A stretch of 64,000 bases of DNA, taken from an uncultured Bacillota bacterium. GTDB lineage: Bacteria; Bacillota; Clostridia; Christensenellales; Aristaeellaceae. The translations under genes were made by a program, and so were the position numbers. Below the pieces are notes generated by a model. It had not been told where the DNA came from and made no database searches. It saw nothing but the letters and a program-made list of their open reading frames with translations. Positions 1-64,000 of the stretch are shown here, one piece after another. Each line of letters begins with the position of its first letter. The stretch's first letter is position 1. The stretch spans positions 500,694 through 564,693 of the forward strand of contig CAWVKS010000008.1 of NCBI GenBank assembly GCA_963930055.1. The letters are read 5' to 3'.

Positions 1-318
1 GCCGGCCTCTACGCCGAGGACGGCGCGCCCGCCAGTTACCACGCGCTTCTGGCCATGGACGATATGGGCATCGACATTTCCGGCCACATGGCGCGCCGCT
101 TCCGCCCGGAGATGGGGGAGGGGGCGTTGCTGCTCGCCATGACCCGCAGCCAGGCGCGCGTCCTGCGCTCCCTCTGCCCGGGCGCCAAAGTGGAGCTCTT
201 TTTGGGCGACGAGGAGGTGCCCGACCCCTTCGGGCAGGGCATGGAGGCCTACGAGCGCACGGCGCGCATACTGGAAGAGGGCGCGCGCGCCATCGCCCGC
301 CGGCTGCAAGGCGCGTGA
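1..318 (+). CDS. Low-molecular-weight protein-tyrosine phosphatase, 5'-truncated by window edge
   Basis: Open frame runs from base 1 with no stop. The C-terminal part (…LLLAMTRSQ…VPDPFGQGMEAYERTARIL…) resembles the LMW-PTP/ArsC-like fold C-terminus (Dx-P motif region). Confidence 0.55.
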   Translation, partial: AGLYAEDGAPASYHALLAMDDMGIDISGHMARRFRPEMGEGALLLAMTRSQARVLRSLCPGAKVELFLGDEEVPDPFGQGMEAYERTARILEEGARAIARRLQGA

Positions 319-326
319 GATAAAAA

Positions 327-366
327 ACGACGGACGTCCCGCAAAAGGGGCGTCCGCCGTTTTTTT
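327..366. terminator. Bidirectional rho-independent terminator between convergent genes
   Basis: GC hairpin gacggacgtccc…gggcgtccgccg flanked by an A-run upstream and TTTTTTT downstream. It sits between the + gene ending at 318 and the - gene ending at 371. Confidence 0.5.
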
Positions 367-370
367 GCCG

Positions 371-1099
371 TTACAGCGTAACGTCAGCGGTGAAGAACGT
401 TTCGCCCGTGTCGATGTCGTAGGCCCAGATGGTGAAGCGCAGGGATCGGGGCGCGGCCAGCGCCGCCGCCACCTCCGCGTCGCCCTCGGCCTCGAAGATG
501 ATATAGTCGACCACGCTCTCGCCCGCGTAGACGTCGTAAACGCCGTGGCCGAGCACGCTCAGGCCGTTGATCTCGGCCAGCACGATGTCCAGCGTCAAGT
601 CGCGGTCGCTGCCGTTTTCCACGGTGGCGTCGATGCGCAGGGTGCCGTCGCCGATCCGCACGGTGTCCTCATAGAGCGTCATGCGCACGCCGTTCTGATC
701 GACCACCACGGTGCCGTTTTCCAGCGTTACGCCGGCTTCCTCCATGACGCGGCGGTCCAGCTCGCGGGAAACGCGGTTGCCCAGCGCGTTGAGGTCGGCG
801 TCGCTCATGCCGGCCAGGTCCACCAGCCTGGGGTCAGTGACCGCGCCCGAGGGCTGCGCGGCCGCCTCCTGCGCGTCTTTGACGTCCTCCAGGCCGCCCA
901 AAAGGTTGTCGAGCATCTGCTGGGCGTCCTCCGCGCCCGGGGCATCTTCGGCGGGCGCTTCGGCTGCCGGCGCTTCCGTCGCCGCCGGCGCGTCCGCGCC
1001 CAGCGCGGGGCGGCGCTCCTTGAGGCCGAAGCCCTCCGCAAAGCCCGCGGCGCACAGCAGCGTCGCGGCGGCCAACACCAGGCAAAGCAATTTCTTCAT
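371..1099 (-). CDS. Secreted hypothetical protein with N-terminal signal peptide
   Basis: MKKLLCLVLAAATLLCAAGFA signal-peptide-like N-terminus, then an Ala/Pro/Glu-rich linker and a globular C-terminus. The overlapping + ORF at 365-1120 is rejected as antisense. Confidence 0.55.
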   Translation of the reverse strand: MKKLLCLVLAAATLLCAAGFAEGFGLKERRPALGADAPAATEAPAAEAPAEDAPGAEDAQQMLDNLLGGLEDVKDAQEAAAQPSGAVTDPRLVDLAGMSDADLNALGNRVSRELDRRVMEEAGVTLENGTVVVDQNGVRMTLYEDTVRIGDGTLRIDATVENGSDRDLTLDIVLAEINGLSVLGHGVYDVYAGESVVDYIIFEAEGDAEVAAALAAPRSLRFTIWAYDIDTGETFFTADVTL

Positions 1100-1403
1100 G
1101 GCAAACTTCCTCCCGGATAGATTCCGCCTTCATTATACCACGACGCCGCCCCGCAGACAAGGAGATCTTGCCATGCGCACGCCTTGACAATCGGGCGGAA
1201 ACGTGCTATAAAGTACACAGAAACAGAGAAAGGGATGAAAAGATGCGCAAGTAACTCGCGTAAAACCGGCAGGCCATGGGCGCGCAATGCGCCGCCTTGG
1301 CGTGCCTGTCTTTGCGGGAGGGCGCATCTTTTTTCACGCGAAGGGGTCTTCCTGCGCGTCTGCGCCGCTGCCCGCGGCCCTGGACGCGAAAGGGGGACTT
1401 TTT

Positions 1404-2897
1404 ATGTCCATCATCCGCATATACGATTTGACGTTTGCCTACGAGGGCGCGCCTGAACCGGTGTTCCGCGGCCTGACGCTGGAACTGGACGATACCTGGA
1501 AATTGGCGCTCACCGGCCGTAACGGCCGCGGCAAGACCACGCTTTTGAAGCTGCTTTCCGGCGAACTGGACGCGCGCGGGCGCATCCACACCGCCGCGCG
1601 CTTTGCCCGCTTTCCCTTTGCCGTGGAAGACGCGACACTGCCCGCGCGCGCGGCCATGGCCGCCGTCTGCGGCGCGGAAGAATGGCGCATAGAGCGCGAG
1701 GCGGGGCGCATTGGCCTTGACGAAGGCGCGCTCGACCGCCCGCTTGCCACACTCAGCGGCGGCGAGCGCATGAAGGCGCTGCTCTCGGCGTTGTTCCTCA
1801 TCGAGGGCTGCGTGCCCCTCATCGACGAGCCGACCAACCACCTGGACGCGGAGGGCCGCCGCGCCCTGGGGCGCTACCTTGCCGGCAAGCGCGGTTTCAT
1901 ACTCGCCTCGCACGACCGCGACCTGCTCGACGCCTGCTGCGACCACGTGCTGGCCTTGGAGGACGGCGGCGCGACGCTGTTGCGCGGCGGCTTTTCCGAC
2001 TATCTGCGCGAGCGCGAGCGCCGCGAGGCCATGGAGCGCGCCGAGGAAGAGCGCCTGCGCGGGGAGATCCGCCGCCTCGGCGAAGCCGCCCGCCGCGCCG
2101 GGGAGTGGGCGGGCCGGGCGGAAAAGGCCAAGCACCGCACCTCCGACAGCGACGGCCGCCCCGAGCGCGGCTATCAAGGGCACAAGGCGGCCAAACTGGT
2201 CAAGCGCGCCAAGGGCATCGAGCGCCGCCGCGAGGAGGCCGTCGAACAAAAGAGCCAGCTTTTGCGCCGCGTGGACGAGGCCGGCGAAGTGCGCCTGCGC
2301 CCCGCGCCCTACCATGCCGAGCGCCTCTGCGGTCTGGAAAACGCCTCCGTGCGCTTTGATGGCCGCGCGGCGTTGCGGGGCGTCGATCTGACCATTTTGC
2401 GCGGCGAGCGCGTGGCGCTGCTGGGCGGCAACGGCTGCGGCAAGACCACGGCGCTGCGGCTTTTGACGGGCGAAGTGGCGGCGGACGCGGGCCGCGTCTG
2501 GCGCGGCGGCGGCCTGCGCGTTTCCGTCGTCCCCCAGGACGCCTCCTTCCTGCGCGGCGATCTGCGCGCGTTGGCCCGGGAGCGCGGCGCGGATGTGACG
2601 CAGTTTTTCACCATACTGCGCAAGCTGGGCTTTTCCCGCGCCCATCTGGAAGCCGACGCCGCCGAACTCAGCGACGGGCAGAAGAAAAAGGCGCTGCTGG
2701 CCCTGAGCCTGTGCGAAAGCGCCCACCTCTACCTCTGGGACGAGCCGCTCAACTATATCGACGCCCTTTCCCGCGTGCAGATCGAGGGTCTCATCCTCCG
2801 CTGCCAGCCGACGCTTCTGTTCGTCGAGCACGACATGGCCTTCGTCCGCCGCGTGGCCACGCGCACGGTGCGCCTGGATGGGGCAGGGGAGAACTGA
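1404..2897 (+). CDS. ABC-F family ATPase (two tandem ABC ATP-binding cassettes, no TMD)
   Basis: Two Walker A motifs (GRNGRGKTT; GGNGCGKTT), two ABC signatures (LSGGERMK; LSDGQKKK) and an Arg/Glu-rich inter-domain linker typical of ABC-F. A GGGGGA RBS lies before ATG 1404. Confidence 0.8.
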   Translation: MSIIRIYDLTFAYEGAPEPVFRGLTLELDDTWKLALTGRNGRGKTTLLKLLSGELDARGRIHTAARFARFPFAVEDATLPARAAMAAVCGAEEWRIEREAGRIGLDEGALDRPLATLSGGERMKALLSALFLIEGCVPLIDEPTNHLDAEGRRALGRYLAGKRGFILASHDRDLLDACCDHVLALEDGGATLLRGGFSDYLRERERREAMERAEEERLRGEIRRLGEAARRAGEWAGRAEKAKHRTSDSDGRPERGYQGHKAAKLVKRAKGIERRREEAVEQKSQLLRRVDEAGEVRLRPAPYHAERLCGLENASVRFDGRAALRGVDLTILRGERVALLGGNGCGKTTALRLLTGEVAADAGRVWRGGGLRVSVVPQDASFLRGDLRALARERGADVTQFFTILRKLGFSRAHLEADAAELSDGQKKKALLALSLCESAHLYLWDEPLNYIDALSRVQIEGLILRCQPTLLFVEHDMAFVRRVATRTVRLDGAGEN

Positions 2898-2968
2898 ATA
2901 GCAACGCAAACAGCGGCTGCCCACAAAGAGCAGCCGCCATGGCGCGTTCCGCAGGGGCGCGCCCTGTT

Positions 2969-3382
2969 TTACCCTTCCGCCAGCGCCCTGCCCAGCGCCT
3001 CGCAGGCGGCGAGCGCCTCGCCGTCCGGCGTCTCCTGGCAGATGACGCATTCAGCCGCCAGCTCCGCCCCCAGCGAAAGGCACTCGGCCTCCCAGTTGCG
3101 CATCCACTCGCCGTCGCCCCATCCGTAGGAGCCGAACAGGGCGATCTTCTTGCCGGCAAGGCGGCTCTTACAGCCCTCGAACATCGGCTCGAACTCGCTT
3201 TCCTCCAGCTGCTCGGAACCCATGGAGGGGCAGCCGAAGCCGATGGCGTCGTAGGCGTCCATCTTCTCGCCGGAAAAGGCGTCCGCCGTGAACAGCTCCG
3301 CGCCCGCCGCGCTTGCCACGGCCTCGGCCATGGCCTGCGTGTTGCCCGTGCCGCTCCAGTATACCACCGCTACATTGTTCAT
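2969..3382 (-). CDS. Flavodoxin
   Basis: MNNVAVVYWSGTGNTQAMAEAV… is the classic short-chain flavodoxin FMN-binding N-terminus (T/SGTGNT). Length 137 aa. Confidence 0.85.
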   Translation of the reverse strand: MNNVAVVYWSGTGNTQAMAEAVASAAGAELFTADAFSGEKMDAYDAIGFGCPSMGSEQLEESEFEPMFEGCKSRLAGKKIALFGSYGWGDGEWMRNWEAECLSLGAELAAECVICQETPDGEALAACEALGRALAEG

Positions 3383-3401
3383 CTCTTTGATCCTTCCTTT
3401 C

Positions 3402-3961
3402 TTATGCCGTCCTTGCCGCCACCGTCAGGCGCGCGAGCGGACAGCCGGACTGAAAGAGGCGCGCGTACACCTCTTTGCATTTGCGAAAGCGCGCGAACGT
3501 GCGCGCGGCCCTGTCGGCGTCGGCATAGACCTTCCAGTCGCCGCACAGCAGGCAGTCGCGCCCGCCGTGGCGGATAAAGCCGAGCACGTCCTCCAGCGGA
3601 TAGCCGAGGAACACGCCCACCTCGTGGGGAAACCCTTCCTCCGCGCGCAGCCGACGGCGCAGCACGCGCAGCGCCGCCTCGCTGCCGAATTCCCCATAGC
3701 CGCAGCGCCGCAGAAAGGCGCGCGCCGCCTCCGCACCGAGGATGGCGGCCAGCTCGTCCGGGCGGTAGAGGTAAAACAGCGTCTTTCCCCCACAGCGCCG
3801 CAGCACCGTCAGCGCCACGCCCTTGGGCGCGAGCAGGCGGTTGAGCGCGCGCATCTCCCGCGCCGCCGCCCGCCCGTCCAGCCCGGCAAGGACGAACATG
3901 TTTCCCGGCTTCAGGCGCGCCAGCGTCGGCGCGCAGTGCTTTACCAGCGCGGTTTCCAGCA
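3402..3961 (-). CDS. DUF3793-family protein
   Basis: MLETALVKHCAPTLARLKPGNMF… with the conserved …FLGYPLEDVLGFI… block typical of DUF3793. The start is taken at the internal ATG 3961 rather than the long Arg-rich upstream extension. Confidence 0.55.
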
Positions 3962-4258
3962 TGACGGCTCCTTCCCCGTAGTTAGTTTTAACTAACTCAC
4001 ATGTCGAAAAAATGCCTTGTCCCATGGCGCGAGCCGGCCTGCGGATGCGGTAAAGCGCAGGCCAGTTTCGCGCGGCGGTGAGAACACAGCGCGGACAAAC
4101 GCCCGTCGGCCTCCCGCGCGCCGGCTTTCCCCGCATGGCGGGCGCACGTTTGTTAGGAAAAACTAACTGAGGCAACTCCATTGTAGCGGAACCGCGCGCC
4201 CATGTCAAGACGCGCGACGAATTTTTACGGTTTAGCGGGCGCGACAACGGGCCTTTCC

Positions 4259-5368
4259 TCACAACAGCGCCAGCACCACGGCGTTGTGTACCTCCATGCC
4301 CTTTTCCGTCAGATACACATGACCGTCCGAAACGTCCAGCAGCCCCGCCCGGCGCAGCTTATCCAAAATCTTTTCGCGTCCGCAGAGAAAGTCCTCGCCA
4401 AATTCGCGCCGCCAGTTTTCCAGCGACAGCCCTTCGCGCGTGCGCGTTGCGAGCATGATGGTCTCCTCGCGCGCCGCCGCGCCGTCCACGCGCTCGCGCT
4501 CCAATCCCCGCGCGCCGCGCAGGTAGCCTTCCAAATCGGAGGCGTTGCGGAAGCGCTCGCCGCCGAAAAACGAGTGCGCCGCGCAGCCAAAGCCCAGGTA
4601 TTCCCCCCGCCGCCAGTAGACGAGGTTGTGGCGGCAGGCAAAGCCGGCCCTGGCGTAGTTGGAAATTTCGTAGCGGTCAACCCCCGCCGCCGCCAGCACG
4701 CGCGTGCACCGCCGCTGCATGGCAAGCACCTCCTCCTCGCCCGGCAGCTCGTCCTCGCGCGCCGCCATGGGCGTGCCCTCCTCGACGATGAGGGCGTAGG
4801 CGGAAATGTGCTTGAGCGGCAGGGAGAGCGCCGTTTCCAGCGTCGCCTCCCACGCGCCCATCGTCTGCCCCGGCAGGCCGTACATCAGGTCGATGCCGAT
4901 GTTTGCAAACCCCGCCGCCTTCGCCATGCGCACGGCCTCCACGGCCTCCCCCGGCGTGTGGATGCGGCCGATGTCCCTGAGCAAGCGCGCATCGAAGCTC
5001 TGCACGCCGATGGACAGCCGGTTGACGCCCATTTCCCGGTAGGCGCGCAATTTCTCCATCGTCAGCGTGCCGGGATTGGCTTCCAGGGACACCTCCGCCC
5101 CCGGCGCGAGGGGAAATGCCTCCCGCACCGCCGCCAGCGCCGCGGCGATGCAGCGATCCGGCGGCAAGGAGGGCGTGCCGCCGCCGAAGAACACCGTCTC
5201 CACGCGGCGCGTATCGTCGCCCGCGGCGCGTATCTCCCCGCAAAGCGCGGCAAAATACGCCTCCCACATCGCCTCCTGTCCCGGGAAGGAAGCAAAGTCG
5301 CAGTAGGCGCACTTGGACTTGCAGAACGGTATGTGGATGTAGAGGGAAAGGGGCTTGCGAGCGCTCAT
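4259..5368 (-). CDS. hemW: Radical SAM heme chaperone HemW (HemN-like, oxygen-independent coproporphyrinogen oxidase family)
   Basis: N-terminal SLYIHIPFCKSKCAYCDFAS radical-SAM CxxxCxxC motif and HemN_C-like C-terminus. Conserved lepA-hemW neighbourhood of Firmicutes. Confidence 0.85.
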   Translation of the reverse strand: MSARKPLSLYIHIPFCKSKCAYCDFASFPGQEAMWEAYFAALCGEIRAAGDDTRRVETVFFGGGTPSLPPDRCIAAALAAVREAFPLAPGAEVSLEANPGTLTMEKLRAYREMGVNRLSIGVQSFDARLLRDIGRIHTPGEAVEAVRMAKAAGFANIGIDLMYGLPGQTMGAWEATLETALSLPLKHISAYALIVEEGTPMAAREDELPGEEEVLAMQRRCTRVLAAAGVDRYEISNYARAGFACRHNLVYWRRGEYLGFGCAAHSFFGGERFRNASDLEGYLRGARGLERERVDGAAAREETIMLATRTREGLSLENWRREFGEDFLCGREKILDKLRRAGLLDVSDGHVYLTEKGMEVHNAVVLALL

Positions 5369-5742
5369 GCGTCCAGCCGCTCCCACGTCCGGCCGGTCTT
5401 TTTTTGTATGAAATGCTCAATGGGGAACAGCTCCGGCTCGGGGATGACCTTTTTGCCGAGCGCGTGCGCCGCCGCGGGGGATCTGAACGGCGGATAGCGC
5501 CCCTCGCAAATGGCCGGCCGCGTTATGGCCGCATGGCGCGCGGCCTCCTCCCGGCCATCGGTGGAAGAGAGCGGCTCTTCCTCGCCGGCCCCGGGGCGGA
5601 CGCGCCCTTCTTCGACCTTGACCCCCTTCATGCGCTTGCCGGGCTGCGCATCCGAAAGGCGACGGGCGCTCGCGGGATCATGACAGACGGCGCAGGCCGT
5701 GCGCACGTCCCACGCCTCTTTGGCGGTGAACCTCGCCTCCAT
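5365..5742 (-). CDS. Hypothetical small protein with a CxxCH motif (uncertain)
   Basis: ORF sits between the lepA stop and the hemW start. Its stop overlaps the hemW ATG (ATGA coupling). Contains CAVCH. Gly/Arg-rich composition makes it possibly spurious. Confidence 0.25.
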   Translation of the reverse strand: MEARFTAKEAWDVRTACAVCHDPASARRLSDAQPGKRMKGVKVEEGRVRPGAGEEEPLSSTDGREEAARHAAITRPAICEGRYPPFRSPAAAHALGKKVIPEPELFPIEHFIQKKTGRTWERLDA

Positions 5743-5756
5743 GCCGCTCCCTCCCG

Positions 5757-7568
<1,812 letters not shown>

Positions 7569-7667
7569 CGTTCCTCCATCCAGAAAATGGCCTGTAGCCT
7601 CATCCTTATCATAGCGCATGCGCGGCCCAAAAGCAAGCGCGCCGGCGTAAAGCCGGCGCGACGCGTT

Positions 7668-8150
7668 TCAGCCGTCGATGGGCACCGACATGGTGCGCCG
7701 CATGCCTAATACGTAGTATTCCACTTCCAGCGTCCGCCCCGCGGCGGGGGAATCGGCGCTGGACAAAAACGAGAGCGTCAGCGTCGCCTGCGAGCGGGCG
7801 GGCACGTCCAGCTTGTCGGCGCTCTGCGACCAGACGGCCAGGTCGCCCCCGGCGGGCGAGACCTGGAACGTCAGCCATTCAGCGTCGAAAAACCCGCTGT
7901 TGCGGAAGGTCACGGTCGCTTCGGCCACCGTATAGCCGGCGGCGCTCTCGCCCTCCAGGGGCGCGAACACAGCGGGCGCGGCGCCCTCCTGCACGATCTC
8001 CATGGCGGCGGCGAAGCCCAGCGGGTCCTGCGTGGCCGGCAGGGCGATCACGCTGGCGTCCGCGCCCAGCGTCACGCCGGTGAGGAACACGGCGATCAGC
8101 GCGATGAGCAAAACTGCGATCACAGAAAGGGAGATGGTCAGGGCCTTCAT
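7668..8150 (-). CDS. Membrane-anchored hypothetical protein
   Basis: N-terminal hydrophobic signal-anchor MKALTISLSVIAVLLIALIAVFLTGV followed by a soluble domain. Lies downstream of a GC hairpin at about 7625-7660. Confidence 0.5.
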   Translation of the reverse strand: MKALTISLSVIAVLLIALIAVFLTGVTLGADASVIALPATQDPLGFAAAMEIVQEGAAPAVFAPLEGESAAGYTVAEATVTFRNSGFFDAEWLTFQVSPAGGDLAVWSQSADKLDVPARSQATLTLSFLSSADSPAAGRTLEVEYYVLGMRRTMSVPIDG

Positions 8151-8354
8151 GCAAACCGCTCCTTCTTTCGCGCCGCGCGCGGCGGCGCGGTACGCTCCTT
8201 CTATCTTACCATGCGCGGCGGCGTCTGTCCATATATTATGCGCTTTTTTTCACAATGAAGCCACGGAATGGCGATTGCGTTTCCGGGGAAAATGGTATAG
8301 AATAACCATTATATTCAACATGGGGACGAATGTCCCCGCGCGGGAGGGCCGTTT

Positions 8355-10937
8355 ATGGGAGAAAAGCTGGTGCTGCTGGACGGGTACAGCCTGCTGTACC
8401 GCGCCTTTCACGCCCTTTCCACGCCCATGACCGCGCCGGATGGCACGCCCACCAACGCCATCCATGGCTTTATGATGATGCTTTTGCGCGTGCTGGACGA
8501 GGAAGCGCCCACGGCGGCGGCGGTGGCCTTCGACGTGAGCAAACACACCTTCCGCACCGACCTGTACGACGGCTATAAGGCCAACCGCAAGCCCATGCCC
8601 GAGGAACTGCGCCAGCAGGATCCCGTCATCCGCGACCTGCTTGTGCGCATGGGGCTGCGCATCGTCGAATGCGAAGGCTTCGAGGCCGACGATATTTTAG
8701 GCACGCTTTCCCGCCAGTGCGAGGAGGCCGGCGTGGAGGCGCTGCTCGTCACCGGCGACCGCGATTCCTTCCAGCTCGCCGGCGAACAGACCACGATCCT
8801 GTACACCAGGCGCGGCATCGCCGAGACGCAGCGCGTTACCCCCGCGTGGGTGGAAGAGACCTATGGCGTCTCCCCCGCGCAGCTGATCGACGTCAAGGGG
8901 CTGATGGGCGATACTTCGGACAACATCCCCGGCGTGCCCGGCGTGGGCGAAAAGACCGCCCTGCGCCTCATCGCCCAGTACGGCGACCTCGAAGGCGCGC
9001 TCGCCGGCGCGGACAAGGGGGAGAAGGGCCGCCTGCGCGAACGCCTTTTGGAAAACGCCGATCTCGCGCGCCTGAGCCGCACGCTGGCCGCTATCCGCCG
9101 CGACGCGCCCGTTTCGCTCGATCTTGGCCACTGGCGGCTGGACGGCCTGAGCGGCGGCCTTGCCCGCCTGCGCGAACTGGGCATGAACCAGGCCGCGCGC
9201 CGCCTTGCGCAGCTGGCGAAGGCGGAAGCGCCTGCCCCCGCCCCCGTCCCGGACGCGGGGAACGCCGCGGGCGGCGATGTGGAGACGCCGGAAAACGCCG
9301 CCGCCCTCGCCGCGCGGATGCGAGAGCTGGCCGCGACGGCAAAGCGCGCCTGCATATATATTGGAACGGAATTTTCCGCCGCCACGGATTCGGCGCGCCT
9401 GCGCATGCCCCTGGGCGGCGACCTGATCGACCCCGGCATCAGCGAGGCGGAGGCGCTGGAAGCGTCGCGGCCGCTCATCGCCTGCGACGCGCCCAAGGCG
9501 TTTTACAACGTCAAGGCGCTGGGCGACATGCTGCCCGAGGCCGGCGCGGACGCCTTTGATACCATGCTCGCCGCCTACGTGCTCGACCCGCAGCGCCCCT
9601 CGTTTGCGCCGCAGGCCATTTGCGAGAGCGCCGGCGTGCCCTGGGACGCGGCCTGTCCCGCGGCCTCGCTGTGGCCGCTGCGCCTCTGGCAGGAGGAAAG
9701 GCTGGCGGCGGACGAACTGGCCGCCATCTACCGCGATATCGAGCGCCCGCTGGCGGACGTGCTCTACGAGATGGAGCGCGAGGGCTTCCTCATCGACGCG
9801 GACGTGCTCGGCCGCCTGGGCCGCGATTTCCGCGCCCGCATCGACGAACTGGAGGGGCAGATCCACGCGCTGGCGGGGGAGACGTTCAACATCAAGTCCC
9901 CCAAACAGCTCTCCGAGGTGCTGTTTGACAAGCTGGGGCTGCCCAGGCCGCGCAAGACCAACCGCGGCTTTGCCACTACCAGCGCCGAGGTGCTGGAATC
10001 CCTCGCCGGGGACTATCCCATCTGCGCGCTGATCCTCGAATACCGCAAGTATCAGAAGATGGACAGCACCTACGTGGGCGCGCTGATCAAGTTGCGCGAC
10101 GAAAACGGCCGCGTGCATTCCTCGTTTGACCAGACGGCCACGGCCACGGGGCGCATCTCCTCCAACGAGCCGAATTTGCAGAACATCCCCGTGCGCACGG
10201 ATGTGGGCCGCGAGATACGCGCCGCTTTCGTCGCCCGTCCCGGCTGGGTGCTGGTGGACGCGGACTATTCGCAGATCGAGCTGCGCGTGCTTGCCCACAT
10301 GTCCGGCGACGAGACCATGCGCTCCGCCTTCCTGGAGGGGCAGGACATACACAGCCGCACCGCCGCCGAGGTCTACGGCGTGCCGCTTGCCGAGGTCACG
10401 CCGCAGATGCGCTCCTCGGCCAAGGCGGTCAACTTCGGCATCGTCTACGGCATTTCCGATTACACATTGGCGCGGAACATCTCCGTCACCCGCGCCGAGG
10501 CGCGCGATTTCATGGACCGCTATTTCGCCCGCTATCCCGGCGTCAAGCGCTTCATGGACGAGGCCGTGCGCCTCGGCCACGAGCGCGGCTATGCCCGCAC
10601 GCTGCTGGGGCGGCGGCGCTACCTGCCGGAACTGAAAAGCGGCAACTACAACGTGCGCGCCTTTGGCGAGCGCTGCGCGATGAACAGCCCCATCCAGGGC
10701 ACGGCGGCGGACATCATCAAACTGGCGATGATCCGCGTCTTTGAGGCGCTGCGCGCGCAAAAGCTGCGCGCCCGCCTGATTCTGCAAGTACACGACGAAC
10801 TGATCGTCGAAGCCCCCGAGGACGAGGCCGGGCGCGTGCGCGCCCTGCTTCAGGAATGCATGGAGGGGGTCATGCGCCTGAGCGTGCCGCTCAGGACGGA
10901 TATTTCCGTGGGGAGGAATTGGCGTGAGTGTAAATAG
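8355..10937 (+). CDS. polA: DNA polymerase I
   Basis: 5'-3' exonuclease N-terminus (LLDGYSLLYRAFHAL), 3'-5' exo region, and polymerase motifs (…DYSQIELRVLAHMS…; …QVHDELIVE…). 860 aa. Confidence 0.95.
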   Translation: MGEKLVLLDGYSLLYRAFHALSTPMTAPDGTPTNAIHGFMMMLLRVLDEEAPTAAAVAFDVSKHTFRTDLYDGYKANRKPMPEELRQQDPVIRDLLVRMGLRIVECEGFEADDILGTLSRQCEEAGVEALLVTGDRDSFQLAGEQTTILYTRRGIAETQRVTPAWVEETYGVSPAQLIDVKGLMGDTSDNIPGVPGVGEKTALRLIAQYGDLEGALAGADKGEKGRLRERLLENADLARLSRTLAAIRRDAPVSLDLGHWRLDGLSGGLARLRELGMNQAARRLAQLAKAEAPAPAPVPDAGNAAGGDVETPENAAALAARMRELAATAKRACIYIGTEFSAATDSARLRMPLGGDLIDPGISEAEALEASRPLIACDAPKAFYNVKALGDMLPEAGADAFDTMLAAYVLDPQRPSFAPQAICESAGVPWDAACPAASLWPLRLWQEERLAADELAAIYRDIERPLADVLYEMEREGFLIDADVLGRLGRDFRARIDELEGQIHALAGETFNIKSPKQLSEVLFDKLGLPRPRKTNRGFATTSAEVLESLAGDYPICALILEYRKYQKMDSTYVGALIKLRDENGRVHSSFDQTATATGRISSNEPNLQNIPVRTDVGREIRAAFVARPGWVLVDADYSQIELRVLAHMSGDETMRSAFLEGQDIHSRTAAEVYGVPLAEVTPQMRSSAKAVNFGIVYGISDYTLARNISVTRAEARDFMDRYFARYPGVKRFMDEAVRLGHERGYARTLLGRRRYLPELKSGNYNVRAFGERCAMNSPIQGTAADIIKLAMIRVFEALRAQKLRARLILQVHDELIVEAPEDEAGRVRALLQECMEGVMRLSVPLRTDISVGRNWRECK

Positions 10938-11541
10938 ACCTTACATCATCGGCCTGACCGGCGGCATTGGCACGGGCAAGAGCGAAGCGGCGAGGTTCCT
11001 GGCCTCCCTGGGCGCGGTGCACCTGGACGCGGACGCCGTCTCGCACGAATTGACGCAGAGCGGCGGCGAGGCGCTGGAGCCCATCCGCGCCGAGTTTGGC
11101 GACGGCGTGTTCCGCGAGGACGGCACGCTCGACCGCCAGGCGCTGGCGGACATTACATTCTCCGACCCGGCGCGCAAGCGGGCGCTGGAAGCCATCCTCC
11201 ACCCGCGCATACAGCGCGACCTCATGCGCGGCATCGACCGCGCCGCCGAGGAGGGCGCGAAGGTGGTCATACTCGACGTGCCGCTTTTGTTCGAGACCGG
11301 CATGGACGCCCTCTGCGACGAGACCTGGGTGCTCTCCGCCGACCCGGAGACGCAGGTGGCGCGCGTGATGATGCGCGACCGCGTGGGCCGCGAGCAGGTC
11401 GAGGCGCGCATACAGAACCAGATGCCCGCCGAGGAGAAGGAAAAGCTGGCCACGCAGGTGATCCCCACCGAGCGGCCGATGGAAAAGACGCAGGCGGAAC
11501 TGGCCTCGCTGTACCAGCAGGTGCTCAAGCGGCTGGGCTGA
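10924..11541 (+). CDS. coaE: Dephospho-CoA kinase
   Basis: IIGLTGGIGTGKSEAARFL P-loop and the typical CoaE length of 205 aa. Overlaps the polA stop; conserved polA-coaE order. Confidence 0.9.
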   Translation: MSVNRPYIIGLTGGIGTGKSEAARFLASLGAVHLDADAVSHELTQSGGEALEPIRAEFGDGVFREDGTLDRQALADITFSDPARKRALEAILHPRIQRDLMRGIDRAAEEGAKVVILDVPLLFETGMDALCDETWVLSADPETQVARVMMRDRVGREQVEARIQNQMPAEEKEKLATQVIPTERPMEKTQAELASLYQQVLKRLG

Positions 11542-11557
11542 CGCCGGGGAGGACAGT

Positions 11558-12202
11558 ATGACACAAAGGCAACGCGCCGCCGGGCGGACGGGGGAGCGCG
11601 CAATGTTGCGCCGCGCCCGCGCCGCGCGACGCCGCAGGCAGAGGCGCAGGGCGTTTTTCGCCATACTGGCGACGGCGTTGGCCGTGCTGCTGGCACTGGG
11701 CGCCTGGGCGCTCCTGGGGCGCGGGGGCAAGTCGCCGTTTGAGCGCTATCCCATGCGCTACGAGGCCGAGATCCGCGCTGTGGCGGAGGAATTTTCCCTC
11801 GACCCGGCCTACGTGGCCTCGGTGGTGCTGGCCGAATCCAGCTTCGACGCGCAGGCCGTCTCCTCCGCGGGGGCGATCGGTCTGATGCAGGTCATGCCCG
11901 CCACCGGCGAGTGGATCGCCGGCAAGCTGGACGAGGCGTTCGACGCGCAGAGACTCTATGAGCCGGAAGTCAACCTGCGCTACGGCTGTTGGTACCTGCG
12001 CTTTTTGCTCGACCGCTACGACGGCGATATGCGCACGGCCTCGACCGCCTACCATCAGGGGCAGGGCCGCGTGGACGAATGGCTGCAGGACCCCCAGTAC
12101 AGCCAGGACGGCAGGACGCTCACGGCGATCTCCTCCGCCGTCACCGATACTTATGTGAGCAGGATCATGGAGAGCTATGAGCATTACAAGGAGCTTTACT
12201 GA
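11558..12202 (+). CDS. Lytic transglycosylase (SLT domain) with N-terminal membrane anchor
   Basis: Basic N-terminus plus TM helix, then the SLT motifs …ESSFDAQAVSSAGAIGLMQVMPATGEW… and …YGCWYL…. The start could instead be ATG 11603. Confidence 0.75.
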   Translation: MTQRQRAAGRTGERAMLRRARAARRRRQRRRAFFAILATALAVLLALGAWALLGRGGKSPFERYPMRYEAEIRAVAEEFSLDPAYVASVVLAESSFDAQAVSSAGAIGLMQVMPATGEWIAGKLDEAFDAQRLYEPEVNLRYGCWYLRFLLDRYDGDMRTASTAYHQGQGRVDEWLQDPQYSQDGRTLTAISSAVTDTYVSRIMESYEHYKELY

Positions 12203-13799
12203 GCGGGCGGCGCGGCGGGCGCTGGCGCTTTGCACGGCGCTGGCGCTGCTGCTGCCCGCCGCCCATGCGGAGATGGCCCCGGCGGCGGATACGTTCGCCC
12301 AGGAGGCGCAGCAGTTTTTGGCGCAGCAGGAGGCGCAGGAACTGCCCGCGGACCTCACCGTGGGTTACCTGGCTTCCTCCGTCGGCGACATCAATCCCGT
12401 CTACTGCAACGAGCGCGACATGGTCAGCATCAACCAGCTGGTCTTTGAATCCGTGGTCGAGCTGGACCAGACGCAGAAACCCGTGCCCCTGCTGGCCGAC
12501 AGCTGGACGGTGGAGGGCAATGTCTGGACGTTTCACATGCGCCAGGGCGTGCAGTTCCACAACGGCATGGAGTGCCTGGCGCAGGACGTGGTGGCCAGCT
12601 ATGAGGCGTTTTTGTCTGCGCCGGACAGCAATCCCTACGCCGCGCGCCTTTCGATGATCGAATCCATGTCCGCGCCGGACGCCTATACGCTGGAGGTCAC
12701 CTCCCGCTTCACGGGCATGATGACGCTCTACGCCATGACCTTCCCGGTGATGGAGCGCAGCACGATCATGGACACGCTGCCGCGCGGCACCGGCCCTTAC
12801 TGGTACATCTCCTACGTCCCCGGCGTGTCCGTGCGGCTGGAGAGCAACCCCCTGTGGTGGAAGCAGCAGCCGCACATCGAAAGCGTGGTCGCCCGCTGCT
12901 ACTACACCACCGCCGAGGCGCTGGAGGGCCTGCAGACCGGCGAGATCGACGCCTTTTCCACGCGCTCCTATTCCGCGGCCTTCAACCGCCGCCTGAGCAC
13001 GGTGCTCACTACGGACTATCCCACCGCCAGCTACGAGATGCTGGTGCCCAACCTGCGCGCTTCCTCGCCGCTGTCCGACCAGCGCGTGCGCCAGGCGGTG
13101 ATGTATGCCATCGACCGCGCCACGCTGGTGTCCAATGCCTATCTGGAAATGGCGCAGCAGAGCGAAGTGCCCATCGTGCCGGGCACATGGCTCTACGAGA
13201 GCCAGTCCGCCATCTACTATTACAGCCCGGAGCGCGCCCTGCAGCTGCTCAATCAGGCCGGCTGGACGAACCTTACCAGCCCCGCCAAGCTGTCGCGCAT
13301 CGGCGAGGACGGCCTGGTGGAGGATCTGGAGATCCGCATCGTCACCTATACGGACGCCATTTCCTCCGTGCGCGCCAACGCCGCCGAGCAGATCGCCGCC
13401 AACCTGCGCGCCGTGGGCGTGAAGGCCACCGTGCTCAACAGCTCCAGCGACGACGTGACCGACGCCATTGCCGACGGCGATTTCGACCTGGCGCTGGTCG
13501 GCGTTAACCTCAGCGAGGTGCCCAACCTGCGCGCCCTGCTGGCCGAGGATGGCGCGCTCAACTTCTCCGGCGCCACCAGCACCGAACTGGAAGCGATGAT
13601 CGCGCGCACATTCACCGCCGTCACCGAGGAGGAGATGCTCGCCGCGTACAGCGACCTGCAGATGTATATCGCGCAGAACCTGCCCTTCCTCGGCCTCGTA
13701 TTCCGCACCGGCAGCGTGCTTTCCACGCGCTCCCTGGCCGGCCTGGCCGGCACGCGCGAAAACGACGTATACAACGGCCTGGAATTCGTGGAAAAGTAG
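12177..13799 (+). CDS. ABC transporter substrate-binding protein, family 5 (peptide/nickel type)
   Basis: Signal peptide (ALALCTALALLLPAAHA) and 540-aa SBP_bac_5-like organisation. The antisense ORF 12165-13835 is rejected. Confidence 0.75.
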   Translation: MSITRSFTERAARRALALCTALALLLPAAHAEMAPAADTFAQEAQQFLAQQEAQELPADLTVGYLASSVGDINPVYCNERDMVSINQLVFESVVELDQTQKPVPLLADSWTVEGNVWTFHMRQGVQFHNGMECLAQDVVASYEAFLSAPDSNPYAARLSMIESMSAPDAYTLEVTSRFTGMMTLYAMTFPVMERSTIMDTLPRGTGPYWYISYVPGVSVRLESNPLWWKQQPHIESVVARCYYTTAEALEGLQTGEIDAFSTRSYSAAFNRRLSTVLTTDYPTASYEMLVPNLRASSPLSDQRVRQAVMYAIDRATLVSNAYLEMAQQSEVPIVPGTWLYESQSAIYYYSPERALQLLNQAGWTNLTSPAKLSRIGEDGLVEDLEIRIVTYTDAISSVRANAAEQIAANLRAVGVKATVLNSSSDDVTDAIADGDFDLALVGVNLSEVPNLRALLAEDGALNFSGATSTELEAMIARTFTAVTEEEMLAAYSDLQMYIAQNLPFLGLVFRTGSVLSTRSLAGLAGTRENDVYNGLEFVEK

Positions 13800-14008
13800 G
13801 CAAGCGCGTCTTTGGCAAGCCCGTTTCGCCGCCAATGGGGGCGGGAAAGTGAAATTATTTCAAAACTATTACAAAAATACTTCATTCATACACATTTAAC
13901 ATTTGGAATGTGAAGGAATTCTTTCCATCACGTCGTATTTATATTGCATACCTTCAATAATTTCGGTGCGTATGCGCATCGGCAGACGATTGCGAGGAGA
14001 ACGAGCCC

Positions 14009-17000
14009 ATGATACTTGCGAGCAAAAAGACGGCCGGAAAGCGGGTACTGCCATTGCTGATGGCGATGGTGTTCCTGTTGCTCTCCCTGCCGGCAACGGC
14101 GTTTGCGGAGAGCCTGACGGCCGTCGTCGCCGTCGACCCGATGGCGGTGTACGCGGACAGCGGCCTTTCGCGGCAGGTCGGTACGCTTGGCCGGGGCGAG
14201 GTTGTCCTGGTCGAGAGCTACAGCGGCGGCGTCGCCTATTTCCGCTATCTGGAGACGGGCGGCAGCGGCTACGCGCGCACTGCCGACCTGCAGCTTGCGG
14301 ACGATGCCGGCGAAGCCACGCGCATACAGATCAACGGCGCCTATTTCTACTGCGAGATGAGCACCTCCGCCCAGTACAGGCGGCTGCGCGCCGGCGCGAC
14401 CGTCTATGTCCTCAGCACGAGCGGCAGCTGGGCGCGCGTGGCCTGCGACGGCCTGGGCGGCTATATGCTTTTGAGCGACCTGAACGGCGAGGCCAAGCCT
14501 GAGCCAACGCAGCAGGCGCCGCAGGACGCGCTTGCCGGCTTTTCCCGCGTGGACAAGTCCGCCACACTGCTTGCCGATGTGGTGACGGTCTATACCGAGC
14601 CGGACACCGGCGCTTCCACCGTCGGCCGCCTGGCGCGCGGCACGCAGGTGCGCGTTACCTACATCAGCGAGGATTGGGCGTTCATCACCTGCGCCGGCCG
14701 CAGCGGTTTCGCGCAGCTTCGCTATCTCCTGCCCGGAGACAATGTGCAGGTCAAGGACATGGCCGCCGCCTCCAAGGGGCAGAACCCCGTCTATGAGACC
14801 GCCTCCGCCTCCGCCGCGCGCCTGACCACGCTGGCGACGGGCGAGGAAGTGACCGTCATTGCCCACAACGGCTCCTGGGCCTGTCTGCGCACGGAGGACA
14901 ACGTCACCGGCTACGCGCCCCTCTCCGGCCTTGAGCGCCTGTCGGGCAGCGTCATCGCCCCCACGGCCACGCCCGCGCCCTCCCAGGGCTTCGAGGATGC
15001 CGAGGGCGTTGTCACCGAAACGGTGCCGGCCCTCTCCATCCGCGATACATACGTCTACAAAAGCCCTTCCACCGCCTCGGAGAACCAGGGCCTTCTCCCC
15101 GCCGGCAAGCAGGTGACAGTGCTGATGCGCAACGCCAACTGGGCATACATCACCGCCGGCGGCAAATACGGCTTCTGCGACCTCTACGCGCTTGAGCCGC
15201 TGGAAAACAGCGCCACGCAGGCGCCCGAGGTGGACCTGAGCGGCTACCGCAAGGTCAACATGACGGCCATGGTCGTCACCGGCACGTCCGTCTACGCGCA
15301 GGCCAGCACCTCTTCCCAGTCGCTGGCGTCGCTGCAGGCCGGCACGCTGGTCAATGTGGTCGCCTACAACAGCGATTGGGCCTACATCTCCCGCTCCGAC
15401 GGCAACGGCTTTGTGCCGCTGCGCGCCGTGTTGCCGGGCGACGATGGCGTGCTGCGCACCCGCAGCGGCATCGTCGTGCGCGATACCAGCGTCTATGAGA
15501 CGGCGTCGGCCTCTTCCCGCGTGCTGGGCAATGTCTCGCGCGGCGATGTGCTCACCGTGCTCGCCTATAACACCACCTGGGCCTATGTGCGCGGCTCCAG
15601 CGGCGGCGAAGGCTACATGAGCCTTTCGGCCATCATCCCCTATGAGGGCGGCTCCACGGCTACGCCCGCGCCCTCCATCCCCGCTGACCAGAACATCCCC
15701 GTCACGGTGACGGTGGACAGGCTGGATATCTACGCCTCGCCCACCACGCAGAGCCAGTACCTCGGCTACGTCGCCTATGGCACGCAGTTGACCGTGCTCG
15801 GCCATGACGGCACCTGGGCGCTCGTCACCGGCGACGGCAACCAGCACGGCTACTGCCTGCTTACCGGCCTGACCGCCGACGACCAGTTCGGCAGCGGCAC
15901 GCCCGCCACGGTCACGGTGGATTTCCTCACCGTCTATCGCTCCGCCTCGGTCAGCTCCGCCGTGCTCGGCACGATCAAGCGCGGCGACGAGGTGACGGTC
16001 GTCGACCACAACGGCAACTGGGCCTATGTGCGCAGCCCAAGCGGCAACTACGGCTTCTGCCAGCTCTCCGGCCTTACGCCCACCTCGCAGGTGCAGCCCG
16101 AGCCGGATGACGATACCGTGAAGTACGTGGCCACCGTCATCTACCCCAAGGCGCCCTTCTTCCAGAGCGCTTCGCAGGACAGCGCCTATGTCTCCATCTC
16201 CGCCGGCACCGACGTCAACGTCTATAAGTACAACCCCAATTCCGGCTGGGGATATGTGGGCATCGGCAACCAGCGCGGCTATATGCTGCTCAAGCACCTG
16301 AGCAAGACCGAGTATTCGACGCTCGCGGAAGGATCTTCCGGCACGGCTGTGCTGGTGCTCCAGCAGGAGCTGGAAAAGCGCGGCTACTTTGACGGCGTGC
16401 CGGGGGGCAACTTCAGCTCGCTGACCAGCTCCGCCGTGGCCCGCTTCCAGTCCGCCGTGGGCCTGAGCGCCACCGGCAGGGCTGACCAGATCACCCAGCG
16501 CATACTCTACGGCGGCTACGCGCCCGATTCGCCCATCCTGAGCGTCACGCTCACCAATGGCAGCACCGGCGATAACGTCTCCCGCCTGCAGACGCGCCTC
16601 TACTATAAGGGCTACCTGTCCAAGTCCTCCAGCGTGGACGGCGACTATGGCAGCACCACCGCCTCGGCCGTGAAGCTGTTCCAGACCGCCGCGGGCCTGA
16701 GCGCCACCGGCACGGCCGATTCCAACACGCTGCGCGCGCTGTACAGCAACAACGCGCCCAAGAACCCCTCCACCGCGCCCGACGCGGGCGGCAGCGGCGG
16801 CGGTTCCTCCTCCGGCGGCGGCGATTCCACGCAGGACCACCTGCCGGATAACCCCACGCGCGCGGAGAAGATCGAGTACGTCATCTACGTGGCGCAGCAG
16901 CAGCTGGGCAAGCCCTATGTCTACGGCGCTTCCGGCACCAGCAAGTACGACTGCTCCGGCCTGACGCTCTACTGCTACAAGCAGGTCGGCGTGTCCTTGC

Positions 17001-17245
17001 CGCACTCGGCGCAGATGCAGGGTTACAACTGCGGCACGAAGATCGAGAGCCTTTCCAGCATGCAGCGCGGCGACATCGTCTGCATGAACACCGTGTCCGA
17101 CAGCGACCTGTCCGACCACGTCGGCATCTACCTGGGCAACAACAAGATGATCCACGCCTCCTCCGGCGCGGGCGAAGTCATCATCTCCGACCTGGGCAGA
17201 GGCTACTACAACCGCGTGTTCTCCTGGGGACGCCGCGTGCTGTAA
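14009..17245 (+). CDS. Cell-wall hydrolase: about 11 bacterial SH3 repeats, 2 PG_binding_1 domains, C-terminal NlpC/P60 peptidase
   Basis: Signal peptide, then repeated SH3_3-like units (…VY.. PSTASE..G.L..G..VTVL.. NG.WAYI…) and two peptidoglycan-binding repeats (…LQ.EL…GYF.G…DG.FGS.T..AV..FQ…). The C-terminus has the NlpC/P60 catalytic Cys (YDCSGL) and His (HVGIYLG). Confidence 0.8.
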   Translation: MILASKKTAGKRVLPLLMAMVFLLLSLPATAFAESLTAVVAVDPMAVYADSGLSRQVGTLGRGEVVLVESYSGGVAYFRYLETGGSGYARTADLQLADDAGEATRIQINGAYFYCEMSTSAQYRRLRAGATVYVLSTSGSWARVACDGLGGYMLLSDLNGEAKPEPTQQAPQDALAGFSRVDKSATLLADVVTVYTEPDTGASTVGRLARGTQVRVTYISEDWAFITCAGRSGFAQLRYLLPGDNVQVKDMAAASKGQNPVYETASASAARLTTLATGEEVTVIAHNGSWACLRTEDNVTGYAPLSGLERLSGSVIAPTATPAPSQGFEDAEGVVTETVPALSIRDTYVYKSPSTASENQGLLPAGKQVTVLMRNANWAYITAGGKYGFCDLYALEPLENSATQAPEVDLSGYRKVNMTAMVVTGTSVYAQASTSSQSLASLQAGTLVNVVAYNSDWAYISRSDGNGFVPLRAVLPGDDGVLRTRSGIVVRDTSVYETASASSRVLGNVSRGDVLTVLAYNTTWAYVRGSSGGEGYMSLSAIIPYEGGSTATPAPSIPADQNIPVTVTVDRLDIYASPTTQSQYLGYVAYGTQLTVLGHDGTWALVTGDGNQHGYCLLTGLTADDQFGSGTPATVTVDFLTVYRSASVSSAVLGTIKRGDEVTVVDHNGNWAYVRSPSGNYGFCQLSGLTPTSQVQPEPDDDTVKYVATVIYPKAPFFQSASQDSAYVSISAGTDVNVYKYNPNSGWGYVGIGNQRGYMLLKHLSKTEYSTLAEGSSGTAVLVLQQELEKRGYFDGVPGGNFSSLTSSAVARFQSAVGLSATGRADQITQRILYGGYAPDSPILSVTLTNGSTGDNVSRLQTRLYYKGYLSKSSSVDGDYGSTTASAVKLFQTAAGLSATGTADSNTLRALYSNNAPKNPSTAPDAGGSGGGSSSGGGDSTQDHLPDNPTRAEKIEYVIYVAQQQLGKPYVYGASGTSKYDCSGLTLYCYKQVGVSLPHSAQMQGYNCGTKIESLSSMQRGDIVCMNTVSDSDLSDHVGIYLGNNKMIHASSGAGEVIISDLGRGYYNRVFSWGRRVL

Positions 17246-17269
17246 GGCAGGGAAGCCCGCCACAGGCGC

Positions 17270-17304
17270 GCGGGCGGCCGCTTGCGCAAAGCGTAAGCGG
17301 CCGC
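17270..17304 (+). terminator. Terminator-like GC hairpin after the hydrolase gene
   Basis: 10-bp perfect stem gggcggccgc…gcggccgccc with a weak U-tract. A second hairpin lies at 17334-17372. Confidence 0.4.
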
Positions 17305-17595
17305 CCGGAGCGTTTGCAAAGACCACGAATGCAAAGACCGCCCTGATGAATGCGATCAGCGGCGGTCTTTGCGTTCGGCGGGGGGAGGGGACTTGCGTGC
17401 CGCGCGGGAGCGCCCGAGCCTCCCTGCCGGCGGGCTTGCATCCGCGCAAGCCGCTTCAGAAGCAGGTTGCTTTTCCGGCTCGAGGGTCTTTCCGCGTCCT
17501 GCCGCCCTGCCCGCCTTGTGGATATACGCGGCGGCCGCCCTTTTCCACGCCGTCCGCCCATTCGTAAAGATTTGCGCAAATCTCGCTCGATACCC

Positions 17596-17624
17596 TTGCA
17601 TTTATGGCCGATTTGATGTATAAT
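17596..17624 (+). promoter_or_regulatory. Sigma-A type promoter for tRNA-Thr (TTGCAT-17-TATAAT)
   Basis: TTGCAT at 17596-17601, 17-nt spacer, TATAAT at 17619-17624, about 20 nt upstream of the tRNA 5' end. Confidence 0.5.
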
Positions 17625-17645
17625 ATTTCTCGTGCCGTAAAGCAT

Positions 17646-17790
<145 letters not shown>

Positions 17791-17892
17791 TGCATTTGTC
17801 CGATCCCCTTGCGTCCAAATCCGGTTTTTGTCCAAAACCCTGTCCAAAATTCGCGTGCGCAGCGCCTGAAAAGCCCTGTGCCGCAGGCGATT

Positions 17893-19377
17893 TCAGACTT
17901 TGGCGCGTGTCCAGGATCCTGTCCAGTCACAGGCCAACCCATAAGCGCTTGCCACGGGAGTAGCGGTGTTCTGTGTTTCGTCTCTGCCCTTCACGTAATG
18001 CTTGAAGGTCATCGCCGCCGTGGTGTGCCCCGCCGCGCTCTGCACCTGCTTGACGTCCTTCGTGGCGTCATACAGGTCTGTGAGTACGGTCGTACGAAAG
18101 CGCCTTGGGGTGATCTTCTCGTCAAACCCTATCTCCTTCTGGATGCGTTCGCACATTCTCTGCATCATCGAATAGGACAGCGGCGCTTTTCCGCCAAGCA
18201 CAAATTCCTCGGGCGCGCCAACTTCCAGATAGCGAACGACCTGCGGCGCGAGGTCTAAAAAGCGTTCGCTTTCCTCCGTCTTGGTCGCCTTGAACACCGG
18301 CTGATTCCTGTCGGGGTGCGTAACGGAATGGCGAACGTGTATCTTCAGCGCGTCAAGGTCAATATCCATCCAGCGCAACCCCAGCGTTTCCTCGGGCCGC
18401 AAGGGATGCAGCGCTTGCAGCGCCAGAAACATCCTGTCCATCGGCTTTTTCAGCTTCTCAATGTTGGCGATCAAAAAGTGCATCTGCTCGACGGTGTACG
18501 GCTCTGTTGGCTTGCTGGCTCCGCCTGTAATGCGCAACCGGCGAGAGGCCAACGGATTTCTGGCGATGATGCTTTCTTCAACCGCCAAGTTGAAGATCAT
18601 ATTCAGGACGTTCCTGCATTTCATCTTTGTCGCTTTCGCGCCGCCCATGCCGTTGAACAGCTTCTGCGCGTCCGCCGTTGTAATGTCCTCGACATTTCTG
18701 CCTTCAAACGCCGGATAGAGGTAGCGCGTCAACTGGCGTTCATAGGTAATAGCCGTCGCCTGCGCCGTGTTTGACCCGGAAAACGTATCAAACCAGTATT
18801 GCGCATACGCCCTGAACTCGTGCTTTTGCGGCGCTTCAGGCGCTTTCGCAGCCGTGCAGCCCAGCGCCATGGACGCCTTGAGTACATATTCCTCTTCGCT
18901 GTTGGCTCGGATGCGCACCTCCTTTCCGTCGATCCTCAACCTGCGGTCGATCTTGGGTTTTCCCATTTCCATGCCCTCCTGTAAGGGCATATACTGTTCT
19001 TCATCCATGTTGCGACAAAGGAACCACATCCATTGTACACCACTGCGGAAGGCTTCGTCAAGCCGCTGGTTGCGTTCCCGCTGCCGATCCAGACGGCGTA
19101 TCAAATCGCGCATGGCAAGCGCCCTGTTCTTCTTCCGCAAGCGGCCAATCTCCATCGACGCCACCTCATTGACCTTGGCAAGCAGTCCTTCCACGTCGCC
19201 CTGCGTATAAACAGGAGCGGCAGGCTCGTCAATAAGTACCATTTCCAATGTATTTCCGCTCAACATATCGTCATCTCCATTTATCCAGTACCATTCCCCG
19301 TCGTGGGGTATATTCCACGCATTTTGCTCAACTTTACGCACTTTCCGGCAACTCCAGACTGTCAGAAGTGATTTCAA
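17893..19377 (-). CDS. Tyrosine-type site-specific integrase
   Basis: C-terminal catalytic region (…LRWMDIDL…HVRHSVTH…HTTAAMTFKHYV…) with R/H/R/Y-type motifs. Reads toward the tRNA-Thr 3' end, the typical island arrangement. Confidence 0.8.
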   Translation of the reverse strand: MKSLLTVWSCRKVRKVEQNAWNIPHDGEWYWINGDDDMLSGNTLEMVLIDEPAAPVYTQGDVEGLLAKVNEVASMEIGRLRKKNRALAMRDLIRRLDRQRERNQRLDEAFRSGVQWMWFLCRNMDEEQYMPLQEGMEMGKPKIDRRLRIDGKEVRIRANSEEEYVLKASMALGCTAAKAPEAPQKHEFRAYAQYWFDTFSGSNTAQATAITYERQLTRYLYPAFEGRNVEDITTADAQKLFNGMGGAKATKMKCRNVLNMIFNLAVEESIIARNPLASRRLRITGGASKPTEPYTVEQMHFLIANIEKLKKPMDRMFLALQALHPLRPEETLGLRWMDIDLDALKIHVRHSVTHPDRNQPVFKATKTEESERFLDLAPQVVRYLEVGAPEEFVLGGKAPLSYSMMQRMCERIQKEIGFDEKITPRRFRTTVLTDLYDATKDVKQVQSAAGHTTAAMTFKHYVKGRDETQNTATPVASAYGLACDWTGSWTRAKV

Positions 19378-20554
19378 GCCAGGCTTTTAGTATTTCCCGC
19401 ATCCTTCGGCTGGGAATATATAGCTTGACAGGAATACTATTGCGGATCGCCGACCGCCAGATCCACTGGAGCATATTGGAGAGCGCGTACTGATCGTCAT
19501 CTATGCACCCACCATGGTCGGCAAACCATTGCTTGACCGATGGATCTGGGAACATATTGACCAGATAGGCAAGATACACGCTGTCGCCCCATTCGTTCGT
19601 TGCCCGCGCATTGCAGGGGCAAAATCTGTTCTTCCAGCGGGTCTTTATAGTCGGATCTTTATATGAGTTGCCCTTAAACAATGTCCAGAGAACTTTGCCG
19701 CTGTCCACCTTCCAGATGTTCCGCAGTAAATTGTAGGTGTTGTCCATAAGCTTTTGCCATTCTGTGCCGCGTCTCTTCCACCAAGATGCGCTCAGCGCTG
19801 TTCTTTTATTGCCGATTTCGTTGAGATGTCCTTCATAAATCTCGAACATATCAACTATGCGCTGTTTTCTTCTGGCAAGGGGCTGTTCGCCTGGCACGAG
19901 CGTTTCGCCCTCATCGATGTGGCACACTTTATATCCAAGGCCATTTACCAAGAGATACTGCTCCAGACAGGAGCCCTTGAACAGGAATGTCAGTATGTAG
20001 ATTTCTCTAAACGCCTGAAAAATGCTGATGGGGAAAAGCCACAAGAGAGCGTTGCCCTTGTACTGAACGACGCACTTTGTTTTGATCTGACGCTTCAGTT
20101 CACGATGATTCCCTTCATAATCGCCCGCCGTCCAAATGACCCGTTGCGTGCCCTCTTCTACACGAGTATACCTTTGCAAATCCTCCAGATCGAAACGCGA
20201 GGCGTTCAGCTTTTCCACTACATCGATTACTTCATCAAGGATCAGCGTATAACCCTGCTCCTGAATCAGTGTAAGGATACGCTCCGTGACAGGAACGCGC
20301 TTGAACAGTTCATGTGTGGTTGCGATGCACGCGCCTTCCTCAAGGAGTTTAAGAAAATCCGCCTGTTTCGTTCTGCCCGCGTTTTCTTCTGTCGGCTGTC
20401 TGAAATGAGGAGAGGCGCTCAAAATGCGATTGACTTCGTCGATAAATGGCGTGCAATAGATAAATCGCTGTTCTTTATGGCAATTCATATACTTGATTGC
20501 CCAGTTCGTCTTTCCAGTACCCATAATAGAATCCACTGCGTATATCTGCGTCAT
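19334..20554 (-). CDS. P-loop NTPase, Zot-like / replication-associated ATPase of mobile elements
   Basis: Walker A (DSIMGTGKTNWAI) and Walker B (TLILDEVIDV). AT-rich codon usage distinct from the host. Confidence 0.5.
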   Translation of the reverse strand: MTQIYAVDSIMGTGKTNWAIKYMNCHKEQRFIYCTPFIDEVNRILSASPHFRQPTEENAGRTKQADFLKLLEEGACIATTHELFKRVPVTERILTLIQEQGYTLILDEVIDVVEKLNASRFDLEDLQRYTRVEEGTQRVIWTAGDYEGNHRELKRQIKTKCVVQYKGNALLWLFPISIFQAFREIYILTFLFKGSCLEQYLLVNGLGYKVCHIDEGETLVPGEQPLARRKQRIVDMFEIYEGHLNEIGNKRTALSASWWKRRGTEWQKLMDNTYNLLRNIWKVDSGKVLWTLFKGNSYKDPTIKTRWKNRFCPCNARATNEWGDSVYLAYLVNMFPDPSVKQWFADHGGCIDDDQYALSNMLQWIWRSAIRNSIPVKLYIPSRRMREILKAWLEITSDSLELPESA

Positions 20555-21503
20555 GTAACCTCCTGGATGTTTTTTCTCTCTAGGAAATCAAAATAAAGAG
20601 GGTGGAAGATTCCATCCCTTCGGACAGGGCTCAGCCAGGGCATTTGGCTAAGCTTTTTCACCGCGCGCCGCTTCGTATAGACCGGCTGCGCGATTTTCAT
20701 TTTAGCAGGCGCATGTTATGCCTCAGTTCTCTTGGAATAGAGCGGGCAAAAAAGCCGCGCGGGCGCACCGCTGGCGTCCGCGTGACCATCCATACTCCGG
20801 CATATAATCTCGGAGCAACCAACTGCGTAACAGTAGTTTCTTCTTTGCCTGTAAACAAGTTCTTTAATAGCCGCCTACCGCGAGCAGCGGTCGGTCTTCC
20901 ATCTGTATTGAAGAGTTGACCCATATTCGTATCATAGGATATGGGTCACGGTATTGCCACATGGCATAGTATCTGCCCATTCAAATGAGTGCCATGAGGC
21001 AATAGCCTTTCTACTGCCGTGAGGACCGACCACGTCGCCGTTGCAGTGCAGCGTTTCGCGGACGCTCTGGTTCCATCTCCTCGGCAGGATGGGGCTATAT
21101 CGTTTTCAAGGTTCCTCGGACACGTCTGTCACCGTGTGGTTCACCATATCCCGATGCTTGCGATGCTGATGGTTGATGAATGGCTCTCGGATATGATCAG
21201 TGATGCGCTGTACGGGGCGAGGCGATAGGCTACATCAAGGGTCTTTATCTTGTTGGCGGCTCAGTCTGCCGCGCACATGGTTCCATAGAAAGCTTCCGTC
21301 CACTTGGAAAGCGTCCCTATCAACCCACAGTAATACAATACTGCGTGTTCGCAATAACTTCAACGAATTTGCCGTTTTCTTTCGGAAAAATTTGTGAAAT
21401 TCCGCACTTGTGACGATCTGGCCGCCAAAAAACGGCGCATCCCGGTCTTGTACCGTTGCGCCGTAAGAATAACCGCCAAAACAAACAAAAATCTATTTTT
21501 GCG

Positions 21504-21743
21504 CTATTGGCCTCCATCTTCCTGCTGCCTGCCCTCGGCAACATCGTCCACATATTCGAGCAGGTCGCCGGGCTGGCAGTTCAGCATCCGGCAAATTTTA
21601 TTCATGACTGACCATGAGACCAACTGGCCTTCACGAATCTGCTGCATCGTGCGTTCGCCGATGATCTTTTCCGTCCTGATCCGATGCGTAGAGTATCCTG
21701 CTTTTTTCAGCGCCGGCAAAACGTCGATCTTGTATTGGATCGC
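21504..21743 (-). CDS. XRE-family helix-turn-helix transcriptional regulator
   Basis: MAIQYKIDVLPALKKAGYSTHRI…QLVSWSVMNKICRMLNCQPGDLLEYV matches Cro/C1-type HTH_26-like small regulators. Confidence 0.55.
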   Translation of the reverse strand, partial: AIQYKIDVLPALKKAGYSTHRIRTEKIIGERTMQQIREGQLVSWSVMNKICRMLNCQPGDLLEYVDDVAEGRQQEDGGQ

Positions 21744-22013
21744 CATAACCCTGCCTCCATTCCCTTTGATAGTCCAATAAAGCAACTTGCAGAAAATACG
21801 CATCCCATGCCGCCCGAAAAAATGGAAACCACCCCCAAGCAAAAACTATTATACAGCAAGTACTCACCCAACTCAAGTGTATAGTTGTGCAAACTATGCA
21901 CTCATATATTGTGTATATTTCCGGTATTGACTACACTTATATTGGGTGTTATATTTGTCGTGTCGCAAGGGCATCACCCAAAAACAACGAACTGGAAAGG
22001 AAGGCAACGAACA

Positions 22014-22291
22014 TGTGCAATCAGTCGGAACTTATCTCGAAGGTGGAAGCGCTCAAGGAATGGCAGGCGCTCTTGGAAGAGGCGGAGACCATGGTGGAAT
22101 CGCTGAAGGACTTCATCAAGGCGGAGATGCAGGCGCGTGGCGTTGAGGAAATGGAAGTGGCGACGCACATCTGCCGTTTTACCACCATTCTGCCAAATCG
22201 CTTTGATACGACTGCCTTCAAGCGTGTTCATGGCGACCTCTACAAGGCGTTCACAAAGCAGATCACTGCCCGCCGCTTCTCCGTCACCTGA
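22014..22291 (+). CDS. Hypothetical small protein (island cargo)
   Basis: ORF with balanced composition in the low-GC cargo region (MCNQSELISKVEALKEWQALLEEAET…). Confidence 0.3.
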
Positions 22292-22429
22292 AACAAAATC
22301 CCCTTTACAGGGGTGCCGCCCTGCAAGGGGCGCAATCGCCCAACAGCGCGAGGGCTGCGGCTTCATTATAGCCGTCGCTCTCCCTTCCGTTAAGAAGAAA
22401 ACGACCGCCAGAAGGAAAGGGGTACAGCC

Positions 22430-22826
22430 ATGAGGCAGGCAACCAAGATGTCCAGATTGACCGGGATGCTCGAAAAAGCCTTCAGGCTGCTGAATGAGGC
22501 CAAGCCGGAAACACCCATCATCACCATGTTCCCCCCACGCCCATGCCCACTGCATCACCGCGAACGTCCGGAAAACAGCCAGCGGCGGAAAGCGAGAGAT
22601 CAACATTGCCAGTGGAACGCTCGACCGGCCGATTAAAGAGATCGTTGCTTCGCTCCAACACGAAATGGTACACATATGGAACGACACCGTTCTGAACGTT
22701 CAGGATTGCAGCCGGGGTGGGCAGTATCACAACCGCCACTTCGCGCAGGAAGCCGTGATGTTAAAAGCAACCTTGTGTTTCAGCTTCGTCTCCTTTGCGC
22801 CGTTGATGCGGTTGAACACCTTCTGA
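22430..22826 (+). pseudogene. SprT-like zinc-metallopeptidase gene fragment, frameshifted
   Basis: Two overlapping ORFs in different frames (22430-22636, 22494-22826) together read …FRLLNEAKPET…INIASGTLDRPIKEIVASLQHEMVHIWND…, i.e. HExxH of the SprT-like domain. Confidence 0.3.
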
Positions 22827-22887
22827 ACGTCGCTGAGGGTAACGTGTATCTTATGCCAGGAGATTTACATTTGATCTCCGGCGGTGC

Positions 22888-22918
22888 ATAAGCAAGGCCG
22901 GCAGGTGTTAATGCTGCC
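22888..22918 (-). terminator. Terminator-like hairpin downstream of the TIR operon
   Basis: Perfect stem aaggccggcag…ctgccggcctt just past the stop of the last operon gene (22953). Weak U-tract. Confidence 0.35.
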
Positions 22919-22952
22919 GGCCTTTGAAGGGTGTTGATGCGAGGTGCGGGGG

Positions 22953-25900
22953 TCAGGAGCGGACGAGGATGTCCGTCCAGTCCGCTACGTCGCACTGGCC
23001 ATGATCGTTATTGCCCACGGCCACCACCGTGCCGTCCGACTTCAGGCCTACGGTATGATTGCCCCCGGCGCTGACCGCTACGATGTCCGTCCAGTCCGCT
23101 ACGTCGCACCGGCCGTCGTAGAAGTCTTCTGTTAATTCTTTCGCCACCACCGTGCCGTCCGACTTCAGGCCTACGGTGTGAGCGTTCCCGGCTCTGACTG
23201 CTACGATGTCCGTCCAGTCCGCTACGTCGCACTGGCCGTATTCGTTATTGCCCGCGGCCACCACCGTGCCGTCCGACTTCAGGCCTACGGTATGCCCGCT
23301 CCCGGCGCTGACCGCTACGATGTCCGTCCAGTCCGCTACCTCGCACTGGCCATCACCGTTCCAGCCCACGGCCACCACCGTGCCATCCGACTTCAGGCCT
23401 ACGGTGTGAGCGTTCCCGGCGCTGACCGCTACGATGTCCGTCCAGTCCGCTACGCCGCACTGGCCGTATTCGTTATTGCCCACGGCTACCACCGTGCCGT
23501 CCGACTTCAGGCCTACGGTATGTCCGTTCCCGGCGCTGACCGCTACGATGTCCGTCCAGTCCGCTACGCCGCACCGGCCGTCATCGTTATAGCCCACGGC
23601 CACCACCGTGCCATCCGACTTCAGACCTACGGTATGATACCACCCGGCGCTGACCGCTACGATGTCCGTCCAGTCCGCTGCGTCGCACTGGCCGACTTCG
23701 TTATAGCCCACGGCCACCACCGTGCCGTCCGACTTCAGGCCTACGGTATGCCAGCTCCCGGCGCTGACCGTCTCCCGGTCTGTGACCTGCTCCCAGAGGG
23801 CGAAACTCCGCTCGCGCGCGTTGGAATAATCGCCAAGCTGGCCATACAGGATAGCCGCCGCACCCAGATCCCCCGCCGCTTCCATGGCTTCCGCCGGAGC
23901 GAAGCGTATCGCCTGCGCGCGCTCCGGGGCGTCCTCGTAGTCGCCCGCAGCTTCAAACTCCGCTGCCGCGCCATCGGCATCGCCTGCTGCCAGCAATTCC
24001 TCTGCATTGGCGTAGTGTATTGCCTGTATGCGCTTTGCCGCATCCTGATAATTTCCGGCCAAGGCAAACTCTGCAAGCGCGCCGCTATCGTCCCCCGCCG
24101 CAAGCAGCGCTTCCGCGTGAGCGTAGTGCGCCGCGAGAGCGCGCTCCGGGGCGTCCTCGTAGTTGCCCGCAGCTTCAAACTCCGCCGCCGCGCCATCGGC
24201 ATCGCCTGCCGCCAGCAATTCCTCTGCATTGGCGTAGTGTATTGCCTGTATGCGCTTTGCCGCATCCTGATAATTTCCGGCCAAGGCAAACTCTGCAAGC
24301 GCGCCGCTATCGTCCCCCGCCGCAAGCAGCGCTTCCGCGTGGGCGTAGTGGACTCCCAGCGCCCTTGCCGGGGCGTCGCTGTAATCGCCCAGCGCGGTGA
24401 AAGCAGCGAGGGCGGCATCGTATTCGCCATTGGTCAGCAGCGCTTCCGCGTGGGCGTAGTGCGACGCGAGAGCGCGCTCCGGGGCGTCCTCGTAGTTGCC
24501 CGCAGCTTCAAATTCCGCCGCCGCGCCGCTATCGTCCCCCGCCGCAAGCAGCGCTTCCGCGTGGGCATAGTGGACTCCCAGCGCCCTTGCCGGGGCGTCG
24601 CTGTAATCGCCCAGCGCGGTGAAGGCGGTTAGGGCGGCGTCGTATTCGCCATTGGACAGCAGCGCTTCCGCATGGGCATAGTGCGCCGCAAGAGCGCGCT
24701 CCGGGGCGTCCTCGTAGTTGCCCGCAGCTTCAAATTCCGCTGCCGCGCCAGCAGCATCACCTGCCGCGAGCAATTCCTCTGCCAGAGTATAGTGGTCAGA
24801 TAACATTCGCATTGCGCGATTGCTGAGTTTGATGTCCGTCCAGTCCGCTACCTCGCACTGGCCGTCACCGTTATCGCCCACGGCCACCACCGTGCCGTCC
24901 GACTTCAGGCCTACGGTATGTAAGCTCCCAGCGCTGACCGCTACGATGTCCGTCCAGTCATCTACGTCGCACTGGCCGGAACCGTTGCCACCCACGGCCA
25001 CCACCGTGCCGTCCGACTTCAGGCCTACGGTATGAGAACTCCCGGCGCTAATCGCTACGATGTCCGTCCAGTCATCTACGTCGCACTGGCCGTCACCGTT
25101 ATCGCCCACGGCCACCACCGTGCCGTCCGACTTCAGGCCTACGGTATGATAGCCCCCGGCGCTGACCGCTACGATATCCGTCCAGTCATCTACGTCGCAC
25201 TGGCCGGAATGGTTACTACCCACGGCCACCACCGTGCCGTCCGACTTCAGGCCTACGGTATGATTGTCCCCGGCGCTGACCGCTACGATGTCCGTCCAGC
25301 CCTCTACGTCGCACTGGCCGCGACCGTTATCACCCACGGCCACCACCGTGCCGTCCGGCTTCAGGCCTACGGTATGACTCCACTCGGCGCTGACCGCTAC
25401 GATGTCCGTCCAGTCCGCTACGTCGCACTGGCCGGCGTAAGTCCCGCCGTATCCGATATACTCTGTCGCCACCACCGTGCCGTCCGACTTCAGGCCTACG
25501 GTATGATAGCCCCCGGTGCTGACCGCTACGATGTCCCTCCAGTCCGCTACGTCGCACCGGCCGGAAGCGTTATCGCCCACGGCCACCACCGTGCCGTCCG
25601 ACTTCAGGCCTACGGTATGCCATCTCTCGGCGCTGACCGTCTCCCGGTCGGCGACCTGCTCCCAGAGGGCGAAACTCCGCTCGCGCGCGTTGGAATAATC
25701 ACCGCTCCGGCCATAAAGCATGGCCGCCGCAGTCAAATCGCCTTCCGCCTCTGCGGCTTCCGCGTGGGCGTAGTGCGCCGCGAGGGCGCGCTCCGGGGCG
25801 TCCTCGTAGTCGCCCATGGCCTCGAAGGCCTGCGCGGCCTGCGCGTATTCGCCGCTCGCGTAGAGGGCTTCCGCCGCCTGATAGTTTTGGGCGGGGATAT

Positions 25901-27908
25901 AGACCTGTGTGATGTACCACGCCGCGATGGCCGCGATGGCGATGAGAAGCACGACGATGATGATATTGCGCTTATGCACCCGCTCCGCGCGCTCTTCTTC
26001 CGCCGTTTCCCGCGCTTGCAGTTCCGCCGCTTTCGCCTGACACTGCTTTGCGCGCTCGGCACTGTCCTTGTAGGCGTTCAAGTTTTGAAACGCGCTGACA
26101 AGACTTACAAATGTGGCAGCTCTTTTCGCCTCCGCCTGTTTCCGGCAAAGCCCCTGATACTCCTCTTCCCGTTTCGCCTCCGCTTCCTGCGCTTTCAGCG
26201 TCTCCATGCGCTCCTGGCACTGCTGTGCGCGTTCGGCACTGTCCTTGTAGCCCCTCAGCGCCTTGAAGGAGTCGGTGAGGCTATGGTAAGTCTCTTTGTT
26301 TTTCGCCTCTGCCTGCTTCCGGCATAGCTCCTGATAGTAGGCTTCCCGATTGGCCTCCGCTTCCTTGCAGAGCGCCTCGGCCTTGCGGTCGGCTTCGTTC
26401 AGCGCCTGGGCGTAGGCCTCCCGCGCCGCTTTTTCGGCCTCGGCGTCGCGCTGGCGGGCGCTTTGCAGGGCGGCGGCCAGGGCGTCTGCACAGGCGCGGT
26501 CTTCGGCGGCGAGCTTTTCTTTGAACGCGCCGCGGGCAAAGCTGCGGGCGCGGCGCAGGTCGCGGTCGGCGTCCAACGACTGGCGCAGTTCCTCCAGCTT
26601 TTCCTGCCAGTAGCCCAGCACGGCCTGATACGGCTCCGGGAGGGGGTAGAGGACACGGATGTTTTCCTCCAGCAGATAGCCGGGCACGGCGAAGCGCGCT
26701 GCGGCGGCCTCGGCGCGCGCTGGGTCGGGCATTGCCGCCCGCGTGGGGACGCCCTTTTCCCCGCGTTGCAGGTATTTGACGCTCTCTTCCACATGCTGCG
26801 TCAGGCTTTGCGCGCCCACGCGGGCGAGGAATTTGCCGCGCCAGGCCTCGGCGCACTCGGCGTCCATATCCAGCGCGCGGTCGAAAAATTCGTTTGCCGC
26901 CTTCCATTCGCCGTCTTCCAGCGACATTTCGCCGCGCTTGAGCAGGGCGACGAGGTTGGACGCGCCCTCGCCCTGCACGACCACCGTTTCATGGGCCGGC
27001 TCCGGCTCCTTGTCCGCGTCCAGCACCTTGTTGACGCCGCGGATGAGGTCCTGCAAAAAGCCGATCTTGCTCATATCGTAGGCCTGCAATACGGAGAGCT
27101 GTTCCGGCAGGTCGTAGGGGTCCATATCGCGGTAGCAGGGCAGGAGCAGCTTCTTTTTGTCCTTTTTCATCAGGGCGAGGAAGCGGCTCCACTCGTTTTT
27201 CACCCACACGGCGTTGAAGTTGCGCGCGCTGGTGCCCACCACGATCATCACCTTGGTAGAGTTGAGTGCGGCGAAGATGTACGGCTCGTACTGCTGGCCG
27301 GCCTTGTCCTCCAGCGTGATGCGCGCGAAGAAGACGCGGCGGCCCTGCTCCGTGAGTTGATAGTAAATCTCCTGCGCCATGATGGAATCGCGCGTGCGCT
27401 GGCCGTTTTCGTCCGTCTCCTTGTAGCAGATGAAAACGTCGAAGGGCGCTTCGGTCTGCGAGGTGGCGAGGATGCCGCGCTGCACCTCGGCGATCTTCTC
27501 CGCGTCCTGCCGGTACTGGGCGCGGGTGACGCCATCGGAATGCTGGAGGGCGGCGAGGTAGTCCACGTCCTCGAGGAAGCTATCGAAGCTGGCGCGGTGG
27601 CAGGTGGGAAGATAAGCGTGGGTGGCGGGGTCTTCCACGTATTCGATGCCGAAGCGGCAGAGGGCGCAGCACCAGTGCGCCTCGGCGTCGGTTTCGTCTT
27701 CTTCGACGATGCGCTCGTACACGGCCAGCGCCTTGTCAAATTCGCCGATGCGGCGGAAGTAGTTGCCGCGGTTGAAGGCGTTGGCGCGCTGTTCGTCGTC
27801 TATTTTGGGGAAGGTCATGGTGGAGCCGCAACTGTCGCAGGTGCCGTAGGTGCGGTCCGGCGAAAGCTCTATGTCGCCGCCGCACATTTTGCATTTGATG
27901 ATGGTCAT
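22953..27908 (-). CDS. Zn-ribbon / TIR-domain giant protein (1651 aa), paralog 1: coiled-coil, single TM helix, TPR-like repeats and two RCC1-like beta-propeller arrays
   Basis: N-terminus CKMCGG…CDSCGS zinc ribbon. TIR core FDVFICYKETDENGQRTRDSIMAQEIYYQLTEQGRRVFFARITLED…MIVVGTS…WVKNEWSRF. Duplicated coiled-coil. TM RNIIIVVLLIAIAAIAAWYITQVYI. About 16 units HTVGLKSDGTVVAVG-N--GQCDV--W-DIVAVSAG (RCC1_2-like) in two blocks, separated by about 12 TPR-like 34-37-aa units. AGGAGG RBS. Confidence 0.85.
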   Translation of the reverse strand: MTIIKCKMCGGDIELSPDRTYGTCDSCGSTMTFPKIDDEQRANAFNRGNYFRRIGEFDKALAVYERIVEEDETDAEAHWCCALCRFGIEYVEDPATHAYLPTCHRASFDSFLEDVDYLAALQHSDGVTRAQYRQDAEKIAEVQRGILATSQTEAPFDVFICYKETDENGQRTRDSIMAQEIYYQLTEQGRRVFFARITLEDKAGQQYEPYIFAALNSTKVMIVVGTSARNFNAVWVKNEWSRFLALMKKDKKKLLLPCYRDMDPYDLPEQLSVLQAYDMSKIGFLQDLIRGVNKVLDADKEPEPAHETVVVQGEGASNLVALLKRGEMSLEDGEWKAANEFFDRALDMDAECAEAWRGKFLARVGAQSLTQHVEESVKYLQRGEKGVPTRAAMPDPARAEAAAARFAVPGYLLEENIRVLYPLPEPYQAVLGYWQEKLEELRQSLDADRDLRRARSFARGAFKEKLAAEDRACADALAAALQSARQRDAEAEKAAREAYAQALNEADRKAEALCKEAEANREAYYQELCRKQAEAKNKETYHSLTDSFKALRGYKDSAERAQQCQERMETLKAQEAEAKREEEYQGLCRKQAEAKRAATFVSLVSAFQNLNAYKDSAERAKQCQAKAAELQARETAEEERAERVHKRNIIIVVLLIAIAAIAAWYITQVYIPAQNYQAAEALYASGEYAQAAQAFEAMGDYEDAPERALAAHYAHAEAAEAEGDLTAAAMLYGRSGDYSNARERSFALWEQVADRETVSAERWHTVGLKSDGTVVAVGDNASGRCDVADWRDIVAVSTGGYHTVGLKSDGTVVATEYIGYGGTYAGQCDVADWTDIVAVSAEWSHTVGLKPDGTVVAVGDNGRGQCDVEGWTDIVAVSAGDNHTVGLKSDGTVVAVGSNHSGQCDVDDWTDIVAVSAGGYHTVGLKSDGTVVAVGDNGDGQCDVDDWTDIVAISAGSSHTVGLKSDGTVVAVGGNGSGQCDVDDWTDIVAVSAGSLHTVGLKSDGTVVAVGDNGDGQCEVADWTDIKLSNRAMRMLSDHYTLAEELLAAGDAAGAAAEFEAAGNYEDAPERALAAHYAHAEALLSNGEYDAALTAFTALGDYSDAPARALGVHYAHAEALLAAGDDSGAAAEFEAAGNYEDAPERALASHYAHAEALLTNGEYDAALAAFTALGDYSDAPARALGVHYAHAEALLAAGDDSGALAEFALAGNYQDAAKRIQAIHYANAEELLAAGDADGAAAEFEAAGNYEDAPERALAAHYAHAEALLAAGDDSGALAEFALAGNYQDAAKRIQAIHYANAEELLAAGDADGAAAEFEAAGDYEDAPERAQAIRFAPAEAMEAAGDLGAAAILYGQLGDYSNARERSFALWEQVTDRETVSAGSWHTVGLKSDGTVVAVGYNEVGQCDAADWTDIVAVSAGWYHTVGLKSDGTVVAVGYNDDGRCGVADWTDIVAVSAGNGHTVGLKSDGTVVAVGNNEYGQCGVADWTDIVAVSAGNAHTVGLKSDGTVVAVGWNGDGQCEVADWTDIVAVSAGSGHTVGLKSDGTVVAAGNNEYGQCDVADWTDIVAVRAGNAHTVGLKSDGTVVAKELTEDFYDGRCDVADWTDIVAVSAGGNHTVGLKSDGTVVAVGNNDHGQCDVADWTDILVRS

Positions 27909-27926
27909 GGGCGCTCCTCCTGCGTA

Positions 27927-30401
27927 TCAGCGTTTGGTAAGGTCGGTCTTTTCCGAGCGGACGGCGGCGAGGCGCTCCTCGATCTCGCGGCGGCGTTTGC
28001 CGGTGAAGAGACCGCGGAGGGAGGCAAGCTCGTTTTGCAGGCGCGTTTCCTCGGCGGCGAGGGCGGCGAGGCGCTGCTGGCGGGCTTGTTCGGCAAGGCG
28101 GGCTTGTTCGGCGGCGCGACGGGCTTCCTCCTCGGCGCGACGGCGGGCTTCCTCCTCGGCGCGACGAGATTCTTCTTCGCGGCGGCGGGCTTCCTCCTCG
28201 GCGCGACGGGCTTCTTCGGCACGTTCTGATTCCAACATGCTAAAATTGTTAAAGAGTTTCCAGCCTTTTACGTCGCACTGGCCGCCATCGTCACCGCCCA
28301 CGGCCACCACCGTGCCGTCCGACTTCAGGCCTACGGTATGATGGTTCCCAGCGCTGACCGCTACAATGTCCGTCCAGTCCACTACGCCGCACTGGCCGTA
28401 TTTGTTATTGCCCACGGCCACCACCGTGCCGTCCGACTTCAGACCTACGGTATGATAGTCCCCGGCGCTGACCGCTACGATGTCCCTCCAGTCCGCTACG
28501 TCACACTGGACGTAATCGTTATTGCCCACGGCCACCACCGTGCCGTCCGACTTCAGGCCTACGGTATGATACATCCCGGCGCTGACCGCTACGATGTCCG
28601 TCCAGTCCGCTGCGTCGCACTGGCCGTATTTGTTCCGGCCCACGGCCACCACCGTGCCGTCCGACTTCAAGCCTACGGTATGACTCCACCCGGCGCTGAC
28701 CGCTACGATGTCCGTCCAGTCCGCTACGTCGCACTGGCCGTAATGGTTACCGCCCACGGCTACCACCGTGCCGTCCGACTTCAGGCCTACGGTATGATAG
28801 TCCCCGGCGCTGACCGCTACGATGTCCGTCCAGTCCGCTACGTCGCACTGGCCGTATTTGTTCCGGCCCACGGCCACCACCGTGCCGTCCGACTTCAAGC
28901 CTACGGTATGACTCCACCCGGCGCTGACCGCTACGATGTCCCTCCAGTCCGCTACGCTGCACTGGCCGTCATCGTTCCAGCCCACGGCCACCACCGTGCC
29001 GTCCGACTTCAGGCCTACGGTATGATGGTTCCCAGCGCTGACCAACGCCCTCGCGGGGCTTATCTTCTCGTGGACTTCTTTCACTTTCTGAATGTGTTTT
29101 TCGCGCTCAATGCGTTCACGTTCACGTTCGCGTTCACGCCGCGCTTCTTCCTCGGCAATGCGCTTCTTCTGCTCCATGTCCATACATTTCTGCACGTCTT
29201 CCAGCCAATTCAGCAAGTCCCCCTGCGCGAATTGCCGCGCGCGCTCAAAAGCCTTGTCCGGCGCATGGCGCAGCGAAATAAGCTCCTCGCGGTATTCTTC
29301 CCGCGAATGCGCCTTCGCTTTGCCCATGGCGACGCCCAGATAGGCCTCGGCCTTTTGCGGGTCGATATTCAGCGCCTGCTCGAAGAAATCGTTGGCCTTT
29401 TGCCATTCGCCATCTTCCAGCGCCATGTTGCCGCGCGTGACCAGCGTGTCCGCCGTGCCGCCGCCCGCCGCCTGCACGATGACCGGCTGCGCCGCCTGTA
29501 CCGCGCCTTTGCCCAGCAGCTTTTCCACGCCGCGCACCAAATCCTGCACCGCCCCCAGCTTGCCCATGTCCTGCCCCTGCAGGTGGGCAAATTCCTTCGG
29601 CATGTCGTAGGCGTCCACGCCCTTGTAGCAGGGAATCAGGTGCTTCTTCTGCCCCGAGGCGATGAGCGCCAAAAAGCGGCTCCATTCGTTCTTTACCCAC
29701 ACGGCGTTGAAGTATTCATAGTCCGTGCCGAATACGAGCATCACCTTGGCGCTGTTCAGCGCCGCGAAGATGTACGGCTCGTATTCCGTGCCCAATTTGT
29801 CCTCCAGCGTGATGCGCGAGAAGAAAACGCGATAGCCCTTCTCCGTCAGGGCGTCGTACACCTCCTGCGCCATCACGCTATCCGGCGTGCGCTCGCCGTT
29901 TTCGTCGGTTTCCTTGTAGCAGATGAAGATGTCGTAGGGCTGTTCCTTGCCCGACAGTTCCACGATGCGGCGACGGATGTCCTCAATGGCCTTGGCTTCC
30001 TCGCGGTACACCTTGCGCGAAACGGCGTCGGCGTTCTCCTGCGCCTGTTCAAAGTCCGGGTCCTCCAGGATGCTCTCGAAGGACGAGCGGTGGCAGGTGG
30101 GTATCTTTTTGCCGGTGGCCGGGTCGTCCACGTATTCGATGCCGTAACGACAGAGCACGAGGCCCCAGTAGGCCTCCGCCTCGGTGGGAAACTCGGCGAC
30201 GATGCTTTCGTACACCGAAGCCGCCTTGTCGAATTCGCAGGCCGCGCGCAGGCGGTTGGCCCGCGCGAACAGCGTCAGCTTCTTTTCGTTGTCCGCCGTG
30301 GGCACCGTCTGCCGCGTGCCGCAGTATTCGCACTCCGCCACGGTCATGCCCGCTTCGATATTCAGGTCGCCCCCGCACATTTTGCATTTGATGATGGCCA
30401 T
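27927..30401 (-). CDS. Zn-ribbon / TIR-domain protein (824 aa), paralog 2: TIR + about 7 RCC1-like repeats + C-terminal Arg/Glu coiled-coil, no TM helix
   Basis: First about 290 aa are near-identical to the 33935-37303 product (zinc ribbon, TPR, TIR: YDIFICYKETDENGERTPDSVMAQEVYDALTEKGYRVFFSRITLED…). Then ERERERE, RCC1-like blades, and an EEARRAEEEARR coiled-coil tail. GGGAAGGGGA RBS. Confidence 0.85.
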   Translation of the reverse strand: MAIIKCKMCGGDLNIEAGMTVAECEYCGTRQTVPTADNEKKLTLFARANRLRAACEFDKAASVYESIVAEFPTEAEAYWGLVLCRYGIEYVDDPATGKKIPTCHRSSFESILEDPDFEQAQENADAVSRKVYREEAKAIEDIRRRIVELSGKEQPYDIFICYKETDENGERTPDSVMAQEVYDALTEKGYRVFFSRITLEDKLGTEYEPYIFAALNSAKVMLVFGTDYEYFNAVWVKNEWSRFLALIASGQKKHLIPCYKGVDAYDMPKEFAHLQGQDMGKLGAVQDLVRGVEKLLGKGAVQAAQPVIVQAAGGGTADTLVTRGNMALEDGEWQKANDFFEQALNIDPQKAEAYLGVAMGKAKAHSREEYREELISLRHAPDKAFERARQFAQGDLLNWLEDVQKCMDMEQKKRIAEEEARRERERERERIEREKHIQKVKEVHEKISPARALVSAGNHHTVGLKSDGTVVAVGWNDDGQCSVADWRDIVAVSAGWSHTVGLKSDGTVVAVGRNKYGQCDVADWTDIVAVSAGDYHTVGLKSDGTVVAVGGNHYGQCDVADWTDIVAVSAGWSHTVGLKSDGTVVAVGRNKYGQCDAADWTDIVAVSAGMYHTVGLKSDGTVVAVGNNDYVQCDVADWRDIVAVSAGDYHTVGLKSDGTVVAVGNNKYGQCGVVDWTDIVAVSAGNHHTVGLKSDGTVVAVGGDDGGQCDVKGWKLFNNFSMLESERAEEARRAEEEARRREEESRRAEEEARRRAEEEARRAAEQARLAEQARQQRLAALAAEETRLQNELASLRGLFTGKRRREIEERLAAVRSEKTDLTKR

Positions 30402-30422
30402 ATGTATCCCCTTCCCAATTTT

Positions 30423-31112
30423 TTACTTGTTCAGTTTGCAGAGCCGGTTTCTTTCCGCGAGCAGGGCGGCGGTTTTGCGGCAGAGTTCGAGCACGCCGTC
30501 GCCATCGCCATCGGTGAGGGCGCGCTCCATGCTGTCCATGCAGGCGCGCAGGTCGGCTTCCAGCGGCGCGGTGGCGGCGTTGCTGACGGGGTCGCTGAAG
30601 CGGAATTCATCGGCGAGCTTTTTCAGCTGCGCGCACACCGCCTCGCCCTGCGCCTGGCCCGCCAGCGCCCCGGCGCGGGACTGCAATTCGCGCATGGCGG
30701 CGACGTCCTTTTGCAGATGGACGTCCTGACGGCGAATCTCATCGCGGATGGCGGAGGCGGCCATGCAGCCGATGGCCGCCAGCACGAAGATGACCGCTTC
30801 CACCACCAGCGCCGCCCAGAGGGGAATCCAAACGCTCAGCGCCATGCACAGCAGGCCGACGACGGCCTGCGCCAGCAGATAGACGAGTGCCAGCTGGGCG
30901 ATGGGGAAGCCATAGAGGCTATCGCGCGCCCCGCCCTTGGGGGTGAAGGCGTAAAGCGACAGAGGCAATTGCGCGACGATGGCCGCGCTGGTAAAGGCGT
31001 AGGCCAGCCAGAAGACAGGCGTGCGCACGAAGGGAATGGCAAAAGCGATGACATTAAAGAGCGCCAGCAGCAGCACGACGGTCGCGGCGACGCGCGCGAT
31101 GTTCTTTTTCAT
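30423..31112 (-). CDS. Small integral membrane protein (4 predicted TM helices + C-terminal coiled-coil)
   Basis: Hydrophobic segments (VAATVVLLLALFNVIAFAIPF; VFWLAYAFTSAAIVAQLPL; LALVYLLAQAVVGLLCMALSV; LWAALVVEAVIFVLAAIGC) followed by a helical soluble tail. AGAGGGAGG RBS. Confidence 0.6.
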   Translation of the reverse strand: MKKNIARVAATVVLLLALFNVIAFAIPFVRTPVFWLAYAFTSAAIVAQLPLSLYAFTPKGGARDSLYGFPIAQLALVYLLAQAVVGLLCMALSVWIPLWAALVVEAVIFVLAAIGCMAASAIRDEIRRQDVHLQKDVAAMRELQSRAGALAGQAQGEAVCAQLKKLADEFRFSDPVSNAATAPLEADLRACMDSMERALTDGDGDGVLELCRKTAALLAERNRLCKLNK

Positions 31113-31115
31113 GGT

Positions 31116-32885
31116 TTAACCCTCCCTCTTTTTGCCGCAGTTGGGGCAGAAGTTCGAGACGATTCCCTTTTGGCCACAGTCCGGGCAAGTCCAGCCCGTA
31201 TCCGGCGCGGGGCGCTTGTGGCCGCAGTTGGGGCAGAAATTCGATGTGATGCCCTTCTGGCCGCACTCCGGGCACGTCCAGCCCATATCCGGCGCGGGAC
31301 GCTTGTGGCCGCAGTTCGGGCAGAAGTTCGAGGCGATGCCCTTCTGGCCGCACTCCGGGCAATCCCAGCCATTCGGGGCGATGGCCCCGCCCACGGCCCT
31401 GCCCATCTGCGCGGCAGCATCCATGACGGGGTTGAGCGCGTCCTTGGTCATGCCGACCACGCTGCCCATGGCCCCGAGGGTGACGCCAAGTCCGGCGAGG
31501 TCGCCAAGGCCGCCGACTGCGCCGCCGCCATTGCCGGTGATGCCGTTTTGCATGGCCTCCAGACCCACCTGACGGGCGGTTTCCTGCTGGTAGGTATAGC
31601 CCTTCATGCGCATTTCCTCGGCTTCGGCGGCGGCCTTCATGCGGTAGGCCTCGGCTTCGGCCTGTTTCTGTATCTTCAGGGCTTCGGCCTCGCCCTGCGC
31701 GCCGATGATCTTCATCTGCGCGGCGGTTTGCGCCTCCACGGCCTTGCGGCGGGCGGCGGCTTCGGCCTCGCGGCGACGGATTTCCTCCTGGCGCACGCCG
31801 AGATACTGTTCGGCAAACTGTTCCTTCATGCGGCGGAAGTTGGGGTCGTCGTCCGGCGTGACCACGCGGCTGACGAAAAACTCCGCCATTTCCAGACCGT
31901 ATTCGGCCAGGCGGGGGTTGATCTTTTCGCGCAGAGCCTCGCTCAGCTCCATCAGCCGCTCGTCGATTTCCAGCACGCTGATGCCCTTTTCGCGGATGGC
32001 CGCAGCCAGATAGCTCTTCACCTGCGTCATCACCATGGCGCGGAAAAAACCCTTGCCGCCGCCGAGCAAATCCTCCTGCCGCAGGGTGGAAGTGGTGCCC
32101 ACCACGCGCAAAAGCAGCTTGCGGGCGTTGACCACGCGAATGTTGAATTCGCCGCTGGCGCCCAGTTCCACGTGCAGGCCGCTGGTGGGGTCAAAGAGGC
32201 GCACCTTGCTGTCCGTGCCCCACTTCACGCCCATCTGCGTGGCCATATTGATGAAGTAGACCTCGGAATGGAAGGTGCCCTCGGTGTCCGTGGGCAGCTT
32301 ATAGAGCTTTTCCAGCATGGGCAGCTGCTGCGTTTCCAGCGTGTAGCGGCCCGCGCCGAAGGCGTCCAGCGCCTGCCCGTCGCGGAAGAAGATGGCTTCC
32401 TGGCTTTCGTGGACGATGAGCTGGGAGCCGAGGTTGAAGTCCTCGATGGGGTGTTTCCAGACCAGCGTGTCGCCGTCGCCCTCGTATTTGATGATGCTGG
32501 CCAGGCCGTCCTGACGGATTTGTTCGGCCTTGAGGCGCTCGACGACGTCGTTTTCAAAATCGCACACCGGGCAGACATAGCGCTCCGCCCCGCGCGCCAC
32601 GCGCAGGCGCACGCCGCACTGACGGCAGGAAAACTCCACCGCCTTGGTCTGTTCGGCCATGGTGTTGATGGCCTCGCCGCAGACGGGGCAGCGCGCGTCC
32701 GCCCCCTTGGACTGGTCGAAAACCACATTGTTGCCGCAATGGGGGCAGGTGCGGCTGGCCATTTTGTCCGTGCGGACGTTGATGGTATAGCCGCAGGCGC
32801 AGTCGATCTTCTTGCGGGCGAAAAAGCCCGTCTTTGCTTCCACGTATTTCCCGCAGCGCGGGCATTCGATGACGAATTTGGCCAT
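31116..32885 (-). CDS. SPFH/band-7 (Band_7_1, YdjI-like) protein with six zinc-ribbon modules
   Basis: Three N-terminal CxxC…CxxC ribbons, a central SPFH-like core, a coiled-coil (…REAEAAARRKAVEAQ…) and three tandem C-terminal repeats GW(D/T)CP(E/D)CGQKGI.SNFCPNCG(H/K)KR. Start at MAKFV with a GAGGGA RBS; the track's start is MRENTMAKF at 32900. Confidence 0.8.
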   Translation of the reverse strand: MAKFVIECPRCGKYVEAKTGFFARKKIDCACGYTINVRTDKMASRTCPHCGNNVVFDQSKGADARCPVCGEAINTMAEQTKAVEFSCRQCGVRLRVARGAERYVCPVCDFENDVVERLKAEQIRQDGLASIIKYEGDGDTLVWKHPIEDFNLGSQLIVHESQEAIFFRDGQALDAFGAGRYTLETQQLPMLEKLYKLPTDTEGTFHSEVYFINMATQMGVKWGTDSKVRLFDPTSGLHVELGASGEFNIRVVNARKLLLRVVGTTSTLRQEDLLGGGKGFFRAMVMTQVKSYLAAAIREKGISVLEIDERLMELSEALREKINPRLAEYGLEMAEFFVSRVVTPDDDPNFRRMKEQFAEQYLGVRQEEIRRREAEAAARRKAVEAQTAAQMKIIGAQGEAEALKIQKQAEAEAYRMKAAAEAEEMRMKGYTYQQETARQVGLEAMQNGITGNGGGAVGGLGDLAGLGVTLGAMGSVVGMTKDALNPVMDAAAQMGRAVGGAIAPNGWDCPECGQKGIASNFCPNCGHKRPAPDMGWTCPECGQKGITSNFCPNCGHKRPAPDTGWTCPDCGQKGIVSNFCPNCGKKREG

Positions 32886-32896
32886 GGTGTTTTCCC

Positions 32897-33889
32897 TCAC
32901 TTCTCTGTTGTGTTGCGGTCGGTCTGCATATCCTCGATGGCGGTTTGGTAGAAGGCGCGGAAGAAGGCGGATCCGTCATAGGCCTTGCCAGCGCAACTCA
33001 ACGTGTCCTCGTCAAAGCCCAGGCCGCGCACGTCCGCGCCGTAGACCTTCAGAAGTTCGTGTTTGACGGTTTCCTGAGCGCATTTCGGCGCATAAAACAC
33101 CGTCTTTCCATGGTGGGCGCGCTCGCGCTTTTTGCGGTTCAGCAGCCACCAGAAATCCCATTCGGAAAAATCGCTGCCGAAGCCGAGTATGTAGACGTCG
33201 CCCATGATGAAAGCGTCCAGCCAGCTTTCCAGCAGCGGCGGCTGGCCGTTTTGCTGGCGCTCGCGCTGCTCGTCGGCGCGCGCGGAGAGGTGCTTGTCGT
33301 AGTTTTGGAGCAGCTTGCCGTAGAGATAATGGCCGAGGATGACGCTCTCGGGCTTGCGCGCCTCGCCGTGGATGTGCCAAATCTTCTGTTCGCGCCCTTC
33401 GCGAACGACGGCGTTGTAGGTGTGCAGAAGGTATTTCGTCTCCGCGTGCTGGCTCGTGTGGCGCATGGCCGCCTTGAAGGGGCATTTTTTATGGAGGCAC
33501 TTCCCCTGCGGGCAGAGGCGCGCCTCGAGGGCGGGGTCGGCGGCGCATTCCAGCTCATAGCTGTAATTTGTGGTCAGTATATGGTCAAAACCCATGTTCC
33601 AAACGGGTTCCAGCGCCGCGCGCAGGGCGGAAAGCCCCCGCAGGCAGCAGAGCGCGGCGCGGTTTTCGCGTATGGCCGCATCCACCGCGTCTTTTGTGCC
33701 CAGCACCACTTGCAGCGGGAAGGGAATCCCCGCAACCTGCGGGTTTTCATGGGAAATGCTGTCGTTCTTCCAGAAGTTTTTGATGAGCCCTCCCCAGCTT
33801 TCGCCGCCAAAGGCGCGGTTCAGGCCGTTGCCCAGCAGCAGAACTTGGGGATAGACGTCCTGCGGGCCTTGCGTGCTGTTGTATTCCAT
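32897..33889 (-). CDS. SIR2-like domain protein (SIR2_2/DUF4020 type, standalone, about 330 aa)
   Basis: …VLLLGNGLNRAFGG… Rossmann-like start. Catalytic-type motifs ILTTNYSYE (TTNY Asn) and IWHIHGE (His). …ILGFGSDFSEWDFWWLL… typical of the bacterial SIR2_2 family. No SLOG/Macro domain follows. GGAAAGG RBS before ATG 33889. Confidence 0.8.
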   Translation of the reverse strand: MEYNSTQGPQDVYPQVLLLGNGLNRAFGGESWGGLIKNFWKNDSISHENPQVAGIPFPLQVVLGTKDAVDAAIRENRAALCCLRGLSALRAALEPVWNMGFDHILTTNYSYELECAADPALEARLCPQGKCLHKKCPFKAAMRHTSQHAETKYLLHTYNAVVREGREQKIWHIHGEARKPESVILGHYLYGKLLQNYDKHLSARADEQRERQQNGQPPLLESWLDAFIMGDVYILGFGSDFSEWDFWWLLNRKKRERAHHGKTVFYAPKCAQETVKHELLKVYGADVRGLGFDEDTLSCAGKAYDGSAFFRAFYQTAIEDMQTDRNTTEK

Positions 33890-33934
33890 GTTTGGCCAAC
33901 CTTTCCGGCGCAATGCGCGCCTGTGCATTGGGGG

Positions 33935-36900
33935 TTACTGGCGGACGAGGATGTCGGACCAGGTGGAGACGCCATAGTTTCTGCCCACAGCCACTACCGT
34001 GCCGTCGGATTTCAGGCCCACTGTATGCCAGAATCCAGCGCTGACCGCCACGATGTCTGTCCAGTCCTCTACGTCGCACTCGCCATCCTGGTTGCTGCCC
34101 ACAGCCACCACCGTGCCGTCCGACTTCAGGCCCACTGTATACCAGTTTCCAGCGCTGACCGCCACGATGTCTGTCCAACCCTCTACGTCGCACTGGCCAT
34201 GGTAATTATCGCCCACAGCCACCACCGTGCCGTCCGACTTCAGGCCCACGGTATGTCTGTTCCCAACGCTGACCGCCACGATGTCTATCCAGCCCTCTAC
34301 GTCGCACTGGCCATAGCCATTATCGCCCACAGCTACCACCGTGCCGTCCGACTTCAGGCCCACGGTATGTTCGTATCCAGCGCTGACCGCCACGATGTCT
34401 GTCCAATCCTCTACGTCGCACTGGCCATCGTAATCCTCGCTGTCTCCGGTATACTCTGTCGCCACCACCGTGCCATCTGACTTTAGGCCCACTGTATGCC
34501 GGTCTCCAGTGCTGACTGCCACGATGTCTATCCAGCCCTCTACGTCGCACTGGCCATGGTAAAACTTGCTGTCTGCGTTATACTCTGTCGCCACCACCGT
34601 GCCGTCCGACTTCAAGCCCACGGTATAGCTCATAAAAACGCCACCCCCAGCGCTGACCGCCACGATGTCTGTCCAGCCCTCTACGTCGCACTCGCCATCG
34701 TAATTATAGCCCACAGCCACCACCGTGCCGTCCGACTTCAGGCCCACGGTATGATATCCCCCAGTGCTGACCGTCTCCCTGTCGGCGATTTGTTCCCAGA
34801 TGGCGAAACTCCGTTCCCGCGCGCCGGGATAATCGCCAAGCTGGCCGTACAGGATGGCCGCCGCGCCCAGATTTCCTTCTGCCTCCATGGCTTCCGCCGG
34901 TGCGAAGCGAATTGCCTGCGCGCGTTCCAATGCGTCTTCATAGTCGCCTGCGGCCTCGAATGCCGTTGCTGCGCCGTCGGTGTCGCTCGCCGCAAGCAGC
35001 GCTTCCGCCTTGGCGTAGTGCGTTGCCAGTATGCGCTCCGACGCATCCTCATAGCTGTCTGCGGCCTCAAATTCCGCAATCGCTCCGTCGTAATCCCCCG
35101 CCGCCAGCAGCGCTTCCGCCTGTGCGTAGTGCGTTACCGGTATGCGTTCCGACGCATCCTCATAGCTGCCTGCGGCCTCAAATTCCGCAATCGCTCCGTC
35201 ATAGTCCCCTGCCGCCAACAGCTCTTCCGCCTTGGCGTAGTGTACGCCCGGTATGCGCTGCGGGGCGTCGTTGTAGTTCCCCAGCGCTGCAAATTCCGCC
35301 AGCGCGCCGTCATAGTCCCCCGCCGTTTGTAGGGCGTCCGCGTAGGCATAACGCGCCTGGAGCATGCGGGATGTGGCGTCTTTGTATCCGCCTATGGCTT
35401 CAAACGCCTGTGCCGCCTCCTCATATTGGCCGCTCTCGTAGAGTTCTTCCGCTGCCTGATAATTCTGGGAGGGGATAAATATTTGCGTAATGTACCACAA
35501 CGCTACCGCCGCGATGGCGATTAGGAGCACGGCGATGATGATATTGCGCTTGCGCTTCCTTGCCTGCTCCTGCGCATGCTGCAGCGCCACCTGCTCCTGC
35601 TTATCTCTCAAATCACGACATTGCTTTGCGCGCTCGGCGCTGTCTTTATAGTCTTTCAGGCGTCTAAAGTCACTGCTGAGGTCTGCAAATTCGTATGCGG
35701 TTTTCGCCTCCGCCTGCTTCTTGCAAAGCAGCTGGTAGTCCTCTTCCCGGCGCGCTTCAGCTTGGTGGAAAAGTTCCTCCGCCTTGCGGTCGCACTCGTC
35801 CAGCGCCTGAGCGTAGGCCTTGCGCGCCGCTTCCTTTGCCTGCGCGTCGCGGCGCTCCGCCTGTTGCACGCACTCGTTCCAGCGGCTCTCAAAGGCCCGT
35901 TCCCCCGATTCCAGCTGCTCATTGAAAGGCCCGGCGGCGAAATGGCGCGCTTTTTTCATGTCGCTGTCGTTGGCGAATTTGGCCCGGTTTTGATTGCTTG
36001 TCGACAGCCAGTAGTCCGCCACTGAAGTATACGGCTTGGGCGGCGCGTATTGGGCGCGGATTTCGCTTTCCGTCAGGTAATTCTCGATGGCAAAGCGCTT
36101 GACCGCCGCGTCGGCGCGGGATTTGTCCGCCTGCGCGGCTTCTTTGGACACGCTCTTTTCGGCCCGTTTGGCGCGCTCGATCTGCTCCGCCGCGTACTGG
36201 GCGATGCCACTTGTCTGCACGCGGGCGAGAAATTTGCCCAAATAGGCCTCGGCGCATTCGGCGTTCATGTCCAGCACGCGGTCGAAGAACTCGTCCGCCG
36301 CCTTCCAGTTGCCGTCGCTCAGCGCCATGTTGCCGCGCTTGAGCAGGGCGTCGCCGGAAACGCCGCCCGCCGCCTGGACGACAACCTGCTGCGCGCTCTG
36401 CGCCGCGCCCTTGCCCAGCAGCTTTTCCACGCCGCGCACCAGATCCTGCACAGCGCCCAGCTTGCCCATGTCCTGCCCTTGCAGGTGGGTAAACTCCTTC
36501 GGCATGTCATAAGCGTCCACGCCCTTGTAGCAGGGAATCAGGTGCTTCTTCTGCCCCGAGGCGATGAGCGCGAGGAAGCGGCTCCATTCGTTCTTTACCC
36601 ACACGGCGTTGAAGTATTCATAGTCCGTGCCGAACACCAGCATCACCTTGGCGCTGTTCAGCGCCGCGAAGATGTACGGCTCGTATTCCGTGCCCAACTT
36701 GTCCTCCAGCGTGATGCGTGAGAAGAAGACCCGATAGCCCTTCTCCGTCAGGGCGTCGTACACCTCCTGCGCCATGACGCTGTCCGGCGTGCGCTCGCCG
36801 TTCTCGTCCGTCTCCTTGTAGCAGATGAATATGTCATAGGGCTGTTCTTTCCCCGACAGTTCCACGATGCGGCGGCGGATGTCCTCGATGGCCTTCGCTT

Positions 36901-37303
36901 CCTCGCGGTACACCTTGCGCGAAACGGCGTCGGCGTTCTCCTGAGCCTGTTCAAAGTCCGGGTCCTCCAGGATGCTCTCGAAGGACGAGCGGTGGCAGGT
37001 GGGTATCTTTTTGCCGGTGGCCGGGTCGTCCACGTATTCGATGCCGTAGCGGCAGAGGACGAGGCCCCAATATGCCTCCGCTTCGGTGGGGAACTCGGCG
37101 ACGATGCTTTCGTACACCGCGGCCGCCTTGTCGAATTCGCAGGCCGCGCGCAGGCGGTTGGCGCGGGCAAACAGCGTCAGTTTCTTCTCATTGTCCGCCG
37201 TGGGCACCGTCTGCCGCGTGCCGCAGTATTCGCACTCCGCCACGGTCATGCCCGCCTCGATGTTCAGGTCGCCTCCGCACATCTTGCACTTGATGATGGC
37301 CAT
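33935..37303 (-). CDS. Zn-ribbon / TIR-domain giant protein (1122 aa), paralog 3: coiled-coil, single TM helix, TPR-like repeats and an RCC1-like propeller
   Basis: Same head as paralog 2. TM RNIIIAVLLIAIAAVALWYITQIFI. About 10 TPR-like units, then about 9 RCC1-like blades. GGGAGGAAGAG RBS. Confidence 0.85.
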   Translation of the reverse strand: MAIIKCKMCGGDLNIEAGMTVAECEYCGTRQTVPTADNEKKLTLFARANRLRAACEFDKAAAVYESIVAEFPTEAEAYWGLVLCRYGIEYVDDPATGKKIPTCHRSSFESILEDPDFEQAQENADAVSRKVYREEAKAIEDIRRRIVELSGKEQPYDIFICYKETDENGERTPDSVMAQEVYDALTEKGYRVFFSRITLEDKLGTEYEPYIFAALNSAKVMLVFGTDYEYFNAVWVKNEWSRFLALIASGQKKHLIPCYKGVDAYDMPKEFTHLQGQDMGKLGAVQDLVRGVEKLLGKGAAQSAQQVVVQAAGGVSGDALLKRGNMALSDGNWKAADEFFDRVLDMNAECAEAYLGKFLARVQTSGIAQYAAEQIERAKRAEKSVSKEAAQADKSRADAAVKRFAIENYLTESEIRAQYAPPKPYTSVADYWLSTSNQNRAKFANDSDMKKARHFAAGPFNEQLESGERAFESRWNECVQQAERRDAQAKEAARKAYAQALDECDRKAEELFHQAEARREEDYQLLCKKQAEAKTAYEFADLSSDFRRLKDYKDSAERAKQCRDLRDKQEQVALQHAQEQARKRKRNIIIAVLLIAIAAVALWYITQIFIPSQNYQAAEELYESGQYEEAAQAFEAIGGYKDATSRMLQARYAYADALQTAGDYDGALAEFAALGNYNDAPQRIPGVHYAKAEELLAAGDYDGAIAEFEAAGSYEDASERIPVTHYAQAEALLAAGDYDGAIAEFEAADSYEDASERILATHYAKAEALLAASDTDGAATAFEAAGDYEDALERAQAIRFAPAEAMEAEGNLGAAAILYGQLGDYPGARERSFAIWEQIADRETVSTGGYHTVGLKSDGTVVAVGYNYDGECDVEGWTDIVAVSAGGGVFMSYTVGLKSDGTVVATEYNADSKFYHGQCDVEGWIDIVAVSTGDRHTVGLKSDGTVVATEYTGDSEDYDGQCDVEDWTDIVAVSAGYEHTVGLKSDGTVVAVGDNGYGQCDVEGWIDIVAVSVGNRHTVGLKSDGTVVAVGDNYHGQCDVEGWTDIVAVSAGNWYTVGLKSDGTVVAVGSNQDGECDVEDWTDIVAVSAGFWHTVGLKSDGTVVAVGRNYGVSTWSDILVRQ

Positions 37304-37305
37304 CT

Positions 37306-37530
37306 CTACTCTTCCTCCCGCTTTTGTGTGGTTTGGGGTATGTCAAGGTGTTCCAGCGCGAACTCCAATGCCAACGAGATCAACTCGTTGCGCGTCCGCC
37401 CTGTCTTCTCCGCGGCATCGTCCAGCGCCTGCAACATGTCACGCGGTATCCGCATGGACACTACCGTGGACGCGGCCGTGTACTTGCGGGGCGTTATCTG
37501 CAATTTGGGAATGTTTTTCCTTTCCAACAT
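37306..37530 (-). CDS. Ribbon-helix-helix (CopG/Arc-like) DNA-binding protein, first gene of the operon
   Basis: …VVSMRIPRDMLQALDDAAEKTGRTRNELISLALEFALEHL… RHH fold signature. AAGGA RBS before ATG 37530. Its stop lies 2 nt before the start of the downstream TIR gene. Confidence 0.6.
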   Translation of the reverse strand: MLERKNIPKLQITPRKYTAASTVVSMRIPRDMLQALDDAAEKTGRTRNELISLALEFALEHLDIPQTTQKREEE

Positions 37531-37555
37531 CTTCACGTCCTTTGCGTTAAGTGTA

Positions 37556-37567
37556 ATACAAATGTAT
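37556..37567. promoter_or_regulatory. 12-bp palindrome ATACAAATGTAT in the operon promoter region (candidate RHH operator)
   Basis: Perfect inverted half-sites ATACA/TGTAT. It lies 26-37 bp upstream of the RHH start, between TTGACT-like and TACACT-like hexamers on the minus strand. Confidence 0.3.
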
Positions 37568-37671
37568 GCGGAAGTCAAGGCTTTGCAAGGGGTGGTTTTG
37601 ACGTCACTTTGTAAGAACGATTTTGCAGTGCAGAGCATCCACACATGTGCAAACAAAAATGGGCGCATGAA

Positions 37672-37710
37672 AAAAGGCCTGCTCTCCAGCAGACCTTCTT
37701 ATAACGGCAT
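37672..37710 (-). terminator. Rho-independent terminator after the RelE/ParE gene
   Basis: Minus strand: hairpin ggtctgctggagagcaggcc followed by TTTTTT. Confidence 0.45.
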
Positions 37711-37731
37711 TTGCTTCACGGCGGCTTGTCG

Positions 37732-37980
37732 TCAGTACGCCTTATATACGTCTCCCCTGTTGTCAGCGGATATGACGATGATTCGATATGTCTCTTCGTA
37801 CTGCTCATAGATGATCCTGTAATCGCCCACGCGCAGACGTTTTTTGTCCGTCCCTTTGAGCGGCTTCACATCGCCCTCGGGCAAGCGCATGATCGCGGCA
37901 TACAGGCGCAGTCTTTGCGGCTTGGGCTGCTTTTCAATGAATTTCCTCGCGGGCTTATCAATGAACATTTCGTATTTCAT
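37732..37980 (-). CDS. RelE/ParE-family type II toxin
   Basis: 82 aa, …KKRLRVGDYRIIYEQYEETYRIIVISADNRGDVY… matches the RelE/ParE superfamily C-terminal pattern. Overlaps the upstream small ORF. Confidence 0.55.
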   Translation of the reverse strand: MKYEMFIDKPARKFIEKQPKPQRLRLYAAIMRLPEGDVKPLKGTDKKRLRVGDYRIIYEQYEETYRIIVISADNRGDVYKAY

Positions 37981-38362
37981 CCATCGTCAGCCCCGCTTCC
38001 CGCACGGCGTCTTCCAAAGGCAGGAAGTCGCCCTTTTCTTCCTCGGGCAGATGTTCATATTCTTGCGCCAGTTTCAGGCAAAAAGCATCGTCATCTGCTT
38101 CTTCCAGACGCTTCTTCTCGGCGTACAGCATCCCAATGACGGTGTACAACTGCGCGTCGGTAAATCCGTCGATGAGTTCCTTGGCAAGTTCGCGGTTGCT
38201 CACTGTGTCCACCTCCCGTTTCTTATCAGGATATTCGGACATCCTTCTTTTTAGACGAAACTGCCGGTCAGACGGTTCCTCTGTCCCTTTGCAAATGAGC
38301 ACGCTATGCCCCTTTGCCTCCTGGGCGGCAAGGCGCTGCGCTCCATGCGCCTTTCCCCGCAT
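37958..38362 (-). CDS. Putative cognate antitoxin (start uncertain: 38371 TTG, 38362 ATG or 38242 ATG)
   Basis: Small acidic protein immediately upstream of, and overlapping, the RelE/ParE gene (typical TA organisation). No family is confidently recognised. Confidence 0.35.
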   Translation of the reverse strand: MRGKAHGAQRLAAQEAKGHSVLICKGTEEPSDRQFRLKRRMSEYPDKKREVDTVSNRELAKELIDGFTDAQLYTVIGMLYAEKKRLEEADDDAFCLKLAQEYEHLPEEEKGDFLPLEDAVREAGLTMDEIRNVH

Positions 38363-38676
38363 CGTTGACAAGATGTTGTATGATCTTGTGAATGCAGAAG
38401 GACTCTCTTTAATTGTATCATAAACATAACATTATATCTGCGAAGCGCAAACATTTAACGAGAATTTATCATGTAATCTGCTGGTTTTGCCGCACAGGTG
38501 TAGGACGCTGAAACGTCCGTCTCAAGGGTTCTCTCGAATTTAGGCTGTTCCAAGCCAGTTTGCAATGTCGACATCAAAACCCCGGAGTTTCCTCGCGCGG
38601 AGGCTCCGGGGCGATTTCGGTTCCTTGCCCTTGCATGGATGAATCCGCAATATACGCCCGGTCGCGTTTCTTCTTA

Positions 38677-38800
38677 CATCCTTGGTAAGGATGAGGTCAC
38701 CGGTTCAAATCCGGTCATCAGCTCCAGAAACCAGTCAGAAATGGCTGGTTTTTTTGTGGTTATGGGGCGGATTTTGCAGGAATGGGCGCTCCATCCTGCG
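38677..38800. repeat. attR-side partial duplicate of the tRNA-Thr 3' half plus downstream sequence
   Basis: catccttggtaaggatgaggtcaccggttcaaatccggtcatcagctccagaaaccagtcagaaatggctggttttttt… matches 17672-17790. Confidence 0.7.
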
Positions 38801-38848
38801 TTTTTGTTGACCTCTATCCTTCCGGGGCGGGGATTGTCCGTTTTTCCA

Positions 38849-39013
38849 TCAGCTTTTTCGCCCTTTGCCCCCTTCAAAAGCCCTGTGCCGCAGGCGTTTT
38901 CGGGGGGTTCCAAAATCAGTTTTCCCGTCAGGGGTCAACCCGTAGGCCGCGGCGATGGGAAGGGCGGTGTTGGCATGCGCCTGTCGGCCTTTTCCATAGT
39001 GCTTCAAGGGATA
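38849..39013 (-). pseudogene. Remnant of a second tyrosine integrase 3' end, truncated by the IS insertion
   Basis: DNA after the second att repeat parallels the DNA after the first (…aaaagccctgtgccgcaggcg…). The encoded …ANTALPIAAAYGLTPDGKTDF resembles the first integrase C-terminus …ATPVASAYGLACDWTGSW. Similarity stops at 39014. Confidence 0.45.
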
Positions 39014-39015
39014 AG

Positions 39016-40363
39016 GTACAATAAGTTGCGCAAAAAAGAATAGACATGGTAGGCAGGCAGCTGGTAGAATGGAGTTGCTACACGACACATTCGAAAGGAG
39101 CCTGGGGACCATGTCTGAGAAGATTGTAACACTGAACGAGGAAGTAATCAAGGGGCAAATCAAGGAACTGGTGCGCGGGAGCGTTGAGGAAACGCTGAAC
39201 GAACTGCTGGAGGCAGAAGCGGAGAAGCTGACGCAGGCCGCACGATACGAGCGCAACGAGGCCCGTCAGGGCTACCGCAGCGGCCACTACGACCGGAACC
39301 TGACCACGACCTCCGGCGACGTGACACTGCACGTGCCTCGTCTGAAGGGCGTATCCTTCGAGACAGCGATCATCGAGCGGTACCGCCGCCGGGAGAGCAG
39401 CGTGGAGGAAGCGCTGATCGAGATGTATCTAGCAGGTGTCTCTGTGCGCCGGGTGGAGGACATCACGGAGGCGCTGTGGGGCAGCAAGGTATCTCTGGCC
39501 ACGATCAGCGAGCTGAACAAGAAGGCGTATGTCCACATCGAGGACTGGCGAAACCGTCCTTTGCAGGGCGGAAAGTATCCTTATGTGTATGTAGACGGCA
39601 TCTATCTGCGCCGGAATTGGGGCGGAGAGTACGAAAACGTGGCCATACTGGTGGCGATTGCGGTCAATGAGGACGGTTACCGGGAGGTTCTGGGCGCTGC
39701 GGAGGGAATGAAGGAGGACAAGGCCAGCTGGGTCGGCTTCTTCCAGTGGCTGAAGGGCCGTGGCCTGGACGGCGTAAAGCTCATTGTCGGCGACAAGTGC
39801 CTGGGGATGCTGGAGGCTGTGGGCGAGGTCTTTCCTGACGCGAAATACCAGCGCTGCACGGTGCACTTCTACCGCAACGTGTTTTCGGTCGTGCCCCGTT
39901 CCAAGGTGAAGCACGTTGCAAAGATGCTCAAGGCGATCCACGCACAGGAGAGCAAGAAGGCCGCCCGCGAGAAGGCCAGAGCCGTCATCACCGAGCTGCG
40001 CGAGATGAAGCTGAAGGAGGCGGCAAAGAAGGTAGAGGACGGCATTGAGGAGACGCTGACCTACTGCGATTTCCCACCCGAACACTGGACGCGGATCCGC
40101 ACGAACAACGTCATGGAACGCCTGAATCGCGAGATCCGCAGGCGCACCAGGCTCGTGGGTACCTTCCCTGATGGCAACTCCGCCCTGATGCTCGTCTGCG
40201 CCCGCCTGCGCCATGTCGCAGGCACCCAGTGGGGAAACAAGAAGTACATGAACATGAAGCACCTGGAGGCTACCCTCTGCGATTCCTCCATTGCCTGACA
40301 ACTCTTTTCTTTCACTGCCTGCATACTATTTTGCGCATAATGGTTGACAGTACCTACAATTCC
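39016..40363 (+). mobile_element. IS256-family insertion sequence (about 1.35 kb); the alternative outer boundary is 42482
   Basis: Left end GATAAGGTACAATAAGTTGCGCAAAA follows the IS256 IRL pattern (GATAAAGT…TTGTGTAAAA). A degenerate IRR-like ttttgcgcataatggttgacagtacct lies at about 40333-40360. A perfect inverted copy of the 24-bp IR lies at 42459-42482. Confidence 0.6.
39111..40298 (+). CDS. IS256-family (mutator-type) transposase
   Basis: Full-length similarity pattern of IS256 transposases (…YVYVDGIYLRRNWGGEYENVAILVAIAVNEDGYREVLG…CTVHFYRNV…). 395 aa. Confidence 0.9.
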   Translation: MSEKIVTLNEEVIKGQIKELVRGSVEETLNELLEAEAEKLTQAARYERNEARQGYRSGHYDRNLTTTSGDVTLHVPRLKGVSFETAIIERYRRRESSVEEALIEMYLAGVSVRRVEDITEALWGSKVSLATISELNKKAYVHIEDWRNRPLQGGKYPYVYVDGIYLRRNWGGEYENVAILVAIAVNEDGYREVLGAAEGMKEDKASWVGFFQWLKGRGLDGVKLIVGDKCLGMLEAVGEVFPDAKYQRCTVHFYRNVFSVVPRSKVKHVAKMLKAIHAQESKKAAREKARAVITELREMKLKEAAKKVEDGIEETLTYCDFPPEHWTRIRTNNVMERLNREIRRRTRLVGTFPDGNSALMLVCARLRHVAGTQWGNKKYMNMKHLEATLCDSSIA

Positions 40364-40468
40364 TCGAAATCCCCCGAGAAACTTTATGGCGCATGGGCTT
40401 TTTGCTTTGATGGGATAAAAAATTCCCTACCAGGATTGTATCAAATCCCAGTAGGGATGGTGGCGCCC

Positions 40469-40499
40469 TTACCAGAAATTGATACAATCTGGCGAAATA
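40469..40499. repeat. 31-bp att-like core, copy 1 (ttaccagaaattgatacaatctggcgaaata)
   Basis: Identical 31-mer at 47414-47444. The adjacent inverted repeat ccaggattgtatcaaatcc is the reverse complement of part of the core, and CCCTAC…GTAGGG flanks it. Confidence 0.6.
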
Positions 40500-40717
40500 T
40501 CCAGACGGGGTAAAAACGGAGCGAGATTTTACCCACTCACTCCAAAAGGGGGAAAAGGGGGGATAGGGGGGTAATTTTAGAGGACGCAAAGAGTTATCCC
40601 CTACGACCCTCGAAATGCCTTGACATGTTTCGAAGCAAGAGGTTTACTACCACCGCGGCGCGGCTCGTGCGGCTTTTGCCTGCATGGCCGCGCTGACTTT
40701 ATTCTGGGAGGTAGACT

Positions 40718-41383
40718 ATGAACATCTTTGCGACCGAACAGGGCATATTGGGCGATACGGGCTATGCCCGGCAACACAACACTTTCCACGCTTTTCTCAC
40801 GCTGGCGCGCTCCATCCGCAAGCGGCTTGGCGCACGGGCGTACAAGCTCGACGAGTACATCCGCCAACTGCTCATTGCCTGCTCCATCCCGCTCGAAGAG
40901 GAGTTTTTCGACCGGGAGGATTCGCCGACGGACGCCTTGGCCGCAAGCTGCCGGATGGTGGCGAAGGGCGGCGGGCAGAAAGATTCGCAGGCAAATGGAT
41001 GCTATTCCTTCGTGCGCGCTTACGCGCAGGCGCACCCCCTGCAAAACCAGGTGGACAACACGCGGTCGCTGATCTATTTCTGTGAGCTGCTTGATGACCA
41101 TCTGGCAATGGCAATGGAAACGATGATCCAGGACATCTGGTCCGACACGGCCGGCCGCATGGATACCGTCCTGGCCGACGCGCTGTTTCAGGAGATATGC
41201 GCCCTTCTTGGTCAGGAAGAAGAAATGGTGCGGCTGAACGCATTATTCGCCCGGCGTTTCCTGTCCGTTCCCCTGCGCCACTTTGCCTGGCAGATCGCGG
41301 CCAATGAGCTGGCACGCGCGCTGTTGGAACGGGACCCGGAGACTTCGTGCGAGATCATCCGCCTGTTGCTCGCCGGTGAATGA
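40718..41383 (+). CDS. Hypothetical protein (prophage remnant / IS passenger)
   Basis: GGGAGG RBS 7 nt before ATG. Balanced amino-acid composition. The overlapping minus ORF 40601-41101 is rejected. Confidence 0.45.
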   Translation: MNIFATEQGILGDTGYARQHNTFHAFLTLARSIRKRLGARAYKLDEYIRQLLIACSIPLEEEFFDREDSPTDALAASCRMVAKGGGQKDSQANGCYSFVRAYAQAHPLQNQVDNTRSLIYFCELLDDHLAMAMETMIQDIWSDTAGRMDTVLADALFQEICALLGQEEEMVRLNALFARRFLSVPLRHFAWQIAANELARALLERDPETSCEIIRLLLAGE

Positions 41384-41462
41384 GCGCTTGGCTCATCTGC
41401 TCCCAAAAGCAAAAAAGCCCTCCACGCCAGTTTCCTGACGTGGAGAGCGGTCGTTGTGGGAT

Positions 41463-42368
41463 TCAGGCGTTCTGCGCCTGGCTGTACTTCTGGCTGATCC
41501 AGCGCACTTTGCCGTCCAGCAGGATGGGATTCCAGCCTTCCGCGTCGATGCCGTGCAGGACGTCGCCTGCGTGGGCGATCATCACCGAATCGTATTCCTT
41601 CCCTGGGCCAGTGCGGATATGGACAGAGCCGCCCGTGACCAGAATCGGCTTCTGGCTGGACGGCTCGCTGCCGGTGGATTGGGAGAGCGGTTTCGCCTCC
41701 GCGTTGAGGCCGAGGTCGTTGAGGGTGGCAAGGCTGGTTTCGCCGGTCGCTTCCTGGCCTTGGCTTGTCTGGAAATCTTTCAGCGCCTTTTGCGTCTTTT
41801 CGCCGAATTCGCCGTCCTCGCTGATGTCCGCGCCGTGCGCATTGAGCGCCTGTTGCAGCCGCAGCGTGCGATACCCTTTCATCCCCAGGCGCAGCGCGCA
41901 GGCCGGGTTGTAGCGGACAACGCCGCATACCTTGCCGGCATAGAGGGAGATGGAGTTGGTACACACGCCGTACTTCGTGCCGCGGGCGTGGACGATCTGC
42001 GTGGGCGAGGCCACCATCGTCACGTGGGTGATCTTATTGGCGCGGCTGGTGCCGGAGTCCGTGCAGAGGAATTGCAGGTCGCCGGGCTGTTTGGCCATAT
42101 TGATGACCGAAGCCCCGCCGAAGCTCTTGCCGATCTGGGCGTAGGTAGCAGGCCAGAGCAATTCGAAGTCATCGTCGTAGATCTCCTTGTTGCTCGTCGG
42201 TACGCTGCCACCGTACTTCCAGCGCTTGCCTTGCGCGGAGTAGGCGCGGGCAACGAGGGAGGAACAGTCGAAGATGCCCTCCTGCGTGCGCCTGGCCTGA
42301 CTGTATGCACAGCCAACTTTGGATAAGGCCCAGTCCGCAGCGGACTGGGCCAGGGTTGTGTAGGACAT
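41463..42368 (-). CDS. Phage-type endolysin: NlpC/P60 (CHAP-like) peptidase + PG_binding_1 + SH3-like domain
   Basis: Catalytic Cys context VGCAYSQARRTQEGIFDCSSLV. PG-binding repeat (…LRLQQALNAHGADISEDGEFGEKTQKALKDFQ…). C-terminal SH3-like block (ILVTGGSVHIRTGPGKEYDSVMIAHAGDVL…). Same domain order as the 50694-51779 product. Confidence 0.7.
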   Translation of the reverse strand: MSYTTLAQSAADWALSKVGCAYSQARRTQEGIFDCSSLVARAYSAQGKRWKYGGSVPTSNKEIYDDDFELLWPATYAQIGKSFGGASVINMAKQPGDLQFLCTDSGTSRANKITHVTMVASPTQIVHARGTKYGVCTNSISLYAGKVCGVVRYNPACALRLGMKGYRTLRLQQALNAHGADISEDGEFGEKTQKALKDFQTSQGQEATGETSLATLNDLGLNAEAKPLSQSTGSEPSSQKPILVTGGSVHIRTGPGKEYDSVMIAHAGDVLHGIDAEGWNPILLDGKVRWISQKYSQAQNA

Positions 42369-42458
42369 GGAGGTCGCTCCTGTTCTATGATTTTGCGGGT
42401 CGGTCGTGCGGCGATTACGCATGATATTCTAGAGTTTATCAGACCTGCACTCATTCTT

Positions 42459-42482
42459 GTTGCGCAACTTATTGTACCTTAT
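42459..42482. repeat. Perfect inverted copy of the IS256-type terminal IR (ttgcgcaacttattgtaccttatc)
   Basis: Exact reverse complement of 39016-39039. Interior-adjacent bases also resemble the IS interior (aagaat…). Confidence 0.6.
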
Positions 42483-42687
42483 CGGGCTATCCTTTTGACC
42501 TCTCATACGCCGAGAATTCGAGCAAAAAGCATCCACTTTCAGCCCAGATTTCTTTTTTGTCGACAGGTTCTTTATTATACTTTATCAGGGCTACGCTGCG
42601 TGGATCAAGTACGGACGACAGGAGTAAATTGATGGTCTAGAAAATCCATACAATTCAATACGTTTTGCACAACTAGACTAAATAATC

Positions 42688-42939
42688 TCAGAAAGACTTG
42701 AAAAAAGAGTTGCATACTTTTCTACTTCTTTCTATACGCCTGGATACTTCGCCCATCAGCAATTCCTGCTGCTCTTCTAGTAAAGCTCCTACAATTTCGG
42801 CCTCCGCCAGCCATCTTTCTGCTGCTCCCCGCATTGTATTTGGATAATCCAGCTGTGCGAATCTTTCATTTAGCACTTTCGTAAGTTCAAGACGCATGCA
42901 CGCATTGATCTTGTACTCATCATTGTTTTGGAAAAACAT
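42688..42939 (-). CDS. Hypothetical small protein in an AT-rich segment
   Basis: ORF with AT-rich codon usage in the low-GC 42.48-43.14 kb stretch. Weak support. Confidence 0.2.
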   Translation of the reverse strand: MFFQNNDEYKINACMRLELTKVLNERFAQLDYPNTMRGAAERWLAEAEIVGALLEEQQELLMGEVSRRIERSRKVCNSFFKSF

Positions 42940-43165
42940 TTGACGAGTATTATTCCTTTCATACCTTTGGCTGTTTTGGCAGTTTCGTGTGTCGTAGTAA
43001 GTATTATCTTATTGATTAAGCGCAAGAATCGATAATTCGAGCAACGGCTCCACACTGGCCGCGATCCACGGCATTGACCGAATACGCAGAATCGACTAAT
43101 ACACGGCGCATTAAACGTCGCTCGGAAACGGGCGGCGTTTTCTTGTGCCATTTTTGGAGGTTACC

Positions 43166-43864
43166 ATGAACGACTGGTTTGATTGGAACGGCACCCGATG
43201 TACCACAAAGGGCATCCATGTGCTGGAACAGCCCACCTATACGCTGCCTGCGGAGCGCTCTACCTTTACCGCTGTGCCCGGCAGGAGCGGTTCACTCACT
43301 ACGCTGGAAGGCGACGAGGTGTACGACGATATCGTGCTGACGGCTACCTGCATGATTGACGGAGAGAGCAGAATCCCGACTCTGTCCGCGTGGCTGAAGG
43401 GCGGCGGGAATGTCACCTTTGCCAATCGCCCCGGCGGCTTTTATAAGGCACGAATCGTCAATCAGATCGCCTTTGAGAAAATCCTGCGCGGCAATCCGCA
43501 CAGGAAGTTTGCTGTCAACTTTCGCTGTCAGCCATTCTGGTATCAGAGCAATGTGCCGGATATCACCATCACGCAATCCACGTCCACGGTCACAAACCCC
43601 GGAACGGTAGCGTCCGAGCCGATCATTACGGTCTATGGCAGCGGGGATATTACCCTCGCGGTAGGCGCGACCATCGTAGAACTGACCGAGGTCAGCGGAA
43701 GCATCACCATCGACAGCGAGATACTGGAATGCTACAAGGGCGTCACCGGCTGCAATGCGCAGATGAGCGGCGATTTCCCTGTGCTTGTCAGCGGCAGCAA
43801 TGCGATCAGCTGGATCGGCTCTGTTAGTCGTGTGGTTATTCAGCCGAATTGGAGATTTCTATAA
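43166..43864 (+). CDS. Siphovirus-type distal tail protein (Dit)-like
   Basis: MNDWFDWNGTRCTTKGIHVLE…GRSGSLT… is homologous to the 59349-60044 product. Lies upstream of a Tal-like gene. Confidence 0.55.
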   Translation: MNDWFDWNGTRCTTKGIHVLEQPTYTLPAERSTFTAVPGRSGSLTTLEGDEVYDDIVLTATCMIDGESRIPTLSAWLKGGGNVTFANRPGGFYKARIVNQIAFEKILRGNPHRKFAVNFRCQPFWYQSNVPDITITQSTSTVTNPGTVASEPIITVYGSGDITLAVGATIVELTEVSGSITIDSEILECYKGVTGCNAQMSGDFPVLVSGSNAISWIGSVSRVVIQPNWRFL

Positions 43865-43917
43865 CGGTCGTATATAAAAGAATATGTGTCGTATATACTT
43901 GACACATAACCGATTTT

Positions 43918-44178
43918 ATGGTAATATTCGTTGTGAAGGGGGTGACTCATATCGCTCGGAATCTCAAAATCAAAGTTGCGAGAGCTGAGAAAGACATGAC
44001 TCAAAAAGCTCTGGCGGAGGCTGTCGGCATCTCCCGGCAAACTATGAATGCTATCGAGCAAGGCGAGTATAATCCCACGATACGGTTATGCAGAGCTATT
44101 TGCCGGGTGCTTGGGAAAAGTTTGGACGATCTATTTGGAGAGGAGGACGCAGATGATGAAGAAAAATCGCACCAATAG
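43918..44178 (+). CDS. XRE/YozG-like small HTH transcriptional regulator
   Basis: …LKIKVARAEKDMTQKALAEAVGISRQTMNAIEQGEYNPTIRLCRAICRVLG… Cro/C1-type HTH. Confidence 0.6.
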   Translation: MVIFVVKGVTHIARNLKIKVARAEKDMTQKALAEAVGISRQTMNAIEQGEYNPTIRLCRAICRVLGKSLDDLFGEEDADDEEKSHQ

Positions 44179-44623
44179 GCTTGACGAAATGCAGAATCAG
44201 AAGCTGATGAAACTGGAAGAGTATGGATTCTGGATCATGTTCTGGACACTGCTTGCTTCGATTGTTGTTCAGCTCATCCTCGGTTGTTCACTTAAAGAAG
44301 TACTTGGAGAAATTGTTGTATTTCTTATTGGTAGCGTTTACCTCACGGCAACAACATTGAAGAATGGACTTTGGGAGAGGACATCAACACCTTCCAGAAA
44401 AGGAAATGCTGCCGTGAGCGCTGTTCCGGCTATTCTCATTGGAATTATCAATGTCTTGAAGATCATTCAGAACGATAAAGCAGATACGAAGTCGATACTG
44501 ATCACTATCGCAATCAGCATTGTCGTCTATGCAGGCTGTTTTATAATCTTGGAGGTTCTAAGAACTGTTTATAATAAAAGGCGGACAAAGCTGGATGATA
44601 TTGATGAGAAGGAAGGCGAGTGA
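44153..44623 (+). CDS. Membrane protein partnered with the small HTH regulator
   Basis: Start overlaps the regulator's end. Four hydrophobic helices (FWIMFWTLLASIVVQLILG; VVFLIGSVYLTATTL; AVSAVPAILIGIINVL; ILITIAISIVVYAGCFIIL). Confidence 0.5.
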   Translation: MMKKNRTNRLDEMQNQKLMKLEEYGFWIMFWTLLASIVVQLILGCSLKEVLGEIVVFLIGSVYLTATTLKNGLWERTSTPSRKGNAAVSAVPAILIGIINVLKIIQNDKADTKSILITIAISIVVYAGCFIILEVLRTVYNKRRTKLDDIDEKEGE

Positions 44624-44964
44624 TAATCATGTACTGCCCTAATTGCAGGACTTTGTTCCATGAATCGCCACGTTGCCCTGTCTGTGGCAGCAAAAAAGTT
44701 CGAGCTCCTTTACCGGAAGATACCTGCTTTCTGATAGAGACTGCCCCGATCCCCGGAGCTATGCTGAAGGATATATTGGAGCAAAACAAAATACCGGTTC
44801 TGAGTACAAGTACCATTGGAGCAGGTATGGCAATGAGAGCAGGGTCGATGTTTGAACGAATCAGGTACTATGTCCGATATGATGATCTTGATGAAGCATC
44901 AAAGATTGTGCATGAATTTTCTCACCCGGCTGTAGTATCGGAGGAAGTTGATACTAATGAGTAA
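44620..44964 (+). CDS. Zinc-ribbon + DUF2007-like small protein
   Basis: CPNC…CPVCG ribbon followed by a conserved small domain. Start overlaps the upstream stop. Confidence 0.4.
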   Translation: MIIMYCPNCRTLFHESPRCPVCGSKKVRAPLPEDTCFLIETAPIPGAMLKDILEQNKIPVLSTSTIGAGMAMRAGSMFERIRYYVRYDDLDEASKIVHEFSHPAVVSEEVDTNE

Positions 44965-45060
44965 CACGCTCCCATCCCTTCAGTAATCAATAAATCTCAT
45001 CATTTTCGGCGTCGCCTATAAAGCGGCGCTTTTCTTATGCCCCAAAGGAGGTAAACGCCC

Positions 45061-47427
45061 TTGATCTGTGTCTATGAAGCCAACTGTTCAGACTTTTCGG
45101 GAAACGGTCTGGGCGTGCTGACCCCATCCGACTGTTCCGTCACCGAGACTTTGAACGGCGAATGGGAACTGACGCTCACACACCCGCTGGATAAGCTGGG
45201 CAAATGGCAGCGCCTGACGGAAGGCCGCATCCTGACCGCACCGGTTCCCGCCACGTCCACGCCGAGGGTCAACCTGATTACCCAGAGTGCCGGAACAGAT
45301 ATCTATAAGGTTTCCACCCAGAGCGGCACACTTCGCTTACGATCCGGGCCGGGCACCAGCTACAAAATCCTCAAAAGCTACAAAAAGAACACTGAGGTCA
45401 TTCTGATCCAGAAAACCAGCAGTTCTTGGTATGAGGTCACTTGCCCAGACGGCAAGCGCGGCTATATGTCCACGGAATACCTGACCTATGTGCGCACCGA
45501 GGGCAATGTGCCTGCCGCTACAGGTGAGGTCATCGAACCCCGCCAGCTGCGGGATCAGCCTTTCCGTATTTATCGTGTCGTGCCCGAACTGACGAAAGTC
45601 ACCGTCTATGCCCGGCACATTTTTTATGACCTGCTCGACAATATGCTCCAGAAGGTCGAGCCTTCCTCCGGCACGGTCGGCGCGGCGGTTGTCCGAGCGA
45701 TTGCGGACGGCTGCCTTTCCTCGCACGACTTTACTTTCTATTCCGACCTCGACAGCACAGCGGAAGAGGTGCTGTATGAGAATATCAACCCCATCGAAGC
45801 CCTGCTCGGCGACGAGGGCGTCACCGGGAAATACAAGGGCGAGCTTGCCCGCGACTGGTGGGATGTGTTTGTCGTCAAGCGCGTCGGCAAGGACACGGCA
45901 GTCGGCATCCGGGAGCGAAAAAACCTGACCGGCATTACCTACGATCTGGACATGACCAATGTGGTCACACGCATCATGCCCACCGGGCAGGACAAGGACG
46001 GTGAGGTGCTGTACCTCCCGGAGCTCTATATCGACAGCCCGATCATTGACCTATACACCCAGCCGAAATGGATTCACCTTGACGTTTCCGAAGCCAAGGA
46101 AGTCACCGAAGGCGACGACAAGAAAACGAAGGCGCAGTGCTATACGGAAATGCGTGCTGCCGCGCAGAAGGAATTCGATAATGGCTGCGACCTGCCGGAC
46201 GTAACGCTCAAGGTGGACTTTGTTTCCTGTGAGAACACCGTTGAATACGCGCAGTACGCACACCTCCAGAACATCTACCTGGGTGATTCTGTGCAAGTGG
46301 TCGCGCCGCGTATCGGCGTGGCCGTTGCCATGCGCATGACGCAGTACACCTATGACTGCCTGCTCAAGCGCTATACCGCTGTGACGCTGGGTACGGTGAC
46401 GGACACGCTGGAGGGCAGCATGATTACCGGCAGGCAGCTGGCATCCGGGAGCATTACCGGCAGCAAGATTGCCATGAACGCCATTGGCACCGGGCAGCTG
46501 CAGTCCGGTTCTGTGGGCAGCCTGCAAATCAAGCTGGCGGCAATAGAGACCGCGCATATTCAGGATGCGGCAATCACGAACGCAAAAATCGGTCAGGCTG
46601 CCATCGGCTCCGCGAATATCCAGCAGGCGGCCATAGAAAATGCCCACCTCGGCAACGCTGTGGTTCACACTGCAAACATTCAGGATTTGGCGGTCACCAA
46701 GGCAAAGGTCGCCGAGGCGGCGATTGGCACAGCCCAGATTGAGGACGCGGCAATTACCTCGGCGCACATTGGAGAAGGACAGATTCAAACCGCGCACATT
46801 GCGGAGGCTGCCATCCAGTCCGCGCAAATCGACGATGCCGCCATACTTGCCGCACACATCAAGGACGGAGAGATTGATACCGCAAAAATCAAAAATGCCG
46901 CCATTACCAATGCCAAGATTGCTGGTGCGGCCATCGGCACCGCCAACATACAGGACGCTGCCATTGTCGCTGCCAAAATACAGAACGGTCAGATCACCCG
47001 CGCCAAGATTGCGGATCTGGCGGTCGGTACGGCACAGATTGACGATCTCGCCGTAACCACCGCGAAGATCGCGCAGGCCGCCATTACCAACGCCCAGATC
47101 GCCAACGCGACCATCGGTACAGCGAAAATCGCTCTCGGCGCGATCACGGCGGCGCTGATTGCCAACGGCGCGGTCGGCACCATACAGATTGCGGACGGTT
47201 CTATCACGGACGCGAAGATCGTGGAGCTGACCGCCAATAAAATCACCGCCGGGCAGTTGTCTGTCGAGCGGCTCATCATTCGCGGAAGCGATCAGTCCAT
47301 CATCTACGCCATCAACAATATGGGAACGCTGGTTTCCACGCAGGTCAATACCATTGACGGATATGTGCTGACGGAGCGAACGATCACAGCGGACAAGATC
47401 GTGGCACACGCCATTACCAGAAATTGA
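45061..47427 (+). CDS. Phage tail protein (Tal-like), 3'-truncated copy
   Basis: N-terminal 450 aa are homologous to the 55048-58356 product. A long 11-residue repeat array follows (…AAI-A-I…). It stops 300 aa short of its paralog, exactly at the 31-bp att-like core. Confidence 0.65.
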
Positions 47428-47444
47428 TACAATCTGGCGAAATA
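47414..47444. repeat. 31-bp att-like core, copy 2, at the truncation point of the tail gene
   Basis: Identical to 40469-40499. Followed by a GTAGGG…CCCTAC inverted repeat. Confidence 0.6.
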
Positions 47445-47477
47445 GCTGTAGGGAAAACTTTTACCCCCCCTACACAA

Positions 47478-47525
47478 AAAAGCCCTGCAGCAATGGCTCC
47501 TCCACCATTGCTGCAAGGCTTTTAG
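47478..47525. terminator. Bidirectional terminator between the truncated Tal gene and the serine recombinase gene
   Basis: AAAAAA-gcagcaatgg…ccattgctgc-aaggcTTTTagg hairpin between convergent genes. Confidence 0.5.
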
Positions 47526-47531
47526 GTCTCA

Positions 47532-49127
47532 TTACTCGGTGATTTCCCCTCCGTTCCTGAAGGTGAAAATCACGCTTCCATCGGCGTTCACCGTGGCTTT
47601 TTCCACCAGCGCGTTCCAGAGCCGCGGTGAAAAGTCGCTTATCGGTGCAGCAGCGTGCTTTAGGCTTCTCAGAAAGTTAATCAAGACGCTGCGCTGCATT
47701 TTGCGCCTGTCGCACTCTGCCTCTATGCCCTTCAGCCGGTTTTCCATTTCCGTAAAGCGCTCAGTCATTGTAAGGTACTCGCATTCATAGTCGCTCTGGT
47801 CGATACCGCCTCGTGCATTGCGGTCGATGAGCGCTCGGACGCTCTGCGAGACGCCTGCCATTTCGTTGCGTAGGTCGGCAGCTTCGTCCTCGAGGCGAGA
47901 CGTATCCGTCAGGCGCGCCATCAGTTCTTTCGTGTCTTTGAGGATGAAATCCCTGTTTTTAAGCAGCGCATTGAACGCCGCGAGGAATTTCCGCTGGATG
48001 GCTTCTTCGGTCAGGTGCGGCGTGTCGCATTTCTCTTTTCCCTTGAATTTCCCGTTGCACTGCCAGATGACGCGGCGGTATTTGTCCGTGGAATGCCATA
48101 CCTTACTTCCGTAAAGCCCACCGCAGCAGCCGCAGACGAGTTTTCCCGCAAAGCAGCTTGTGCCGTGATGCGAGCGTCCGGCCTGCTTCCTTCGCGCCAG
48201 CTCATCCTGTGCCATATCGAATACTTCCGGCTCGATGATGGCCGGGTGGCTGTTTTCGACGTAATACTGCGGCACCTCCCCTTCGTTGACCTTCATCTTT
48301 TTCGTGAGAAAGTCCGTGCAGAAAGTCTTTTGCAACAGCGCGTCGCCCTTGTACTTCTCATTGGTGAGGATGCTTAAAATGGTCGCCGTCTGCCACGTTT
48401 GCTTCCCGGCGGGCGTGGGGATATGCTCTGCTTCCAGTATCTGTTTGATGCCATAGGGCGTCTGTCCTTCAAGAAATAGCCGATAAATACGCTGCACCAC
48501 TTCCGCTTCTTCCGGCACGATCTCCGGCTCGCCATTCCCGCCCTTGCGGTAGCCGAGGAAGTTTTTGTAGGGCATGGAGACTTTCCCATCGGCGAAACGT
48601 TTTCTCTGTCCCCACGTCACATTCTCAGAGATGCTGCGGCTCTCTTCCTGCGCAAGAGAGGACATGATCGTAATGAGCAGCTCGCCCTTGGAGTCCAGCG
48701 TGTAGATGTTTTCCTTCTGGAAGTAGACCTCGACGCCCTTTTCCTTGAGCTTGCGCACGGTAGTCAGGCTGTCCACGGTGTTGCGGGCGAAGCGGGAGAC
48801 GGACTTCGTTACGATGAGGTCTATCTTTCCTGCCAGTGCGTCAGTGATCATCTGGTTGAAGCCTTCACGCCGTTTGGTATTGGTGCCGGAGATGCCCTCG
48901 TCGGCGTACATCCCGGCAAACGTCCAGTCGGGCCTTTCCTTGATGTAATGGGTGTAGTAGTCCACCTGCGCCTCGTAGCTGGTGAGTTGTTCGTCGCTGT
49001 CGGTAGAGACGCGGGCGTATGCTGCCACCCGGCGTTTCTGCACGGAGGCAATGGGCGCGGTGGTGAAGCGGTTCCGCGTCGCGGGCAGCACCGTCACCCT
49101 CGGGGCGATTGCTCGGGCTTCGCTCAT
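47532..49127 (-). CDS. Large serine recombinase (resolvase domain + recombinase domain + zinc ribbon)
   Basis: …VAAYARVSTDSDEQLTSYEAQ… catalytic Ser region. AGGAGG RBS before ATG 49127 (internal to ORF 47532-49211). Start overlaps the upstream recombinase stop (ATGA). Confidence 0.85.
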   Translation of the reverse strand: MSEARAIAPRVTVLPATRNRFTTAPIASVQKRRVAAYARVSTDSDEQLTSYEAQVDYYTHYIKERPDWTFAGMYADEGISGTNTKRREGFNQMITDALAGKIDLIVTKSVSRFARNTVDSLTTVRKLKEKGVEVYFQKENIYTLDSKGELLITIMSSLAQEESRSISENVTWGQRKRFADGKVSMPYKNFLGYRKGGNGEPEIVPEEAEVVQRIYRLFLEGQTPYGIKQILEAEHIPTPAGKQTWQTATILSILTNEKYKGDALLQKTFCTDFLTKKMKVNEGEVPQYYVENSHPAIIEPEVFDMAQDELARRKQAGRSHHGTSCFAGKLVCGCCGGLYGSKVWHSTDKYRRVIWQCNGKFKGKEKCDTPHLTEEAIQRKFLAAFNALLKNRDFILKDTKELMARLTDTSRLEDEAADLRNEMAGVSQSVRALIDRNARGGIDQSDYECEYLTMTERFTEMENRLKGIEAECDRRKMQRSVLINFLRSLKHAAAPISDFSPRLWNALVEKATVNADGSVIFTFRNGGEITE

Positions 49128-50422
49128 TTTCGGTTCCTCCTCTTTGCATGCTCTGCGGCCTGTTCCTTCATTTCGTCTGTCCAGCTGTCGCGGCGCGAAG
49201 GGCCTTTCCACGTTTTTTCTACCTTGCGCCCATCCCGGAAGATAAACGCCAGCCGGTTTCCTTCACAAATGCGGATGTGGTTGATCTCCCGTTCAAACAG
49301 CCCGGCATCAAACGTATCCGTCCCCAGTACCTCAGCGCTGACGGCCTCAAGGATGGATTCCCTGATCTGTTTGGCGGGGCAAAGGGCCTTTCCGCGTGTC
49401 ATATAGGTCGAACACTGCCATGCGATCTTTCCGCTGTTGACGCGCCGTTTGTAATGCTTCCCACAATGGCCGCAGATGAGCCTTTGTGAAAACGGATAGT
49501 GCGCCCGAACGCCATGCCCTTCGGGAAACGCCACCGCACGCTCGCGGATGCTCTGCTGCACTTCTTCAAAGACCTCGCGGGAAACGATGGCTTCATGGTC
49601 GTCACGAACGAGGTATTGCGGCAGTTCGCCGAGGTTGGGGCGGTCGATCTTGCTGAGATGGTCAACGCGATACTGCTTTTGCAGGAGCAGGTCGCCCTGG
49701 TATTTTTCATTGCGCAGGATCGTTTCGACGACGCTCTCATGCCAGATGCCGCCACGCTTGGCGGGGACGCCGCGGCGGTTCAATTCCCGTGCGATGCCGT
49801 TTTTGCCCATCCCCGCGCGACGCAGTTCAAAGATCAGCGCAACAGCCTTTGCTTCATCTGGGATGACTGTGACCTTGCCATGGTCGATCCTGAGGCCGTT
49901 TAGTCTGGTGGTCGTAGGGATACCCTGCTGAAACTTCTGGCGTATGCGCCACTTGCAGTTTTCGGACACCGAGCGGCTCTCTTCCTGCGCATACGACGCG
50001 AGGATGGTCAGCATCAGCTCGCCGTCCCCGCTCATGGAGTGGATGTTCTGTTCCTCGAAGTAGACGTCCACGCCCAGTGTTTTCAGCTCGCGCACCGTCT
50101 CCAGCAGCGTGACCGTGTTGCGCGCAAAGCGGCTGATGCTCTTCGTGAGCACCATGTCGATCTTACCTGCCCGGCAGTCCGCCAGCAGGCGCCGGAACCC
50201 TTCCCGGTTATCCTTCGTGCCGGTCAGCGCTTCGTCTACATACACCCCGGCATATTCCCACTCGGGATTTTTCTGGATGTGATCGCTGTAATAACTGACC
50301 TGCGCGGACAGGGAGTGAAGCATCGCGTCCTTGCCGCTGGACACGCGGGCATAGGCTGCCACGCGCCTACGCTGGGGCAATGATGGGATTCCCGCTTCCA
50401 TTTTTCGTATGACCTTTTCCAC
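49124..50422 (-). CDS. Large serine recombinase (second, tandem)
   Basis: …VAAYARVSSGKDAMLHSLSAQ… catalytic Ser region plus recombinase and Zn-ribbon domains. GGAGG RBS and GTG start. Confidence 0.85.
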   Translation of the reverse strand: MEKVIRKMEAGIPSLPQRRRVAAYARVSSGKDAMLHSLSAQVSYYSDHIQKNPEWEYAGVYVDEALTGTKDNREGFRRLLADCRAGKIDMVLTKSISRFARNTVTLLETVRELKTLGVDVYFEEQNIHSMSGDGELMLTILASYAQEESRSVSENCKWRIRQKFQQGIPTTTRLNGLRIDHGKVTVIPDEAKAVALIFELRRAGMGKNGIARELNRRGVPAKRGGIWHESVVETILRNEKYQGDLLLQKQYRVDHLSKIDRPNLGELPQYLVRDDHEAIVSREVFEEVQQSIRERAVAFPEGHGVRAHYPFSQRLICGHCGKHYKRRVNSGKIAWQCSTYMTRGKALCPAKQIRESILEAVSAEVLGTDTFDAGLFEREINHIRICEGNRLAFIFRDGRKVEKTWKGPSRRDSWTDEMKEQAAEHAKRRNRK

Positions 50423-50538
50423 GACAGCACCTCCTTCACCGCCATATTCGCTCTGCTACCTACTTATAGCAAGATAAATCTCCGATTCCAGAGGTAGAAA
50501 AAAGCGGCCCCTCTGTGGCAGAAGGGGCCGTGTTGCGA

Positions 50539-50727
50539 TCAATCAGCGGAGAAGATGGGTTGATACTTCGCGCGCAGACAGCGCTCCGCTTCGTCAAAGT
50601 CCGCCTGCGAAAGCGTACCATTTTTCAACATCTGGCGGCAAATTGCCACCATAGTCTGGTACCGCAGCTCACGCTCAAAGCGTTCAGGCTTCATCAGACC
50701 ACCCTCGAGTATTTCCCGGACACCCAA
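50539..50727 (-). CDS. Hypothetical small phage protein
   Basis: 62-aa ORF between the recombinase and the endolysin. Weak support. Confidence 0.25.
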   Translation of the reverse strand: MGVREILEGGLMKPERFERELRYQTMVAICRQMLKNGTLSQADFDEAERCLRAKYQPIFSAD

Positions 50728-51779
50728 CCGACCTGACCGTTGATGACGATGGCATTCCAGCCGTTGTGGGCGGTGGCGATGTGGTCAAAGGTCATGCCCG
50801 CCTTGACCGTGGTGATGGCGCGATAATTCGTGCCGTTGCCCACGCGGACGTAGACGCTGCCGCCGGTGATGGCCACCGTTACGCCCAGCGGCTTCGGCTC
50901 CTCCGGCTCGGCGGGCGTGTCGGTTTCGTCGTCACCATCTTCGTTCCCGGCTTCCTCGTCGGAGAGGGCGTCCATGAGGGCGGCGTGGGATTTCTCTCCG
51001 TATTCGCCATCTACGTCCAGTCCTTCATCACGCTGGAAGTCCATCAGGGCTTCCTTCGTTTCTTCCCCGAATTCGCCGTCCGCGCCGTAGTCGGGCAACT
51101 CATAGCCCAGTTTCATCAGCGCTTCCTGCAGCGCTTTGACATCGCTGCCCTCCGCACCCTTTTTGAGCAGGCGGGAGCCGAGCGCGATCTCCTTCTCCGG
51201 CACCGAAGACGCGCCGTCGTTGTAGTCGATGAACGGCAGCTTGTACCAGTGCGTCCAGCCGCGACCCTTAATCTTCGTCTTTACGCAGCCGTATGCAAAG
51301 CCGCGCCACTCGACGGCATAACCGCCACCCACGGTATAGCCGACATGCCCGTCGAAGCGCACGGCAAGGCCGACGATGTCCGGCAGCGTGTCAATGGTGC
51401 CCCAGTCCATGCCTTTCGACTTCGCCCACGAGAACATGCTGTTCGAGGATTTGTCCGGGCAGCCATTGGAGCCGGATTTCTTCTCGAAGGTCTTGTCCGT
51501 GCCAATGGCCTCCAGCACGCCCTGTCCGCCATTTGTCCATGCGTACCCTTTCGCGCCGCCCATGCAATCGGCGCAAACCTTCTTGTTGGCGATGTCCTGA
51601 CGGTAGCGGGACGTGCGGCTGGAGCCGTAGTGCGACGGGTACTGGCGCGCCTTGCTCGCGCGCAGGCCCTCGGAGCATTTATGCAGCGCGGTGCCGTACC
51701 AGTAGGGCTGACCGAGCATGGACAGGCAGAAGGCTGCGAAGTGTTCATTGGTAAGCGGGGTGTCGATGCGTTCGGACAT
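50694..51779 (-). CDS. Phage endolysin (N-terminal peptidase/amidase-like domain + PG_binding_1 + SH3-like)
   Basis: AGGAGG RBS before MSERID. PG-binding repeat (…ALQEALMKLGYELPDYGADGEFGEETKEALMDFQ…). C-terminal SH3-like block (VAITGGSVYVRVGNGTNYRAITTVKAGMTF…). Confidence 0.7.
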   Translation of the reverse strand: MSERIDTPLTNEHFAAFCLSMLGQPYWYGTALHKCSEGLRASKARQYPSHYGSSRTSRYRQDIANKKVCADCMGGAKGYAWTNGGQGVLEAIGTDKTFEKKSGSNGCPDKSSNSMFSWAKSKGMDWGTIDTLPDIVGLAVRFDGHVGYTVGGGYAVEWRGFAYGCVKTKIKGRGWTHWYKLPFIDYNDGASSVPEKEIALGSRLLKKGAEGSDVKALQEALMKLGYELPDYGADGEFGEETKEALMDFQRDEGLDVDGEYGEKSHAALMDALSDEEAGNEDGDDETDTPAEPEEPKPLGVTVAITGGSVYVRVGNGTNYRAITTVKAGMTFDHIATAHNGWNAIVINGQVGWVSGKYSRVV

Positions 51780-51801
51780 AATGCTCTCCTCCTTTTTCGG
51801 C

Positions 51802-52263
51802 TCACTGGCCGTCGTTGGTGTTGTCGGTGGTATCATCGGGCGTAGCGGGCGATTCCCGATCATGCAATTGTTCCAGAATGGCCTTGAGTTTCTCCGGCAC
51901 GGGCAGGCCGAGATGCGCGGCGTTCTCCAGCATGGACACGCCCTCGTTGGAGAGGTAGAAGCATACCACGGCCCCGCGCAGCGCGCTGCCGGAGCCTACG
52001 ACGTGCAGGTCTACGATGTGTGCCACGCCGACCAGCAAGAAAATCAACACCTTGCGGCAGATGCCCCTGAAACCCACGGCGCTGGACAGCTTCCGGTCGT
52101 TGATCGCGCACATGATGCCGGTCACGTAGTCGAGGATGACGAAAACGACCAGCGCGATCATCAGGCCGTCCAGCCCACCTAAAAAGTAGCCGAGCCAGCC
52201 GCCGATGACCGTGATCGCCCCCTGAATCTTCGCCCATACAAGGTCGATGGAAAAGTCCCTCAT
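51802..52263 (-). CDS. Phage holin (holin_4_1/TcdE-like family)
   Basis: Three predicted TM helices (GWLGYFLGGLDGLMIALVVFVILDYVTGI; VLIFLLVGVAHIVDL) and a charged C-terminus. Lies immediately upstream of the endolysin. Confidence 0.6.
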   Translation of the reverse strand: MRDFSIDLVWAKIQGAITVIGGWLGYFLGGLDGLMIALVVFVILDYVTGIMCAINDRKLSSAVGFRGICRKVLIFLLVGVAHIVDLHVVGSGSALRGAVVCFYLSNEGVSMLENAAHLGLPVPEKLKAILEQLHDRESPATPDDTTDNTNDGQ

Positions 52264-52335
52264 AGAAAAACCTCCTCAGATTGGTATCAAAAAGCCACCT
52301 CCCCGTGGGAAGATGGCAGTTTGTCGTTGTGGCGG

Positions 52336-52995
52336 TCAGACGCGAATCCACGTCCCACCATTGCGGTAATACGGCACGACCTGCACCCATGCACCGCCGT
52401 TGCGGTACCAGACCGTGCATTGTTTCCATGTGCTCCCGTCGCGGTACCATACCGTGGCGTGAATGTACGTCACCGTGATCGTGCAGCTCGTCACCCTCGC
52501 ATAGTTGCTTGAATAGCCGCTGGAGGAGGACGTCTCGCCGTTGTAGAGCACCAGCACGGAATTGCCCTCGGCGAAGTACGTTTTCATAGCCTCAAACAGG
52601 GTGGCGTTGCTGGTGGCACTCAAGGTGTGCGTGACTGTATTGTTGTAGAATTTACCGGTGAGCGTGCCGAGCGCCGCGCCGACCTGCGCCGAGCCGGTGA
52701 TGCCCGTTTGCAGCGTCTGGTAATTCGCGCGCCGGAAGGACAGCTTCTTGGAGGAGCTGCCCGAACCGGCGGCAGAGCAGGTGATGCGCAGCGTGATCCG
52801 GGTGATGATCTTGCCCTTGAGGGCCGCGCCCGCGCCGGAAAACACCATGACCCCCACGCGGGAGCGGCTGGCGGAGGTGCCCTGATACGCGCCCTGACAC
52901 GCGCCGTTGGTCGTGCCCCGGTTCCATGTGGTGGAGCCGTACTGCGCGTAGCCTATGGTCGAATTGCTGTTGGCCGTGGCTGTGAACGTCGCCAT
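52336..52995 (-). CDS. Phage structural protein sharing an N-terminal domain with the tail-fiber protein
   Basis: MATFTATANS… N-terminal block is homologous to MATFSVTANE… of 53008-55035. C-terminus has W-Y-R-N-G repeats. Confidence 0.45.
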   Translation of the reverse strand: MATFTATANSNSTIGYAQYGSTTWNRGTTNGACQGAYQGTSASRSRVGVMVFSGAGAALKGKIITRITLRITCSAAGSGSSSKKLSFRRANYQTLQTGITGSAQVGAALGTLTGKFYNNTVTHTLSATSNATLFEAMKTYFAEGNSVLVLYNGETSSSSGYSSNYARVTSCTITVTYIHATVWYRDGSTWKQCTVWYRNGGAWVQVVPYYRNGGTWIRV

Positions 52996-53007
52996 GCGCG
53001 CGCCTCC

Positions 53008-55035
53008 TTACACCGGCACGAGACAGATCTGCCCGTCCGTGCCTGTGCTGGGCAGCGTGGCTGCGTAGAAAATGCCAAGGCTATTTAATGCAGCTTTAGC
53101 ATTATTTGCGCCCGTGCCACCGTTGGCAACAGGCACCGGCGTTGCCATGCCCGAATGAAAAATGCGGAAGGCGTAATAGGTACCGTTCACCACATCGCGC
53201 AGCAGCACGGCGTTGTCGCGGCTGGATTCATACGAGCGGTTACGCACTTCCAGCATCCGGCGATTGTTGCCGCTGGCATCGTCCCAAGCGGAAAATGACG
53301 ACGCGCCTGCATACGATCCTTCGAACACAGTACGGTTCGTCGTGCCATTGTAGGTGGGCTGCAGGTACAGCGACGGATAGAGACTCGATTGAATGTAGAG
53401 ATTGCCCGTCATGGTGTCGCCGGATTTTTTCACCGCACCGATGTTCCCGCAGGCTGAGGCGGCGTTGCTCGCGCCGGTGCCGCCCTGCGATACCTCCAAG
53501 GGTTTGTTCAGCTTTACGGGCCAGCCGAAGGTCACTGTTTGATCCGCTCCCGCCGCCGTACCGAAGCCCACGGCGCGCCCGCCTTTCTTGATGTGCATGA
53601 CGTAAGCGGCGGACGGGATCGTGAGGCTGTACACGGACACGGTGCCCACGGTATCGGTCAGTGTGATCGTCACGTTGTAGCTGGCGTCCGCGGCAAGATT
53701 TCCACCGCCGAGGACAGCGGCCGCGCCACTGGTGAGCGTAGCAGAGGTTGAATAACTGCCCCCGATCTGCGTCATGGTCAGCTGGCAGGAGACGTTGTTG
53801 CTGCCGTTGAGGGTGGAACGACCAAAGGTGGCTTTGATGCGAGCGTATGTGCCGCCTACGTCGTCGCGCGCGCCGCTGCTTGTACAACGGTAACTCTCAA
53901 CGCTGCTGAAATATGGCGCGGAATAGGCATGGACGCTGAACGTCGTGGTTTTGGTCGCGCTTCGACCACGGGAATCGGTCACTTTCGCCGTAACGGTGAT
54001 GACACCGCTGGAATACAAGAGGCCGGTGGTATAGCTGGCCGAGGACGCACTGCCTACGTTGGGCGAAGTCGTGATGGAGTAGCTGCGAATCGTCGAGCCA
54101 TACGCGCCCGCCGCACCGTTGATGGTCAGCTTGGCCTTGCTCTTTCCGTAGACATAGATGCCCCAGCCCGCGACCACGCTGTTATCATTGACCGGCGATG
54201 CGGTCACGCTGGAAATGGAAGGCACCACGGACGAAGGCGCGGTGACCGTGAATCCGTAGCTATATGAGCCAAGGGACGCGCCGCTTGTGTCTATCGTCTC
54301 CAGCATCACCGCCGCTGCGCCTGACGTTGCATTGGGGATGGCAGCAAGCCACGAGAGCGGGATGGTGTATGAGGCGTAAGCGCTACCGGCGGCAATGCTC
54401 TGCGTCGCTGTGTACGAGCCGAATTTCCACGTCACCTTGTGCGTGTAACTGGAATTGTAAGCTGTAATGTTGAGTCTCGCCGCGCTACCCGCCGCCACGC
54501 TGGTCGCCGCCATCGTGCCGGTACTTTGCAGGTACTCGAACGTCAGCGTCATGGTCAGGGCGGTGACGGAAAGATAATCATAGCAGTAGCCGCCAGAGTA
54601 TGTGCCTCGCGTTCGCGGCACATAAATGAGCAGGACGCGATTCCCGGAAGCGAAGTAGTCCCGGAAAGTGTTGAACAACCCTGCATTGCTGGTAGCGCTG
54701 AACGTCAGCGTGACGGTACGGTTATACGCCTGCGCGACGGTCAGGGAACCTATGGAATCGCCGCGCATGGAGGCGATGCTGCCGGAGATGCTGTTCTTCG
54801 TGGCCTTGTAGAACGTGAGATACTTTGTCGAATCGCCACCCGCAGGCCCGAAGGTCACGCGCATCTGTATCTGCGATATGGCGATGTTGGAAAAGTCCAG
54901 TCCCGACAAGCCCGCGAGGTTGATCGCGCCCTCGTAGCGCGTGCCGGAATAGACGCCTTGCCGTGCCTTGCCGCTCGACCACGATGACCCTGATGCGTAT
55001 TTCAGCTCATTGGCTGTTACGGAAAAAGTTGCCAT
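53008..55035 (-). CDS. Putative tail fiber / receptor-binding protein (675 aa)
   Basis: Ser/Thr/Gly-rich beta-rich composition. Sits between Tal and the lysis module. Confidence 0.5.
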   Translation of the reverse strand: MATFSVTANELKYASGSSWSSGKARQGVYSGTRYEGAINLAGLSGLDFSNIAISQIQMRVTFGPAGGDSTKYLTFYKATKNSISGSIASMRGDSIGSLTVAQAYNRTVTLTFSATSNAGLFNTFRDYFASGNRVLLIYVPRTRGTYSGGYCYDYLSVTALTMTLTFEYLQSTGTMAATSVAAGSAARLNITAYNSSYTHKVTWKFGSYTATQSIAAGSAYASYTIPLSWLAAIPNATSGAAAVMLETIDTSGASLGSYSYGFTVTAPSSVVPSISSVTASPVNDNSVVAGWGIYVYGKSKAKLTINGAAGAYGSTIRSYSITTSPNVGSASSASYTTGLLYSSGVITVTAKVTDSRGRSATKTTTFSVHAYSAPYFSSVESYRCTSSGARDDVGGTYARIKATFGRSTLNGSNNVSCQLTMTQIGGSYSTSATLTSGAAAVLGGGNLAADASYNVTITLTDTVGTVSVYSLTIPSAAYVMHIKKGGRAVGFGTAAGADQTVTFGWPVKLNKPLEVSQGGTGASNAASACGNIGAVKKSGDTMTGNLYIQSSLYPSLYLQPTYNGTTNRTVFEGSYAGASSFSAWDDASGNNRRMLEVRNRSYESSRDNAVLLRDVVNGTYYAFRIFHSGMATPVPVANGGTGANNAKAALNSLGIFYAATLPSTGTDGQICLVPV

Positions 55036-55047
55036 AGCGCCACCTCC

Positions 55048-58000
55048 TTACGCGCGCCATTTGAAGCCAACACCTGTCGGCGTCGTGACCATGTCCAGAA
55101 ACCCATTGACGCTGGTGCCGATGGAAATCTGCTCTACAGCCTCCATGCGCATCACGTAAAGCTTGTTGTCTGAGAAATAGGCCAGTTCGGTGCCCGCCTG
55201 CACGAATGAAAGCCTCGTATTGGTCAGGCGCATCTTTACGCTGGAGGCGGAGCTACCCATGTCTAGATAGGGCGCGCCGTCATCTTCACCAAACTGGAAA
55301 TACGAAAACATCTGAGCGATACCATTTTCAGCTGAGGCGAGGCGGTTGAAGGTCAGAGTGAGGTCGGAGTTTGTTTGAGAGAGCTCACTGCGTATCAGCT
55401 CGATATCCTCAAGGGCGGCGAGGAACGCCTCTGTGCTGGCAAACTGCTCGGAAAGCCCCAGCGCGTCGATCACGCTCTGCACACGCTCGTCGAGGCCGCC
55501 GTCCAGTCCTTCGACGGCCTCAGTCAGCTGGCCCAGCGTTTCAGAGGTTTCCTCCGGGGCGGCGCTCCATGACGTCGCCATATTGCCTTCCTCTAACATG
55601 ACCTTGCGGAAGATAACAGTGACGCCGGTGGTCTCGCCGCTCACACCTGCGTAGAGGAACAGCGCCCAGTTGCCCTCGGTCTCCGGGAGCGTGAACGTCA
55701 CCGATTGCTTGCCATAGGTGAAGTCGAGTAGGCCGGAAGTGTGCACAGCGCCATCCGTGCGGTTGAGGACTTTCCAAGTCACACCTGCGGCCTGCCCCGC
55801 AGAAAGAATTGTTTCCCGGACAGAGAACGTGTAGGTCATCCCCGGCTCCAGCTCGTCCGCGGCGATCCAGTAAGTATCTGCGCCATCTGCCACCAGCGTG
55901 TACGTCTCACTGTCGCGGATGAGATTCACTCCGCCAATTTCAATATCTGCGAGCGCCTCATCTACATTCTGCGTGATGGTATTACGGATGGACGTGTTGC
56001 TGGACAGGTCAAGCATTTCGCCAAAATTCGAGGCCACATGATTCGTCGTGATGACCCCAGCTTTGATCTTCGAGGCGTCCACAGCCTCCGCCGCCAGTTT
56101 CTCCGTTGTCACCGCGCCTGCCGCGATATTGTTCGCCAGAATGGTCGCGGCGGCGATTTCGTTCGCGGTGATGGCCCCGGCCACGATTCTGTCCGCCGTA
56201 ATACTGCGCTGCGTCAGCGAGCCGCCGTCAATGGTGGACTGCGAGAGTTGCGGCGTACCGTTGGCCTCGTTGATCGTGTAGACGATGGATTGCTCGCCGC
56301 CCACGATGATAAGCCGCTCAACGGACAAGGTGCCGGTGGTGATGCGGTTGGCGGAGAGCGCCACTATTTTGGCATCTGTAATCGAGCCATCCGCAATCTG
56401 CGCTGTCCCCACCGCGCCCTGCTGGATCAACGCCGTAGTGATTGCGCCCAGCGCGATTTGCGCCGTGCCGATGGTGGCGTTGGCGATCTGCGCGTTTGTG
56501 ATGGTGGCATTGGCAATTTTTGCGGCAGTCACGGCGAGGTCTTGTATCTTGGCAGTGCTGACAGAGGCATCCTTGATTTTGGCTGTGCCTACGGCAAGGT
56601 CGGCGATCTGCGCTTCATCCACAGCCAGCAGAGCGATTTTCGCCCTGGTAATGGCAGCATCCTGAATGTGTGCAGATTGAATTGCCGCCTCCGCGATCTT
56701 GGCTGAGGTGATGGTCGCGTTGGCGATTTTGGCGGCGGTCACGGCAAGGTCGGCAATTTGCGCCGTGCCGATGGCTGCTTCCGCGATCTGCGCGGATGTA
56801 ATGGTCGCCAACGCGATCTTGGCAGCGGTGATGGAGGCGTCCTTGATCTGCGCCTCGGTGATCGTCGCGTCGGCGATGCACGCCGCCGTAATGGTCGCCC
56901 GCGCGATCTGCGCCGCTGTGATGGTGGCGTCGGCAATTTGCGCGGCGGTGATCTGCGCGTCGCCGATGTGGGCCGTCTGGATGGCGGCCTCCGCAATGAG
57001 CGCCGAGGTGATGGCCGCCGTCTCGATGTGTGCGGTCTGAATTGCCGCCATCTGAATTTGCAGGGAGCCAACCGAGCCGCTCTGCAGCGCTCCGATGCCC
57101 ACAGAGTTGATGGCCAGCTTCGAGCCGGTGATGATGCCGCTGGGGAGCTGCCGCGCGGAGATGGTGTTTCCTTCCAGCGTATCGGCCACCGTACCCAGCG
57201 TCATGGCGGTGTACTTGCGCTGCAGGCAGTCGTAGGTATACTGCGTCATGCGCATGGACACCTCTACGCCGATGCGCGGAGCGATGACGCGCACGTTGTC
57301 GCCGAGGAAAATGTTCTGCAAGGGTTTGTAGTCTCGGTATTCCTCGGTTTCCGCGCAGTTGATAAAATCCACCTTGAGCGTCACGGTCGGCAGGTCGCAG
57401 CCTTTATCATATTCCGCCTGCACAGCGTTGCGCATCTCGGTATAGCACTGGTCTTTGCTTTTCTTCTCGTCTCCCTCGGTGACTTCCTTCGCCTCGCTGA
57501 CGGCCAGATGAATCCATTTCGGATGTGGGTAGCTGTCAATATTGGGGCTGTCGATATAGCCCTCGGGCAGATAGAGAAGATTGCCGTCCCTGTCCTCGCC
57601 GGTGGGCATGATGCGCGTGACCACATCGGTGAGGTCTACGTCGTAGGAAATGCCCAGCAGATTCTTGCCCTGCCGGATCTGCACGTTGGTATCGCTGCCC
57701 ACGCGCTTGACGAGGAACACATCAAACCAGTCCCGTGCCAGCTCGCCGCCGTACTTCTCCACGAGGCCACCGTCGCCGAGGATGGCGTCCACAGGGTTGA
57801 CGTTCTCAAAGACCACTTCTTCAGCGGTGCTGTCGAGGTCGGAATAGAAGGCAAAATCGTGTTCGGACAGGCATTGCGAAGATATATTTTGAACCACCGC
57901 CGCTCCAGTCGTGGAGGACGATGGCTCATACTTGCGGATCATGTTGTCCATGAGATCATAGAACACATGACGGGCATACACGGTGATCTTGTCAAGCTCC

Positions 58001-58356
58001 GGCACGACCCGATAGATACGGAACGGCTGGTCGCGCAGCTGGCGGGGTTCCACCACTTCATTGACCGCCTCGCCCTGACCGGGCGTGACCTCTGTGCGCA
58101 CATACTGAAGCCAGTCGGTGGACATATAGCCCTGCTTGCCGTCCGGGGTCAACATCTTATACCACGAGGAAGTGGTCTTTTCCAGCAGCACGACTTCGGT
58201 ACCGTTCTTGTACTTCCCGATGATCTTGTACTTTGTGCCGGTGCCGGAGCGGAGCATAAGCCGCGAGCCATTCGTCCTGACCTTCCAGACCTCTCGTTTG
58301 ACTTCGGGTGTGGCCTGCGTGATCATGGTGATGCCGGGCGTCATGGCGGCGGGCAC
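55048..58356 (-). CDS. Phage tail protein (Tal-like) with a long 11-residue repeat array; N-terminus disrupted
   Basis: Homolog of the 45061-47427 product, extended at the C-terminus. 20 codons upstream of the GTG start there is an in-frame TAG, and homologous N-terminal coding continues beyond it. Confidence 0.7.
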   Translation of the reverse strand: MPAAMTPGITMITQATPEVKREVWKVRTNGSRLMLRSGTGTKYKIIGKYKNGTEVVLLEKTTSSWYKMLTPDGKQGYMSTDWLQYVRTEVTPGQGEAVNEVVEPRQLRDQPFRIYRVVPELDKITVYARHVFYDLMDNMIRKYEPSSSTTGAAVVQNISSQCLSEHDFAFYSDLDSTAEEVVFENVNPVDAILGDGGLVEKYGGELARDWFDVFLVKRVGSDTNVQIRQGKNLLGISYDVDLTDVVTRIMPTGEDRDGNLLYLPEGYIDSPNIDSYPHPKWIHLAVSEAKEVTEGDEKKSKDQCYTEMRNAVQAEYDKGCDLPTVTLKVDFINCAETEEYRDYKPLQNIFLGDNVRVIAPRIGVEVSMRMTQYTYDCLQRKYTAMTLGTVADTLEGNTISARQLPSGIITGSKLAINSVGIGALQSGSVGSLQIQMAAIQTAHIETAAITSALIAEAAIQTAHIGDAQITAAQIADATITAAQIARATITAACIADATITEAQIKDASITAAKIALATITSAQIAEAAIGTAQIADLAVTAAKIANATITSAKIAEAAIQSAHIQDAAITRAKIALLAVDEAQIADLAVGTAKIKDASVSTAKIQDLAVTAAKIANATITNAQIANATIGTAQIALGAITTALIQQGAVGTAQIADGSITDAKIVALSANRITTGTLSVERLIIVGGEQSIVYTINEANGTPQLSQSTIDGGSLTQRSITADRIVAGAITANEIAAATILANNIAAGAVTTEKLAAEAVDASKIKAGVITTNHVASNFGEMLDLSSNTSIRNTITQNVDEALADIEIGGVNLIRDSETYTLVADGADTYWIAADELEPGMTYTFSVRETILSAGQAAGVTWKVLNRTDGAVHTSGLLDFTYGKQSVTFTLPETEGNWALFLYAGVSGETTGVTVIFRKVMLEEGNMATSWSAAPEETSETLGQLTEAVEGLDGGLDERVQSVIDALGLSEQFASTEAFLAALEDIELIRSELSQTNSDLTLTFNRLASAENGIAQMFSYFQFGEDDGAPYLDMGSSASSVKMRLTNTRLSFVQAGTELAYFSDNKLYVMRMEAVEQISIGTSVNGFLDMVTTPTGVGFKWRA

Positions 58357-58636
58357 GGGCGCGCGCAGGATGCAGCCCTCGACGAGGCGACGCCACTTGC
58401 CCGCATCGTCACACTAGATCGCGTGTTCAGCTCCCATTCGCCGTTTGAGTGTCTCTGTGACGGTGCAGGACATCGGCGTGACCGGGCCAATGCCGTTGCC
58501 GGAAAAATCCGTGCAGTCCGGCGTGTAGACGCAGATCAAGAAGGATGTCACCTCCAGACGCTGTGTTCCCAAAACGGAAGCGAGCTGGCGCATATTGCCA
58601 GCCCGCTTGAAAACTTCATATCAAAGAATATTTGCT

Positions 58637-59278
58637 TTACGCGGAAACGTTCACCCAGACCGCCGGTCTCACGGTGTAGATATCCGCCTCCATGGAGTCT
58701 CCGAATTCGTTTACCGCGCCGTCGTAGCGCACCATCAGGGCGGCATCCTCCGGCGTCGCCTTGGTGCGCAGCCACCAGTAAGTCTTGCCCGTCTCACGGC
58801 TCACCCTGCCGCCCTGTGCGACGGCGTATTCCGTTGCGTCGGCAGTGCGGGACGCCTCATCCGGGAAATAGGCGTTCAATTCGTCAAGGCTCAGCAGGAA
58901 AACGCAGTCCTGCGTATCCGGCGCATTGGCGGTGGCGTTTGTCACCTGGACGATCCGCGCGCGTTCTTCATCGCTGAAGGCGCTGTTATAGAAATCTCCG
59001 TTCAGCCAAGCGCGCAGCGTGCATTCCGCCCATGTAACGTTCCTATCTTCCACTTCGTGAAATGGCTTGGCGTCCAACGCATATTTGGACAACAGCAGCG
59101 CGCGATCCTCCTGCCGATCCAGCACGACCCACTCGATGGGCGCCTGCCCGTCCCCTTGCTCGTAGTTGCCAAACGTGACCATGCTTCCAACGGTCGCATT
59201 GTTCAGGGCTTCCGCCTGCGCACAGCCAAGGGATGCCGCCAAAACGAGCAGCAGAACCAGAGAAATGACCTTCTTCAT
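58637..59278 (-). CDS. Prophage-encoded lipoprotein (moron between Dit and Tal)
   Basis: MKKVISLVLLLVLAASLGC lipobox-type signal peptide. No counterpart in the other Dit-Tal module. Confidence 0.55.
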   Translation of the reverse strand: MKKVISLVLLLVLAASLGCAQAEALNNATVGSMVTFGNYEQGDGQAPIEWVVLDRQEDRALLLSKYALDAKPFHEVEDRNVTWAECTLRAWLNGDFYNSAFSDEERARIVQVTNATANAPDTQDCVFLLSLDELNAYFPDEASRTADATEYAVAQGGRVSRETGKTYWWLRTKATPEDAALMVRYDGAVNEFGDSMEADIYTVRPAVWVNVSA

Positions 59279-59348
59279 ACCGAATCCCGCCTCTTGGAAA
59301 GGTTTTATCGGTTTTCTATTATAATTCATATCCCCAACACGGTCAAGG

Positions 59349-60044
59349 TCAAAGGTATCGCCATCGCGGTTGGATCTCGACTTTGCTCACCTCGCCCGAC
59401 CAGCTTATCGCGTTCATGCCAGGCTTGAGGAGGGGAAACTCTCCGCTCATGGCGCTGTTCATGCTTGTTGTGCCGGTATAGCTTTCCTGCAATTCCGAGT
59501 CCAGCGTGATGCTGCCGGTAATACCTTCCAGCTCCACAATGGTCGTGCCGACCATAAGCGTGATGTCGCCTGTGCCGTATACTGTGACGACCGGCTCGGA
59601 ATACACGCTGCCGGGATTGTTGATTGTACTGGTCGAAGCGGTCAATGTCTCCACCGGCACATTCGCCTGATACCAAAACGGCTTGCAGCGGAAATTGACG
59701 GCAAAACTCCTGTGGGGATTCCCGCGCAGTATCTTCTCAAAAGAAATCTGGTTGGCGATGCGGGCGTAGTAAAACCCGCCCTGCCGGTGGGCGAAGGCGA
59801 CCCTGCTGCTGCCCTTGAGCCACGCGGCGATGGCGGGGACCTTTGTGGGGTCGGAAAGGAAGCACTGTGCGGTGAGTACTATGTCCTCGTAGACGTCCTC
59901 GCCCTCCAGCGTCGTCAAACTACCCGGCCTGCCGGGGACATTGGTATACGTTACTCGCTCGGAAGGGATCGTGGGCGGCGGCAGCTCGGAGACGTGAATG
60001 CCATATTGCGTGCAGCGGACGCCATTCCACTCAAACCAGTCGTT
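59349..60044 (-). CDS. Siphovirus-type distal tail protein (Dit)-like
   Basis: MNDWFEWNGVRCTQYGIHVSE…GRPGSLT… is homologous to the 43166-43864 product. Confidence 0.55.
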   Translation of the reverse strand, partial: NDWFEWNGVRCTQYGIHVSELPPPTIPSERVTYTNVPGRPGSLTTLEGEDVYEDIVLTAQCFLSDPTKVPAIAAWLKGSSRVAFAHRQGGFYYARIANQISFEKILRGNPHRSFAVNFRCKPFWYQANVPVETLTASTSTINNPGSVYSEPVVTVYGTGDITLMVGTTIVELEGITGSITLDSELQESYTGTTSMNSAMSGEFPLLKPGMNAISWSGEVSKVEIQPRWRYL

Positions 60045-60188
60045 CATCGCTGCCTCCCATGCCATGTTTGACGCGGTCGCGTGTGCCCACCAAATAGCCG
60101 GTGACGTTGACGCATATTCCACCCATCCCCAATACCTCCATGAAAAGGGCCGGGGCATCGCTGCTCCGGCCAATGGTTTGTAACCTTG

Positions 60189-60866
60189 TCAGATATGGCA
60201 GTCCACAATGGTGACCGCCAGTCCTTTCTCACGCGCTTCCTGCAGGTATGCCCGGAACTCTGCTTCATATCGGTTTGTACTCTCATTGGTCGCGTCGTCC
60301 AGCCCAAACCAGCCCATTCTGCCCGGCTCATGCCATTCGCCCCCTGCCGTGACGAAGGCGTAGGTGTTGAATGCCGTCTTCCTGCGGATAAAGGTCTCCT
60401 TGTCGCCGTAGCGCTCCAGGTAGCACTCCGGCTCCCACAATTTCAAGAGATCCTCGTCCTCGCGGGGTTCGTCCCCTTCCACGCAGACCTCCCACATGCG
60501 CGCCGCCCGCCGGATCTGCGCCTCGTTCGGCGAAAAATCGCAGTCCGCGACCAGCGCCGCGTCGCAGCGATGGGGCGGATAGACGAAATCCTTGTGCCAG
60601 GGTTCCAACGGCGCGATATAGCCGCTTTTGCCCGGGCGCAGTAGAAGCAGGCCGCGCCAGCGCCCGCCGATCACCCACCAGTCCCACCGGGCGTTGGGGT
60701 TGTGCCAGCAGCCCTTTGCCTGTCCTTTCTCGTCAAGCTGGCCGCTTTCATCCCTGACGAACACTGCGTAGGGGTCGCCAGGCGCTACCTGCTCGTTAAA
60801 TGGCGCGAGCAGCGCCTCGACGTCCCCGGGCGTCCTGGAAAATACTGCGACAGAAAAGTGTGACAT
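60189..60866 (-). CDS. Hypothetical phage protein between TMP and Dit
   Basis: 226-aa ORF (MSHFSVAVFSRTPGDVEALLAPFNEQ…) with balanced composition. No family recognised. Confidence 0.4.
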   Translation of the reverse strand: MSHFSVAVFSRTPGDVEALLAPFNEQVAPGDPYAVFVRDESGQLDEKGQAKGCWHNPNARWDWWVIGGRWRGLLLLRPGKSGYIAPLEPWHKDFVYPPHRCDAALVADCDFSPNEAQIRRAARMWEVCVEGDEPREDEDLLKLWEPECYLERYGDKETFIRRKTAFNTYAFVTAGGEWHEPGRMGWFGLDDATNESTNRYEAEFRAYLQEAREKGLAVTIVDCHI

Positions 60867-60934
60867 CCGCAAGTCCTCCTTTGCATTGGGTATCGTATTC
60901 ATCACTCACGGGAGCCGAAAAGTCAAGATAACTC

Positions 60935-63900
60935 TTACGCCATGCGCAGCCCTCTGCCGCGCTGCTGGCGGCGGGTCAGGCCGGCGATCTCCACCGCCAG
61001 CGCGTAGGCGTCCTGCCGGTCGTTGATGTAGAAATTGCTGCCTGCAAAGGAAATGCTGCTCTGCTGGTTGTAGGTGCGCCGGTTGTCGTTGCTCGTGGTC
61101 ATGATGCTCCCGGCCTTCGCCTCGCCCGTCAGGTAGCGCGCGGCGTTGCGGATGATCTTCGCCTGCTCCTGCTTTCCTTGAGTACGCCACGGCCCCAGCC
61201 GCGCATAGTCATCACGCCGACCTCATCTTCAAAAACCTTCGACGGCGACTTGATCTTCAGTTCCGATTTTGCCGCGTTGACGGCGGCGCGCGCGGCGGAG
61301 CGCATGGCGGAGATAACGCCGCTGCGCCCGGCGTTGATACCCCCGTCAGCCGCGCATGGCATTGAGCCCGGCGGGGACGAAGCAGACTCGCGGGCATGGC
61401 GGCGGACACAGCGCTGCTGAGCCGCGCGGCGAGCAGAAAGGCTTCGCCGATGAAACTGTACTGACCCATGCCCTCGCCGACACCGGCGGCTACGTTGCTC
61501 CCGGTGGGGACCATGCGCGTGGAGGGCGACTGGATGCCCAGCGCGGTATTGAGCGCAGTTTCGAGGTTGGCGGCAACGGTTTCGGCGTCCGTGACCCAGC
61601 CCGCCTCGGTCATGCCCTGCGCAACGCCCTCCTTGACATGCGCGCCGATGCCGTAGGTATCGAGGCCATTGAGCATCTCAGAGATGGCCTGCAGGACACT
61701 AGATCGCGTGTTGCTGATCTCCCCGCCCTGTTGGATGGCGGCGACCAGTTCGCCCACGTAGGCGGACAGCTGCGCGACGCTCTCCGCGTCAAAGTTGAGC
61801 TTCAATACGCTTTCTATCTGGGAAAGGTCGGTCGTCTCGCCGCCGAATCCAGCCCAGAATTTGTCCCAGCCGCCCAAGTCCTTCGTCCTGTTGTAGGATT
61901 CCAGCCGGTCGAGGATGCCATTGACCTGGTCCATGGTCGTGGCCGGCAAAAGGCCAATGGCGAGGCCCGCCGTGGTGACACCCAGCTGGTCCACCTCATC
62001 GACCAGCGGACGGATGGCGTCCACAGCTTCCTTTGTACCGGTGATCTCCGGGGTGATAAACACGTGCATCGTGCCGTCCGCGTCCAGCGTGGCCACCGTA
62101 TCAGGCGTGATCGCGTTCTCTGGCACCATGTCCACGGGCACTTCCACGCCATTCTGCCAATACTTCACCTGACCGGCGGATAGTTTTTCCTCAAACTCGC
62201 CCTCATCCAGTTCGCCCAGCCGCACGGGGACTTCCAGTTCAAGGTCGGGGTTTTGGTTGAGTTCATTGTAAGCAAGGTAGTCGTAGCCGGTAATGACCAC
62301 GCGGGTTTTGGGCTGGGGGATCGTAACGCCTTCCGCCTCCTGATAGGCGGTGATGTAAGCAGTAAACGATGTGAGCAGTTGCGATTTGTCGCAGCCTGTC
62401 GCCTCAGCGTAGGCGGTGACGACGGCCTCTACCTGATCCGGCGAGAGCGCGGACAGGTCTATACCCTCGGCCTCCATGTAGCGCGCGACCATTGCGGTGA
62501 TGCCGTCTGGCGTAAGCGCCGTGGTCAGCGCACCGCCGGTGACTTCCTGATAGGCCAGCACAAAAGCGGTCAGGCCATCCGGGGTCAAACCCGAGGTGTC
62601 CACGCCGTTTGCTTCCATATAATTGGAGATGTAGGCGGTGATTTCGTCAGGCTTGAGTGCGGAGACGTCCGCGCCGGAAGCGAGTTCCTCATACGCCGCC
62701 ACCATCGCGGTGACGTTCTCCGGCGTGAGACCCGACACGTCCGCGCCGTTGGTGGCCTCGGCATATGCGGTCACATAGGCGATGATGCCTTCCGGGGAGA
62801 GCGCCGTCGCGTCCGTTTCATCCGTGACGGTATACTTCGTTATGAATGCTTCTATTTTGGGCTGCTGCGCCTCGGAATCCTCACTGTTGGCATAGCCAGT
62901 GATGATGGCCTCTGTGGTGATCGCACCGGGGTTGGCGGCAAACTCGTTCCACCGGGCCTGCGCGCCGGTCATGTCGAGGTCGGTCGCGATCTTGAGTACC
63001 TCTTCCGGCAGCGATTGATTGAACATCGAATACAGGCCGGGGAGGTCGGTCTTAATGAGGTCGATGTAGTCCGCCACGCCCGCAAACTGATCCATGAGGC
63101 CGGACACGTCGATGTCCGGGAACATGGCCTGTATCTCCGACTCGCTCATGCCGCTGTCCAGCAGGGATTGGATCTGCGTGAGCAGGCCGAGGTATTCAGC
63201 AAGCGCGCCTTCATCCATCTCCGCTGAAAGGTCGGCGAGGTCTTGGAGGATGGCGGGCTTTTCGCCCTCGCCAGCCATGCTGTACTCGCGCAGTTTGGTC
63301 AGCAGCGTATCTACCTGCTGGTTGGCCTGCCGAATATCTTCCTGCTCCCACACAGGCATGACCACGCCAGCAAGCGTCTGCGCATACTCCCGCGCGGCGG
63401 CGAGGCGGTCCTCATTGTAGCGGGTATTGAGCGCGTCCAATGCGCTCTGCCGCTCAGCGCTGTCCTCAATGAGCTGGATGACAGCATATTCCTTGTCATA
63501 CTGCGCATCCAATTCAGCGTTGACGGCGGCCATGCCCTCTGCAGCGGCCTTGACCGCGTTTTCGTAGACAGACACGTCCGCGCCGCTCTGTCCACGCGCC
63601 TGCGCGCGAGCGACTTCCGCTTCGACTTTTTGAGAAATGGATTCGAAGCCGTCCGTGTCGGCAGGCGTGAGGTTGTACTTGATCTCAATGGCCTCGCGGG
63701 TGTCAATAAGCTCCTGCAGCCGGATGCGGTCAGATTCCGAGAAATAACCGTTCTGCCGCTTCTTGAGCAGAGATTCGATCTCCGAATCCAAAGAATCCAG
63801 TGTTTCGATGTCTTTGGCTAGTTGTTCGGACACGCCCGAATATCCGCTTTCATCCGCCGTGGCCTTAAGGTTGGATAGCTCCTCGCGTGTGCTGGTAGTG

Positions 63901-63968
63901 AGGGCCTTAAAGGATTCCGTCCACGAGGACACGATCTCATCCGTTTCCTTCTCGCCGTCCGTCCACAC
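60935..63968 (-). pseudogene. Tail tape-measure protein gene with two frame disruptions near the 3' end; may continue upstream of the window
   Basis: Long helical protein. Its C-terminal part is split across three frames: frame A to about 61400, frame B …AVNAAKSELKIKSPSKVFEDEVG… to about 61190, and frame C …QEQAKIIRNAARYLTGEAKAGS…GLRMA* ending at 60935. Confidence 0.55.
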
Positions 63969-64000
63969 TTTGAGCAGCCCATCCAGCCAGTCCTGCGCAC

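Follow-up and report, generated by a model that had tools for sequence, protein, structure and literature searches.

A seven-gene TIR, SIR2 and SPFH operon on a tRNA-Thr island of an uncultured Bacillota bacterium: a candidate antiphage defence system

Introduction

Among the described bacterial defence systems, Thoeris unites a TIR protein, ThsB, with the SIR2-SLOG protein ThsA, and types II–XI have been added to this first type. In the Thoeris effector, which is activated by an NAD-derived signal made by the TIR protein, the domain that binds the signal (SLOG in ThsA, Macro in type II, and others in types III–XI) is fused to a killing domain. The lactococcal abortive-infection protein AbiH is predicted to be sirtuin-like, and a two-gene antiphage operon of Bacillus cereus, BcTir/BcTpr, is described as combining a TIR and a TPR protein. 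In most metazoans, the gene of FAM118B (SIRanc), a defence-type SIR2 protein, adjoins that of the TIR adaptor TIRAP, and FAM118B acts in the signalling of Toll-like receptors (TLRs).

To our knowledge, the bacterial defences based on TIR and SIR2 that have been described detect infection from within the cell. Here, we describe an operon from a 64,000-nt stretch of DNA of an uncultured Bacillota bacterium (GCA_963930055.1, CAWVKS010000008.1:500694-564693; hereafter, the window). In it, TIR domains are coupled to binding domains that evolve fast and are predicted to be extracellular, and to a putative SPFH membrane scaffold.

Results

Organization of the operon

Examination of the window showed seven tightly spaced ORFs on the minus strand at 22953–37530, with intergenic gaps of −4 to +21 nt, all where the initial annotation had placed them. 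The products, designated G1 to G7, are in order a ribbon-helix-helix (RHH) protein, a Zn-ribbon/TPR/TIR/RCC1 protein, a SIR2 protein, an SPFH protein, a four-transmembrane (4-TM) protein, and two further TIR/RCC1 proteins. The TIR_2, SIR2_2, Band_7_1, RCC1_2 and RHH_1 domains assigned by that annotation were reproduced with Pfam; detection of the TIR and SIR2 domains by profile searches had been set beforehand as a test of it.

G1 (37306–37530, minus strand) was taken in its 74-aa form, with the end at 37530. It is a putative regulator of the operon (Pfam RHH_1, 4.2e-05), and its matches in NCBIfam were weak and of the BrnA/RelB-like antitoxin type. A consensus scan found a promoter-like site, TTGACT-17-TACACT (37550–37578, minus strand), approximately 20 nt 5′ of G1; since promoter-like sites in total did not exceed the shuffled expectation, it is regarded as a candidate only. 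A plus-strand ORF at 28338–32951 (1537 aa) was rejected as a gene, being a codon-aligned shadow of G4–G6.

The operon lies inside an island of approximately 21 kb, whose two ends are marked by direct repeats of the 3′ end of tRNA-Thr. The left repeat, attL (17672–17785, plus strand), comprises the 3′ 49 nt of tRNA-Thr(GGT) and approximately 65 nt downstream, with the tRNA gene at 17646–17721 (ARAGORN, Rfam), and attR (38677–38792, plus strand) closes the island. The two share an exact 25-mer, for which 0 occurrences are expected by chance. A tyrosine integrase is encoded at 17893–19377 on the minus strand (Pfam Phage_integrase, 4e-17; Phage_int_M; Phage_int_SAM_3). The island location proposed initially stands; its description as lying between an integrase and a RelE/ParE module was incomplete, as the operon is enclosed by the tRNA-Thr repeats. 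The toxin gene itself is real (37732–37980, minus strand, just upstream of the operon; phrog_1213 RelE-like toxin, 3e-14), with a Pfam ParE_toxin score of 20.5 bits that is below the cut-off of 23. A hairpin with a T-run (37670–37700) follows it ahead of G1. The toxin gene was co-linear with the operon in three related loci (L002, L003 and L009).

TIR proteins

Three genes of the operon, all on the minus strand, encode TIR proteins: G2 (33935–37303, 1122 aa; Pfam TIR_2 2.9e-11, RCC1_2 2.2e-45), G6 (27927–30401, 824 aa; TIR_2 2.4e-11, RCC1_2 6.3e-64) and G7 (22953–27908, 1651 aa; TIR_2 5.8e-10, RCC1_2 8.7e-111 in 13 stretches). The domains listed for them in the initial annotation were all found; their order had to be corrected to Zn-ribbon, TPR, TIR, TPR/coiled coil, TM helix, 37-aa TPR-like repeats and RCC1. 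The TIR domain is encoded at 36464–36832 in G2, 29559–29930 in G6 and 27066–27437 in G7, and the TM helix, located by hydropathy, at 35486–35542 in G2 and 25908–25964 in G7. G6 has no TM helix or other hydrophobic window and is soluble, with a charged coiled coil. According to blade counts, the RCC1 propellers are seven-bladed, with one in G2 (33938–34786), one in G6 (28257–29054) and two in G7 (24831–25646 and 22956–23777; 14 blades). The 114-nt RCC1 units of G7 are 88–89% alike, and the blade units show homogenisation of their nucleotide sequences.

The N-terminal 300 aa of G2 and G6 are 99.3% identical, with 94% identity between the nucleotide sequences and a dN/dS of 0.015. More than 3100 proteins matched the TIR head, and in the best 120 of them the heads were 75–98% identical. 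Sequence comparison thus points to a TIR head that is under strong constraint. The putative catalytic residue, Glu239, is present in G2 (codon 36587–36589), G6 (29685–29687) and G7 (27192–27194) and was invariant in 14 diverse homologues. The surrounding motif WVKNEW was likewise invariant, and its Glu aligned with that of the WCLMEL motif in the TIR domains of flax L6/L7. Single-sequence searches of the PDB with the TIR head gave no match, and a profile of the head gave as its best, weak match (8.6e-4) the TLR15/TLR2 TIR chain, in which the Glu aligned to Glu239 is also present. Receptor TIR domains of this kind are not known as NADases, so the shared Glu is no proof of catalysis. The alignments place a conserved Glu in the W-x-x-x-E helix of the TIR domain; NADase activity requires this residue but does not follow from it.

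Most TIR proteins of this cluster type have one TM helix. In 36 of the 37 TM-bearing proteins, the N-terminal flank of the helix carried more Lys and Arg residues than the C-terminal flank (mean 6.1 versus 1.9), and these proteins are predicted to have the TIR domain inside the cell and the RCC1 or DUF6273 domain outside. The RCC1 arrays of G2 and G7 come after the TM helix, which predicts an extracellular location for them, a point absent from the initial annotation. This would involve export of ectodomains of 500–1000 aa with no cleavable signal peptide, which was counted against the proposed function. In the comparison with the closest relative (L009), the heads and the SIR2, SPFH and 4-TM proteins were 96–100% identical, whereas the ectodomains were just 69–76% identical and unequal in length. 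In other loci, RCC1 was swapped for DUF6273, a C-type-lectin-like binding domain. By their sequences, the ectodomains are fast-evolving and sensor-like. Related loci carried one to five TIR paralogues per operon, some of them pseudogenised, and soluble and tail-anchored TIR paralogues lacking an ectodomain were common among the relatives.

SIR2 protein

G3 (32897–33889, minus strand) is a 330-aa SIR2_2/AbiH-like protein (Pfam SIR2_2 3.2e-06; 27.7 bits, cut-off 24.5). An exact-sequence look-up of a 343-aa form gave no record, and the exact 330-aa product was present in public gene calls; the start was therefore moved to Met14 (33889), which is most likely the correct one. The protein has the motifs GNG (residues 20–22), TTNYSYE (Asn108) and WHIHGE (His174), and the GNG, TTN(Y/F) and HIHGE motifs were invariant in 31 homologues. 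The AlphaFold2 (AF2) model (pTM 0.81) consists of a single SIR2 fold, all of which aligns to the SIR2 domains in DSR2 and in ThsA. Its best PDB folds were the defence NADases DSR2, HAM-SIR2/KomC and ThsA (Foldseek probability 1.00, TM-score 0.45–0.57). Single-sequence searches of the PDB gave no match to G3, and its profile matched ThsA weakly (E = 0.098). The features of defence-type SIR2 proteins, namely a Rossmann GxG, catalytic Asn and His motifs and the SIR2 fold, are all found in G3. Neither Pfam nor the AF2 model revealed a SLOG, Macro or other nucleotide-sensing domain.

The score of G3 against PF14253 (AbiH) was 16.9 bits, below the cut-off of 30.9, and no PADLOC AbiH model matched. 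Since homologues such as P0117 carry an unmarked PF14253 match, G3 is placed at the edge of the AbiH family, which its own family borders.

SPFH and 4-TM proteins

G4 (31116–32900, minus strand; 594 aa) is an SPFH protein (Pfam Band_7_1 3.8e-39; 134.9 bits, cut-off 24) with DZR and Zn_ribbon_3 also above their cut-offs. It consists of three N-terminal zinc ribbons (32562–32864), the SPFH domain (31758–32441), a Gly-rich linker and three C-terminal zinc ribbons (31137–31361). All six ribbons are of the CxxC...CxxC form, and there is no TM helix. Translation of G4 may start five codons downstream at an ATG, as in the 589-aa homologues. The protein was 55–71% identical in distant loci. Sets of SPFH, Zn-ribbon and membrane proteins are otherwise tied to envelope stress (PspA), and this was counted against an immune reading of the operon.

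G5 (30423–31112, minus strand; 229 aa) belongs to an unannotated family. It has four hydrophobic TM helices (30747–31100) and a cytoplasmic helical bundle (30426–30746), as assigned from hydropathy and an AF2 model (pLDDT 88.6), and matched nothing in Pfam, NCBIfam, PADLOC or PHROG. Its family comprises 3735 clusters at 50% identity (E≤1e-3), and in every context examined the gene adjoins SPFH and TIR genes. Together with the more than 3100 TIR-head matches, this shows that the gene set is common.

Distribution and neighbourhood of related loci

Conservation of the neighbourhood, also set beforehand as a test of the initial annotation, was found in many unrelated contigs from two phyla. The gene order RHH-TIR-SIR2-SPFH-4TM-TIR was found repeatedly in Clostridia metagenomes and also in a MAG of Flexilinea (Chloroflexota); the evidence for this taxon breadth comes from metagenome contigs and from a small number of named MAGs. 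A search of genome contigs with one protein gave one locus, in “Ca. Pullichristensenella.” The carriers were mostly gut and rumen anaerobes, and the RHH gene preceded the cluster in at least 17 related loci.

Anchoring on SIR2 and requiring 3.5 kb or more on each side gave 29 loci, of which 18 contained both TIR and SPFH genes. In 10 of these 29 (approximately one third), the SIR2 homologue was solitary among unrelated genes. Large surface proteins beside solitary SIR2 genes were considered as divergent sensors and rejected, as they carry signal peptides and lack both the TIR and the Zn-ribbon head. Where the SIR2 protein was 33–47% identical to G3, its gene was mostly located between the TIR and SPFH genes with minimal spacing; in L007, L072, L082 and L045, the order differs, and SIR2 adjoins the TIR gene, not the SPFH gene. 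Three relatives anchored on the 4-TM gene (L091, L094 and L095) have TIR, SPFH and 4-TM genes and no SIR2. Judged by gene content, the TIR–SIR2 pairing is thus not central to the system; the invariant core is TIR, SPFH and 4-TM, with SIR2 as a frequent, dispensable addition.

Islands and mobilisable elements carry the cluster, which is patchy in its distribution. Integrase was the commonest flanking family in 21 loci, where Mob_Pre, NikA and AAA_25 were found as well. Carriage by phages or plasmids was rejected: relatives of G5 were absent from IMG/VR viral contigs and PLSDB plasmids, and those of the TIR head from GenBank phages. In some genomes, the cluster lies amid housekeeping genes (glnA/pyrG in Flexilinea, pfk/spoIVB in L091), and a scan of 150 flanking proteins against PADLOC gave, as a raw count, few matches, mostly to generic HTH models. 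Both observations were counted against an immune reading.

Discussion

Proposed function

We propose that the seven genes form one multi-gene, membrane-associated conflict system carried as island cargo, most likely an abortive-infection-type antiphage defence targeting NAD+; we put the likelihood of this at about even. The proposal starts from what the analysis gave directly: the gene content and its conservation as a set, the predicted topology, the conserved catalytic residues, the divergence of the sensors and the mobile carriage. As the set recurs in many gut-bacterial genomes and matches no described system, it is a strong candidate for a new kind of bacterial immunity.

The steps of sensing, scaffolding, NAD+ cleavage and phage protection, all of which we infer, might proceed as follows. 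The paralogous TIR proteins would be the sensors, with a nearly invariant cytoplasmic Zn-ribbon/TPR/TIR head and variable C-terminal ligand-binding domains, which in G2 and G7 are placed outside, past the single TM helix, and in G6 in the cytoplasm. G4, the SPFH protein rich in zinc ribbons, and the 4-TM protein G5 would build a scaffold beneath the membrane on which the TIR heads are held or gathered. When infection supplies a ligand or disturbs the envelope, the TIR domains may oligomerise, and their conserved Glu would then cleave NAD+, resulting in its depletion or in a signal. G3 would be an additional NADase effector or amplifier, switched on by protein contact and not by a SLOG- or Macro-bound nucleotide, and G1 would repress the operon. 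Because SIR2 is absent from some clusters and solitary elsewhere, its place in the mechanism is uncertain.

Alternatively, the operon could be a module for envelope stress or surface signalling and not for immunity. The SPFH/Zn-ribbon/4-TM set would then act in membrane maintenance like the YdjGHI-type PspA partners of Bacillus, and the TIR receptors would report extracellular cues (wall fragments, host glycans or neighbouring cells) through NAD+-derived signals or the NAD+ level. The PspA-linked ydj operon of B. subtilis typically combines a Band_7_1 domain, which bears a zinc ribbon at its C terminus, with two partners, one a zinc-ribbon protein and the other a membrane protein; some clusters are placed among housekeeping genes, the sensor domains are predicted to be extracellular, and strong PADLOC enrichment was not seen in the 150 flanking proteins. 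However, the operon in the window has no PspA gene. Several features fit a conflict system better than housekeeping: the patchiness and mobility of the cluster, the variation in TIR paralogues (one to five per operon, with pseudogenised copies), the fast evolution of the sensor parts, and the addition of an enzyme from the defence-type SIR2 fold group. We consider such a role in envelope stress or surface signalling unlikely.

The locus could also be composite: G3 would be an abortive-infection protein of the AbiH-like, single-gene kind that has entered a separate TIR/SPFH/4-TM system, each acting on its own. This would suit both the solitary SIR2 genes in 10 of the 29 well-flanked loci and the clusters that have none, and in a distance tree embedded and solitary SIR2 genes were interleaved; the tree, however, was poorly resolved, and SIR2 is mostly kept between the TIR and SPFH genes at minimal spacing even at 33–47% identity to G3, so separate action appears to us quite improbable. 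Cell–cell recognition or inter-bacterial conflict, in which variable ectodomains would bind molecules on the surface of other bacteria and set off an NAD+-dependent arrest of growth or cell death, as in allorecognition systems, would fit extracellular binding domains joined to an intracellular death-type domain and carriers living in dense gut communities, but is very doubtful given that the operon contains neither genes for secretion or toxin delivery nor an immunity-gene pattern and that TIR paralogues without an ectodomain, soluble or tail-anchored, are common.

If the proposed antiphage defence is correct, a membrane-receptor mode of sensing would be added to bacterial immunity, and the TIR-plus-SIR2 link of animal TLR signalling would gain a prokaryotic context. 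If it is not, a large unannotated membrane module would acquire a role in TIR/NAD+ signalling. In either case, the families of the 4-TM protein and of the Zn-ribbon/TPR/TIR head, both of them unannotated, gain a testable context. The gut and rumen anaerobes that carry them are underrepresented in the defence-system screens run in E. coli and Bacillus.

Comparison with known systems

PADLOC v2 gave no system-level match to the operon (best E values of 8e-4 to 5e-3, to unrelated or candidate models), NCBIfam 20 gave none above cut-off for its products, and the literature searched (TIR+SIR2+SPFH, TIR+RCC1, PF13421, DUF6273) does not describe the cluster, in agreement with the initial annotation. 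As in Thoeris, a TIR gene is located beside the gene of a SIR2-fold NADase, several TIR paralogues may occur per locus, and the G3 model resembles the SIR2 domain of ThsA. Unlike in Thoeris, G3 is a bare 330-aa SIR2 fold lacking SLOG, Macro or another nucleotide-sensing domain, the TIR domains are fused to Zn-ribbon/TPR heads, TM helices and large binding domains, and the SPFH and 4-TM genes are core, whereas SIR2 is optional. No ThsA model of PADLOC matched, nor did any ThsB model at E≤0.01; the NCBIfam model of Thoeris type III ThcB4 scored 19.4 bits against a cut-off of 220, and a 2025 survey of TIR signalling systems does not include these families. The earlier view that the operon is not canonical Thoeris is thus upheld.

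G3 resembles AbiH in being a stand-alone SIR2-like protein of approximately 300 aa; many members of its family are annotated as AbiH or match PF14253, and about one third of its homologues occur as single genes, but G3 itself is embedded in a multi-gene operon. It also differs from DSR2 in lacking the large sensor domain of that protein. Like the operon, the YdjG/YdjH/YdjI(L) module of B. subtilis joins an SPFH protein of the Band_7_1 type, which bears a zinc ribbon at the C terminus, to zinc-ribbon and membrane partners. However, zinc ribbons are fused to both ends of G4, the membrane partner G5 belongs to an unrelated 4-TM family with no TPM domain, and the SPFH set is linked to TIR and SIR2 genes; Pfam detected no PspA or TPM in any of the seven products. 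BcTir/BcTpr, compared by description only, likewise brings TIR and TPR elements together in phage defence, but on separate proteins.

With the topology predicted from hydropathy and the positive-inside rule, the TM-bearing proteins would share with animal TLRs a repeat ectodomain, one TM helix and a cytoplasmic TIR domain. The ectodomain differs, being RCC1 or DUF6273 instead of LRR, as would the orientation, predicted to be N-in/C-out with no signal peptide. We tentatively suggest, as a reading of low probability, that the operon encodes bacterial counterparts of TLRs, in which single-pass proteins would sense an outside cue such as an adsorbing phage through an RCC1 or C-type-lectin-like domain and signal to a cytoplasmic TIR domain on a raft-like SPFH scaffold with a defence-type SIR2 protein. 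Such outside-in immune sensing in bacteria would mirror the TLR/TIRAP/FAM118B arrangement of animals. The likeness to the latter, with homology seen in the TIR and SIR2 folds, may be convergent.

Gene content of the operon

The ORF listing of the window placed seven genes between 22953 and 37668, all on the minus strand and in the same direction, as the initial annotation had described, and all domains named there were reproduced by Pfam. The G1 product contains an RHH_1 domain. The TIR proteins G2, G6, and G7 carry TIR_2 at residues 158–281 in all three (E-values 5.8e-10 to 2.4e-11), together with strong RCC1_2 arrays (2.2e-45 to 8.7e-111); G3 matches SIR2_2 (27.7 bits vs. a cut-off of 24.5), and G4 combines Band_7_1 (3.8e-39) with DZR and Zn_ribbon_3. 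G5 was assigned to no family, and its four hydrophobic helices were recognized from hydropathy and an AF2 model. Inspection of the sequences revealed six CxxC...CxxC ribbons in G4 and seven RCC1 blades each in G2 and G6; G7 has two such sets of blades. According to hydropathy, a single strong TM helix is present in G2 and in G7, and G6 has none.

The start of G3 is most likely Met14 (33889), which corrects the earlier call: public gene calls include the 330-aa product but not the 343-aa form. G1 was corrected to a 74-aa form, and G4 may start five codons downstream of the called position. A 1537-aa plus-strand ORF without a Pfam match (28338–32951), antisense to G4–G6, was rejected as a shadow ORF because it is codon-aligned with these genes in one common frame with 0–1 TTA/CTA/TCA codons.

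Conservation of the gene set

The G3 family comprises more than 1000 homologs. The pattern was evident from the contexts of three family members: on metagenome contigs, the order was RHH, TIR/RCC1, SIR2, SPFH, a 230-aa protein, and then further TIR genes, and the same five core genes were found in a Flexilinea (Chloroflexota) MAG, with glnA on one side and pyrG on the other. A metagenome scan with the SIR2 alignment yielded 80 loci, which were searched with HMMs built from the window proteins; the statistics were restricted to 29 loci in which SIR2 was flanked by 3.5 kb or more on each side. Both the Zn-ribbon/TPR/TIR head (the N-terminal 300 aa of the TIR proteins) and the SPFH gene were present in 18 of these, usually accompanied by the 4-TM gene, and one locus had a partial set. 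In the remaining 10, SIR2 was solitary, with helicases, transporters, sugar kinases, and secreted surface proteins as unrelated neighbors. When the search was anchored on the 4-TM family, TIR, SPFH, and 4-TM genes occurred in every locus examined, and SIR2 was present in L089, L092, and L093 and missing from L091, L094, and L095. On this gene content, the invariant core is the TIR protein or proteins, the Zn-ribbon SPFH protein, and the 4-TM protein, with SIR2 as a frequent addition. The embedded SIR2 gene is mostly located between the TIR and SPFH genes; a distance tree of poor resolution showed solitary SIR2 genes interleaved with embedded ones.

The number of TIR paralogs per operon ranged from one to five (L089 among the loci), and in the related locus L002 the downstream TIR/RCC1 genes were split into several short ORFs (14847–15651 and 18568–20034). 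Gain and loss of the TIR paralogs appear to be rapid.

In four loci, a solitary SIR2 gene overlapped or abutted a very large secreted surface-protein gene (L042, 7120–9963; L057, 1767–4409; L088, 7249–11880; L054, 2628–5939). These proteins have signal peptides and BspA-type LRR_5, Big_2, and choline-binding repeats. The adjacency may be fortuitous or may reflect another type of partnership.

TIR proteins

The 300-aa head was unusually constrained. The heads of G2 (36404–37303) and G6 (29502–30401) shared 99.3% protein identity at only 94% DNA identity: 51 of 900 nt differed, only three of them non-synonymously, with two amino acid differences (dS 0.29, dN 0.004, dN/dS 0.015). The likeness reflects purifying selection rather than recent gene conversion. 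Head identity to G2 was 74–100% in the top 120 of the more than 3100 proteins matched; across the distant loci compared, identity was lower for SIR2 (33–47%) and the 4-TM protein (31–48%).

A single TM helix followed the head in 37 of 63 non-redundant full heads. In 36 of these 37, K/R residues were richer on the N-terminal than on the C-terminal flank of the helix (means 6.1 vs. 1.9), and this bias predicts a topology with a cytoplasmic TIR domain and an external C-terminal part for the TM-bearing proteins. Beyond the helix lies an RCC1 propeller or DUF6273, the latter replacing the RCC1 ectodomain in L013, L024, L043, L045, L049, L060, L069, L089, L091, L092, and L094. In papers on gut phages, DUF6273 is described as a C-type-lectin-like domain varied by diversity-generating retroelements in receptor-binding proteins. 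Other paralogs are soluble with cytoplasmic RCC1, as in G6, or tail-anchored, ending a few residues past the TM helix without an ectodomain (L007, 11099–12964; L008, 1736–3559; L094, 6036–8033).

Compared with the nearest relative, L009, the heads and the SIR2, SPFH, 4-TM, and RHH products were 96–100% identical, and the ectodomains were 69–76% identical and of unequal length. The coding sequence of the RCC1 blades consists of 114-nt units (22968–25639, 28269–29043, and 33983–34753) with 88–91% identity, whether compared inside one of the three genes or across them, and copies of a 222-nt TPR-like unit in G7 (23917–24350) are 98% identical. This similarity points to ongoing repeat turnover and to recent repeat expansion or gene conversion.

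Catalytic residues and predicted folds

The TIR-region profile found matches in the flax L6/L7 TIR and in the TLR15/TLR2 TIR chain. Glu239 of G2, G6, and G7, which is invariant in the WVKNEW motif, aligned with the Glu in WCLMEL of L6/L7, the position that is catalytic in plant TIR NADases. It was aligned in the TLR15/TLR2 chain as well, and to our knowledge receptor TIR domains of the TLR type are not regarded as NADases; therefore, Glu239 is compatible with TIR catalysis and is no proof of it.

In G3, the motifs GNG, TTNYSYE, and WHIHGE were invariant in 31 homologs. Its AF2 model (pLDDT 76, pTM 0.81) consisted of a single SIR2 fold with no extra ligand-binding domain, and the closest PDB folds were DSR2, HAM-SIR2/KomC, and ThsA. 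The G5 model was confident (pLDDT 88.6), with four TM helices and a predicted cytoplasmic helical bundle; its fold matches were generic, and the family is large and unannotated (3735 clusters at 50% identity, E ≤ 1e-3).

Integrative island

The last 49 nt of tRNA-Thr(GGT) and about 65 nt downstream of it form a direct repeat (17672–17785 and 38677–38792); the chance expectation of a 25-mer within it is zero. The island of approximately 21 kb contains a tyrosine integrase (Pfam), a Cro/C1-type HTH gene, a RelE-like toxin gene (phrog_1213, 3e-14), and a minus-strand gene for a 406-aa phage-family protein of unassigned function (19334–20554; phrog_2467, 7.7e-62; no Pfam match) that overlaps the integrase start. 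The G+C content is ~0.49–0.53 near the integrase, ~0.60–0.65 across the operon, and ~0.67 in the upstream chromosome. The repeat-bounded interval, its mobile gene content, and the G+C contrast thus identify the operon as cargo of the island. The toxin module also adjoins the operon in the closest relatives L009, L002, and L003.

In the segment 38677–40298, a second, decayed integrative element starts directly after attR, the repeat copy at 38677–38792. Its likeness to the start of the first island runs into an integrase remnant split by a Mutator-family (Transposase_mut) transposase gene (39069–40298), and the counterpart of this integrase is intact in L009. Prophage-like genes lie downstream (41463–51863): NlpC/P60 with PG_binding (41463–42422), a Prophage_tail endopeptidase with SH3 (45061–47427), a large serine recombinase (47532–49211), and a PG_binding and SH3 protein (50694–51863). 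Integrases and mobilization genes were abundant in the flanks of 21 loci, and specific PADLOC matches among the flanking genes of related loci were only a few. Searches of viral, phage, and plasmid collections did not recover the system.

Proposed function and comparison with known systems

The reading with the most support, to which we give about even chances, is a single membrane-associated conflict system, each functional step of which we infer. Receptor-like TIR sensors, acting in part outside and in part inside the cell, would pick up a ligand or envelope perturbation and be organized by the pair of Zn-ribbon SPFH and 4-TM proteins, and activation would lead to NAD+ cleavage by the TIR domain. 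SIR2 would be an added NADase switched on via protein contacts, and the RHH protein a regulator.

In its SPFH part, the operon is similar to the YdjI-type module of Bacillus, but PspA is missing here; an envelope-stress or surface-signaling module on the YdjGHI/PspA theme is the strongest rival, with perhaps one chance in five. G3 stands at the edge of the family of AbiH, a lactococcal protein of abortive infection that is predicted to resemble sirtuins, and the operon could be a composite, with an AbiH-like gene within an independent TIR/SPFH system; this is somewhat less likely again. A cell–cell recognition system is improbable.

No PADLOC model matched the operon proteins significantly, none of the NCBIfam models of June 2026, including that of Thoeris type III, scored above its cut-off, and a full-text literature search returned no paper combining the components. 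The text and text-form supplements of a 2025 systematic survey of TIR signaling systems do not mention SPFH, Band_7, RCC1, or PF13289. As a putative conflict system, the operon would be closest in its working to the TIR/SIR2 NADase defenses. Membership in Thoeris fails because G3 has no signal-binding effector domain and the ThsA and ThsB models were unmatched, in agreement with the earlier view that the operon is not canonical Thoeris. The predicted ectodomain–TM–TIR layout is similar to that of Toll-like receptors, and a preprint reports that the gene for FAM118B, the human defense-type SIR2 homolog, is a neighbor of TIRAP, which encodes a TIR adaptor, and that FAM118B has a role in TLR signaling; we regard this parallel as a lead rather than a finding. 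NAD-targeting TIR/SIR2 conflict systems are already known, and the new element is the putative membrane-receptor and SPFH architecture, a common and undescribed cluster through which outside-in sensing in bacterial immunity could be put to the test.

What the first reader, a model, noticed from the sequence alone, without database searches (positions are those of the whole stretch)
29530..30401. Near-identical about 870-nt 'head' module shared by two TIR genes with unrelated tails (second copy 36430-37303)
The first about 290 codons (zinc ribbon, TPR, TIR) of the genes at 27927-30401 and 33935-37303 differ at only about 2 residues and are near-identical at DNA level. After that the proteins diverge completely (soluble RCC1 plus coiled-coil versus TM plus TPR plus RCC1). 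The third gene's head is only about 50% identical. This points to recent duplication and recombination of a conserved effector head onto different sensor tails. The repeat also provides a 0.87-kb direct-repeat substrate for deletion of the intervening SIR2/SPFH genes.
Basis: seen in the sequence. Interest (0 to 1): 0.6.

Follow-up and report, generated by a model that had tools for sequence, protein, structure and literature searches.

The report
Shared TIR head kept alike by conversion
Two neighbouring genes of a gut Clostridia bacterium carry almost the same 300-residue TIR "head" on different tails; the cause is strong selection plus repeated copying between the two genes, not a recent duplication, which resembles how mammalian TLR1 and TLR6 keep their TIR regions alike.

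Summary
The repeat is real but was described too strongly. Codons 1-300 of gene B (27927-30401, minus strand) and gene C (33935-37303, minus strand) differ at 2 residues. The DNA is only 94.3% identical: 51 differences, 48 of them synonymous and spread along the head (dS 0.29, dN 0.004, dN/dS 0.015).

The same gene order, RHH-C-SIR2-SPFH-4TM-B-A, occurs in four further lineages. There the tails group by position (110 informative sites against 1), while the heads group by genome (23 against 5). Heads of close strains are mosaics with runs of 20-25 consecutive sites copied from the resident paralogue. So the head evolves in concert, by repeated patchy gene conversion confined to the first ~900 nt. 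The tract ends in a predicted disordered linker.

The tails are not unrelated. C aligns with gene A along its whole length, and all three genes share RCC1-like repeats. No deletion between the repeats was seen in the six contigs examined.

The head (zinc ribbon, helical region, TIR with an invariant WxxxE) belongs to a large uncharacterised family in gut and rumen Clostridia. The family forms tandem arrays with variable tails, usually next to an SPFH/zinc-ribbon gene. Its function (an NAD-consuming receptor-like system) is inferred only.

The parts
29502..30401 (-). Head of gene B, codons 1-300: zinc ribbon (C6, C9, C24, C27), helical region, TIR (residues 158-281, WxxxE at W235-E239). This is repeat copy 1.
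   Evidence: identity, dN/dS; TIR_2, 44.6 bits against a cut-off of 28; invariant residues; model pLDDT 84.9; TIR fold matches AbTir 7uxu with target-normalised TM-score 0.77.
36404..37303 (-). Head of gene C, codons 1-300. This is repeat copy 2, with 849 of 900 nt and 298 of 300 residues identical to copy 1.
29460..29507 (-). Linker of B (residues 299-314), predicted disordered. It is the 3' limit of the homogenised tract. The matching stretch in C is about 36362-36409.
   Evidence: pLDDT below 50 for residues 299-314; informative-site support switches at nt ~900.
27927..29501 (-). Tail of gene B: one TPR, a charged coiled coil, seven RCC1-like repeats and a C-terminal charged repeat. No transmembrane segment.
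   Evidence: It is orthologous by position to the B tails of L080, L083, L084 and L085.
33935..36403 (-). Tail of gene C: one TPR, a coiled coil, a single transmembrane segment near residue 585, TPR-like 37-residue repeats and RCC1-like repeats. It aligns with gene A along its whole length.
   Evidence: It is orthologous by position to the C tails of related loci.
22953..27908 (-). Gene A, the third paralogue (1651 aa). Its head is of a second type, 57% identical to B and C. It has a transmembrane segment near residue 644 and two TPR-like plus RCC1 blocks.
30423..31112 (-). 229-residue protein of unknown family. Its N-terminal half is hydrophobic (about four membrane helices by eye), followed by a helical C-terminal part. 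It is a conserved neighbour.
   Evidence: sequence; no family match; present in 19 of 29 loci of at least 20 kb.
31116..32900 (-). SPFH (Band_7_1) protein with N-terminal zinc ribbons and three C-terminal tandem zinc-ribbon units. It is the most constant neighbour of the family.
   Evidence: Band_7_1, E 3.8e-39; 57-78% identity in other genomes; 24 of 29 loci.
32897..33928 (-). SIR2_2-like protein, an optional component of the operon.
   Evidence: 27.7 bits against a cut-off of 24.5; 4 of 29 loci.
37306..37668 (-). Ribbon-helix-helix protein directly upstream of C. It is probably the operon's regulator.
   Evidence: RHH_1; an RHH gene lies just upstream of the first TIR gene in many loci.

Best explanation
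The two ~900-nt repeats encode the conserved N-terminal signalling module of a multigene family. The module comprises a zinc ribbon, a helical region and a TIR domain. Genes C and B lie in one operon (RHH-C-SIR2-SPFH-4TM-B-A), and each had its own tail already in the common ancestor of the sampled lineages.

Two processes keep their heads almost identical in protein:
1. Very strong purifying selection, with dN/dS of 0.015-0.06. The head is the most constrained part of the operon.
2. Repeated, patchy gene conversion between the two heads. The tracts are a few hundred nt long. They start near the ATG and never pass the disordered linker at codon ~300, where homology ends.

In the window's genome the last homogenisation is old (dS 0.29). 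In sister strains it is more recent (dS 0.10-0.19).

Inferred, not shown:
- The TIR is an NAD+-cleaving domain activated by oligomerisation.
- The variable tails are ligand-binding sensors. Those of C and A would be displayed outside the membrane, and that of B would be cytoplasmic.
- Identical heads are needed because different sensors feed into one shared assembly or partner, probably the membrane-associated SPFH/4TM core.
For: Shown:
- Between B and C, 48 of 51 head differences are synonymous, giving dS 0.29 and dN 0.0043. dN jumps to 0.30 straight after codon 300.
- Four more lineages have the same gene order (L080, L083, L084, L085).
- In the four-sequence comparison with L080, sites in nt 1-900 support grouping by genome 23 times, grouping by position 5 times and the third split 3 times. 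In nt 901-1290 the counts are 1, 110 and 2.
- L080, L083 and L084 differ by dS 0.04-0.06 in the SPFH and 4TM genes. Their positionally orthologous heads differ by dS 0.14-0.25.
- The heads are mosaics. L083_C follows its orthologue at nt 210-300, then follows its own paralogue for 25 consecutive informative sites (nt 327-886; runs test P < 1e-4). L084_C follows its paralogue for 20 sites (nt 279-744).
- Among eight heads, 111 of 134 variable sites are third codon positions, and no pair differs by more than 6 of 300 residues.
- dN/dS is 0.11 for SPFH, 0.23 for the 4TM gene, 0.40 for SIR2 and 0.25-0.55 for the C tail.
- The boundary coincides with predicted disordered residues 299-314.
- The pattern is general in the family. 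Co-located paralogues in eight other genomes have heads 91-98% identical in protein at dS 0.5-1.0, and identity collapses at residues 300-350.
- The TIR assignment rests on the Pfam score, the fold match to AbTir, MAL and SPARTA TIR domains, and the invariant W235, N238 and E239.

Published analogue: independent gene conversions keep a ~300-residue region that includes the TIR domain alike in TLR1 and TLR6 (PMC2077338).
Against: - The four-sequence split cannot show on its own that conversion happened in the window's own lineage. Conversion in the sister lineage alone gives the same unrooted tree. A relative-rate count taken only suggests it: W_B matches W_C rather than L080_C at 33 sites, against 19 the other way, P about 0.05 by my own hand calculation.
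- A head copied onto one of the genes shortly before the lineages split would give the same picture for the window.
- Some mosaic tracts could have come in by recombination between strains rather than within a genome. Tail alleles clearly do reassort between strains.
- No experiment or transcript data support the functional part. PADLOC and NCBIfam give no hits above threshold.
Confidence: 0.8

Rival explanations
1. A recent duplication of the head was followed by recombination onto an unrelated tail. That leaves a young 0.87-kb direct repeat, which is mainly a substrate for deleting the genes in between.
For: The protein heads differ at 2 of 300 residues and similarity ends abruptly. The nearest head in the GTDB species representatives (one genome per species) is only 84% identical, so the pair looks specific to this lineage at that sampling.
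Against: Head dS is 0.29, with differences spread evenly and a longest identical run of 104 nt. The same two genes with the same tails are present in lineages whose flanking genes differ by dS 0.16-0.34. No deletion product was seen in six contigs.
Confidence: 0.05
2. These are old paralogues with no gene conversion. The two heads have simply diverged under extreme purifying selection since an old duplication, and the grouping by genome is noise or parallel codon change.
For: dN/dS of 0.015-0.06 alone explains the near-identical protein at dS 0.1-0.4. In other genomes, paralogous heads stay 91-98% identical at dS 0.5-1.0.
Against: Site support is 23:5:3 in the head against 1:110:2 just after it. 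Orthologous heads of near-identical strains are 3-5 times more diverged than their flanks. Long runs matching the paralogue give P < 1e-4. The closely related genomes should share codon usage (not measured here), so parallel change is unlikely.
Confidence: 0.08
3. One of the two heads, or one whole gene, came in from a related strain or species by horizontal transfer and allelic recombination. On this view the two copies are xenologues rather than converted paralogues.
For: Alleles at this locus do reassort between strains. The B tail is 97.6% identical between the window and L083, the C tail 93.7% between the window and L084, and the A heads of L083 and L084 differ by dS 0.35 while their SPFH genes differ by dS 0.045. 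An integrase, a transposase and prophage genes flank the island.
Against: The mosaic tracts match the paralogue resident in the same genome. The within-genome B-C distance is the smallest, or tied for smallest, in most genomes: 22-51 differences against 23-77 between genomes. An imported tract still needs an earlier exchange between B-type and C-type heads somewhere in the population.
Confidence: 0.07

Closest known systems
Concerted evolution of mammalian TLR1 and TLR6 (Kruithof et al. 2007, PMC2077338)
   Same: These are tandem paralogues with diverged ligand-binding parts. A delimited region of about 300 residues that includes the TIR domain is more alike between paralogues than between orthologues. 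This arises through independent gene conversions in several lineages, and the authors attribute it to shared binding partners.
   Different: Here the converted module is N-terminal and includes a zinc ribbon and a helical domain. The genes are bacterial, lie in one operon and are separated by three other genes. No partner is known.
Thoeris (ThsB TIR plus ThsA SIR2) and other bacterial TIR defence systems
   Same: A TIR protein with the WxxxE motif is encoded next to a SIR2-like gene in a variable island. The likely chemistry is NAD+ cleavage or signalling.
   Different: No PADLOC hit passes threshold, and the only Thoeris-related NCBIfam hit is 19 bits against a cut-off of 220. Pfam matched only SIR2_2 in the SIR2-like protein, with no SLOG or Macro domain, and that gene is present in only 4 of 29 loci. 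The constant partners are an SPFH/zinc-ribbon protein and a 4TM protein. The heads are far more conserved than is usual for defence genes.
Modular immune receptors with a constant signalling domain and variable repeat sensors (plant TIR-NLRs, animal TLRs, bacterial Avs/NLR-like proteins)
   Same: A conserved TIR head is joined to repeat-rich variable domains. The genes form tandem arrays of paralogues, repeat numbers vary, and alleles reassort. About half of the family has an inside-head, transmembrane, outside-repeat topology, like a TLR in reverse order.
   Different: There is no NTPase (NB-ARC, NACHT or STAND) module. The sensors are RCC1-like propellers and TPR-like repeats. No ligand or phenotype is known.
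B. subtilis pspA-ydjGHI type SPFH/zinc-ribbon membrane-stress modules (from my own knowledge, not tested here)
   Same: An SPFH (Band_7_1) protein is combined with zinc-ribbon and small membrane proteins.
   Different: Here the zinc ribbons are fused to the SPFH protein, no PspA gene was seen, and the module is tied to TIR genes.

Membership tests
TIR domain (Pfam TIR_2, PF13676) | Profile score above the curated cut-off | tested here: met
   B scores 44.6 bits, C 44.3 and A 40.2, against a cut-off of 28.
TIR domain (Pfam TIR_2, PF13676) | Flavodoxin-like TIR fold | tested here: met
   The AlphaFold model has pLDDT 84.9. Foldseek matches AbTir 7uxu (target-normalised TM-score 0.77, rmsd 3.1 Å), MAL, MyD88 and SPARTA TIR-APAZ, all with probability 1.00.
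TIR NADases | Catalytic glutamate in the WxxxE motif of helix alpha-C | tested here: inconclusive
   W235-V-K-N-E239 is present, and W235, N238 and E239 are invariant in 56 sequences. Equating E239 with the catalytic Glu rests on my knowledge of the motif, not on a residue-level structural superposition.
TIR NADases | NAD+ cleavage activity | not testable with these tools
   This needs an enzyme assay.
Concerted evolution by gene conversion | Paralogues are more alike than orthologues in a delimited region, while the flanks follow orthology | tested here: met
   Informative sites give 23:5:3 in nt 1-900 and 1:110:2 in nt 901-1290.
Concerted evolution by gene conversion | Mosaic tracts, significantly clustered, with different limits in different lineages | tested here: met
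   L083_C has a tract at nt 327-886 (25 sites). L084_C has one at nt 279-744 (20 sites). Runs tests give P < 1e-4 to 0.03.
Recent segmental duplication | Near-zero synonymous divergence, and absence from sister lineages | tested here: not met
   dS is 0.29. The arrangement is present in L080, L083, L084 and L085.
Thoeris and other catalogued TIR defence systems | Match to the system's curated protein models | tested here: not met
   PADLOC gives nothing below E = 1e-3 for B or C. The best NCBIfam hit is Thoeris ThcB4 at 19.4 bits against a cut-off of 220.
Thoeris and other catalogued TIR defence systems | ThsA-type partner (SIR2 or TM fused to SLOG or Macro) always present | tested here: not met
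   Pfam matches only SIR2_2 in the 343-residue protein. That gene is present in 4 of 29 loci.
Invertible or shufflon-type cassette switching of 3' ends | Inverted repeats at cassette borders and a dedicated recombinase | tested here: not met
   No inverted repeats of 40 nt or more were found in 20000-48000. All genes are on one strand, and both genes have complete heads.

The most novel reading that the evidence does not exclude
The operon would be a widespread, undescribed receptor-like TIR system of gut and rumen Clostridia. Several sensors with exchangeable tails, some displayed outside the cell in a TLR-like topology, would need the same TIR head because the heads co-assemble with each other or on the SPFH/4TM membrane scaffold. 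Gene conversion would then be the selected means of keeping the sensors compatible while the tails diversify and reassort between strains.
Probability: 0.25. Interest if true: 0.8.

Novelty: new variant of a known kind. Interest (0 to 1): 0.5.

Why it matters
- It is a clean bacterial example of domain-limited concerted evolution in an immune-type signalling domain, parallel to TLR1/TLR6. This suggests a general rule: paralogous sensors that share downstream machinery keep their signalling domain homogenised.
- It draws attention to a large gene family that none of the libraries or literature searches used here describe. There are more than 575 relatives in the GTDB species representatives (one genome per species) and 2,827 protein clusters in the large protein collection. 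Its constant neighbour is an SPFH/zinc-ribbon protein, and in about half of the 129 family proteins taken from the retrieved loci a single transmembrane segment would put the repeat tail outside the cell.
- The family is abundant in gut and rumen Clostridia, where few defence or sensing systems have been studied.
- It also gives a practical caution. Near-identical protein repeats can hide substantial synonymous divergence, so protein identity alone does not date a duplication.

Tried and rejected
- **Assembly collapse or mis-assembly:** rejected. The identical locus occurs on 5 contigs, and the two copies differ by 6%.
- **Invertible cassettes or shufflon:** no inverted repeats were found.
- **Polymorphic-toxin logic (constant N-terminus, variable C-terminal toxin plus immunity gene):** the tails are RCC1 and TPR repeats, and no small gene of the kind that encodes an immunity protein follows them.
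- **Nucleotide-level constraint such as an embedded RNA or regulatory element:** rejected, because third codon positions vary freely, at 111 of 134 variable sites.
- **Very recent patch conversion in the window genome:** the longest identical run, 104 nt, is not significant (P = 0.08).
- **Phage or plasmid origin of the family:** no hit in INPHARED or PLSDB, and one hit in IMG/VR.
- **Known defence catalogues:** no hits above threshold in PADLOC or NCBIfam.
- **Sequence search of the PDB with the head profile:** it found only TPR proteins matching the post-linker TPR, and no TIR.
- **Literature searches:** terms combining TIR with SPFH, RCC1, zinc ribbon or Clostridia found no description of this family.
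- **Two head types:** my split into types I and II is too coarse, because at least a third type, about 62% identical, exists.
- **Source organism:** the window's species could not be named. The best head in the GTDB species representatives is 84% identical, from Pseudoflavonifractor capillosus.
Full report
**What is at the coordinates**

Three long genes lie on the minus strand. They are A (22953-27908, 1651 aa), B (27927-30401, 824 aa) and C (33935-37303, 1122 aa).

Three genes sit between B and C:
- a 229-residue protein with no family match and a hydrophobic, probably four-helix membrane N-terminal half (30423-31112);
- an SPFH/Band_7_1 protein with several zinc ribbons (31116-32900);
- a SIR2_2-like protein (32897-33928).

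A ribbon-helix-helix gene (37306-37668) abuts the start of C. The gaps between genes are 0-21 nt, or the genes overlap. No convincing minus-strand terminator lies between them. The seven genes therefore look like one operon.

**Checking the observation**

The first 300 codons of B and C align without gaps and differ at two residues, S62A and A272T. The DNA differs at 51 of 900 positions (94.3% identity). Of these, 48 are synonymous and nearly all are at third codon positions.

By the Nei-Gojobori method, dS is 0.29, dN is 0.0043 and dN/dS is 0.015. The two halves of the head give the same values. In codons 301-345, dN rises to 0.30. The differences are spread evenly. The longest identical run is 104 nt, and a permutation test gives P = 0.08. 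The sequences upstream of the two start codons are unrelated.

The repeat is therefore real and far beyond chance, but "near-identical at DNA level" overstates it.

"Unrelated tails" is also too strong:
- C aligns with A over its whole length at about 50% identity.
- B and C share a TPR just after the linker.
- All three genes carry RCC1-like 38-residue repeats. These are about 70% identical in protein between B and C. In DNA they are 87% identical between B and A.

The architectures do differ. C and A have one transmembrane segment followed by TPR-like and RCC1 repeats. B has none, and it ends in a charged coiled coil.

The head of A is 57% identical to those of B and C.

**Not an artefact**

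The locus is 100% identical to an ENA metagenome contig (L081 and L082). The exact B and C proteins occur together on five contigs of up to 740 kb.

**Related loci**

The head has more than 575 relatives among the GTDB species representatives (one genome per species) and 2,827 clusters in the large protein collection. All of those examined are gut or rumen Clostridia, including Oscillospiraceae, Lachnospiraceae, Acutalibacteraceae and Christensenellales. Protein identity to the B head is 73-84%.

The genes form tandem arrays of 2-5 per 20 kb, with tails of 390-1691 residues.
- Of the 129 family proteins extracted, 60 have a transmembrane segment after the head and 37 have at least three RCC1-like motifs.
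- The SPFH gene is present in 24 of 29 loci of at least 20 kb, the 4TM gene in 19, an RHH gene in 13 and the SIR2-like gene in 4.
- The family is absent from the phage and plasmid collections and has one hit in IMG/VR.

**Orthologous loci and the key test**

Four further lineages have the same order, RHH-C-SIR2-SPFH-4TM-B-A. These are L080, L083, L084 and L085. L086 is a fragmented copy of the window's arrangement.

The window lineage differs from the others by dS 0.16-0.34 in the SIR2, SPFH and 4TM genes. L080, L083 and L084 are close to each other: dS is 0.02-0.06 in the SPFH and 4TM genes and 0.06-0.14 in SIR2.

I compared B and C of the window with B' and C' of L080, counting informative sites for each possible grouping:

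| Region | By genome (BC \| B'C') | By position (BB' \| CC') | Third split |
|---|---|---|---|
| nt 1-900 | 23 | 5 | 3 |
| nt 901-1290 | 1 | 110 | 2 |

The tails are orthologous by position, so both genes and their tails predate the split of the lineages. The heads follow a different history.

Among the three close strains, positionally orthologous heads differ by dS 0.14-0.25. That is three to five times their flanks. Paralogous heads within a genome differ by dS 0.12-0.19, and by 0.10 in L085.

The variable-site matrix shows shared blocks, and runs tests confirm mosaics:
- L083_C follows its orthologue at nt 210-300. It then follows its own paralogue at 25 consecutive informative sites, nt 327-886 (P < 1e-4).
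- L084_C follows its paralogue at 20 consecutive sites, nt 279-744.
- L080_C keeps an ancestral C-type patch at nt 376-468, shared with the window's C.

No tract passes nt ~900. This is repeated, patchy gene conversion limited to the head.

**Selection**

Among eight heads, 111 of 134 variable sites are third codon positions, and no pair differs at more than 6 of 300 residues. Head dN/dS is 0.015-0.06. The other values are 0.11 for SPFH, 0.23 for the 4TM gene, 0.40 for SIR2 and 0.25-0.55 for the C tail.

The same signature is general in the family. It has three parts: paralogous heads 91-98% identical in protein, dS of 0.5-1.0, and a collapse of identity at residues 300-350. It recurs in eight other genomes. 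Purifying selection alone could therefore explain near-identical protein. Conversion is needed to explain the conflict between head and tail histories and the mosaics.

**Structure**

An AlphaFold model of B residues 1-360, built from a 56-sequence alignment, has a mean pLDDT of 84.9. It shows:
- a zinc-ribbon-like hairpin region;
- helical hairpins;
- a TIR fold, best matched by AbTir 7uxu (target-normalised TM-score 0.77), MAL and the SPARTA TIR-APAZ protein;
- a disordered stretch at residues 299-314;
- then a TPR.

The conversion limit therefore falls in an inter-domain linker. W235, N238 and E239 are invariant. From my own knowledge, the E of WxxxE is the catalytic glutamate of bacterial TIR NADases. 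I did not check the equivalence by superposition.

**Interpretation**

*Shown.* The repeat is the conserved head of two long-established paralogues. It is kept alike by strong purifying selection and recurrent gene conversion. The last homogenisation in the window genome is old.

*Unresolved.* Whether the window lineage itself underwent conversion after the split is only suggested. The evidence is a relative-rate count of 33 against 19 sites, P about 0.05 by my own hand calculation. A head transfer just before the split would look the same.

*Inferred.* The TIR head is an oligomerisation-activated NAD+-cleaving module, and the tails are sensors. The tails of C and A would lie outside the membrane, because positively charged residues (RKRKR) sit on the N-terminal side of the transmembrane segment. 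Identical heads would be needed for a shared assembly or partner.

The closest published analogue is the TLR1/TLR6 pair. There, independent conversions keep a ~300-residue region that includes the TIR domain alike, and this was attributed to shared partners (PMC2077338).

**Deletion hypothesis**

The repeats are direct, and they demonstrably exchange sequence. Identical runs of 59-104 nt remain. No deletion derivative appeared among the six contigs examined, and the SPFH gene is the family's most constant neighbour. Such deletions are therefore probably selected against, or simply unsampled.

**Comparison with known systems**

- The head is a TIR domain by score and by fold.
- The locus is not a catalogued defence system. 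In particular it is not Thoeris: there is no model match, the SIR2-like gene is optional, and Pfam finds no SLOG domain in it.
- Five literature searches found no description of the family.
- The evolutionary mechanism is a known kind. The gene family and its SPFH-centred operon appear undescribed.

**Verdict**

It is an interesting but not extraordinary case of domain-limited concerted evolution, found in an uncharacterised and widespread TIR family.

Noticed in passing
window 23029-25767, 28189-29172, 33876-34626: There are 24 in-register copies of a 114-nt (38-residue) RCC1-like repeat spread over genes A, B and C. B's repeat region is 87% identical in DNA to A's but only about 76% to C's, so the repeats seem to undergo their own homogenisation. 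Repeat numbers differ between strains.
   Followed up: partly
window 23869-24867 and 34872-35315: A and C carry 111-nt (37-residue) TPR-like repeats. Copy number appears to vary between strains, and C is 979-1127 aa long in relatives.
   Followed up: partly
window 31128-31388: The SPFH gene ends with three tandem 87-nt units (74-85% identical to the reference unit), each encoding one zinc ribbon. Related loci show variable numbers of matching segments.
   Followed up: no
window 28090-28230: The C-terminus of B contains 21-24-nt tandem repeats that encode a charged, Glu/Ala/Arg-rich (AEEEARR-like) coiled coil.
   Followed up: no
window 17893-20554, 39069-40298, 41463-47427: Mobile-element genes flank the operon. 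Downstream of gene A lie a tyrosine integrase and a gene that the ENA record tags YonV_C-like (my Pfam scan of it found nothing). Upstream of the RHH gene lie a Mutator/IS256-type transposase, a PG_binding_1 protein with a weak NlpC/P60 match, and a prophage tail endopeptidase with 30-nt periodic repeats at 46549-47129. In L083 the upstream flank is different and includes a glycine-cleavage T protein.
   Followed up: partly
L080, L083, L084, L085 compared with window 22953-37303: Alleles reassort between strains. The B tail is 97.6% identical between the window and L083. The C tail falls into two classes, about 82.5% identical between classes and 94-97% within. The A heads of L083 and L084 differ by dS 0.35 although their SPFH genes differ by dS 0.045. 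This suggests frequent recombination or balancing selection at the locus.
   Followed up: partly
Family-wide (L001-L079), and window genes C and A: About half of the family (60 of 129 proteins) has one transmembrane segment 200-350 residues after the head. Positive charges lie on its N-terminal side in C. The TIR would then be cytoplasmic and the repeat tail outside the cell, a TLR-like layout in reverse order.
   Followed up: partly
L080 10001-12218: The B orthologue in L080 is called as only 427 aa, yet the DNA alignment to the window's B continues for another ~900 nt. This is probably a frameshift, either a pseudogene or a long-read consensus error. The A orthologue there is also fragmented.
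   Followed up: no
L043 3096-9985; L009 11767-20148; L076 3442-12900: Other genomes hold three tandem genes whose heads are 91-98% identical in protein at dS 0.6-1.0, with unalignable tails. The shared-head pattern is therefore a property of the family, not of this window.
   Followed up: yes
L001-L079 heads: The B/C-type head is 73-84% identical in protein across different families of Clostridia (Oscillospiraceae, Lachnospiraceae, Christensenellales). That is unusually conserved for a gene in a variable island. It points to tight constraint, horizontal spread, or both.
   Followed up: no

Follow-up and report, generated by a model that had tools for sequence, protein, structure and literature searches.

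The window (the whole stretch of 64,000 nucleotides analysed here) encodes three TIR paralogs, called A, B and C in the following, and the question arises whether the two longest of them, A and B, could act as membrane-spanning receptors with the TIR half on one side of the membrane and a large repeat half on the other, as had been proposed in an original prediction made from the letters alone. If so, it has further to be asked what such proteins would sense, how they would respond and which neighbouring genes would take part.

Domain organization of the TIR proteins

From the N- to the C-terminus, protein A consists of a zinc ribbon, TPR-like helices, a TIR domain, a helical/coiled-coil stalk, one transmembrane (TM) segment, 37-residue helical repeats and a seven-bladed propeller (Table 1), and a protein identical to it (P0121) is encoded on public contigs of up to 740 kb. 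In protein B, the head, the stalk and the single TM segment are followed by a propeller, eight 37-residue helical repeats and a second propeller, each with seven blades. Protein C, which had been described as a variant lacking the TM helix, indeed reaches a Kyte-Doolittle mean of only 0.95 in its most hydrophobic 19-residue window, and its C-terminal tail is rich in Arg, Glu and Ala. A comparison of A with C over the initial 300 codons shows 48 codons with synonymous and two with non-synonymous differences.

Table 1. Coordinates within the window of the TIR proteins, their parts and the other genes of the operon.
Feature	Position	Strand	Basis or remarks
Ribbon-helix-helix (RHH) protein, 120 aa	37306..37668	-	Pfam RHH_1 E 4e-5
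Protein A, 1122 aa	33935..37303	-	translation, Pfam, hydrophobicity, AlphaFold
A aa 1-34, C4 zinc ribbon (C6, C9, C24, C27)	37202..37303	-	cysteine conservation and model
A aa 155-296, TIR with candidate catalytic Glu239 in WVKNEW	36416..36841	-	Pfam TIR_2 E 2.9e-11
A aa 317-582, helical mid domain, predicted cytoplasmic	35558..36355	-	AlphaFold pLDDT ~90
A aa 588-610, predicted single TM helix, RKRKRN just before	35474..35542	-	hydrophobicity, conservation, charge bias
A aa 612-839, juxtamembrane motif IPxxNYxxAE and helical hairpin repeats, predicted extracytoplasmic	34787..35470	-	pLDDT >90
A aa 845-1107, 7-blade RCC1_2/BLIP-II-like beta-propeller, predicted extracytoplasmic	33983..34771	-	blade motifs, AlphaFold, Foldseek
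SIR2_2-family protein, 343 aa	32897..33928	-	Pfam SIR2_2 E 3e-6; accessory gene within operon
SPFH protein, 594 aa, conserved partner	31116..32900	-	Pfam Band_7_1 E 4e-39, DZR, Zn_ribbon_3
Membrane protein, 229 aa, conserved partner	30423..31112	-	~4 TM helices and cytoplasmic helical tail (sequence)
Protein C, 824 aa	27927..30401	-	A-type head, no TM, one 7-blade propeller, Arg/Glu-rich C-terminal helix
Protein B, 1651 aa	22953..27908	-	translation, Pfam, hydrophobicity, blade motifs
B aa 649-671, predicted single TM helix, RVHKRN just before	25896..25964	-	KD19 2.82
B first 7-blade propeller, aa ~752-1035	24804..25655	-	blade motifs aa 764-997
B second 7-blade propeller, aa ~1375-1650	22956..23786	-	blade motifs aa 1387-1618

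The assignment of the N-terminal parts to a zinc ribbon and a TIR domain is confirmed by cysteine conservation, by the structural model and by Pfam. Across the alignments A1-A4, each of C6, C9, C24 and C27 (CxxC...CxxC) is either invariant or conserved to at least 90%, the model of A places beta strands at residues 2-5, 12-15, 21-23 and 30-32, and TIR_2 is matched at aa 158-281 of all three proteins (E 2.9e-11 to 5.8e-10), with TPR matches at aa 44-81 and, in A, also at 621-751. In Foldseek searches, the head model retrieved the TIR domains of SARM1, TIR-1, AbTir, MyD88 and SPARTA with a probability of 1.00. TIR NADases such as SARM1, AbTir, plant TNLs, TIR-STING and Thoeris proteins require a conserved Glu and self-association. 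Glu239 (WVKNEW) is invariant across all four alignments. Its counterpart in TcpB (chain 4lqc_A) is the Glu of 'WPARE', which we take to be the catalytic residue of that protein. The TIR domain retains the Glu that marks NAD-cleaving rather than adaptor TIRs, with Glu239 as candidate catalytic residue.

Predicted membrane topology

A and B each contain one strongly hydrophobic segment, as had been noted before, and the letters quoted for it match the translations exactly (RNIIIAVLLIAIAAVALWYITQIFI at aa 587-611 of A, RNIIIVVLLIAIAAIAAWYITQVYI at aa 648-672 of B). The Kyte-Doolittle mean over 19 residues reaches 2.78 in A and 2.82 in B, with runner-up windows of at most 1.3, the summed Hessa biological scale amounts to -3.8 kcal/mol, and when each sequence was shuffled 2000 times with its composition preserved, no shuffle of A and two of B attained the observed maximum. 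Of 120 homologs with identities down to 43%, 107 have the segment at a conserved position (aa ~572-705), the RCC1 repeats always lying downstream of it. The uncharged stretch comprises 19-25 residues, and maximum hydrophobicity in the family is distributed bimodally, with no value between 1.8 and 2.0. The Lys/Arg residues that had been pointed out in front of the segment as a positive-inside signal have their counterpart in the homologs. Lys and Arg in the 15-residue flanks number 6.83 on average N-terminal to the segment but 1.82 C-terminal to it, and the N-terminal flank has the excess in 87 of the 88 distinct contexts. A search of the N-termini of A and B by hydrophobicity yielded no signal sequence. 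A single segment of TM length combined with a charge bias that fits N-in corresponds, at the level of sequence, to a type II single-pass protein.

Two further observations concern the surroundings of the segment. The short proteins P0312 and P0276 carry the same cassette of TM segment, juxtamembrane motif and propeller as an N-terminal signal anchor. The mid/stalk domain, which in the AlphaFold model of A contains a 75-residue helix (458-532) running toward the TM segment, gives alignments of 180 aa or more with 27 of 52 relatives that have a TM segment versus 3 of 53 TM-less ones (Fisher p 8e-8).

One could imagine that both halves are cytoplasmic and that the segment, instead of crossing the membrane, is buried, for example, in an oligomeric helical bundle. 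Such a reading could draw on the AlphaFold model of A, in which pLDDT falls below 50 across aa 576-602 and a helix is called only from 596, as well as on TM-less relatives such as C that bear the same propellers. Taken by itself, the model speaks neither for nor against a TM helix at this place. However, the strength and length of the uncharged segment, the gap in the family's hydrophobicity distribution, the nearly uniform charge bias and the use of the cassette as a signal anchor all speak against it, and we regard it as highly improbable. That A and B are instead single-pass proteins, the zinc ribbon and TIR domain lying in the cytoplasm and the repeats and propellers beyond the membrane (predicted N-in/C-out), is well supported because TM conservation, the Lys/Arg bias, the BLIP-II fold and the leader-bearing short homologs described below agree. 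The proposal that the two halves lie on opposite sides of the membrane is likewise supported by computation, with hydrophobicity, TM conservation, charge bias and propeller type as four independent lines pointing in the same direction.

The repeat half as putative ectodomain

The full-length AlphaFold model of A has a mean pLDDT of 86, with values above 90 in the propeller and the helical repeats. Counting seven-bladed propellers in a predicted structure had been suggested as a check, and the model of A contains one complete propeller (aa 845-1107) with seven strand groups; by motif count there are seven blades in A, 7+7 in B and seven in C. RCC1_2 matches cover 6, 13 and 7 stretches in A, B and C, respectively (Pfam E 2e-45 to 9e-111). 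The helical hairpin repeats of A have a period of 37 residues (Y.DA..R at 640, 677, 714, 751 and 788) and match TPR_19, TPR_2 and TPR_16 in Pfam; YbgF/CpoB, a periplasmic TPR protein, is also matched, but weakly and below threshold.

The closest solved fold to the propeller is that of BLIP-II, the Streptomyces beta-lactamase inhibitor protein II (chain 1jtd_B; Foldseek E 1e-17, TM-score 0.75-0.77, 30% identity), which also has seven short blades (~38-40 aa) of RCC1_2 type. BLIP-II is secreted and binds proteins very tightly via aromatic loop residues on one face. It differs from A and B as a free secreted protein without TM segment or TIR domain, and the match does not imply that A and B share its physiological target class, the beta-lactamase/PBP fold. 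A further structural match is to ACR4, a plant receptor kinase, in its ectodomain (7a0j, E 2e-10, TM-score 0.71). Among 120 short stand-alone propeller homologs, 94 have signal-peptide or lipobox/lipoprotein-like N-termini, and several other short homologs show the order zinc ribbon-TM-propeller. Elsewhere, the propeller type of A and B is thus mostly extracytoplasmic. Of 60 TM-less relatives, however, 13 have RCC1_2 tails, 11 DUF6273 and 4 LRR_5; since RCC1-like, LRR_5 and DUF6273 tails are similarly frequent without a TM segment, the propeller is not intrinsically an outside domain, and the sharing of tail families with TM-less relatives means that tail type is no proof of an outside location.

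Within the propellers, the scaffold codons of the blades are almost invariant, whereas five loop codons per blade differ in 77-92% of blade pairs. A TM segment serving as a mere tether, with the outside repeats acting as adhesins or surface-layer parts for host or dietary ligands and the TIR domain as an unlinked scaffold, would find some backing in BspA-type LRR, Flg_new and RCC1-like propellers as typical modules of surface proteins of gut anaerobes and in the many lipoprotein-like stand-alone homologs. We nevertheless consider it very unlikely, as purifying selection on the head is very strong and its catalytic-type Glu has been retained, the conserved stalk domain is tied to the TM forms, and the TM-less paralogs with the same tails in the same operon would be left unexplained.

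Operon and conserved partner genes

The operon from 37668 to 22953 is compact, with adjacent genes separated or overlapping by at most 21 nt, and lies in an island that is flanked by integrase and transposase genes and by the remnants of a prophage. Its first gene, which ends 2 nt before protein A starts, encodes the RHH protein, likely a transcriptional regulator. We compared 36 long loci, each of at least 17 kb and mostly from GTDB species-representative genomes. RHH homologs precede the TIR genes in 14 of them, two to five TIR paralogs occur in 17, homologs of the SPFH protein in 31, and homologs of the 4-TM protein, which itself has no match to any family, in 25, mostly immediately downstream of the SPFH gene. 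The original prediction, which is partly supported, chiefly in its topological reading, had overlooked these two partners, the co-operonic SIR2 gene and how large the family is.

The SIR2_2 gene begins 6 nt past A and overlaps the start of the SPFH gene by 4 nt. Its position within the operon would suit a two-step system of the Thoeris kind, in which A, B and C would be ThsB-like signal makers and the SIR2_2 protein the NAD+-depleting effector, and the presence of several TIR genes per SIR2 is reminiscent of multi-thsB Thoeris loci. There are also weak, sub-threshold matches to Thoeris type III ThcB4 and PDC-S66, and many new types of Thoeris effectors have lately been described (10.64898/2025.12.03.692087). 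Yet SIR2 homologs are present in only five of the 36 long loci, as opposed to 31 for SPFH, ThsB is small and cytoplasmic, and the ThsA and ThsB models all remain under threshold. PADLOC gives no ThsB match, and the NCBIfam Thoeris models match only far under cut-off (ThcB4 19.4 bits versus 220). For the SIR2_2 protein, Pfam, NCBIfam and PADLOC return nothing outside the SIR2_2 region, its sole PADLOC match being a weak one to LmuA, and no signal-binding domain as in the effectors found beside Thoeris TIR genes (ThsA SIR2-SLOG, Macro-TM, etc.) was matched. A Thoeris-like role of this locus therefore seems quite unlikely to us.

The conserved pair points to a different comparison. Zinc ribbons lie at both ends of the SPFH protein, with three repeats of them at the C-terminus, and it also has a low-complexity stretch rich in Gly. 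The closest characterised SPFH/zinc-finger module is B. subtilis SamGHI (YdjGHI), which acts together with PspA in envelope-stress signalling and not in immunity (PMC8581546), and in which SamI has the same layout of Band_7_1, low-complexity stretch and C-terminal zinc fingers (PMC8581546; 10.64898/2026.02.06.704340). Here, too, a Band_7_1 protein with a C-terminal zinc finger is encoded beside membrane-protein genes, as described for that module (PMC8581546). In B. subtilis, membrane proteins recruit the SPFH protein, and among them SamG contains a zinc-ribbon domain (PMC8581546; PMC9239133; 10.64898/2026.02.06.704340); the ydjG primer given in PMC8581546 translates to MIISYKCPNC, while the TIR heads begin with MAIIKCKMCGG. 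It is hence conceivable that the locus is a housekeeping or envelope-stress module, in which the SPFH/4-TM pair would correspond to SamI/SamH, the TIR proteins would replace SamG and the ectodomains would watch the cell's own wall or membrane. The ordinary metabolic genes that surround some family loci would fit such a role, and because of them the genomic setting does not establish a function in defence. A difference from SamGHI is that the zinc-ribbon proteins carry TIR domains and large variable tails here. However, the gene lists of the four contigs inspected showed no PspA, and the tail polymorphism, the two to five paralogs per locus, the hypervariable blade loops and the mobile-element neighbours would be unexpected of a housekeeping sensor, and we judge this alternative to be unlikely.

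Relation to known receptors and proposed mechanism

The analogy to Toll-like receptors that had been drawn before holds for the overall layout, as A and B share with Toll-like/IL-1 receptors a single-pass architecture with a predicted repeat-built ectodomain and a cytoplasmic TIR domain; both groups are germline-encoded, multi-paralog and polymorphic, and some A/B relatives bear LRRs past the TM segment. It does not hold for the orientation. A and B are inverted (type II) with an N-terminal TIR and no signal peptide, so that the order signal peptide-LRR-TM-C-terminal TIR is not found, their ectodomain is built from RCC1/BLIP-II-like propellers and TPR-like repeats instead of LRRs, and their TIR domain has the Glu typical of NAD-cleaving TIRs, without adaptor TIR proteins. 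There is no sign of shared descent for the entire architecture. Propeller receptor kinases (plant ACR4/CRINKLY4, bacterial PknD-type Ser/Thr kinases) likewise combine a cytoplasmic enzyme, one TM segment and an extracytoplasmic propeller, and in bacterial Hanks kinases, too, an internal signal anchor goes along with an N-in/C-out arrangement. Their output is a kinase, whereas that of A and B would be a TIR domain within a far longer cytoplasmic part (~585-650 aa). With bacterial TIR defence proteins (Thoeris ThsB, TIR-STING, SPARTA TIR-APAZ, AbTir/TcpB-type), A and B have in common the TIR fold with its conserved Glu, modular sensor fusions, loci with several paralogs and, in some cases, a SIR2 gene nearby. 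The defence systems described so far do not feature a zinc-ribbon/TPR cap or SPFH and 4-TM partners, and to our knowledge all characterised bacterial TIR defence proteins are cytoplasmic or secreted effectors, none with a TM segment and a large ectodomain.

From our point of view, the balance tips slightly towards a joint model of type II proteins A and B with the TIR head inside and the propellers outside, ligand-triggered NAD+ cleavage and an SPFH/4-TM platform. The tails would be ligand-binding sensors for foreign proteins, e.g. phage or competitor components, with A and B sensing outside and C inside the cell. Ligand binding might cluster the proteins or change the coiled-coil stalk, upon which the TIR heads would oligomerise and cleave NAD+, leading to depletion or signal production. 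The SPFH/4-TM pair could serve the zinc-ribbon heads as a platform in the membrane or hold them in check, and the SIR2 protein of this locus could be an additional NAD-consuming effector.

A family with constant head and exchangeable tails

The zinc-ribbon/TPR/TIR head occurs in 7358 clusters at 50% identity in gut Clostridia, and it is 56-85% identical where the entire proteins fall below 50%. It was not found in the isolate phage or plasmid collections, IMG/VR contained a single match, and none of the PADLOC or NCBIfam system models matches. About 45% of the family members have a TM segment; BspA-type LRR_5, Flg_new, RHS and DUF6273 domains occur among such relatives, with the LRR_5 repeats, in those checked, C-terminal to the TM segment.

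Overall, A and B belong to a very large, undescribed family in which a constant head is combined with freely exchanged tails, with or without a TM segment. We infer that it most likely represents a polymorphic, partly surface-exposed TIR sensor system, and as a whole the family resembles a bacterial repertoire of pattern sensors, some at the surface and others in the cytoplasm.

Results

Topology of the TIR proteins

Both hydrophobic segments quoted in the original prediction occur in the translations of the two long TIR paralogs of the operon, A and B, exactly as written there, with Kyte-Doolittle 19-residue means of 2.78 (A, aa 588-606) and 2.82 (B, aa 649-667) and a Hessa-scale sum of about -3.8 kcal/mol. 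As claimed, each protein has exactly one segment of transmembrane (TM) grade, all remaining windows lying at or below 1.3 on the Kyte-Doolittle scale, and the third paralog, C, has none (maximum only 0.95). The observed maximum hydrophobicity was reached in 0 of 2000 shuffles of A and in 2 of 2000 shuffles of B. The TIR_2, RCC1_2 and TPR matches likewise fall where they had been placed, the N-terminal zinc ribbon is reflected in a conserved CxxC...CxxC motif and appears as a zinc ribbon in the predicted model, and the anticipated propeller blades number seven in A, seven plus seven in B and seven in C.

One could argue that the hydrophobic segment of A and B is not membrane-spanning, and AlphaFold is unconfident over aa 576-602 of A, a result that is uninformative on the TM helix and not contradictory. 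Conservation bears on the same question: among the 120 best full-length homologs (43-100% identity) found with the full-length protein, 107 contain exactly one TM-grade segment, located within aa 501-705 and mostly at about 583-610, and in every one of these the RCC1 repeats lie downstream of it. The other 13 have no TM segment, as in C, and in a more diverse family sample the maximum hydrophobicity is cleanly bimodal. Across 88 distinct TM contexts, the 15-residue flanks hold on average 6.83 Lys+Arg on the N side and 1.82 on the C side, with an excess on the N flank in 87 of them and acidic residues equal on both sides. Together with the lack of an N-terminal leader and the N-terminal Cys4 zinc ribbon, this charge bias points to an N-in/C-out orientation.

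The full-length AlphaFold model of A (mean pLDDT 86.4) predicts, in order, a long helical stalk on the cytoplasmic side (helix 458-532), helical hairpins of 37 residues (627-839) and a closed seven-bladed propeller (845-1107), the latter two with pLDDT >90. Among solved structures this propeller best matches BLIP-II, which Streptomyces secretes (E 1e-17, TM-score 0.75-0.77, 30% identity); ACR4, a plant receptor kinase, is a further match through its ectodomain. Of 120 short (<=505 aa) propeller proteins, 94 start with a hydrophobic stretch that resembles a signal peptide or lipobox and eight have an internal TM segment, in many cases preceded by a zinc ribbon; many of the 120 carry the surface-protein repeat Flg_new_2. 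In two related proteins, P0312 and P0276, the same cassette of TM segment, juxtamembrane motif (IIPxxxYxxA) and propeller forms an N-terminal signal anchor. On these four lines, namely conservation, charge, fold and tail relatives, A and B are very probably N-in/C-out single-pass membrane proteins, and the proposed placement of their halves on opposite sides of the membrane is well supported computationally. The suggested likeness to Toll-like receptors holds for the membrane layout, which is also paralleled by propeller-bearing receptor kinases, but A and B differ from Toll-like receptors in orientation, ectodomain type and TIR type and are not members of that group.

A constant head with variable tails

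A search of 1.84 billion cluster representatives with residues 1-300 (zinc ribbon, TPR-like cap and TIR; the head) gave 7358 clusters at E <=1e-3 and 4112 at <=1e-30, such that more than 7000 clusters at the 50% identity level carry this head. Since heads remain 56-85% identical even where whole proteins fall below 50%, the head is the constant part of the family and the C-terminal tail the variable one. This setting at the level of the family had escaped the original prediction. Glu239 (in WVKNEW) is invariant in all alignments made and aligns with the Glu of 'WPARE' in TcpB, and the head model matches the TIR domains of SARM1, TIR-1, AbTir and SPARTA; as judged by fold and catalytic residue, the heads of A, B and C are members of the TIR superfamily of the NAD-cleaving type. 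An unlikely alternative is that the proteins are adhesins with an unrelated TIR, a reading that the surface-type relatives of the propeller favour and the constancy of the head speaks against.

Between the heads of A and C there are 48 synonymous and only 2 non-synonymous codon differences, which indicates strong purifying selection, and past about codon 300-330 their identity collapses, which suggests that tails are exchanged onto the conserved head by recombination. The first 300 codons of A (36404-37303) and C (29502-30401) represent a recent duplicate.

Of 146 head representatives, 86 lack a TM segment, 48 contain a single one and 12 more than one. The tails of the single-TM members (n=48) comprise RCC1_2 (10), DUF6273 (9), BspA-type LRR_5 (6) and LRR_8 (5), and also Flg_new and RHS. 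As the LRR_5 repeats are located after the TM segment, true TIR-TM-LRR proteins exist, and these relatives represent a literal bacterial version of that arrangement. They include P0432, P0440, P0454, P0484, P0487, P0505 and the protein at 9195-13148 of the related locus L035, all with the same head, a single TM segment and then BspA-type LRR_5 repeats; LRR_5 versions without a TM segment also occur (e.g. P0404, P0471). Tails of TM-less members (n=60) comprise RCC1_2 (13), DUF6273 (11) and LRR_5 (4) plus ankyrin, MORN and WG repeats, and hence the type of tail is not compartment-specific. What sets the TM forms apart is the cytoplasmic 'mid' domain that A has at aa 317-585, which occurs in 27 of 52 of them vs 3 of 53 TM-less forms (p 8e-8). 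Frequent in TM-less relatives is a conserved C-terminal motif, GLFxGKRRxEIExRLxxI..., and others end in a zinc ribbon, CxHCGGxxKGxFxKKCxxCGxxKDY; examples of such tails are the C terminus of C (27927-28260), P0501, P0414 and P0422. Either element may be a docking device that substitutes for the TM segment.

Hypervariable propeller blades

The 38-residue blades of A, B and C are near-perfect consensus repeats (WTDIVAVSAG-xx-HTVGLKSDGTVVAVG-x-N-xx-GQCDV), the scaffold of which is almost invariant including synonymous sites (on average 0.11 of blade pairs differ), whereas five codons per blade differ in 77-92% of blade pairs. The variable codons are rich in Trp, Tyr, Asn, Asp, Ser and Gly, and by analogy with BLIP-II this pattern would be the signature of a diversified binding surface. 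A diversity-generating retroelement was rejected as the source, since variation extends to all three codon positions, TGG is the most frequent of the variable codons and the neighbouring ORFs scanned gave no reverse transcriptase match. The diversity could have arisen from gene conversion and selection, or by another mechanism. With their near-idealised form and five variable codons, the blades are a natural scaffold for binding that may interest protein engineers.

The operon and its surroundings

Seven genes, with gaps or overlaps of <=21 nt, form an operon on the minus strand that runs from 37668 to 22953.

Operon genes, propeller-coding parts and mobile-element features of the window
Feature	Position	Strand	Remark
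Ribbon-helix-helix (RHH) protein	37306-37668	-	operon gene 1
Protein A	33935-37303	-	operon gene 2; 1122 aa
Propeller-coding part of A	33983-34771
SIR2_2 protein	32897-33928	-	operon gene 3
SPFH/Band_7_1 protein	31116-32900	-	operon gene 4; many zinc ribbons
4-TM protein	30423-31112	-	operon gene 5; 229 aa, about four TM helices
Protein C	27927-30401	-	operon gene 6; 824 aa
Propeller-coding part of C	27927-29100
Protein B	22953-27908	-	operon gene 7; 1651 aa
Propeller-coding part of B	22956-25655
Tyrosine integrase	17893-19377		flanks the island
Mutator-family transposase	39069-40298		flanks the island
Endolysin-like genes (two)	41463-42422 and 50694-51863
Tail/tail-fibre-like gene	45061-47427	+	paralog of 55048-58356
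Large serine recombinase	47532-49211
Further tail protein	53008-55035		prophage remnant
Tail/tail-fibre-like gene	55048-58356	-	paralog of 45061-47427
Tape-measure-like gene	61257-63968		weak match

No promoter or terminator signals in the operon stood out clearly above shuffle expectation, and sequence searches of the SPFH and SIR2 proteins against the PDB gave no useful matches. At its C terminus the SPFH protein carries three zinc-ribbon units in tandem, each of about 29 residues (31116-31320; GWxCPxCGQKGIxSNFCPNCGxKR), which follow a low-complexity stretch rich in Gly and resemble an amplified form of the one zinc finger reported at the C terminus of SamI/YdjI in B. subtilis. A 1537-aa ORF (28338-32951, +), antisense to C and the 4-TM and SPFH genes, was treated as an artefact of high G+C content: its lower GC3 (0.64 vs 0.77-0.78 in the three TIR genes) and the conservation elsewhere of the genes on the opposite strand indicate that no gene is present.

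The operon lies in an island between the tyrosine integrase and the transposase, beyond which prophage remnants (tail proteins, endolysins, serine recombinase; about 41-64 kb) follow that may belong to two separate elements (41463-63968). Three large ORFs (556, 1173 and 406 aa; 12165-17449 and 19334-20554) adjoin the integrase, where G+C falls to 0.49-0.53 (18-22 kb). They had no match in Pfam, NCBIfam or PADLOC, the two larger ones also none in PHROGs, and they may be more cargo of the mobile island.

Distribution and gene context

When one genome per species was scanned, at least 575 head matches appeared in gut and rumen Clostridia, with carriers among Oscillospiraceae, Acutalibacteraceae, Ruminococcus, Lachnospiraceae, Christensenellales and Erysipelotrichaceae, including the cultured Pseudoflavonifractor capillosus An827 and Blautia sp. 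HCP3S3_H10_2. Neither the INPHARED phages nor the PLSDB plasmids contain a head match, and IMG/VR has a single one; a phage- or plasmid-borne system was thus rejected, and the head system is chromosomal, although the copy in the window adjoins prophage remnants and mobile-element genes.

In 36 loci of >=17 kb, homologs of the SPFH protein are present in 31, of the 4-TM protein in 25, of the RHH protein in 14 and of the SIR2 protein in only 5, and 17 of the loci encode 2-5 TIR paralogs with different tails. The SPFH gene is found upstream or downstream of the TIR genes, and since gene order varies, the association is more than one inherited arrangement. An SPFH partnership general to zinc ribbon-TM-propeller proteins was rejected, as two TIR-less examples checked had no SPFH neighbour. 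In L004, a related locus without SPFH, a gene at 3529-7740 for a protein of 1403 aa, weakly similar to Card1 endonuclease, precedes the TIR-TM-propeller gene, which hints at alternative partner or effector genes.

Discussion

To our knowledge, the characterised bacterial TIR systems sense infection from within the cell. PADLOC and NCBIfam, run on the three TIR proteins and eight neighbouring ORFs including the four other operon genes, returned sub-threshold noise only; scores with the NCBIfam Thoeris and retron-TIR models were far under the cut-offs, and no PADLOC model matched. A, B and C are hence not recognisable components of Thoeris, CBASS, SPARTA or retron-TIR systems. The literature examined, which included recent surveys of bacterial TIR systems and TIR diversity and covered subscription journals incompletely, describes neither bacterial proteins of TIR-TM-ectodomain type nor an operon that pairs TIR with SPFH.

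Starting from the computed architecture, the catalytic-type Glu, the constant head with its variable tail, the operon partners and the blade hypervariability, we infer that the tails of A, B and C are binding sensors. On the model of SARM1, plant TNLs, TIR-STING and Thoeris, a ligand could cluster the proteins such that their TIR heads assemble and cleave NAD+, with the long stalk helix before the TM segment as the signal conduit. The SIR2 protein would be an extra NAD-consuming effector at the window locus. It is also conceivable that TIR signals to SIR2 in a Thoeris-like relay; the two genes are neighbours here, but the low locus count for SIR2 and the sub-threshold Thoeris model scores speak against this less likely alternative.

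In layout, the SPFH protein of the operon matches SamI/YdjI of B. subtilis, a protein that SamG (a membrane protein with a zinc ribbon) and SamH recruit and that keeps the signalling of both in check (PMC8581546, PMC9239133, 10.64898/2026.02.06.704340). As such, the SPFH and 4-TM proteins might provide a membrane platform or brake for every zinc-ribbon head, TM-less ones such as C included. Alternatively, the operon could have a role in envelope stress, a less likely reading that the SamI-like layout of the SPFH protein favours and the hypervariable blades speak against. We favour the sensor reading, and the original functional proposal that a surface-exposed propeller could sense phage adsorption or cell-wall events is plausible.

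One could speculate further that gut Clostridia maintain a large germline pattern-recognition repertoire, in which a constant zinc-ribbon/TIR head is joined to hypervariable scaffolds (propellers, LRRs, DUF6273), about half at the surface via a single TM segment and about half cytoplasmic, all on an SPFH/4-TM platform, and which amounts to outside-in TIR immunity independent of animal Toll-like receptors. We regard this wider picture as possible, if somewhat doubtful. If true, the surface forms would represent the first case in bacteria of receptors that relay extracellular recognition across the membrane to a TIR NADase; candidate ligands are phages during adsorption, bacteriocins and proteins of competitors.

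Overall, the family of A, B and C probably consists of TIR-based conflict sensors, with a real chance that it is the first outside-in bacterial TIR receptor system. The family spans dominant gut Firmicutes lineages (Oscillospiraceae, Lachnospiraceae, Ruminococcus, Christensenellales), and as such a large family is absent from PADLOC and NCBIfam, immune inventories of the gut microbiome may miss it. Since cultured carriers exist, the question is directly testable. A surface-exposed hypervariable binder wired to a TIR enzyme would mean that bacteria can detect threats before or at entry, and that the layout of Toll-like receptors was invented independently.
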